Assembly (NCBI GenBank): GCA_017499595.2
Contig: JAFIQS020000021.1
Span: 1 to 25,000 of the forward strand
DNA from: Psilocybe cubensis
Taxonomy: Eukaryota
Direction of reading: 5' to 3'
DNA length: 25,000 nt
In this document: positions 1 to 25,000 of the stretch, piece by piece
How the letters are laid out: each line of letters starts with the position of its first letter
Position numbering within the stretch: the first letter of the stretch is position 1
The notes under the pieces: generated by a model
Seen by the model: the letters and a program-made list of their open reading frames with translations, nothing else
Databases searched by the model: none
What the model was told of the DNA's origin: nothing
Translations under genes and position numbers: made by a program

Positions 1-778
1 AACTATCTGACATTACGCTGAGTAATTTAATGACATTCCGAATGCTTCTTTGCATTAGTAGGAATAATCAGTTGTCTACACACCGCCAGAGCTGGTTGGA
101 CATTGTCTGTTATGACCCTTCCCACATTCTTCAATTCTATTTGACCTTCCAGCCTAAATGAGCTATCTATAGACAAGAGTATCTTACTGGCCCCTGCAAG
201 GTGCTCTCCCTGTCACGTAGATCGCACCTTTAAGAGTTGGGCGCTTAGTACCAGGCCTGTGGGATTCTTAGTTCCCATATCTCTTTCGCTGTCCCCGCGC
301 AGTGGACAGTGTCCCGATACCATACACTCGAAGAGTGGATCTGGTTCCAATAGATGTCTGTTCTGCAGGCGCCGTGTTATACTTTCCACAAAAAAGCCTA
401 AGCGACTTGCTCGGCTACTACGGTTCATATCACCGAGAATAGACTCGAGGACAGTTTTTGTGACAAAGCCCTTTCCTGTTCCTTTTTCCGTTGATTTCCC
501 CGTTCATGATAATATTCTCGCTGGCCAGCATACTTGGTGGCGTGGGAAAAGAAACTTTTTACCTGGTCCTCGGCTATTAAGTGCCTTCAGAACCTGTAAT
601 GACCATAACATGTTCTAAACTTACCTTCATCTCATTGTAGCTCTTTTTTTTGCCATGCGCAGAGAATACCTTTTGACTTTACCGATCACACAGGCTATGA
701 CTTGCTGTGTGAAGCTCAGGAAGAGGAGTTCTTTTATAACGCCTGAGACATGATGCTCAAAGAACCGCGTCTTTCATC

Positions 779-2887
779 ATGTCCCATTCGCAAAACAGTA
801 GTGTCGACTCTAAAGATGCAACGCGTACTGTCGTGGTGACGCCGGCACCAGAACGCGCTTCGACACTCGTAGACCCACCTGCAAAGTATTCCAAAAAGGA
901 AAAATGGATGATCGTCATATTCACTGCGTTCATCGCGTTGTTCAGGTGTGTTCATGGGGTATATCGGACGATAGTATTTTGCTGACGATCTACAGCCCAC
1001 TCACAGCGACCATCTACTACCCTGAGATTCCTATTCTCTCTCAGGTGTTCGGAAAATCTACAGAGTTGATCAACCTCACGGTATGTCAACTCTCTCTTGA
1101 TCCCAATCGCCATCTGTTCAACGTTATTCAAAGGTGACTGCATACGTGGTGCTACAGGGCATCGGTGCGTTTCTCAAGTGCTATCAGTCATAAAAGTATT
1201 CTTATCATATCGCAGCTCCGATGATATGGGGCCCGTTTTCTGATCATATTGGTCGAAGACCGATTTACGCAGCATGCCTCCTCATTTTATCTCTGTCGTG
1301 TGTCGGGTTGGCACTTGTTCCCACTTCCAATTACGGGCTATTATTAGCTCTTCGATGCATACAGGCATGTGGCTCGGCGAGTACAGTTGCTATTGGTAAG
1401 TCTACAATTTTCTCTTTGCGAAATTACTCTCAAGTGTACTAGGTGCCGGTGTCATTGGGGATATATCGTCTCGGGCGGAGAGAGGCGGCTTTTTCGGCAT
1501 CTTTACACTTGGCCCTACGGTGAGTGTGAATTTTCCAAGATTTTCGTGTATTGATTTTCGTTAGGCTGGCCCAGCTTTAGGACCAGTTATAGGAGGTGCT
1601 CTCGCAGGACATTTCGGCTGGCGGTATGTTTGCGTTCCAATCAATCGATCACAGTTTATTCTGACAGACTTTCTCAGTGCCGTTTTCTGGTTCTTGTGCA
1701 TCGCGTCTTCGTTTTGTGTCCTAGTGATCATCCTGTGAGTTCTCTGTGCTGTTAGAGCGCTTTAAGAATCTCTTGATCTAATCATGCGTCAACTCTTTCT
1801 CAAGCTTCCAGCCAGAAACCGTGCGCCATATTGTCGATAGCGGACGTGACTCCATTTTTCTTGTCTACCGGCCTGTCCTACCCGTCATAGGTCGCAAAGA
1901 TGTCCTGTCAAGACCTCTGAGTGTACAACTTTCCCCCGTCAAAATTCCTCGCAATCCATTTGGGCTATTTATGCAGCCCGACATCGCCCTCCTTCTATAC
2001 ATGAACGGGGTTGCCTTTGCCATCTTTTACGGCGTTTTGGTCACAGTATCGTCATTGATGCTACCTGCGTACCCATTTCTGACAGAGACAACCCTTGGAT
2101 TGTGTTTCTTGTCTGTGGGTGGTGGGACTATAATAGGAAGTGCTATTTCCGGACGGGTACTCGACCGCGAATTTAGGAGGATGCGAATTAGAATCGAGGC
2201 AGCGCACTCAGGGTCGGCAACCCTTGATCGCGAGGAGAACTTCCCACTGGAGAGGGTAATATCCGTCCATCATCCCTGCACATGCCAGTTTGGTAGTTAC
2301 TGATCATTTTAACTATTGATAGGCACGACTTCAGCTCACGCCTTACCTTGTCGTCATTTGCGCAGCCGCGTGTGCGGGATATGGATGGTGTCTGCAGCAA
2401 AAGACCCATATCGCGGTACCATTGGTTTTGCAATTTTTCAGTAAGCTTGATTAGTCCCATGCTGTGTATAATTTATGTTGAGACGCTATTTCCAGTTGGT
2501 GTTTTCACCATCATTGCGATGAATTCATCAACTACCCTTATGATCGACTTGGTTCCCGGACAAAGCTCCTCGGTTACTGCATGTGTACGCCTTCCTTCTA
2601 AGCCTAGCACAAGTCCCCTATGGCTGACAGAAAGCCATCTGCAGAGCAATTTGATTAGGTGCACTCTTAGTGCAGTTCTAGTGTCAGTCATCGACATTAT
2701 GGCGAAGGGTATCGGCACAGGATGGACATTCGTCATCTTGAGCGGTTTATGCCTGTCCCCTCTGCCGTTGATTTACATTTCATTTATTATCGGACCACGT
2801 AACCGCGCTCGAAGACAGAGACTTAGAGAGGAAGAGATCGCCCGCACACGAACAGCCTCAGTATCGATATCAGAAGAGAAGGCCTAG
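779..2887 (+). CDS. MFS multidrug transporter (DHA1/Qdr-like drug:H+ antiporter), 11 exons, ~518 aa
   Basis: Manual GT-AG parse: exons 779-945, 996-1080, 1134-1164, 1216-1395, 1443-1519, 1565-1623, 1678-1734, 1805-2255, 2323-2440, 2496-2584, 2645-2887 give one open frame (1557 nt). Motifs: SPLTATIYYP; MFS motif A (WGPFSDHIGRRP); motif B (LRCIQACG); GDISSRAERG; antiporter motif C (GPALGPVIGG); GWRAVFW; PET; FPLERARL. Confidence 0.93.
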
Positions 2888-3131
2888 GTTCAAATGACTG
2901 GCATACTTCACACCACGAACGAAACGAATCAGTATATTTTGTATCAAATTTATCACGACTTGCCTACTTACAACGTTGTAGCTATTTATGAAAGTCAATT
3001 TGGAACTGTTCAATCATTTCAGATTCGAAGATGCAAGCGTTTGCTTCGAAATAAGCTCACTGATGAGCCCAAATCTGTGACCCCTATTCGACTTGCTTGT
3101 TGTTGCTTGGTCTGTTAGTCTGCATTCATAA

Positions 3132-4175
3132 ATGAAACAGGCGCCGCCTTTTCTTTCTTACCCCCACCACAATCTCGTCGCGCACAGGAAACTCACCGTA
3201 TACGGTGTTCTTCCTTTTTCACGAGTTGACGTCCTTCTGGATGTCCATGAGCGATAGGTGCAATTTCGACCGACCCCGCGATTTCTCATATCGGGACCAT
3301 GGGCATCAATATGCCTTGGGATCAGAGTTTGCTGTGCGGATGCGCGCAAGATCTGGTCCTATTTTATGGCATACGCCTCTATCCTCTCTCCCTATGCTCG
3401 TAAGGCGGAGCTGTGGGGCGAAAGCCTCACCTCTTCGTATCTGCGGGCGCGGGCCAGCGTGTTTCACCTGGTTTATGGCTTGCTATGAACCAAGTAAGCA
3501 CGCAGGGCTCTATCGGTAGTCCCGTCAGTGGGGTTATCGATGTACTTCGTCGGCATCCAAGCTATCCAACATACCCTACTTGCACACCGTTACCTCTCTG
3601 CCAGTATCTTCCATGATGTGGTCTCGTATGCGGACAGGTTATGGAGCCTCTTCACCTCGTCGTTGAACGCTCATCTTGTCGCTCGGCCATCTGGGCCGTT
3701 CCACCTTGTGGACCCCGGGCTGGTCCTTCTATCATTCGCTTCTGCAGTTGGCTCATGTCGAGCACTGCCCATGTCTATCTGCATCTGGCTTTGCATAAGC
3801 AGTGCACCTTACCTTACGCTATCTCATTCCTGGCATGTTGCGGGCCCGCACATGCCACCTTCACCTCGTGTCGCGAGCGGTATTCTTGACCTGCGATCGG
3901 TCTCGACTAGGGACGACGATTCGTCAGTAGTCTCGTATGTCTGGTCTACGAGTGAGAAGGGGGACGTTGTTTTTGCGCACTCGCATCTGGGGCCTTTGGA
4001 AGATTTTGACCGTCTTCGGATTGGTTGTCTTTTCCTTAGGATCTTGGCTTTTAAAGCCGCCAATTTTTGGAATCTCGTTCACTTGTTGAACAAATTTTTT
4101 GTGAATATAGCAAGAATGGAGGATTTTAAGCTGAGTACCTTATTTTTGTTCGAGTCCTCACTACAAAAGTTTTAA
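3132..4175 (+). pseudogene. Possible degenerate ORF of unknown family
   Basis: One frame from ATG 3132 to TAA 4175 (348 codons) carries only three internal stops (3255, 3486, 3495). It joins ORF-track entries 3258-3488 and 3528-4175. No recognisable motif. Confidence 0.25.
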
Positions 4176-5261
4176 AGGTTTTCGTACCAAGATCATGCTT
4201 GTCGAAGGGTGGTTCAACGCAGAGTTCATTATGATGTTTTATTATACGTATAATAAATTGTTGGTAGTTTGAAAGACCTTTTTATACAATTCAAAATGGT
4301 AGTGTCAATTCACGCTCGACGGGCGTTTTGGTTTATTTCTTTGAGGCTTTTCGGGCGATATTCTAGATTATATGTAAATTAAATAATCCTCGGGTATAAA
4401 ATATCATAGCAATTCAAGGTACAGACAAAGTAAAAGGTACATGTTCACATAGACCATCTCTCGGACGCGTCCAAGACACGTCAGCGCAAAATGTTTGAAA
4501 GTTTGCCTCTCGTTTCGCCGCGGGCACGACCTTGGCACTAACTAACAATTTTTTCAATTCGGATTTGTTTCGCTTCTCATACACGATTGGACGAAAGTGC
4601 TTCTCTAACCTACAATCACTTGTTGTGATATTACGGTGCGTACTTGGTTGAAGCAAATACGGTTCAACCATGATATAGGTCCTCACAGAGTAACAATCTC
4701 TGTTTCACCACTCTTCGGAGAGTTGCAAACATCAATGGTCTACTCATACGCTCATACTATCCATATTTAAGTTATTCTGGTCAGCCGCCGAAGAGAAAGG
4801 AATAGTGAGTTTGACCCGTTTATACTAGGACAAAAAAAACAATAAAATCCGACTTGTTGTAAACTAGAAGCTTTGTTTTGACAGTAACTGTTTCCAGTAC
4901 GTTCCACTTCACCTCTAATTTCGTGCACTTTCAGCATTAACGTATTACAATTGTTGGCTCATAGTACGTGTCTATCGGAGGGATGAGTCGGTCTTGTAAG
5001 TACAAAGCGGCTGACACTACCTATGTGCGCATCAAAATCGATCGTAAATACCCATTAGATGCGTGCGTTCGGGTTTCTCGCATGGGATACACTTACACTT
5101 TACAGGCCTCACTGACTTCCTTTCAATTGATGGATTCTTCGCAACAACGCGCTAACCAGCTTTGCTTCATCCGACACGTACTGATGTACGAAATCGGGGA
5201 ATGTGTTTGGGGCTCTCCGTCCAGTGGGCCGCCTTGTGATTATGCTTGACCACTTGATCCC

Positions 5262-5267
5262 TATAAA
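5262..5267 (+). promoter_or_regulatory. Probable TATA box of the GH17 gene
   Basis: TATAAA about 45 nt upstream of ATG 5308. Confidence 0.55.
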
Positions 5268-5307
5268 TACTGGACAAGTCGAGCTAATTTGGTCAGTAGC
5301 TTTCGAA

Positions 5308-6608
5308 ATGTTCCCCAAAAGCTTTACAACCATTGCAATCTCCTTGCTTCTAAGCTTCGTCACACCTATCCTGGCAGCTAACCACATGTCAGGTCTCGCC
5401 GTCTCCAATAGTCCTGGAGGAACGACGGCTTATGGCTGCCGTTCTCAAGCTCAGGTCTGTAAAATATTCTATGTATAAATAGCTATCCGATATTAACCTG
5501 CCCGTATAGTGGAACAAACTGGTCAATGATGCCAAAAGCCAGGGATTCAAAATAATACGCATCATCGGATTCGATTGCAGTGCTCTTGAGCTCGCTTCCT
5601 CAGCTGCAGCCACCGCGGGTCTCCAAATTATGGCCGGAATATTTGCACAATTTGTAAATAAGTTGCTCAAATGATTGTTCTTTCGCCTTAATCATCTACT
5701 TTGCAGGGAACTATTGCAGCTAGCTCAAGTCAGATTGAGTACGAACTCATTTTTATATGGTATTCAAATTGGCTCTAACAGCTGTTTGGTTCTAGCAATG
5801 ATGTACAGAGATTCCGTGCAGCGTATACCAAATACGGGGCAGGCCGATACGTCGGCCTAACCATTGGGAATGAGGTTGGTGCCATCACTTCTGGAAGCCC
5901 TTTGCCATACAAAAAGTCGACCGATTTCTGTAGGTTCAAGATTCTGTTGGTAATATAATGGCAAAAGTATACAGCGTCAGAGGTAAGCCTATTCTATCAT
6001 TTCGAAAATCTTTTTGCATTTTCTTATTGTTCTGTCACAGGGTACCTGAAATCTGTGGGCGTCCAAACACCCGTTTCCACGGTGCACACTTGGGTTGACA
6101 TTCGAAACAATCCCGCTCTGTGTGGTGCTGACTTTGTTGGGGCAAATGCACAGTACGGATACTAATTTTACTTTTCACGGGGTGAACATGTCTAATATGT
6201 CGTTGTTGAAATGTAGTGCATTCTTTGATGGTGGTGTCAACTCGGGTCAAGCTGGTAGCTTCCTTTACAACACTGTCAAGCCCGCGTTGCAGGCTGCGTG
6301 CCCCGGGAAGAAGATATATATAACTGAGTATGTCATCTGATTCGCATCTAAGCCCAGTTCACTGACTCACGTTGAATCGTTTCAGGTCTGGTTGGCCATC
6401 CAGAGGTGGAAATAACCGAAACGCAGTGGCATCTGTACCCGATGAACACAATGCAATCTCAAGCATCAACTGCGCCGCTCGTGATACAAGCATGACGATA
6501 TTTGCGTTCGAATACGATGATCAGCTGTGGAAGAATGGCGGAGCGATAGAACAGAGCTTCGGAATATTTGGCAAAATCCTGCCAGGAGACGCTTTGAACG
6601 CGTGTTGA
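5308..6608 (+). CDS. Secreted glycoside hydrolase family 17 protein (beta-1,3-glucanase/transglycosylase, Scw/Bgl2-like), 8 exons, ~298 aa
   Basis: Exons 5308-5454, 5510-5653, 5707-5738, 5796-5874, 5934-5982, 6041-6152, 6217-6327, 6386-6608 (897 nt, open). Signal-peptide-like start MFPKSFTTIAISLLLSFVTPILA; acid/base motif LTIGNE; ANAHAFFD; nucleophile motif IYITESGWPS; C-terminal FEYDDQLWK...EQSFGIF typical of GH17. Confidence 0.92.
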
Positions 6609-7096
6609 TTTGTAAAATATATGGAAGTTGCCTAGGTGTTGTATGTATACTGTCAACCAGACCCAGACCCCACACTCTCCAAACATAATAATAATAGCAT
6701 CAGCTTTTGTACCTATTCCTACGATGTGGACACCCATGGAATTGCGGATGTTCAAGAAGGTGATCACTAATAACTCAACATTACTACAACCTAAAACATG
6801 CGTACACTTTCTAATCTTATCTTCCAGCTCCTCTACCTCACCAACAAACGTATCAAACATACCAGCATCGAGTTGATCCTACTGACTATACAATCATCCC
6901 GATGCAATCAACGGATGGCGACACACATACCCCAGTCACTCAAACCCCCATTCGGCAATGGATGGATGACGAAGCGTATGAAGCCGTCCCGATTACCAGC
7001 GGAAGGACGGCGGTCCTCCCCGTGAGCTATTCCCTCCACAGATAGGGCAGTGGAAACAGATATATTACATTGTGAGCAAGTTGACTGGTACTAACA

Positions 7097-7592
7097 CACT
7101 GATATCAACCATACTTTGAAAATATAGCTCTCATTGCAAGCTACTTAACAAATTCCGATTCCCATTATTATAGGACTCTGTTGTCATTTTTCATCCGGGT
7201 CTAATTGAGTGGGATGCAGACTCGATCTTACTATTTCGTTTTTCCCATTTCTGCACCGTTTTCCGTCAATAAAAATAACATTATATATACATCACCTCTT
7301 TAGAGCTTGCATTCAAAATTTGGAGAGAAACGGGATGCGGGAAGAACGAATCAGTGTGTTTGATGATAGTATGGATTTTGAATCGCCGCCCAAAAAATAT
7401 TAGAAAGCCGCAAAAAAGCGACGGCATTTTATAACTTTTTGTTTTGTAACCTTACCATGGTGACGACCGTTGGATCAGTATGCGAACATTGAACGTTGAA
7501 CCACTGATATCAACTGGAACCTGGAAATATTACCGAACGATGGTAAGAGTTATGACTGCATGATTTGAAATCCGATTGAAAATTTATTATAG
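7097..7592. repeat. Diverged direct repeat pair (~7097-7173 and ~7502-7592)
   Basis: Exact CACTGATATCAAC at 7097-7109 and 7502-7514. Both copies are followed, in the same order, by AAATAT, TCCGATT and TTATTATAG blocks. Confidence 0.35.
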
Positions 7593-7966
7593 TAGGTCCA
7601 GCAGCGAAACACCTGCGCGGAGAAAAGTCATCAATAAGATTCCAACTTCATCGCAGTTGGCCAAGTATATCCCACCAAATCATACGTGCTCTCTTTCGGC
7701 AGAATTCTGCAATTTCGCAATTGAGGATCTTTCCAGCAGGCAAAGTCTCAGATAGTTCAGCGGTGATGTGATCACAGAATCCTTTTCGGCCGCCGTTGCG
7801 GAAGGAAATGTCTCTCTGGCCCCGTTTTCACTAGCACTAAAAAACCATATGGCTTGATGTTCTTTACACTAGAGGTTTTGTATGACGGGAAATGTTTATG
7901 GTACGTCCCACTCCAACTCTAACTTCATGGGCTTTCGTGGGCGGTCACTGAAATGATCCAACTGTT

Positions 7967-7994
7967 ACGAGTCCTATACGGAGTATAGACTCGT
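7967..7994. other. DNA hairpin, candidate sub-terminal structure of the element
   Basis: ACGAGTCCTATAC-GGA-GTATAGACTCGT: 12-bp stem with one bulged C and a c(GGA)g triloop. An A|TC dinucleotide lies 10 nt upstream (7956/7957). Confidence 0.6.
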
Positions 7995-8506
7995 TCTTTT
8001 TCCCAGGCCTTTCTCAGGTGGCCAATGTCAGGTATGCGTTTCCGCGGGAATTTATTTCCCAAAATGAATGTTCTGCTTATGTATTCTGATCTTTTGTTCA
8101 TTCGCTTATTGCCGAAATTTTTTCGCGAGCTGCTCGTTTATGCCGCACCGTGAGACTGTTTCCCCTTTTCTCTCTCTCTTCCTCATCCTCTATGTTAGTT
8201 GCCGTCTGTGCGCGTTGTCGTTATATTTGATTCCTTTCCTTTGTTTTCGCTACAGTACCATATTTTTATGTACTTGTCTGTACTTATTGTGCATAAGCTG
8301 CCTCAATATGCGTCTCTGTTAGGCCGTCTATTTCTCGTGGATATGTCTACTGCTTTATCTGCTTTATCGCGCTCTAAATGATGTTGATGTGAAGATTCCA
8401 TCCTGATAGCCATGTAGTCTTTCAACTGTTTATGTCTTTCTGTCAGCGTAATGTGCAGTTATATACTAACAACTAATGTTTTTAATATAAGATATTCATT
8501 TCTCTT

Positions 8507-9637
8507 CTATTCTCTGTGTATGGTCATGTCCTCCATCTTTTGTCTTACTTCTCTATCTTCGTCATACACTCGACGGCGCTTCATGACGGGTATCTTCGCG
8601 ATTTCTGCGTCATTCTCTATGAACTCTGCTGGGCCATTTCGTACGTCTTGCTGTTTGTGAGGTCAGTGTTATTCATTTTCCCTGAACATGCTTGCCTCAC
8701 TAACCACATCATGTATGAGCGTAAGCGCTCTCAGAACTGTGGTCATCGCGACAGCTTTGTCTTTGTGCATCACTCCTATGAATGCTATGGTCGCTCGGAC
8801 TATGTCTCCAACTTTGAACACGCTGGGAACCACACGCGATGTGCTGAGTCATTGATCGGATACTGTTAGTATGCCGCTGTGTATGAGATGTACCACAAAG
8901 CTCACCTTGTACCGTTATCGTTTTTGACTTCTCGCAAATAGTCGACCTTGTTGTCCATGGTGTGTATGAGATCGTCTCCTCTCATGTGCGCCAACACGCC
9001 GTCTGGATCTACACCCATATCGAACGCCAGTCCTGCTTCTGTCGGCGCATGCTTTCTAGGTGTGAAGTAACGCGTACTTGCGTCGACCGCCCAATGACCT
9101 TCGTACATGCTTAAGTTCCACGGCTTTACCTCTATGTCTTCCTTTTTGAGGTATGTCTTCATCATCTCGTGTACATGCTTTATACTAACCGCATCGTCGT
9201 TGAATCCGTTGCTCCGCAGTCCGGTAATTCTAACTCCCTGTCGAAGATATATCGCTTTCTTCTTCATAGACGGTGTTGCGTCACTACGATTGGGTCAGTT
9301 GGGTATGCATTTTGTATATATAGTTATATCATTTACCTTAATTTAATAGGCGGCAATTCGTTTCTGCATATTGCGCCGTACACGTAGAAGTTTTGTTCTT
9401 CAGTGGAATTCGTTCGTGTAATTCTCCACGAGCGAGGTTGTTCTACGTAGACCACTCTATGATCTTCGAGCTGTCAATCGTGTTTTTGGAATCGTCAGTA
9501 TGTTCGTCCATCCATATGAATATGTAAAATACCTGAAAGTCTACCACCGGCATAGCATCGTGTATCGATTTTCGGGCGTCGCAGTACCCTTGGTCCATGA
9601 GGGCCTGCGCAGCGTATTGGTTATAGTTTGGGTCCAT
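8507..9637 (-). CDS. Uncharacterised ~299-aa protein, 5 exons; beta-rich C-terminal domain (candidate OB-fold nucleic-acid binder) plus basic NLS-like KRRR
   Basis: Minus-strand exons 9637-9533, 9470-9337, 9283-8906, 8843-8705, 8650-8507 (900 nt, open; GT-AG introns with CTRAC branch sites). Translation includes YLRQGVRITGL, STRYFTPR, VDPDGVL, HTMDNKVDY, VPSVFKVGDIVRATIAFIGV...MTTVLRALTLIHD and VMKRRRVY. Confidence 0.8.
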
Positions 9638-10655
9638 GCAATTGGTTGAGGGTGGGATTCTGTTTCACTTTTTTTTTTTTTTGGCCTTGTTTGACCGTTT
9701 GGTTTTATGATGTTTCTCGCTTTCCGACTCGTATTCGTGTGTCCCTCTTGTGTAATCTTTCCGTTTCTGTCCGAAATCTGCTACTGTTCCGTTCTCATCG
9801 TCGTGCTTGGTTCGTACTGGTTGTTAATGTTTTGTCTCCTCTCCGGTTGTTGTTACCACCGATCATTTTGTAAAATTTTCATATATTTTTCCTCCTTGCT
9901 TATTCGCTATCGGCGCCGTTTTGACCCTGTCTACTTCGCTCTCATATGTTCCTCTTCCCTGGTGTTCCTGTTCTCGACCGCGGCATTAGGTCGGTTGTTC
10001 ATCTATGGTGTTGTCGTCTCCTCATATGACGCGCTTCATTAAATTGCATTTGTTCTTTAACTTGATTTGGTGTACCGAGTGCCTACTTTTCTCGTTTCAT
10101 GGAGCTCCTCTTGCTTTGCTTGCTCTTTGCCTTTGCTCATCAACGTGTCGCTTCGCCTAGTTCACCTTTTTCGTGTTTTTATGCGTAGTGCGACCATCAT
10201 CTGTCGGCTTTTTTTTTACATCAAATTTTGGTCCATCATTTTTTTTGGCGTCTTTAATCCCTTAAGGCAATCGCTCCTGTACAATGGTGTTTGCTCTTGG
10301 TACGCTCATCACGCGTAATATCTTATTCGTGCTGACTTGCTTGTCTCAGTGGCTTCGGGAGTGTGTATGGTATTCGCTAAAGGCGTTTCCACTCATCGCT
10401 TTCTATCGTACCGAGCGTTAGTCTTTGCATTTTTCTACTCCGTATCAACTCATGGATTTTATTATCCTTTTTCTCTGTTTTTCATGTTTCTCCAAGTAGT
10501 ATTTATCATGTTGAATTCTTGTGATGCTGTCTCATAACCTTTTCTATAAAACCTTGGTTTTTTTTTGTTTAGTGCTTTCCATCTTCGACGCTCTACCTGC
10601 CTCGAGCTCTATCATCTACAGTATTCCTAAGTCTCTTTATCGTTTCAATCACATT
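9638..10655. promoter_or_regulatory. Divergent intergenic region (putative bidirectional promoter), strongly T-rich on the + strand
   Basis: Lies between head-to-head ATGs at 9637(-) and 10656(+). Contains T14 at 9669-9682 and many shorter T runs. Confidence 0.45.
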
Positions 10656-13600
10656 ATGGTTTCCATCAACTCTGCTTATGCTCCTGCTTCTCCCAAGCCT
10701 ACATATGCCGATGTGGTTGCTGGTGATTGCTCGCCCTCTGCTGAATACAAGTAAGCCGTTCCATGTTATTCTATGTACAGTTTATGATTTTAAACGTTGT
10801 GCGTTGTAACAGACATCGTCCTGCAAAAGGCATTCGCAACGTCATAATCCACGTCAAACCCGACAACAAAGAAGATTCTTTTTCTGTTGCCACTGACTCT
10901 GATGACGGACCGTTAGACAGCGTCGCCTCTCGCATTGCTGCCGCAAAGGTCGTCAAACCGGGGAACAAGACTGTTGCGTACGTGTATCCCATACTATCTT
11001 ACCCTGTGTCTTCAATCACGCACGTCGTTTACATGCGTTCCTTCCGTTTTCTTATCTCTGTATTGCAGCGGATCAGATGCGTTGGACAATTTTGTTAGGA
11101 AGACCAGGTCAACAAGTGGCTTGTATGATTTTAGCTGCACATTCCGCACTTTTTTTCTTTTGTTTTGACTACTTTATTGTCGTTATAGGAAACGCGATAT
11201 CGAAGATGCTGCGCTCGTTTGTTCCGATGAGGAGTTGCCGTTAGTGAAATTGCAATCTGATAACCCTTATGTTATGCTGATATTTTGGTTTTGTTATATA
11301 TTTACCTCAGAGCCCGAATTTCCCCTCCGAAGAAGAGTCGTACATCCGTCAGCGCGAACGTTGATGCGACTGTCAATCACGTATCTTACTCGAGTGATTC
11401 TTCGGTCGAAGTCATTCGAGTCGTCGATAATTCGTAAGTTTTACTGCTTGTATCAAATCTCGCCATTATTTCGTTCTGCTTAATACCGTTGGATACTCTG
11501 AACAGAGCCAACGCCCGATATCAGAAGGGTATTAGTGATGCCATATTAGTCGATGATTCATCCGCGGATGAAATGGTCTCTGTTCATCCTACCAGCGGGT
11601 ATGTTTATCATTTACATCTTTTATGTTATTATGTCATACGTTCTCACATCCGCGTATTACAATTCGTGCTCCTGTCAGAGCAAAACCGAATAAACAGAAA
11701 GGCAAGAAGCCACAGAAGACAATGCCCCAAACGGTCCGTATCAAACAAGAGCCTGGCATTGTCATAAAGCAAGAAGCATCTGCTCGTCCCACGTCCGTAT
11801 TGCCCTCTGAAGTTATGGTTAAGAAAGAGTCTGTCGATGTTCATATCCCTCTTGCACCGGATAACGTTGCGTCCACCCCCACAAAGAAAGACAAAGGAAA
11901 ATCATCCGTTTCAAAGAAGGGCTCTGTTGGGATTCGTAGATCCGCTCGGCGTTCGGAAGCTGCGATCGAGCGAGTACCGTTCTCTTTTATTCCACATTGC
12001 GATTGACTGACGTCCTGCTCTTAGTCTGTCGGTGTCTCCGCTGAAGATTGGGTCTGAAATTTCTGGATCTGCTGTTTTGTCTCCACCCATTACTTTGCAG
12101 GGTGATGCTGATTCTGATATCAACCCCTTCTTGCCGTCACCTGAAGTCATTTTGGGCACCAAGTATGTGTATGCTCTAAAAGTCTACGTGAGCATCACTT
12201 AACTTGATTTACAGAATTCCAGGAAAAGGCAAATCCATTCGCATTGTTCTTCCCAGCGGTCCAATCGATCTTCACGAAGATGAAGCTATGATGTTTGCGT
12301 CAGTAATGTTCATTTGTGGTGTTTTTCTTTTATCACTTCTTAATCGGGTTTGATCAGGCACGCGGTCAGAGAGAGTCGAATGCATCAGACCACTTATCCA
12401 TCTTCCAATGCTCTCCCCAGCGGTCCTTCCTCTAGCAAGTTGCTCAAAGCGCTCGATGATGCGTATGAAAAGTACAGTGAAGCAGATGCTCTTAAAACCG
12501 AACATTCGACTTTGGACCCCCCTGTTCAATTTAAGGCGTCTGTAATAAGGTAAATATCCGTCATGCCAATATATGTGATCGTCTTTATCTACCTTTATTC
12601 AACAGTGCCAAATCTATCGACGCGCATTCTGATGTGGTTATGGCCAGTCTTTCTGAACAGCCAAAAACTCGACAAGTGCAGTTTCAATCTTCTTTGACAG
12701 CTGTTCCAATCAATGCCGCTGTTGAAGCTCCCCCTACACCTGTCACTCCAGTTCGAGTTCCCCGCAAGTTCAAGGATGTTGTGCCTGCCGGTCCTGTGAA
12801 CAAAACTCCCAGTCTTGGATTGAACGGGCCGGCTCTGATGGAGGATACCATGCGCTTCTCGGTCAAGTAAGTTAACGTACCCATATGTCATCTTCAATCT
12901 GTTGTCTGACTTGATTTGTGTCTGACCTTAAGACATCTGCCGAAGAAATGCGAAGTTACGAAGACAGATTTACAAGATAGTCTTTTAGAAAGCACTTACG
13001 TTGACCTTCCCAATCTTCAGTAAGTTTTTACCTTCTAAGATAATCGATGTTTTGTTTTGACTATTTCAAGGCATGGTATTCTCAAGCAATGGAACTCGCC
13101 TAATGTCATGGCACCAGTCGACTGTGTTTCTTTTTCTCTCTGCGGTGAGAATTTCCCTGAGATGAATTTTGAGTGAGTTTCGTAAAGCCTTTGCTATACT
13201 TTACTTAATGATGCGTATTGCTTACTCTCTCTACTATGTTATATAGAAACGCTTATGACGCTGTGACTTTTGTAAGGAACAAGAACTTTATCAATCCTTC
13301 GCGGGTTTCGCCTCTGGACGTCAGCATCCTGTATATGGGAAACGATCGTAAGCGTGCCACTTTGCAGTGCAACTCGGTGCCTGCTATCTGCCTGAGTGCA
13401 ATTCTCACCCGCGATTCGTATCTATTGGAGCCGATATCCAAAGGACTGTGTAACAAATTTTTGTCTGGTCACATGATGCACCAGGAGTGGGAACGCTTCG
13501 CTGGATTTGCTTGCATGGCGTTCGGACATCAGGTTATGGTAGCCTCTATCCGTGATAAGGCAATCACCTTTGGCACTATGGGAGTTAAATGTCAGTGGGC

Positions 13601-14123
13601 ACATATGCTTACTTTTTTTTTTTTTTCTTTTTGTACTCACTCAGACACTCACTCAAATAGCGGAGCGGGAATCAATCTCTCCTTCAAAACCTCCTAGGAC
13701 ACCCGGCATACTTTCTGGACAGAAAGATGCCAAACTCCAAGGAGGAAGCCGAAAAGCACTTAAATCAAGCACCAGGTTCAAGACCATGATGGATTCAACC
13801 GACACTAGTAAGTTATCAACATTGTATGTGCTTCAAACCACTGACAATGTCATATATTAGTTCCCATATATGATTCACGTAACCATGCCTTCAATTTCAA
13901 CACTGACCTCGACCGGTTAGACGAATTGCTACCTAGATGGCGTCGCGGAGAGATTCCACCTAACTCCTTTGTTATGGTGGCGTACACTATGACTCAATAC
14001 GAGAAGGAACGGTCATTTCATCTGTGTACCAACATACAGTATGCCGTTGTGTTCGGTACGGAACACGATACCAGCGACATAGAGGCAGAACAGGAGTCCT
14101 TTGCAGGTTTTGATGAAGACTGA
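10656..14123 (+). CDS. Uncharacterised ~829-aa protein, 16 exons: long S/P/K-rich disordered N-terminus, globular C-terminal region (candidate OB-fold) and acidic tail
   Basis: Exons 10656-10750, 10813-10977, 11069-11122, 11189-11239, 11311-11433, 11506-11598, 11679-11969, 12025-12162, 12215-12298, 12358-12549, 12606-12866, 12933-13019, 13071-13172, 13247-13590, 13661-13807, 13861-14123 (2490 nt, open; intron 7 needs a GC donor). The C-terminal part reads FINPSRVSP, HQEWERFAGFACMAFG, IPIYDSR, LPRWRRGEIPPNSFVMVAYT, LCTNIQYAVVFG, DIEAEQESFAGFDED. The 3' exons are more secure than the 5' ones. Confidence 0.72.
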
Positions 14124-14512
14124 ATATTTCATTAAACCTAATGTCTTTTAATACACATAGTTATGGTATTATTTACATTCTCCTTGCTATCTGTTGTTAT
14201 TTTTTGGTATCATATACGTCGCGTAGTCTATTACTTCAATGTTTTTGTTCTTTCTTCGTGTCATTTGTACTCTGCTTCCTGTATCTTTGAATATCCAGTT
14301 AGTATTCTGTCTTATCAACTGCTTCGTATCATATTCTACTTGTCTTCCGTACAAATTTCTCCCGATATAATAATACATACATATTATCATGGCATTACAG
14401 TTGGACATATGCTTTTCCTTTGCGTGTCCCCTCTGCCAAAATTTAAGCGCCCGTTGTCAATAATCGTACGCTACACAGAGTTACCCGGTGTTACCTGTTG
14501 TCAGTGTCTACT

Positions 14513-14535
14513 TATATAAATCGAGGGTCCTCGAT
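14513..14535 (+). promoter_or_regulatory. Candidate TATA box with adjacent palindrome upstream of the Rep-helicase ORF
   Basis: TATATAAA at 14513-14520 overlaps the inverted repeat ATCGAGG-GT-CCTCGAT (14520-14535). A C11 run follows at 14567-14577. Confidence 0.3.
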
Positions 14536-14856
14536 GCGATTCCTTTAATTATTCCTACACATTCCTCCCCCCCCCCCTTGATCGATCTCACACTCATATC
14601 CATCAGACTAGTGAACATATCTATTTACCTTGAAACTTACATTACTCTTTTATATATGCTCGCCGCATCACTTCATTTCTACGCTCTTTTTATTTTAGTT
14701 TCTGGTTGGGGTGAGTTATCTTCTCCTTATGTGTACTGTGTATGATCTGACATTTGTCGCTATTTTGTAGGAATCCTATGTGGCCACATACAATGTTGCA
14801 TTAATGTACACTCCTTGAACGCATCCAATTATGCTGGTGATTCTCGAACAATATCG

Positions 14857-17800
14857 ATGCTTAGTAGTTGTATAGCTGTCAATCAACAGTTGTTTAAAAC
14901 AAATAATTGGTCAATAGACTTTTGCTTACCCTGTGGGGAATTTCCAACCTACGATGTTCGATTTCCTGGCAATAATCTATTGCGTAGTCGTACATGTACT
15001 AGATCTAGCAGCGTATCAAGTGGGCACAAAGTTTGTAGAGTGCGTCTTACTGTAGTATTAGTTCATGTTATGCATTGCTTGAATCGTACTACTACGTCCG
15101 CTTCTGAGATACCCGTCAAACAGTCCCACTCGTATGGAAATGTGCGTTTGTTGCACTCGCAATTTCGCCGCTTCATATATATTGATTGTCATTCAATGTC
15201 GGCTTATTTGTGGTTAAGATTCACGCCTGCAACGTATACACGTAGAGTTTCTATTTTAGTATCTCTGTTGCTCCAACGTAATCATCTCAGGAAGTGGGAA
15301 TATAATAGGTGCCTGGTAGCCATTTTGCCAAGATGCGCCTTGCATCAATTCACGCTCGACAGACATTACACGCAACCTCGTCTTTGGTCAGAGAAATATC
15401 CCTTCATTAATATAGTATCGAAGGGCGTTCTAATGTATCCGTTTCAGTGTTCCTGGTTATTCGGTCTCAACTATTTCCACTACATCTCATTTACTGCTAA
15501 TGTTTCTGAATGCTCATACTATCATCCTTCCGATGTCTTGCAAGGCGGAGGTGGCGGTGTTTCAAAGGTTGTCAGCTCAGAGATTTTGCGATACCGTGTG
15601 GTACAAGATACGGGATGTGCCTCCGTTCAAGCTAAAACTAAATACAGATTTGTGAAGTACCTTGCTACAGACGCTCACATTTCAACTTCCATTGACAATA
15701 TATCTGATTTAATAGTTGCTAGGTTCTCTCTCTTTGACACTGCTAGTTGGCTGTCTGTTTCTGAAATTAGGTCTATTGCAAGTTTACATGGAGTGTACGG
15801 CATCAATTCAACCACAAATAGAGGCAATGCCATTGAACTTTTGCGTGATCATGTGTGCGGAACTTGCCTTCGTAATGTCTGTATTTTTGAACGTGTGGTA
15901 TCAGTGTCAGATAGAAAAATTAAGAGCAATTCATCTTCTTGTAATCCAGATCGGCAGTTTGAACTTACAGACAGTGCTGTAAATTTTTCTCGCTTCGTTT
16001 CATCTGCTTTAATAGAAAGTCATATTGTACCCTATAGTGGCACAGCATCGTTTAATTATAGTGATACATACAAGTTCGTTAGGTATATGCCGTACATACG
16101 TGATTTAGAGTCATTTCTCTCTGCCGAAGCGTCCGCACCCCACAAACGCCGTCTAGTTCTTTGTCGATTTTCTATACAAAGTGCAACCAAATGGCTCACT
16201 TCAAGCGAGCTTCGGGATGTACTGAAAGAACACGGTATTACATCATTTAATTCCAAGACCAAAAAATCTGCTCTGATAAAATTAACAGATGGTCATGAAT
16301 GTGGTATATGTTCCACTCATTTATATATCTTTGAGGCAATACCTAGTACAGTCAATTCAGAAGAGTCAATCATGCATAATCGTAACCAAAATGTTCTACA
16401 TAAACGAGCATCTCGAGAACGTCAGAGGCAGGCAGGCGCAGAATCTGCTAATTCCGATGTTGACATGCTCAACGGTGATGCTTTTGTATCCACATCAGAC
16501 TCTGACCACACTTCAAACGACCATGTGTTTCCGCCACAACCACCGTCAAAGCTTCTGATAGAGGAAATCATCAATGGATTTTGCGCTGATTCATCTGCAT
16601 CTCTACTGGAGGAAGCAGGCTGCATGGTCTGCGGTCTGCTGCAGCCTTTGCATAATTTAACTCACTTGTCTATGTTTGATCATCCCCTTGACATACTCGC
16701 AGTTGAGGGAGCTACCCGTGTAGAGAGATTACATCCTGACGACCCGGTGAAGGACATCCCGGGCCCTGTGATCGATCCTGCATGTAACCATGTATGCGAT
16801 ACTTGCTCTGCTGCGTTGAAAAAAGGTCATGTGCCGAGACATTCGCTTGCAAATCATTTGTGGTTAGGTAAAATACCTTCTCAGCTGCAAGATCTTTCGT
16901 TTGCAGAGCGCATGATGATTGCTCGCATTCGGCATAATCGCTGTCTGGTCAGAGTTTCCTCTGGGCGGGCTAAAATGACAGCAAATGTCATCATGTACTC
17001 TAATCCAACGCTGAAAGTGTATCATGAATTACCTCCTTCAAAGCCAGAACTTGACGAGGTACTTGCCTTTATATTTACAGGACCAACCCAACCCACGGAA
17101 GAAGAGTTCAAGCGTAGTCCAATGCTAGTGCGTCGCAATAAGGTCGCAGATGCTCTGGAATGGTTGAAACTTAACCATAAGGATTATATTGATCTTGAAA
17201 TATCCAAGAAAAATCTCCAGTCTTACCCGCTGATAGGTGTCCCCGTAGCTGTAGACTACAGACAGCGCAACGGTACTAATCGTATGGAGTCTACAATGAG
17301 TCTACACGACGAAGGCGAAGATGAAGGAACTGTAGACGGACCTTGTCCGTTTACTGTCCATGGCTTGAGTGGAACAGACTATGGCAATATGTCCATACAA
17401 GCTTTGAAGGCAAAAGCCTTGCAACACATAGAAAATGAAGGCAAAATGCTAGCTATTGGGCATGATCCAAAACCGCAGTCTATGTACGATAATCCTCAGG
17501 CCTATCCGCAGATGTTCCCTTGGCTATTTCCTTACGGTTATGGTGGAATAGGTCAGCATTGTCATAAGCGTAAACTTTCAGAGTCAGAACATAAGCGAAT
17601 ACTGCTTATGCACCATGATAAGCGTTTCCAGCGCGACCTTTATTTTCCTATTATTGCATTCAATCACGAGCAACTGAAAGGTGGCGTTACTGGTAGCTTT
17701 CTTGTTGCAAAACGCCGTAATTTTGATGCGATATCTAAAAGATTGCTCTCTATAGACAAAACGGTTCTTCAAGACATTTCCTCTCGTCTTGTAAATGGGG

Positions 17801-20800
17801 ACCATGTATCACCTGAAACAGACAGTGAGAAAGACTGTTACAAACTTTTAGATGATCTTGACCACGTTGGAGGATATGTTAAAGGGTCAATCACGTCTAA
17901 AAAGTATATGCGCAATGAGATATGGTCTTTGCTTTCTTTCAAAGGTTGCCCAATATGGTTTATAACCTTGTCACCTGCCGATAACAGACATCCTATATCA
18001 ATATATTATGCCAAAGAACAGCTGACCTTTACACCAGACATATTACCTTCTTCTGAAAGGAATAGACTGGTTGCACAGAATCCCGTATCGGCTGCCCGTT
18101 TTTTTCATCTCATAATTGAATTGTTTATTAAACACGTGCTAGGCGTCGGATCCAATATTCATCGAGGTTTGTATGGTAAAACTTCAGCGTACTATGGTAC
18201 GGTAGAACAGCAGGGAAGACTCACCTTACATTTGCATATGTTACTATGGATTGAGAATTGCTTGTCTCCACAGCAAATCCGTGACCGTATTATGAACAAC
18301 GACTCTGCATTTCAGGCGAGCCTTCTATCATATTTGGAAGGCTGTCATCAAGGCGAATTTCTTACAGGAAACATGCAGACTGTTAAAGACCGCGTGCCAC
18401 ATATTTACGACAAAGAAATTGATGGACTTCATTCAATTATACAAGAGGATGACGAGGCTGTAAATTCCAGTTACGCAGATCCGACTCTAACACTCCCTAT
18501 ACCGGTAGAACATGCTTGTCAAGATTCCAATGGTCCGGACCACTGCACATCATGCATTTCTAATGCTGAATGGTGGGACAATTACGAAACTACAGTCGAT
18601 GATATCATATTGAAGTCCAATGTGCACAGATGCACTGTTTCATACGGTCAGCAAATTGATGACCCTGACGGATCAAAAGGTATAAAAAATATGCCTAAGG
18701 GCCCGAAAGGTTGCCTGGATTGGAATGGAAATTGTAAAGCACGATTTCCGCGAAGGCTGTACGAACAGTCTCAAGTCGATCACGTCGACGGTCACATATT
18801 TTTGAAAAAGTTGGAAGCGATGTTAAATACCTTTACTCTTCCGCTGTCGTACCTCACAAGAAGTAATACCGACGTGACATGTCTGTTGTCGGGTACTTCG
18901 ATAAAAGCAATAATATATTATATATCAGACTATATTAGCAAACCCGCATTGAAAACGTATCAGATATTTACCTCTATGTATGACGTGTTTGAACGTGAAG
19001 AAAAAAAAGTTAAAGACGATGTCAAGATTGAAGGTAAAGACGCAGGCAGAAGGTTGATGCTTAAAATTGTCAACTCTCTGTCTTCTAAGATGGAGATAGG
19101 TTCTCCGATGGCCTCCTTGTATTTATTGGGCAACCCTGATCATTACACTGATCATACCTTTGTACCTTTTTGGTGGAGAAGTTTTGTAAGTGACGCAAGG
19201 AGCAGTCATAAATCCGGTATCACTGATGACCAAGCCGCCCACCTACCTACCGTAGAGGATCTAGAAAATGCTGAAGATGAAGAACAGAAAGTTATATTAG
19301 CTCGACATGACGGTCATTATGTAGGTTCTAGTAATGTAGATGATTATAAATACCGCCCAGTCACTCAAGAAGACATGTCTCTATTCGACTGGATTAGATC
19401 TTATGAGCGCCGTAAGCTCACTAAAAATGAAATGGAGCGTTTGCGTAGTGAAACACTCACCTTCGAAGATGATCATGCGTCCGACATACGTGAAGGCGGG
19501 GGGATGGAAGATTTCATTGATGCATGTCTTGGTATACCTGCAGATGATGATTCTGATCAACGTGTTAAATATGACGGTGTGCGAAAAAATATTAAAATAA
19601 ACAAAAGAAGTTTTGAACGTTTCACTGAGGAGCACCCTCTTTATTCCACTCACGTAGTCAAATGTGACTCATCCCGAGCGCACAATATTGTCCCCAATTT
19701 TCTAGGCGGTCCCCTTCCACGGCGCGACAAAGGCGACAGAGAGTATTATTGTTGCAGTATGCTGACCTTGTTCAAACCTTGGAGGTCTGGGTTAGATTTG
19801 AAATCATTGCATCAGACTTGGGAACATGCATTCACCATTTACGCTTTTTCCGACCGACAGTTGAAACTAATGGATAACTTTAATCTGCGATATGAATGTT
19901 TAGACGACAGAGACGATTTTCACGCACAGTTAAGAAGGAAAGACGGAGAACAACAAGATGTTTACACGGATGAACTCTATCCTGATGGTTGCGGTCTCGA
20001 CGATCAATACAACGACTTTGTCGGCCTTGAATTCGGTGAAGATCATTTAGATTATGAAGAGATTGGTGAGGCATACCGCAGAGAGGTGTTGTTAAAGCGA
20101 GAAGTAGATGGCATCATACAATCTGCAGGATTGTTTTCTAACGCCTCTAGCGATGTTACATGTCAAGAAGTCAGCATGTTCAGGCCTGCTGAATACAAGA
20201 CGCATACGAGCTGGGCATCTCTAATAAAAGCTGAAAAAATTAGACTGTTTAAACAGAAGTTGTCCGGTTACGTGCCTTCAGATCCCTCAGATGATATAAC
20301 AAACATTCATATTTCCAACGAAGAGTCTACTAATGACGTCAAAGTAGTTTCTTCGGATTATCTGCTCAGGTCGTACAAGGCAAAGCAAATGGAACATAAT
20401 GTGTTAGTAGATTCTACAGTCGCCGATTTCACCTTGAATACGGAACAGGAAAGGGCTTTCCGTATTGTTGCCAATCACGCTAGTTTGCTGTCGCCTGGTC
20501 AGCTGAGGATGCATCTCGGTGGCATGGGCGGTACTGGCAAAAGTCAAGTGATCAAATCTATCATTCATATGTTTGAGTCGAGAGGCGAATCTCACCGATT
20601 TGTGGTTCTCGCACCCACAGGTACCGCTGCTGCACTCCTCAACGGATCTACTTATCACAGTGTATTAGGAATACGGTCCAAGTCGGATCGTGGTCAAGAC
20701 TTTTCAAAAAACGAAGTCGCAGTAATAAATGACGTACGAGCTCGATTAAAGGGTGTCAAGTATATCTTTATTGATGAAATATCTATGCTGTCGTCGAGGG

Positions 20801-23172
20801 ATTTATATGCCATTAGTAGACGTCTGTCACAAGTGTTTAACGACGATACACTGTTCGGAGGTATATCAATGATCTTAGCTGGTGACTTCGCTCAGCTACC
20901 GCCGGTAGGTAATCTCCCCTTTTATAGTCCTTCCATTAAACATACGCAAGACGCTCGCATGAAGGTGTCCGAGCAAGAAGCTACTCTAGGCAAGATATTC
21001 TGGCACCAATTCACGACTGTCGTTATTCTAAAACAAAACATGAGACAAAAAACGCAGACTGAGGAAGACGCAAAGTTGCGCACTGCACTTGAAAACATGC
21101 GGTATGCCGCCTGTACAGACGCTGATATATCGTTCCTCAAGTCAAGGTTAGCTTCTAAACTGACGACTATTGAAGGTAAACCTATATTGACTGACCCTGC
21201 TTTTCGCAACGTATCTGTTATCACTGCGTGGAATAATCAAAAGGATAGGTTCAATGAGCAGGGCATCGCAAGATACGCTAAAGAGAGCGGACGTACATTG
21301 CATCATTTTTTCTCTGTCGATAGTCTGGGTACACAAGAAGGAGAAACTCGCAGGCCTCGCGGACGACCATCAGGATCGTCTAAAGCAACCAAACAGACAA
21401 AGATGTCCCAGCGTCTTCAGGAAGCCCTATGGGGTCGCAGCGCCTGTTCTAGCGAACAAGTGCCAGCAAAACTTTCTCTGTGCGTAGGTCTGCCAGTTAT
21501 GATACGGCATAACGACGCCACAGAGTTGTGTATCACTAAAGGACAGGAGGCTGTCGTCGTAGGATGGGAATCTTCTGTTGGTGCGTTTGGTAGACCTGTA
21601 CTTGATACGCTGTTCGTGGAATTAATCAGACCGCCGAACCCTGTATCATTAGCTGACTTGCCTGTTAATGTTGTTCCACTTACGCGAACGTCGTCTCGAG
21701 TAACATGTACTCTCAAGTCTGGCACAAAAATCAATGTAAACCGCCAGCAGGTATTAGTGCTGCCCAATTTTGCCATGACCGATTATTCGTCTCAAGGTAA
21801 GACGCGAGATTATAACTTGATACATTTAGATCATTGTAAGGATCATTCGTCTTATTACACCTGTGTATCTAGAAGTTCGAACGCCAGTGGTACCATCTTA
21901 CTCGGTAGATTCGATGCGTCTAAGATTACAAAGGGTATTAGTGGGCACCTGCGCCAGGAATTCCGTGAACTCAATATATTAGATCATATCACCACCATGA
22001 AATACAATGGACAGCTTCCAGACGGCGTGTTGCATGGATTAAGGAATCCGACAATTCGGTCTTTCATGCTTCTCGACGTATCGCAATCCATTGGTACAGA
22101 CTGGCATCCTACCTTGGCAGTCTCTTCATCAAAGCAGCTTATCAGAACTCCGGAAAAGGACGGCACCTGGTCTCTCAACAGTGTTAAGGCAATTGTCACC
22201 GACAGGGCAAAAGATAAGCGCAATAAGCGCCAACCAATTCGCTCAGACTGTATAGGACCGAGGAAACGAATGTTGCTAAGCACACCCTCCGAGTTTGCGG
22301 TCCTACCTGTAGGTACAAAGTGGGACGCGGACAACTACAGTTGCAGTTACGACTCCATCTTTACCGTGTTATATAACCTATGGATAAGTGCACCTGAGAT
22401 GTGGACCAATAGATTCAGTGATTTGACACCGTTATTAGACAGACTCAGCGGACAATTCGCACTTGTGCAGAATGGATCAATTTCTCTAGAGAGCGCACGA
22501 AACGACGTCAGAAACGATATGCACTCACGCAGCCCGCTTGATTTTCCTATGGGTCCAAATATGACATACATTGACAGAGTTATGACCGCTGTGATGGGCC
22601 AGCGATCTTCTGGAATGTCTGTTCTCGTGTGCAGTAAATGCGGCTACAATGACCAAAGACCCGTAATGCGACTAGGCGAATATATAAGTGTGGCACGCAC
22701 TGGCGTTTTCCACGACGACTCCCAGGAGGTGTCTTCTATTTCAGACAGTTTAGGTTTTAACCTGAGCGATGCTCAACGATTGAGTTCGAAGAATTGCCCT
22801 TCGTGTGCACAAAATCAGCATATCGTATATATGTCGCTATGCCATAAGGTTGAACGATTACCTTACATTATGACAGTGGATATATGCTCGCCACGGTTTG
22901 CTATAAACCCTGATATTATGTTCAAATCGGATAGTTTCAACGTAGAGTATAAGCTTACTGGGGTTGTCTACGGCGGGCAACATCATTTTGTTTCTCGGTA
23001 TGTTGACCTGCAAGGGGACGTGTGGTTCCACGACGGCATTACTACTGGAAATAGATGCGTAAAGGAGGGTAATGTTCATGACCTTGTTAATGATGTATCT
23101 CAATGGCTACGCATTTCCGTAAATGGGGGAAACTTGAAACATGCATTGTATGCTATTTACGCGAGGGAATAA
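14857..23172 (+). CDS. Helitron-type Rep-helicase (RepHel) polyprotein, ~2771 aa, intronless, with a C-terminal USP-like protease domain
   Basis: Frame open from 14815 (first ATG 14857; true start uncertain). DUF6570-like region (CMVCG, SLANHLWLG, LQDLSFAERMMIAR, VRRNKVADALEWLKLNHKDY; ~16530-17190). FPWLFPYGYGG. Rep motif 1 WFITLSP, HUH motif EQQGRLTLHLH (18229-18237), Y2 motif YISDYISK (18919-18942). PIF1 helicase: GMGGTGKS (20521-20544), APTGTAA, IDEISM (20770-20787), GDFAQLPPV, KQNMRQ, FAMTDYSSQGKT, YTCVSR. Confidence 0.93.
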   Translation: MLSSCIAVNQQLFKTNNWSIDFCLPCGEFPTYDVRFPGNNLLRSRTCTRSSSVSSGHKVCRVRLTVVLVHVMHCLNRTTTSASEIPVKQSHSYGNVRLLHSQFRRFIYIDCHSMSAYLWLRFTPATYTRRVSILVSLLLQRNHLRKWEYNRCLVAILPRCALHQFTLDRHYTQPRLWSEKYPFINIVSKGVLMYPFQCSWLFGLNYFHYISFTANVSECSYYHPSDVLQGGGGGVSKVVSSEILRYRVVQDTGCASVQAKTKYRFVKYLATDAHISTSIDNISDLIVARFSLFDTASWLSVSEIRSIASLHGVYGINSTTNRGNAIELLRDHVCGTCLRNVCIFERVVSVSDRKIKSNSSSCNPDRQFELTDSAVNFSRFVSSALIESHIVPYSGTASFNYSDTYKFVRYMPYIRDLESFLSAEASAPHKRRLVLCRFSIQSATKWLTSSELRDVLKEHGITSFNSKTKKSALIKLTDGHECGICSTHLYIFEAIPSTVNSEESIMHNRNQNVLHKRASRERQRQAGAESANSDVDMLNGDAFVSTSDSDHTSNDHVFPPQPPSKLLIEEIINGFCADSSASLLEEAGCMVCGLLQPLHNLTHLSMFDHPLDILAVEGATRVERLHPDDPVKDIPGPVIDPACNHVCDTCSAALKKGHVPRHSLANHLWLGKIPSQLQDLSFAERMMIARIRHNRCLVRVSSGRAKMTANVIMYSNPTLKVYHELPPSKPELDEVLAFIFTGPTQPTEEEFKRSPMLVRRNKVADALEWLKLNHKDYIDLEISKKNLQSYPLIGVPVAVDYRQRNGTNRMESTMSLHDEGEDEGTVDGPCPFTVHGLSGTDYGNMSIQALKAKALQHIENEGKMLAIGHDPKPQSMYDNPQAYPQMFPWLFPYGYGGIGQHCHKRKLSESEHKRILLMHHDKRFQRDLYFPIIAFNHEQLKGGVTGSFLVAKRRNFDAISKRLLSIDKTVLQDISSRLVNGDHVSPETDSEKDCYKLLDDLDHVGGYVKGSITSKKYMRNEIWSLLSFKGCPIWFITLSPADNRHPISIYYAKEQLTFTPDILPSSERNRLVAQNPVSAARFFHLIIELFIKHVLGVGSNIHRGLYGKTSAYYGTVEQQGRLTLHLHMLLWIENCLSPQQIRDRIMNNDSAFQASLLSYLEGCHQGEFLTGNMQTVKDRVPHIYDKEIDGLHSIIQEDDEAVNSSYADPTLTLPIPVEHACQDSNGPDHCTSCISNAEWWDNYETTVDDIILKSNVHRCTVSYGQQIDDPDGSKGIKNMPKGPKGCLDWNGNCKARFPRRLYEQSQVDHVDGHIFLKKLEAMLNTFTLPLSYLTRSNTDVTCLLSGTSIKAIIYYISDYISKPALKTYQIFTSMYDVFEREEKKVKDDVKIEGKDAGRRLMLKIVNSLSSKMEIGSPMASLYLLGNPDHYTDHTFVPFWWRSFVSDARSSHKSGITDDQAAHLPTVEDLENAEDEEQKVILARHDGHYVGSSNVDDYKYRPVTQEDMSLFDWIRSYERRKLTKNEMERLRSETLTFEDDHASDIREGGGMEDFIDACLGIPADDDSDQRVKYDGVRKNIKINKRSFERFTEEHPLYSTHVVKCDSSRAHNIVPNFLGGPLPRRDKGDREYYCCSMLTLFKPWRSGLDLKSLHQTWEHAFTIYAFSDRQLKLMDNFNLRYECLDDRDDFHAQLRRKDGEQQDVYTDELYPDGCGLDDQYNDFVGLEFGEDHLDYEEIGEAYRREVLLKREVDGIIQSAGLFSNASSDVTCQEVSMFRPAEYKTHTSWASLIKAEKIRLFKQKLSGYVPSDPSDDITNIHISNEESTNDVKVVSSDYLLRSYKAKQMEHNVLVDSTVADFTLNTEQERAFRIVANHASLLSPGQLRMHLGGMGGTGKSQVIKSIIHMFESRGESHRFVVLAPTGTAAALLNGSTYHSVLGIRSKSDRGQDFSKNEVAVINDVRARLKGVKYIFIDEISMLSSRDLYAISRRLSQVFNDDTLFGGISMILAGDFAQLPPVGNLPFYSPSIKHTQDARMKVSEQEATLGKIFWHQFTTVVILKQNMRQKTQTEEDAKLRTALENMRYAACTDADISFLKSRLASKLTTIEGKPILTDPAFRNVSVITAWNNQKDRFNEQGIARYAKESGRTLHHFFSVDSLGTQEGETRRPRGRPSGSSKATKQTKMSQRLQEALWGRSACSSEQVPAKLSLCVGLPVMIRHNDATELCITKGQEAVVVGWESSVGAFGRPVLDTLFVELIRPPNPVSLADLPVNVVPLTRTSSRVTCTLKSGTKINVNRQQVLVLPNFAMTDYSSQGKTRDYNLIHLDHCKDHSSYYTCVSRSSNASGTILLGRFDASKITKGISGHLRQEFRELNILDHITTMKYNGQLPDGVLHGLRNPTIRSFMLLDVSQSIGTDWHPTLAVSSSKQLIRTPEKDGTWSLNSVKAIVTDRAKDKRNKRQPIRSDCIGPRKRMLLSTPSEFAVLPVGTKWDADNYSCSYDSIFTVLYNLWISAPEMWTNRFSDLTPLLDRLSGQFALVQNGSISLESARNDVRNDMHSRSPLDFPMGPNMTYIDRVMTAVMGQRSSGMSVLVCSKCGYNDQRPVMRLGEYISVARTGVFHDDSQEVSSISDSLGFNLSDAQRLSSKNCPSCAQNQHIVYMSLCHKVERLPYIMTVDICSPRFAINPDIMFKSDSFNVEYKLTGVVYGGQHHFVSRYVDLQGDVWFHDGITTGNRCVKEGNVHDLVNDVSQWLRISVNGGNLKHALYAIYARE
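15571..16335 (+). repeat. Two tandem ~110-aa protein repeats (helix-extension-helix-like segment plus H...HxCxxC putative Zn site) within RepHel
   Basis: Repeat 1 (15571-15891): VSSEIL...KYRFVKY...RFSL...WLSVSEIRSIASLHGV...HVCGTC...IFE. Repeat 2 (15997-16335): VSSALI...TYKFVRY...RFSI...WLTSSELRDVLKEHGI...HECGIC...IFE. Confidence 0.8.
22306..23172 (+). other. USP/peptidase C19-like papain-fold cysteine protease domain at the RepHel C-terminus
   Basis: Cys box WDADNYSCSYDS (Cys 22342-22344); CSKC (22630-22641) and CPSC (22795-22806) Zn-finger pairs; His box YKLTGVVYGGQHHFVSRY (His 22984-22986) followed by WFHDG (Asp 23032-23034); terminal ALYAIY strand. Confidence 0.75.
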
Positions 23173-23774
23173 GATGAAAATTTATCCAAAGTGTTTTATG
23201 GTTATGGAGGCCTCAGTTGATACATGCTCAGATAACAACTGTTTATATTCATATCAGTATGGTATTTATCGTTCGATAGTGTCGCAGCGTATCAGTCTAT
23301 TAGACTCAGCTGTATAATCTGAACCCATAGACTACATTGCATCGAGCATCGTGTGGTTGAAAGGACGATCCAAAAGCGTGGGAGAATGTCGTACATGTTC
23401 CTTTAATACCTTCGCATCAAAGGGATATCGGAACTTGCCGAAATTTCGTTCACCGCTCTGTTTAAGAACTGTGCCTATCCGACTTGAACACCTTTTTCGA
23501 CGTTGTCATTTGCTGCCACATCGTACCAGTATTCGTATCTTCAAGGCTAATATACAATATTTGTTAGGCTGTAGGTTATATTACGATATATGATAGAAAT
23601 ATTGATGGTATTCTAAATGTGTTCAAATCGATAGTTCATTTTGAAGAACACCTTAAACCTGTCAGCGACTGCTTTGCAGAGTCGTTGCTTTAGTATGTCT
23701 ATATCTACTCACGCAATGCTATACATATAAACGGCAAATTTTTAATTTTTTTTCTGCTTCTTTTTAGACTACCT

Positions 23775-25000
23775 ATGGCTCCCAACCCATTCTTGGACTT
23801 AGAAGCGAATGTCGATCACGGAGATTCAGAGGATGGTTCAGCCGAATCTGACGAATTTGGTGCGCATAATATTTCGTTTTACTCAGTCTCATGTCATTCC
23901 AACATACGAGATAAACCAAATTTACTCGCAGAATGCTTCATCGACGACGGAACTCAATCCCATGAAGATTGTGACGGTTCATCATCTGTGGCAATGGACA
24001 AACCCATTCCTGTTACAAAGAGAGACCGACTGGCCCTCGTAATTCAACAAATTGAAGAGAGAACACGTGGTAGATCTCACTCACTGCCCGCCTCTGATAT
24101 GTACCGGGGTGTGGAACCATTGTATTCAAACGCTGACAATCCTACTGTTTTGTCACCGCACGGAAACACTGATTCGGGCTTCGAAAATCTGCCCACGGAC
24201 TATCCTACATGGAGGATTGGATGTAAAGTAAGTTTAATACCATCGAATTAAATTTGTGTGTTGCCAACCATATCGATGAACAATACGTAAGGTCGGATAC
24301 GAAGAAATCGCGGTCGCTTCTTTACTCAAAAACTCGCGCCGAGAACATCATATTCGGTCCGCGTTTTCACGCAGTTCTGTACATGGATACATATACTTGG
24401 AATGTTTGATGGATCAGCCTATGATTGACCTTATCAAAAGATCGCCCGGCATCATCGTAAAAACTACGGACGTGCTCCTGAGTCCGATCGATAAGAATGA
24501 GGCTCAGCAACTGTTGTACATGGGAGGGGACATTACGAACCTATCGGTCGGAAAATGGCTCAAGGTTAAACGAGGTGTATACAAAGGCGATGTAGGCTTT
24601 GTCGTTTCGAAAGGATCGTGGGGGGTGTCAATGCTTATGATCCCCCGTTACGAGTACGTGTCCACCAAAACGAAGTCATCTCGTAAACGGAAGACATACA
24701 CTGCGGTGCCCGCGCCTAAGCTATTCGATCCGACAGGCCTTCGTAACTCTCATTTATACATAGAATCAGGCAGAGCATCTGTCTATCGCGTAGGTGATCT
24801 GATCTTTGAGCATGGTTTGGCCCGGGTGGACTACGATCCCAGACACGTTGCCTCATGTCGTGAAGGTCTGAGTTACGTGACGTATACATCATTTTGTATG
24901 AGTGGGCATCCCGCACTCCATCACGCGCCGATACCAAAGCCAAAGGAATGGATCATGCGAACCATGGAATGGGTGGTAATGAGATCTACAGGTTGGCTCG
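23775..25000 (+). CDS. Divergent Spt5-like transcription elongation factor paralogue (acidic N-terminus, NGN domain, KOW1); 3' end beyond the window
   Basis: Exons 23775-23859, 23932-24227, 24292->25000 (open to the window end). NPFLDLEANV and FIDD acidic N-terminal motifs; NGN motifs WRIGCKVGYEE and IRSAFSRSSVHGYIYLE; KOW1 GKWLKVKRGVYKGDVGFV, LMIPR, PAPKLFDP. TATAAA at 23726-23731. Confidence 0.85.

Follow-up and report, generated by a model that had tools for sequence, protein, structure and literature searches.

A predicted USP-fold protease domain at the C-terminus of a Helitron2-like Rep-helicase transposase from an agaric-type fungus

We studied a stretch of DNA of 25,000 nucleotides (the window) and found in it what is probably an autonomous HLE2-type (Helitron2-like) transposon of an agaric-type fungus, whose giant protein ends in a protease domain of the USP fold that is itself probably active. 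The transposase frame is open and uninterrupted up to a stop codon at 23170-23172 (Table 1). Translation probably starts with the ATG at 15433 (ORF residue 230) and would then yield a protein of ~2579 aa; full-length homologues measured 2501-2598 aa, and the similarity to them extended N-terminally to ORF residue 292. [quoted passage not shown]

Table 1 Features of the transposase frame and of its C-terminal protease domain (positions in the window)
Feature	Position	Strand	Remarks
Stop-to-stop open frame, RepHel-USP transposase of Helitron-like element	14746..23172	+	2808 codons, uninterrupted
N-terminal module, two tandem copies (HeH/SAP-like helix motif, then C-x2-C)	15640..16380	+	
DUF6570 domain	16822..17220	+	Pfam E 1.2e-39, profile 1-133 of 133
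Rep (HUH-type) endonuclease domain, Helitron_like_N	17602..18246	+	Pfam E 4.1e-33
HLH motif of Rep	18226-18249	+	
Y-x3-Y motif of Rep	18916-18942	+	
PIF1-like SF1 helicase core	20434..21069	+	Pfam PIF1 E 3.7e-27; also AAA_19, AAA_30
Walker A of helicase, GGMGGTGKS	20518-20544	+	
Walker B of helicase, IFIDEISM	20764-20787	+	
Disordered basic linker, helicase C-terminal domain to protease domain	22150..22299	+	~50 residues
K/R-rich NLS-like patch in linker	22210-22269	+	
USP-fold (thumb-palm-fingers) cysteine protease domain	22306..23169	+	288 aa, transposase C-terminus
Cys box, NYSCSYDS	22333-22356	+	
Proposed nucleophile Cys codon (C13 of domain)	22342..22344	+	First residue of helix 13-28
First CxxC (CSKC; C109, C112), fingers zinc ribbon	22630..22641	+	Aligned to first CxxC of USP12 (PDB profile search)
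Second CxxC (CPSC; C164, C167), fingers zinc ribbon	22795..22806	+	Aligned to second CxxC of USP12 (PDB profile search)
His-box stretch, YKLTGVVYGGQHHFVSRYV	22948-23004	+	
Proposed catalytic His codon (H227)	22984..22986	+	First residue of strand 227-233
WFHDG motif (W-[FY]-H-D-G in family)	23023-23037	+	
Proposed third triad residue, Asp codon (D243)	23032..23034	+	Just after strand 238-242

The assignment to HLE2 follows from the domain content of the frame: one ORF encodes a Rep (HUH) endonuclease and a PIF1-type helicase (E 4e-33 and 4e-27, respectively), with DUF6570 upstream of Rep matched along its whole profile (E 1.2e-39). We take the HLH motif of Rep to be the HUH and its Y-x3-Y motif to be the catalytic Tyr pair of Helitron Rep. 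The two N-terminal module copies were 31% identical to each other over 94 aa (E 5e-16), and Pfam HeH matched at 16195-16284 (E 1.1e-4) with 22.3 bits, below its cut-off of 28.9 bits. In the excerpted text of HELIANO (PMC11417382), DUF6570 is given as a marker of the HLE2 clade. The C-terminal AP-type endonuclease that distinguishes Helentrons (HLE2 subgroup b) was not found, as Pfam Exo_endo_phos had no match at E≤1 in 16000-23169, and the C-terminus of the transposase is taken up by the USP-like domain. Neither OTU nor Herpes_teg_N (nor Exo_endo_phos) was detected by Pfam at E≤1 from 16000 on, and all three were absent at E≤0.01 from 14746-16200. An OTU or VTD (C76) identity of the tail was rejected on its fold matches, which are USPs and not OTU or tegument proteases (see below). 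No terminal repeat or 3' hairpin that we found convincing came out of inverted-repeat scans for the element termini. Read depth in two genomic sets was flat and showed no element boundary; the element was single-copy in them at ≥90% identity, which gives no sign of recent activity.

Structure prediction and fold searches, a check that the preliminary description had proposed, pointed to the USP fold. The AlphaFold2 model of the domain, made from a 63-row alignment, was confident (pLDDT 94.5, pTM 0.92), and Foldseek found 401 PDB matches at E≤0.001 (best E 5.7e-10); those listed were all USP-fold enzymes (USP1, 18, 46, 54, 30, 14, 7, 2, 21, 35, 36, 47, USPL1 and Ubp8). VIA-align covered the model range 1..288 and gave overall Z scores of 15-17 across ~230-250 of the 288 residues, with USP12 (5k16_B) at Z 16.9 (248 aligned, rmsd 5.2), USP46 at 16.6, USP1 at 16.1, USP18 at 16.0 and USPL1 at 15.9. 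TM-scores were moderate (0.41-0.59) and rmsd was ~5 Å (Foldseek, VIA-align), with 8-15% identity to PDB USPs (VIA-align). Among viral structures (Foldseek vs BFVD), giant-virus USPs came on top (2.5e-10), followed by coronavirus PLpro-bearing polyproteins (ranks 25-48, E 6e-6 and weaker). The structural alignments to USP14 (104 vs C114), USP30 (67 vs C77), USP35 (440 vs C450), Ubp8 (136 vs C146) and USP2 (266 vs C276) all started 10 residues before the active-site Cys named in the respective PDB titles, so that C13 lies no more than 2 residues from the USP nucleophile; H227 and D243 are equated with the His and Asp of USPs by the order of the motifs and by secondary structure. In the model, the proposed nucleophile opens the first helix, His and Asp lie on neighbouring palm strands, and the fingers hold a four-Cys zinc ribbon. 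We are highly confident that the domain has the USP thumb-palm-fingers fold with an intact catalytic apparatus.

The Cys box, the two CxxC pairs, the His box and WFHDG, quoted in the preliminary description as typical of USPs, were all present in the order stated there, in frame 1 of 22306-23172, and the quoted residues turned out to be the family's most conserved columns. The motif pattern is far beyond chance. Among 159 domain rows, C13 was Cys in 148 of 149 filled rows and H227 was His in all 145 (145/145), while D243 was D in 140, N in 2 and A in 1 of 143; the zinc-ribbon Cys were kept to a similar degree (C109 152/152, C112 147/152, C164 141/142, C167 142/143). The triad and both CxxC pairs are therefore almost invariant among homologues, and S12, C13, D16, C109, C164, C167, Y222 and H227 were invariant in 63/63 rows at a mean column identity of 20%. 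Of the His pair in GGQHHF, which the earlier reading had included in the His box, the second (H227) is the conserved one; the first is variable, the commonest residue of its column being F (29/159 rows; gaps in 14/159). Relative to the canonical USP Cys box, the spacing from the conserved Gly is 2 residues longer, and the site where USPs put the oxyanion-hole residue lacks an invariant Asn/Gln: of the 147 filled rows at position -3, 95 have N and 42 have D.

A search of 1.84 billion representatives recovered 1104 relatives of the domain (clusters at 50% identity) at E≤0.001, 446 at ≤1e-10 and 48 at ≤1e-30. All relatives with names were from Agaricales fungi, and the named members among those listed were annotated just as hypothetical protein. 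When the profile of the 63-row alignment was compared with PDB sequences, USP12 came first (E 0.003), then Ubp8, PAN2, USP46 and USP15, with both CxxC pairs aligned to the USP fingers; in the ESM Atlas, PF00443 UCH marked the nearest named clusters. Pfam UCH had no match in the window protein at E≤1 and, among 62 relatives, a single one at E≤0.005 (E 3.8e-4), with 20.6 bits against a cut-off of 23.9 bits. As the gathering threshold is not reached, Pfam's rule does not make the domain a member; it is a relative with the USP fold that the present Pfam model does not capture. Its position is also a family trait, always C-terminal and preceded by a disordered basic linker: four homologues (2501-2598 aa) had the same DUF6570, Rep, PIF1 order with the domain at the C-terminal end, and homologues with no more than 31-35% identity in the domain had it in frame at the same position. 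Helicase sequence and domain occurred together, collinear with the window frame, in 66 of 155 related proteins, and 152 of these 155 ended ≤64 aa past the last aligned residue.

From model and sequence, we infer that the domain is rather likely to be active as a deubiquitinase or Ubl-isopeptidase, that is, to remove ubiquitin or a ubiquitin-like modifier; our confidence in any particular substrate is low. Of the functions offered in the preliminary description, protection of the Rep-DNA adduct and editing of ubiquitin on PCNA or histones are not told apart by the present results, and polyprotein processing is taken up below. The protease would work in the nucleus and, being tethered to the Rep-helicase, would act on whatever is ubiquitylated beside the transposition intermediate. 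Possible targets are the transposase, also in its covalent tyrosyl-DNA form, and, at the donor or target site, proteins of replication or chromatin; the outcome could be a transposition complex stabilised against ubiquitin-dependent removal. A broader proposal, which we put forward as a speculation with a small chance of being right, is that rolling-circle transposition in eukaryotes may generally need a transposase-borne deubiquitinase, that different lineages acquired OTU, VTD, Ulp1 and USP domains independently, and that the fungal USP would strip ubiquitin or SUMO from the Rep-tyrosyl-DNA intermediate or from adjacent PCNA or histones, so that host DNA-protein-crosslink repair and the proteasome fail to destroy the complex.

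The likeliest of the alternatives, although we still consider it unlikely, is that the domain is active but has its specificity for SUMO/Smt3, NEDD8/Rub1 or another ubiquitin-like modifier (Ubl) and not for ubiquitin. Helentron VTDs cleave NEDD8 as well, according to the excerpts of PMC9741609. Precedent exists in USPL1 for SUMO and USP18 for ISG15; structures of both pairs appeared at Foldseek ranks 2, 6, 23 and 29, their Z scores (15.9 for USPL1-SUMO, 16.0 for USP18-ISG15) tie with the 16.9 of USP12 by VIA-align's own rule, and the surroundings of the Cys box are non-canonical. However, the leaders of the sequence-profile search were USP12, USP46 and Ubp8, not USPL1 or USP18, and an intact zinc ribbon in a USP-fold enzyme mostly goes with ubiquitin specificity, which counts against Ubl specificity.

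The linker that joins helicase and protease had a pLDDT of ~30 (residues 371-420 of a 710-aa model), and the pTM of 0.47 of the same model indicates that its two halves have no fixed arrangement. Its basic patch may serve as an NLS, as far as its residues suggest. An LXGG-type site was absent from the linker and Gly-Gly from its disordered part (ORF residues 2469-2518); the 12 GG dipeptides of the frame were spread over the N-terminal stretch, which is not conserved, helicase motifs (Walker A; LFGG), the protease domain and other places in the Rep and central parts. The missing Gly-Gly argues against a cis-acting, PLpro-like protease that would process the giant RepHel protein into separate working units, as does the better score of giant-virus and cellular USPs than of PLpro in the fold searches; we regard such a role as very improbable, even though the domain sits in a very large replicase-like protein and PLpro polyproteins are among its viral fold matches. 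Also very improbable is a module without catalysis that binds ubiquitin or acts as a scaffold, or a fragment of a captured host gene that is carried along passively and has no role for the element: there are pseudoenzymes with the USP fold, the profile matches include PAN2 (E 0.039) and Helitrons are known for gene capture (excerpts of PMC11417382), but retention of the triad at 20% mean column identity is not expected of a dead or drifting domain, and the in-frame position shared by such divergent homologues speaks against passive cargo.

An active USP-type domain would add a further deubiquitinase class to those on rolling-circle transposons, here directly on the transposase polypeptide and in fungi open to culture and transformation. 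The compact, confidently modelled domain of 288 aa suits biochemical tests, a Cys-to-Ala element offers a genetic handle, and both could help in asking why rolling-circle transposons repeatedly gain deubiquitinases. Surveys of transposon cargo that rely on Pfam undercount protease domains.

Compared with cellular USP/UBP enzymes (MEROPS C19, Pfam PF00443; USP12, USP46, USP1), the domain shares the whole-domain fold (Z 16-17), the order Cys box, CxxC...CxxC zinc ribbon, His box and Asp, and a nucleophile at the N-terminus of the first helix. It differs in its Cys box (G-L-I-W-D-x-x-N-Y-S-C-A-Y-D in this family) and His box (x-H-F-T-S-R ... W-[YF]-H-D-G), and in being a compact core fused to a transposase, whereas cellular USPs are fused to host regulatory domains. 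Coronavirus PLpro, which both processes the polyprotein and acts as a deubiquitinase, is likewise a USP-fold protease with zinc-ribbon fingers, built into a selfish genetic element's replicase polyprotein; its fold match (E 6e-6 and weaker) is weaker than that of giant-virus USPs (2.5e-10). Within Helitron-like elements, deubiquitinases are already known (OTU, VTD, and Pfam UCH in animal HLE2), and the new part seems to be a Pfam-invisible fungal family in frame with the transposase. The preliminary description had named OTU as the protease usually cited in Helitrons, which is dated: VTD was reported active in 2022 (PMC9741609), and HELIANO (Li et al. 2024, PMC11417382) counts Pfam UCH and Peptidase_C48 as domains of Helitron-like elements. 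The UCH domains of HELIANO, as its excerpts describe them, are likewise USP-type and stably tied to DUF6570-bearing HLE2 at a conserved position relative to RepHel, with enrichment in subgroups c and d, mostly in lungfish and axolotl; they are Pfam-detected, animal and encoded in ORFs other than RepHel, whereas the present domain is Pfam-invisible, in frame with RepHel and has its named relatives in Agaricales. Helentron VTD (herpes-tegument-like) and OTU domains are also deubiquitinase-type cysteine protease modules within a rolling-circle transposon ORF, but they belong to other protease families and folds and to animal Helentrons carrying an AP-endonuclease domain; in the excerpted account of Erven et al. 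2022 (PMC9741609), the VTD (C76) domains cleave Ub and NEDD8 probes and K11, K48 and K63 chains in vitro.

The segment at 22306-23172, read in frame 1, encoded 288 residues followed by a stop codon and formed the 3' end of one stop-free frame of 2808 codons (14746-23172). This frame carried DUF6570, Helitron_like_N and PIF1, together with an HLH motif, a Y-x3-Y motif and Walker A and Walker B motifs, so the fusion to a Rep-helicase proposed in the preliminary description holds; all the protease motifs that it listed were also found in the terminal segment. The likeliest start codon would be the ATG at 15433, whose product of ~2579 aa would be similar in size to full-length homologues (2501-2598 aa). 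In the N-terminal part of the transposase, at 15640-16380, a ~95-aa module occurred twice in tandem (31% identical, E 5e-16). Each copy had a HeH/SAP-like helix motif, though a weak one (Pfam HeH scored 22.3 bits against a cut-off of 28.9), and after it a C-x2-C; the pair may represent a duplicated DNA-binding module.

Domains and protease motifs of the transposase frame
Feature	Window position	Frame	Pfam E value
DUF6570	16822-17220		1.2e-39
Helitron_like_N	17602-18246		4.1e-33
PIF1 with AAA_19 and AAA_30	20434-21069		3.7e-27
NYSCSYDS	22333-22356	1	
CSKC	22630-22641	1	
CPSC	22795-22806	1	
YKLTGVVYGGQHHFVSRYV	22948-23004	1	
WFHDG	23023-23037	1	

Pfam gave no protease match in the 288 residues at E<=1, and a single-sequence search of PDB sequences returned chance-level matches only (RRP40, E 0.85). 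In a word-indexed protein search, none of 255 candidates of near length matched the domain, and none of 598 candidates obtained with the whole frame covered its region 2521-2808. We attribute this blank to a limit of the index, since HMMER run exhaustively against 1.84 billion representatives, which we regard as decisive for the tail being a real domain, found 1104 relatives at E<=0.001, of which 446 had E<=1e-10 and 48 had E<=1e-30; the top one had E 3e-84 and 48% identity. The named members were all annotated as "hypothetical protein" and belonged to the Agaricales: Flammula alnicola, Gymnopilus junonius, Galerina marginata and three Mycena species. Neighbours in the ESM Atlas were Basidiomycota clusters to which no Pfam family is assigned and, after them, clusters of PF00443 (UCH, the USP family); among 62 relatives just one matched Pfam UCH, at 20.6 bits (cut-off 23.9). 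These 62 short homologues were aligned with the window domain (alignment A1, mean column identity 20%).

The AlphaFold2 model built on A1 had a mean pLDDT of 94.5 and a pTM of 0.92. Cys13 opened a helix (13-28), His227 opened a strand (227-233) and Asp243 came after another (238-242). Foldseek against the PDB gave 401 matches at E<=0.001; among those listed, all were USP-fold enzymes, with USP1 at the top (E 5.7e-10) and TM values of 0.41-0.59. VIA-align superposed the model on USP12 with Z 16.9 (248 residues aligned, rmsd 5.2), on USP46 with 16.6, USP1 with 16.1, USP18 with 16.0 and USPL1 with 15.9, all five spanning model residues 1-288. In five entries whose titles name the active-site Cys (USP14 C114, USP30 C77, USP35 C450, Ubp8 C146 and USP2 C276) the alignment started exactly 10 residues ahead of that Cys, so that Cys13 lies no more than two residues from the position of the USP nucleophile. 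In a viral structure library, giant-virus USPs ranked first and polyproteins bearing the coronavirus papain-like protease (PLpro) lower. Independently of the fold search, the A1 profile run against PDB sequences found USP12 first (E 0.003), then Ubp8, PAN2, USP46 and USP15, and aligned both CxxC pairs with the USP fingers. The structural assignment to the USPs made from the sequence was thus right: as modelled, the domain shares its fold and its order of motifs with the USPs, yet lies outside the current Pfam model. The substrate could be ubiquitin or another modifier, since USPL1 (SUMO) and USP18 (ISG15) scored inside the tie range of the ubiquitin-specific USPs.

The association with the transposase recurred among the homologues. 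Four proteins of ~2500 aa presented the identical DUF6570-Rep-PIF1 order with the domain at the C-terminal end, and in 67 of 155 related proteins there was Rep sequence, helicase sequence or both, collinear with the window frame. Among the 67, one (P0156) stopped ahead of the protease domain, leaving 66 with both helicase sequence and domain; 42 of the 155 began in the linker and 46 consisted of the domain alone. In 152 of the 155, the protein ended no more than 64 residues past the last aligned residue. We considered the short "USP-only" proteins as a separate domesticated clade and rejected this, as fused and unfused states were interleaved on a FastTree phylogeny of 142 domain rows, from which rows with fewer than 200 domain residues had been removed beforehand: the state "helicase sequence upstream" required 43 changes versus 47.0 +/- 3.1 with shuffled labels, and 29 of 300 shuffles gave 43 or fewer. 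Given this interleaving, the short forms appear to result from truncation of gene models or from contig ends, and not to make up a gene family of their own. In a second AlphaFold2 model, of the last 710 residues (pLDDT 79.4, pTM 0.47), a disordered stretch (model residues 371-420, pLDDT ~30; window 22150-22299) separated the protease from the helicase C-terminal domain, with no additional domain in between. The linker contained a K/R-rich patch (22210-22269), and Gly-Gly was absent from its disordered stretch. Processing of the transposase by the domain, in the manner of PLpro, is unsupported, because the linker offers no cleavage-type site.

In A1, the columns of S12, C13, D16, C109, C164, C167, Y222 and H227 were without variation and those of W6, D7, C112, W240, D243 and G244 were conserved in at least 90% of the rows. 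A wider count covered 159 domain rows, i.e., all related proteins gathered by then, with filled rows as denominators: C13 was Cys in 148/149, H227 was His in 145/145 and D243 was Asp in 140/143 (the remainder two Asn and one Ala), and the four zinc Cys were retained in 152/152, 147/152, 141/142 and 142/143. The Cys, His and Asp that the preliminary description had found intact are therefore kept among homologues; of the two adjacent His in its His-box, the second (H227) was borne out and the first was not conserved. This conservation makes a catalytically dead domain unlikely. The surroundings of the Cys-box were non-canonical, which we counted against an active USP-type protease. Models and alignments together show a putatively complete USP-type catalytic apparatus, preserved although the family has long diverged and attached to the transposase by a flexible linker. 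We infer that the domain would be an active isopeptidase on ubiquitin or a ubiquitin-like protein, acting in the nucleus on proteins beside the transposition complex.

Two genomic read sets contained the element as one copy at >=90% identity, with depth across 9000-25000 flat at ~50x and free of joints. No RNA run was listed among those containing the sequence, and two runs presumed to be RNA gave negligible coverage, a single contig touching 18-21 bases. The read depth therefore does not show recent mobility, and, as the two genomic runs revealed no additional copies and no empty site, the element ends could not be defined from it; scans for inverted repeats (terminal repeats and a 3' hairpin) gave just short chance-like pairs. 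The 8.7 kb at 14746-23400 were present word for word (share 1.00) in seven assemblies with three organism codes from three studies, meaning that the same element copy occurs in several sequenced isolates. Between 9900 and 24400, within the element and its flanks, both genomic read sets (same species label) contained minor variants, most of them C>T or G>A, in about 15-50% of reads; nine in-frame variants were isolated single transitions, seven of them in CpG context. These variants fit a second haplotype with deamination-type changes, as expected of methylated repeat DNA. A cluster of low-frequency variants at 17923-17926, including a G>A at 17924 that would convert a Trp codon to a stop (2/46 reads in one run, 7/49 in the other), and loose read ends at 18165 and 18197 both point to a second copy or allele of the Rep region, diverged or broken, as the source of some reads. 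Downstream of the element, an ORF at 24280-24999, whose frame runs past the window end, matched Spt5-NGN (E 1.1e-4; 22.6 bits, narrowly above its cut-off of 22.4) and KOW1_SPT5 (E 5.2e-4; 20.5 bits, narrowly below its cut-off of 22); the ORF may be a paralogue of the Spt5 type or belong to the cargo of a different element.

DUF6570 is described as a marker of HLE2, the Helitron2-like elements, in the accessible text of the HELIANO survey (PMC11417382). Helentrons, the HLE2 subgroup with an endonuclease, were considered and rejected, as Pfam found no endonuclease domain at E<=1 in 16000-23169; the element is thus an HLE2-type Helitron-like element and not a Helentron. According to the same portions of the survey, UCH is one of 20 domains stably included in Helitron-like elements and is nearly exclusive to HLE2, enriched in subgroups c and d, mostly of lungfish and axolotl, and the 17 domains that remain apart from DUF6570, Herpes_Helicase, Herpes_teg_N and UvrD_C_2 were placed in ORFs outside RepHel (PMC11417382). 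The herpes-tegument-like (C76) VTD domains of zebrafish Helentrons react with probes for both Ub and NEDD8 and also cut K11, K48 and K63 chains, and the authors suggest that they stop degradation of proteins needed for transposition (PMC9741609). Pleurotus Helitron RepHel proteins are, in the sections available to us, ~1400 aa long and without protease domains (PMC4289320). In the available portions of the literature on Helitron deubiquitinases, ubiquitin-specific proteases or DUF6570, we found no fungal RepHel described as carrying a fused USP-type domain. Deubiquitinase-type modules were already known as a transposon theme, and a USP-type module had been flagged in animal HLE2. What seems new is a divergent family that Pfam does not recognise, together with its fusion in frame at the C-terminus and its distribution among agarics. 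The finding is chiefly of value as a manageable system in which to study the need of rolling-circle transposons for deubiquitinases.

Follow-up and report, generated by a model that had tools for sequence, protein, structure and literature searches.

A divergent Spt5-like gene behind a Helitron RepHel gene in Psilocybe cubensis and its transposon-linked relatives in Agaricales

The window analysed here, a stretch of 25,000 nt from a 3.67-Mb Psilocybe cubensis contig, is confirmed to end within a genuine gene with introns, of which it holds the first half and which encodes a very divergent version of the elongation factor Spt5. An intact RepHel gene stands directly upstream, and both lie in a block of at least 17 kb. 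The gene belongs to an Agaricales family of Spt5 paralogues outside the housekeeping SPT5 lineage. Carriage of Spt5 on mobile elements is supported for this family, because its genes adjoin DDE transposases at 17 of 25 metagenome loci and the P. cubensis copies are spread over different contigs. We consider it fairly probable that the product is a divergent, non-housekeeping Spt5-like protein of a transposon-borne Agaricales family, and that it would act on RNA polymerase II (Pol II) at the element.

The gene and its predicted product

The Spt5-like gene comprises three exons, starts with an ATG at 23775 on the forward strand and continues past the window end at 25000:

23775–23859, + strand: exon 1, with the start codon and the acidic N-terminal motif beginning NPFLDLEA (from the DNA and the database protein P0004)
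23860–23931, + strand: intron 1, 72 nt, GT..AG (junction SDEF/ECFIDD in P0004 against the DNA)
23932–24227, + strand: exon 2, a linker modelled with low confidence, then the first strand of the NGN, WRIGCK (from P0004 and the predicted model)
24228–24291, + strand: intron 2, 64 nt, GTAAGT..AAG (junction WRIGCK/VGYEE in P0004 against the DNA)
24292–25000, + strand: exon 3, cut at the window end, with the remainder of the NGN, KOW1 with its linker insertion and the start of KOW2

This model is confirmed by P0004, a protein of 744 aa, since it matches the translation of exon 3 with 100% identity and contains both splice junctions. Exon 3 as far as it lies in the window encodes residues 128–363, and the window as a whole covers residues 1–363 of the 744. 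The 744-codon frame is intact in P0004 and interrupted by two consensus-like introns. Among the differences listed for 23775–25000 in the raw reads of two other samples, outside which lie a further 104 substitution rows and one indel row, no frame-breaking variant was found.

Pfam recognition of the protein is marginal. With exon 3 alone, both Spt5-NGN (22.1 bits, cut-off 22.4) and KOW1_SPT5 (20.5 bits, cut-off 22) fall just below threshold; with the whole of P0004, Spt5-NGN passes at 25.7 bits against 22.4 (residues 122–181) and KOW1_SPT5 fails at 17.8 bits against 22. The open frame with Spt5 motifs that a preliminary description had noticed from the letters of the window is thus a real gene, matched by an identical 744-aa protein with an Spt5-NGN domain above the Pfam cut-off. 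A profile built from 30 family members matched solved Spt5 chains with an E value of 3.5e-52 over the acidic N-terminus, the NGN and KOW1-3, P0004 by itself reached 7e-13, and the acidic motif of exon 1 aligned with the acidic N-terminus of the solved chains. The AlphaFold model has a mean pLDDT of 72.8, with confident NGN, KOW and C-terminal domains and values below 50 for most of residues 1–115; the NGN begins at residue 121, and the model is confident over 121–205. The best 24 Foldseek matches were all Spt5 chains of Pol II complexes, and matches were also obtained to a KOW1-linker structure (4ytk, TM 0.78), to human KOW6-7 (5ohq, TM 0.66) and to archaeal and bacterial Spt5/NusG NGN structures. 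Pfam, model and fold matches hence agree on an NGN as in eukaryotic Spt5, while KOW1, its linker and further KOW domains are recognised by the family profile and the predicted fold despite the sub-cut-off Pfam score for KOW1_SPT5. Sequence, family profile and predicted fold all place the protein in Spt5.

After an acidic segment at its N-terminus, P0004 has the NGN, KOW1 with linker, KOW2 and KOW3; a disordered stretch then leads to a tandem barrel of KOW-like type at the C-terminus and a final helix. Canonical Spt5, the large subunit of DSIF, has the same order of parts (acidic N-terminus, NGN, linker-bearing KOW1, further KOW barrels) and differs at both ends. It has roughly 180–280 residues before the NGN compared with ~120 in P0004, whose residue 4 pairs with yeast Spt5 residue 178 in the alignment, so that the much shorter N-terminus described earlier holds for the full protein. 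Moreover, canonical Spt5 carries an array of CTR repeats, in contrast to one CTR-like nonapeptide in P0004. Counting KOW domains and looking for the C-terminal repeat, as had been proposed, returned KOW1-3 and the tandem barrel but no CTR array: the disordered stretch of P0004 holds a single PAWDPS motif, and Pfam finds no CTD match in the protein. This motif occurs once or twice in relatives, and in the alignment it falls on the TPAWNSGS repeats of chain 8qsz_Y.

A multi-copy paralogue family in Agaricales

The Agaricales family of which the protein is a member evolves fast and counts 198 cluster representatives at E<=1e-10; the best non-self relatives of the protein are only ~35% identical to it. 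These relatives, from Psilocybe, Panaeolus, Pholiota, Flammula and Cyclocybe, are named in databases as NGN- or KOW-domain proteins or as 'SPT5', and the nearest are P0009, the closest named one, on a Psilocybe cyanescens contig, and P0010. Ten family sequences that are 98–100% identical come from Psilocybe cubensis, and each of the five with contig data sits on a different Mb-sized contig. At least six divergent members occur in Panaeolus cyanescens, on contigs of 3.6–15.7 kb. Ka/Ks, proposed earlier as a check in the form of dN/dS, ranged from 0.26 to 0.67 over 27 exon pairs, with a median of 0.36, as under constraint.

The full-strength set of Spt5 Pfam domains was present in none of 10 long matches scanned, and no canonical fungal Spt5 appeared among the 150 protein matches listed. 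Canonical Spt5 differs from the family, whose members occur in multiple copies, are linked to transposons and score marginally in Pfam. A housekeeping SPT5 would group with its orthologues and occur in every strain; the nearest relatives of the window gene are instead multi-copy paralogues, and two conspecific runs, X10 and X11, have no contigs for the window copy. The view of this gene as a specialised, non-canonical paralogue is therefore borne out by the marginal Pfam scores, the ~35% identity to nearest relatives and the multi-copy family, and the accompanying generalisation that Spt5 is typically single copy in fungi fails for Agaricales once the paralogues are counted. The window copy itself has a long branch (1.18) and no counterpart of the relatives' KOW4-aligned stretch, and it may for these reasons be decaying.

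Genomic setting of the window copy and of its relatives

Upstream of the Spt5-like gene, the window contains the following features:

7965–8009, no strand: left edge of the block, formed by a short, repeated end sequence with a hairpin at 7969–7992 (loose ends in X12, X13 and X10, which show an alternative allele at 7967)
14815–23172, + strand: Helitron RepHel ORF, uninterrupted, 2785 codons (DUF6570, Helitron_like_N, PIF1)
23173–23774, no strand: spacer from the RepHel stop to the Spt5-like ATG, 602 nt, without a long inverted repeat or the palindrome found upstream of relatives

The measured spacer agrees with the earlier placement of the gene ~600 nt behind the RepHel stop and on the same, forward strand. 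At E<=1e-20, 764 relatives of RepHel were found, and identity reaches 60% in the best of them. The block that holds both genes extends from the left edge to beyond 25000. Run X10, which bears the same species label, covers the left flank and has no contigs for 8009–25000, and X10 and X11 contain a fraction of 0.00–0.01 of the sampled words of 15001–25000, an absence that rests on assembled contigs, which cannot prove it. Read depth is flat across the block, and the stretch with RepHel and the Spt5-like gene is approximately single copy in this species, so that copies of it cannot be compared; mobility, although supported for the family, is for the window copy itself a possibility. The continuation of the empty site as read from the loose ends was not found in the window, which places the right end of the block beyond 25000. 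The block starting near 7965 looks composite. Its part from 8009 to 14800 has no DNA match in the metagenome loci described below and no Pfam match in nine ORFs, and no DDE transposase is found anywhere in the 25-kb window.

Just upstream of most relatives' genes (31 of 38) stands a near-perfect palindrome of a conserved ~70-nt motif. An nhmmer search with a model of 42 palindrome arms gave no match to it in the 25-kb window at E<=50, and Rfam returned for the relatives' palindrome only sub-threshold matches resembling miRNA precursors, as expected for any long hairpin. Within the spacer at 23173–23774 no Helitron 3' hairpin or CTRR end was recognised, the sequence being viewed to 25000. DNA comparison of the spacer with that of metagenome locus L035 and with all other loci yielded chance-level words only, and a scan for sigma-70 promoters and terminators, with models ill-suited to a fungus, likewise stayed at chance level.

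Relatives were sought in metagenome contigs with a 10-sequence alignment as query, a pattern unable to match the window gene's own subclade, and 72 related loci were recovered; the scan found none in viral_contigs and genome_contigs. A DDE transposase adjoins the Spt5-like gene at 17 of the 25 loci that have 5 kb or more of flanking sequence (tnp2/EnSpm at 10, Plavaka at 5, KDZ of the KDZ-CxC2 type at 2), at a distance of 0.6–6.4 kb and in 8 of the 17 cases downstream of the gene. The same element was sampled twice at several loci, and a threshold of ~95% nucleotide identity reduces the 25 loci to 20, with a DDE transposase in 14. Loci L011 and L013 share a collinear stretch of 7.4 kb that includes tnp2 and the Spt5-like gene; it is 88% identical, its flanks are unrelated, and homology sets in 0.45–0.6 kb before the gene match starts. 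At a further locus (L047), the gene and ~8.5 kb are enclosed by inverted repeats that measure 425 nt or more and are 87–97% identical.

RepHel was encountered at one of the 72 loci, or one of the 26 that have 2 kb or more of upstream sequence, and is no more frequent beside family genes than Gypsy fragments. At this locus, L035, a RepHel C-terminus 39% identical to that of the window is followed ~1.4 kb on by a same-strand Spt5-like gene, and the family palindrome is located between the two, which fits a separate module placed behind a Helitron. A clade of 46 rows contains every DDE-linked copy, and both RepHel-adjacent genes fall outside it. Among 120 RepHel matches listed, no accession identified a RepHel neighbour of the named relatives. 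Of the earlier proposal of an element-encoded Spt5, the carriage of the family on mobile DNA has thus been upheld by the 17 of 25 DDE-linked loci, whereas the suggested association with RepHel recurred at only one of the 72 loci sampled. The Helitron link is nevertheless unproven rather than refuted, because the search pattern could not match the subclade of the window gene.

What carries the window copy may be read in more than one way. The gene could have been captured downstream of RepHel inside a Helitron and move along with it, which we think rather unlikely. Its same-strand position 602 nt behind an intact RepHel, the second independent case of L035, the place of both RepHel-adjacent genes outside the DDE-linked clade, and the flat read depth of one block that holds both genes and is missing from the X10 contigs are consistent with such cargo, and precedents are found in the accessible parts of two papers, on Pleurotus HELPO1 Helitrons with captured genes downstream of RepHel (PMC4289320) and on TET/JBP passenger genes on fungal Helitrons (PMC12730594). 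However, RepHel is no commoner than Gypsy fragments at the loci with sufficient upstream sequence, the palindrome separates RepHel from the gene in L035, a Helitron 3' hairpin or end is not recognised in the window spacer, the spacers of the window and L035 share no similarity, and the species offers no second copy for comparison. A separate DDE-type element (EnSpm/tnp2-, Plavaka- or KDZ-like) running from the spacer to beyond the window, with the Helitron as a mere neighbour in a transposon nest, is a tenable account that we entertain tentatively. DDE transposases are the usual company of the family, they lie downstream of the gene in 8 of 17 cases, which here would be outside the view of the window, the onset of homology in L011 and L013 resembles the 602-nt spacer, and the block has a composite appearance. 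These points must be set against a window with no tnp2, Plavaka or KDZ transposase and no terminal or upstream motif of the family, and against a metagenome scan that leaves the window's subclade unsampled.

The long branch, the missing KOW4-like stretch, the absent upstream motif and the single copy would also suit a stranded or decaying relic, once element-borne and now without partner or function. We judge this improbable, as the 744-codon frame and its two consensus-like introns are intact, the domains fold confidently in the predicted model, and the differences listed from the raw reads of two other samples include no frame-breaking variant. That the gene is the ordinary SPT5 of the organism is scarcely credible: the domain order is the same, the best structural matches are Spt5 and some databases label relatives 'SPT5', but the Pfam scores are marginal, the CTR array is absent, identity to the nearest relatives is ~35% with many paralogues per genome, and the conspecific runs X10 and X11 have no contigs for the gene.

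Possible action and known counterparts

The reading favoured here is a non-housekeeping Spt5-like protein of a transposon-borne family. The NGN would dock this protein on the Pol II clamp as in Spt5, on polymerases transcribing the element, where Spt4 would probably join it. Because the platform of CTR repeats is lacking, we propose that the protein may escape the control that the host exerts through the CTR; read-through and expression of element genes would then be favoured, or co-transcriptional silencing blunted. More broadly, and with little expectation that the whole picture is right, we speculate that no fewer than four kinds of DNA transposon in agarics (EnSpm/tnp2, Plavaka, KDZ and Helitron) might carry their own elongation factor as an exchangeable cassette of ~3 kb, with the ~70-nt palindrome as its loading site, the counterpart of ops for RfaH, and that polymerases on these elements could thereby resist pausing, termination or co-transcriptional silencing.

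In bacteria, RfaH and further NusG paralogues with special roles, some of them plasmid-encoded, serve a subset of transcription units and are sometimes encoded by the mobile DNA that they serve. The likeness lies in a second factor of the NusG/Spt5 family, and the window protein differs by its eukaryotic multi-KOW architecture. Plant SPT5L/KTF1 (RDM3) is likewise a lineage-specific Spt5 paralogue tied to transposon biology, and the family profile matches its chain 8hyj_W with an E value of 1.7e-31. KTF1 is a host gene that helps to silence transposons and has a long GW/WG region acting as an Argonaute hook. P0004, in contrast, has three scattered GW/WG dipeptides and no Argonaute-hook repeat region, and its family is itself linked to transposons.

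According to the accessible part of the report on ciliate Spt5m, this development-specific second Spt5 serves non-coding, transposon-related transcription; its gene is one of the host's own, tied to the sexual cycle of the ciliate and described there without sign of carriage on an element (PMC8934623). In Agaricomycetes, TET/JBP dioxygenase genes ride on Kyakuja, Zisupton, EnSpm, Plavaka and Helitron transposons and were proposed to help these elements escape silencing, as far as the available portion of that paper goes (PMC12730594). Although a different protein is involved, a chromatin- or transcription-related gene of host type is likewise found there on several unrelated transposon lineages; the words Spt5, KOW and NGN are absent from the same portion (PMC12730594). 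The 'captured genes' capA and capB of Pleurotus HELPO1, of unknown function, stand directly downstream of RepHel in an agaric and resemble the window gene in this position, a likeness drawn from their description alone, and the accessible text does not contain the terms Spt5, KOW or NGN (PMC4289320). A full-text literature search found no paper linking Spt5 with fungal transposons.

Specialised Spt5/NusG paralogues are already known as tools of the host, as in RfaH, KTF1 and ciliate Spt5m. For mushrooms, database names such as 'transcription elongation factor SPT5' mislead counts of SPT5 genes. If our reading is true, an Spt5 carried by transposons would give mobile DNA a new hold on the host transcription machinery, and Spt5-like cargo would stand beside the TET/JBP genes on the same fungal transposons.

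The RepHel gene and the Spt5 homologue beside it

The exon-intron structure of the gene adjoining RepHel, the Helitron transposase gene, was read from the DNA and its translations, and the two genes are arranged in the window as follows:

14815-23172, + strand: RepHel ORF, 2785 codons, uninterrupted
23775-23859, + strand: Spt5-like exon 1, with the start codon and an acidic N-terminal motif
23860-23931, + strand: intron 1, 72 nt, GT..AG
23932-24227, + strand: exon 2, with WRIGCK at its end
24228-24291, + strand: intron 2, 64 nt, GTAAGT..AAG
24292 onward, + strand: exon 3, continuing past the window end

DUF6570, Helitron_like_N and PIF1 domains (136, 115 and 95 bits) in an uninterrupted ORF identify a complete Helitron RepHel gene. 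Its frame is open for ~270 codons before the first recognisable domain (14746-15600), where the sequence looks non-coding, and the N-terminal part gives two weak HeH/LEM-like matches. The last ~485 residues (21715-23169) lack a Pfam match, yet are 39% identical to the RepHel fragment of metagenome locus L035, and therefore form a conserved, unnamed C-terminal domain.

The ATG of the second gene, at 23775, lies on the same strand as RepHel, 602 nt past its stop. A 744-aa protein of a public collection (P0004), encoded on a 3.67-Mb contig, matches with 100% identity and has both splice junctions exactly as read, so that the window holds residues 1-363 of 744. Pfam placed both Spt5-NGN and KOW1_SPT5 narrowly under the cut-off for exon 3 by itself; with full P0004, Spt5-NGN passes (25.7 vs. 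cut-off 22.4 bits) and KOW1_SPT5 is below (17.8 vs. 22 bits). A 30-member family profile matched solved Spt5 chains at E 3.5e-52, aligning the acidic N-terminal FLD(L/V)EA..FIDD motif, NGN, KOW1 and linker, KOW2 and KOW3, and matched plant RDM3/KTF1 at E 1.7e-31; the single P0004 sequence matched yeast Spt5 at E 7e-13. The AlphaFold model of P0004, built on the family alignment (mean pLDDT 72.8), comprises:

residues ~121-205: confident NGN
residues ~210-345, 350-380 and 408-457: confident KOW1-3
residues 507-585: disordered
residues 590-744: very confident C-terminal domain of beta barrels and a final helix

Foldseek against the PDB gave 39 matches at E<=0.001, the best 24 being all Spt5 chains of Pol II elongation complexes; TM values were 0.78 for 4ytk, a KOW1-linker by itself, and 0.66 for 5ohq, human KOW6-7. 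No C-terminal repeat (CTR) array occurs in full P0004, which has a single PAWDPS motif (one or two in relatives); in the alignment to a solved Spt5 chain, this motif falls on the TPAWNSGS repeats. Judged by sequence profiles and predicted fold, the window gene is a true Spt5 homologue, and protein identity, Pfam, profile and fold bear out the preliminary description of it in place, strand and content.

A divergent family and the block within its species

HMMER, run exhaustively over 1.84 billion cluster representatives, returned 666 matches at E<=1e-3, of which 198 reach E<=1e-10 and 46 reach E<=1e-30; apart from the protein itself, even the best are only ~35% identical. All 19 fungal matches looked up by name belong to Agaricales (Psilocybe, Panaeolus, Pholiota, Flammula, Cyclocybe, Hymenopellis and Dendrothele). 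A twentieth named match, a bacterial Ig-like protein, was rejected as spurious. None of 10 long matches carries the full strong Spt5 domain set in Pfam, all scoring near or under the cut-offs like P0004, and a canonical Spt5 is expected to score far higher. As a lead only, the ESM Atlas holds separate Basidiomycota clusters, one named SPT5, in which 92-95% of the members have Pfam domains, and others "uncharacterised" or "KOW domain-containing", in which domains are recognised on only 16-46%. The window gene is not the housekeeping SPT5; the conspecific run X10 has no contigs for it, which, if the absence is real, likewise means that it is not the essential SPT5. Ka/Ks values (Nei-Gojobori) for 27 exon pairs from 14 locus pairs were 0.26-0.67 (median 0.36), and the family proteins are under moderate purifying selection. 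One relative, P0013 of Panaeolus cyanescens (1292 aa), has a ~500-residue C-terminal extension without a Pfam match, and this may be either a neighbouring gene fused on in the model or a genuine extra domain.

The copies of the family are distributed in the manner of mobile DNA. One Psilocybe cubensis cluster contains ten sequences that are 98-100% identical; contig data exist for five of these, each on a contig of its own (3.05-4.68 Mb). In Panaeolus cyanescens, six or more members split into separate 50%-identity clusters, and their contigs measure 3.6-15.7 kb. In a 66-row tree (short search, SH-aLRT support only; 12 near-duplicates left out, namely L003, L005, L010, L020, L024, L029, L032, L038, L047 and L051-L053), the window protein joins P0009 (Psilocybe cyanescens) and P0010 in a group of support 98; its own branch is long (1.18).

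Of 15 sequencing runs, all of them without an RNA label, four were compared over 5001-25000 at >=90% likeness. X12 and X13, raw-read WGS under the same species label, cover 8336-25000 evenly at mean depths of ~51 and ~49 (25-bin means), with ~35 and ~42 over 5001-8335, and 93-95% of their aligned reads are >=99% identical to the window. This even depth and identity indicate that the RepHel/Spt5-like stretch is about single copy, with no diverged 90-99% copies. With the proviso that contig gaps do not prove absence, X10 (same species label) has contigs over 5001-8009 and none further right; of 1046 words sampled from 15001-25000, X10 and X11 contain a fraction of 0.00-0.01, and X6, a run of the same study, contains every one.

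Loose ends in X12, X13 and X10 are concentrated at 7965-8009, a short repeated piece with a hairpin at 7969-7992, and ~20 reads per run diverge from the flank at 7967 into sequence absent from the window. Elsewhere in the genome the piece recurs and is followed by sequence that is alike but has diverged, which suggests an element family with its end at this point. From ~7967, where this piece marks the left edge, to beyond 25000 we see a composite block, 17 kb long or longer, that includes both genes and may vary between strains. Inside it, the 6.8 kb at 8009-14800 hold several + strand ORFs of 90-160 codons (e.g., 11572-12006 and 13212-13697), none of which matches Pfam or resembles any of the retrieved loci. 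To the left, 734-2900 and 6000-6700 resemble, by eye, ordinary host genes, a spliced MFS-type transporter gene and a glucanase-like gene fragment, respectively. X8, of a different organism label, has short contigs at depth 2-6 over 10139-25000 that are identical to block pieces and could stem from carry-over or from a low level of the same fungus.

Transposon neighbours and the question of Helitron cargo

A degenerate-pattern scan of JGI metagenome contigs, derived from a 10-member alignment and taking up to 10 kb of flank per side, yielded 72 confirmed loci. Neighbour genes were assigned by clustering flank ORFs, then Pfam, at the 25 loci whose flanks total 5 kb or more:

Transposase_21/tnp2 (EnSpm/CACTA type): 10 of 25 loci
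Plavaka transposase: 5 of 25 loci
KDZ-associated CxC2 gene: 2 of 25 loci
none of tnp2, Plavaka or KDZ: 8 of 25 loci

Among the last eight, one has a Gypsy element and two have three ORFs of unassigned kind in common. Some loci are the same element sampled twice; a threshold of ~95% nucleotide identity leaves 20 distinct loci, 14 with a DDE transposase. Other comparisons point to a place inside mobile units for the gene. A 7.4-kb segment with the Spt5-like gene and tnp2 is collinear between L011 and L013 (88% identity), and the DNA on either side of it is unrelated. At L047, the gene and ~8.5 kb are enclosed by inverted repeats, 425 nt or longer and 87-97% identical, that extend further outward. 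Three consecutive + strand ORFs (~3 kb) downstream of the gene (L046:3643-6645, L047:3120-6122), inside the long inverted repeats, do not match any Pfam family; a transposase that escapes recognition may be encoded there.

Where the transposases differ, the common DNA is reduced to the gene with ~0.05-0.65 kb before it and 0.01-0.56 kb after it. L002 (Plavaka) and L017 (tnp2) have 3.6 kb in common at 86%, L043 (tnp2) and L050 (KDZ) 2.6 kb at 83%, and the tnp2 segment of L008 is inverted relative to the gene compared with L036 (95% identical). From these sequence comparisons, the Spt5-like gene looks like a cassette exchanged among elements. Its behaviour is similar to that of the TET/JBP passenger genes which the available text of Kojima 2025 (PMC12730594) places on fungal Kyakuja, Zisupton, EnSpm, Plavaka and Helitron elements.

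Of the 38 loci with 900 bp or more of upstream DNA, 31 have a conserved ~70-nt motif, with a core of approximately GGTGGTGGTA..GAAGAGGAAAGGCGTG.GAAA, ahead of the gene match. It is mostly present as two inverted copies, within 1.1 kb of the match start and, as a near-perfect palindrome, at ~0.25-0.85 kb. Palindromes occur at:

L013:9255-9490 and L035:1720-1913
L001, L004, L011, L027, L028, L030, L033, L044, L050-L052, L055 and others

The L013 pair forms a near-perfect hairpin with a ~100-bp stem (dG -125.8 kcal/mol, z -25.9), and the L027 arms, ~900 nt long, take in the 5' part of the gene. Copies adjoining tnp2, Plavaka, KDZ and RepHel alike have the motif, which is therefore tied to the Spt5-like gene and not to any one transposase; it may be an element terminus, a promoter palindrome or a candidate loading site for the protein. 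A 42-arm model found no match in the window at E<=50. Near tnp2-linked genes, a conserved ORF pair of no Pfam family has a single motif copy a few hundred bases upstream at three loci:

L001:3002-4501, - strand
L008:13602-15136, + strand
L013:300-1633, - strand

Is the window gene, then, carried by the Helitron? Both genes share a strand across a short spacer, L035 is a second independent case of RepHel followed by the gene (RepHel C-termini 39% identical), and Pleurotus HELPO1 Helitrons, as described in the available text of PMC4289320, set a precedent with captured genes downstream of RepHel. Other observations speak against cargo or are neutral. A tblastn search with the window RepHel matched L035 only, one locus among the 72 and one among the 26 that have 2 kb or more upstream, a rate not above that of Gypsy fragments beside these genes. 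The L035 palindrome of the Spt5-like family sits between RepHel and the gene, the window spacer has no recognisable Helitron end and no similarity to that of L035, and the species has no second copy. Cargo status seems less likely than not. Membership in a separate element is a tentative reading that we consider slightly more probable, the transposase lying downstream of the gene in 8 of 17 DDE-linked loci, just where the window stops; that the gene is a stranded relic is improbable. In the tree, all DDE-linked loci fall within one 46-row clade (support 81), and both RepHel-adjacent genes (window, L035) lie outside it, in an unresolved grade with Psilocybe, Flammula and Pholiota proteins.

The scan pattern S[IVT]RG[SWA][VI]Y[LVI]E[CAG] does not match SVHGYIYLEC of the window protein, and its nearest relatives P0009 and P0010 also miss it (H at the fifth place); therefore the window's own subclade was never sampled. 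The linkage to RepHel proposed in the preliminary description gains L035 as an instance but recurs at just that locus of the 72, none from this subclade, and the Helitron link is rare overall in the sampled loci, the window's lineage lying outside the sample. That proposal is supported in part: the gene codes for a specialised paralogue of Spt5, and its family is borne on transposons; Helitron membership and the suggested function are candidate readings.

A possible role on Pol II

A full-text literature search found no published link of Spt5 to fungal transposons, and the words Spt5, KOW and NGN are absent from the available text, supplements aside, of Castanera 2014 (PMC4289320) and Kojima 2025 (PMC12730594). 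The parts kept are those that seat Spt5 on Pol II (NGN, KOW1 and linker), and the part missing is the CTR array. On Pol II, the NGN of Spt5 sits on the clamp, and KOW1 and its linker lie over the exits of DNA and RNA; the canonical CTR array is a phosphorylated landing pad for other factors. We surmise that the element-borne protein would most plausibly replace host Spt5 on polymerases transcribing the element, and such replacement could favour read-through or blunt co-transcriptional silencing. The main alternative would be a dominant-negative or decoy role.
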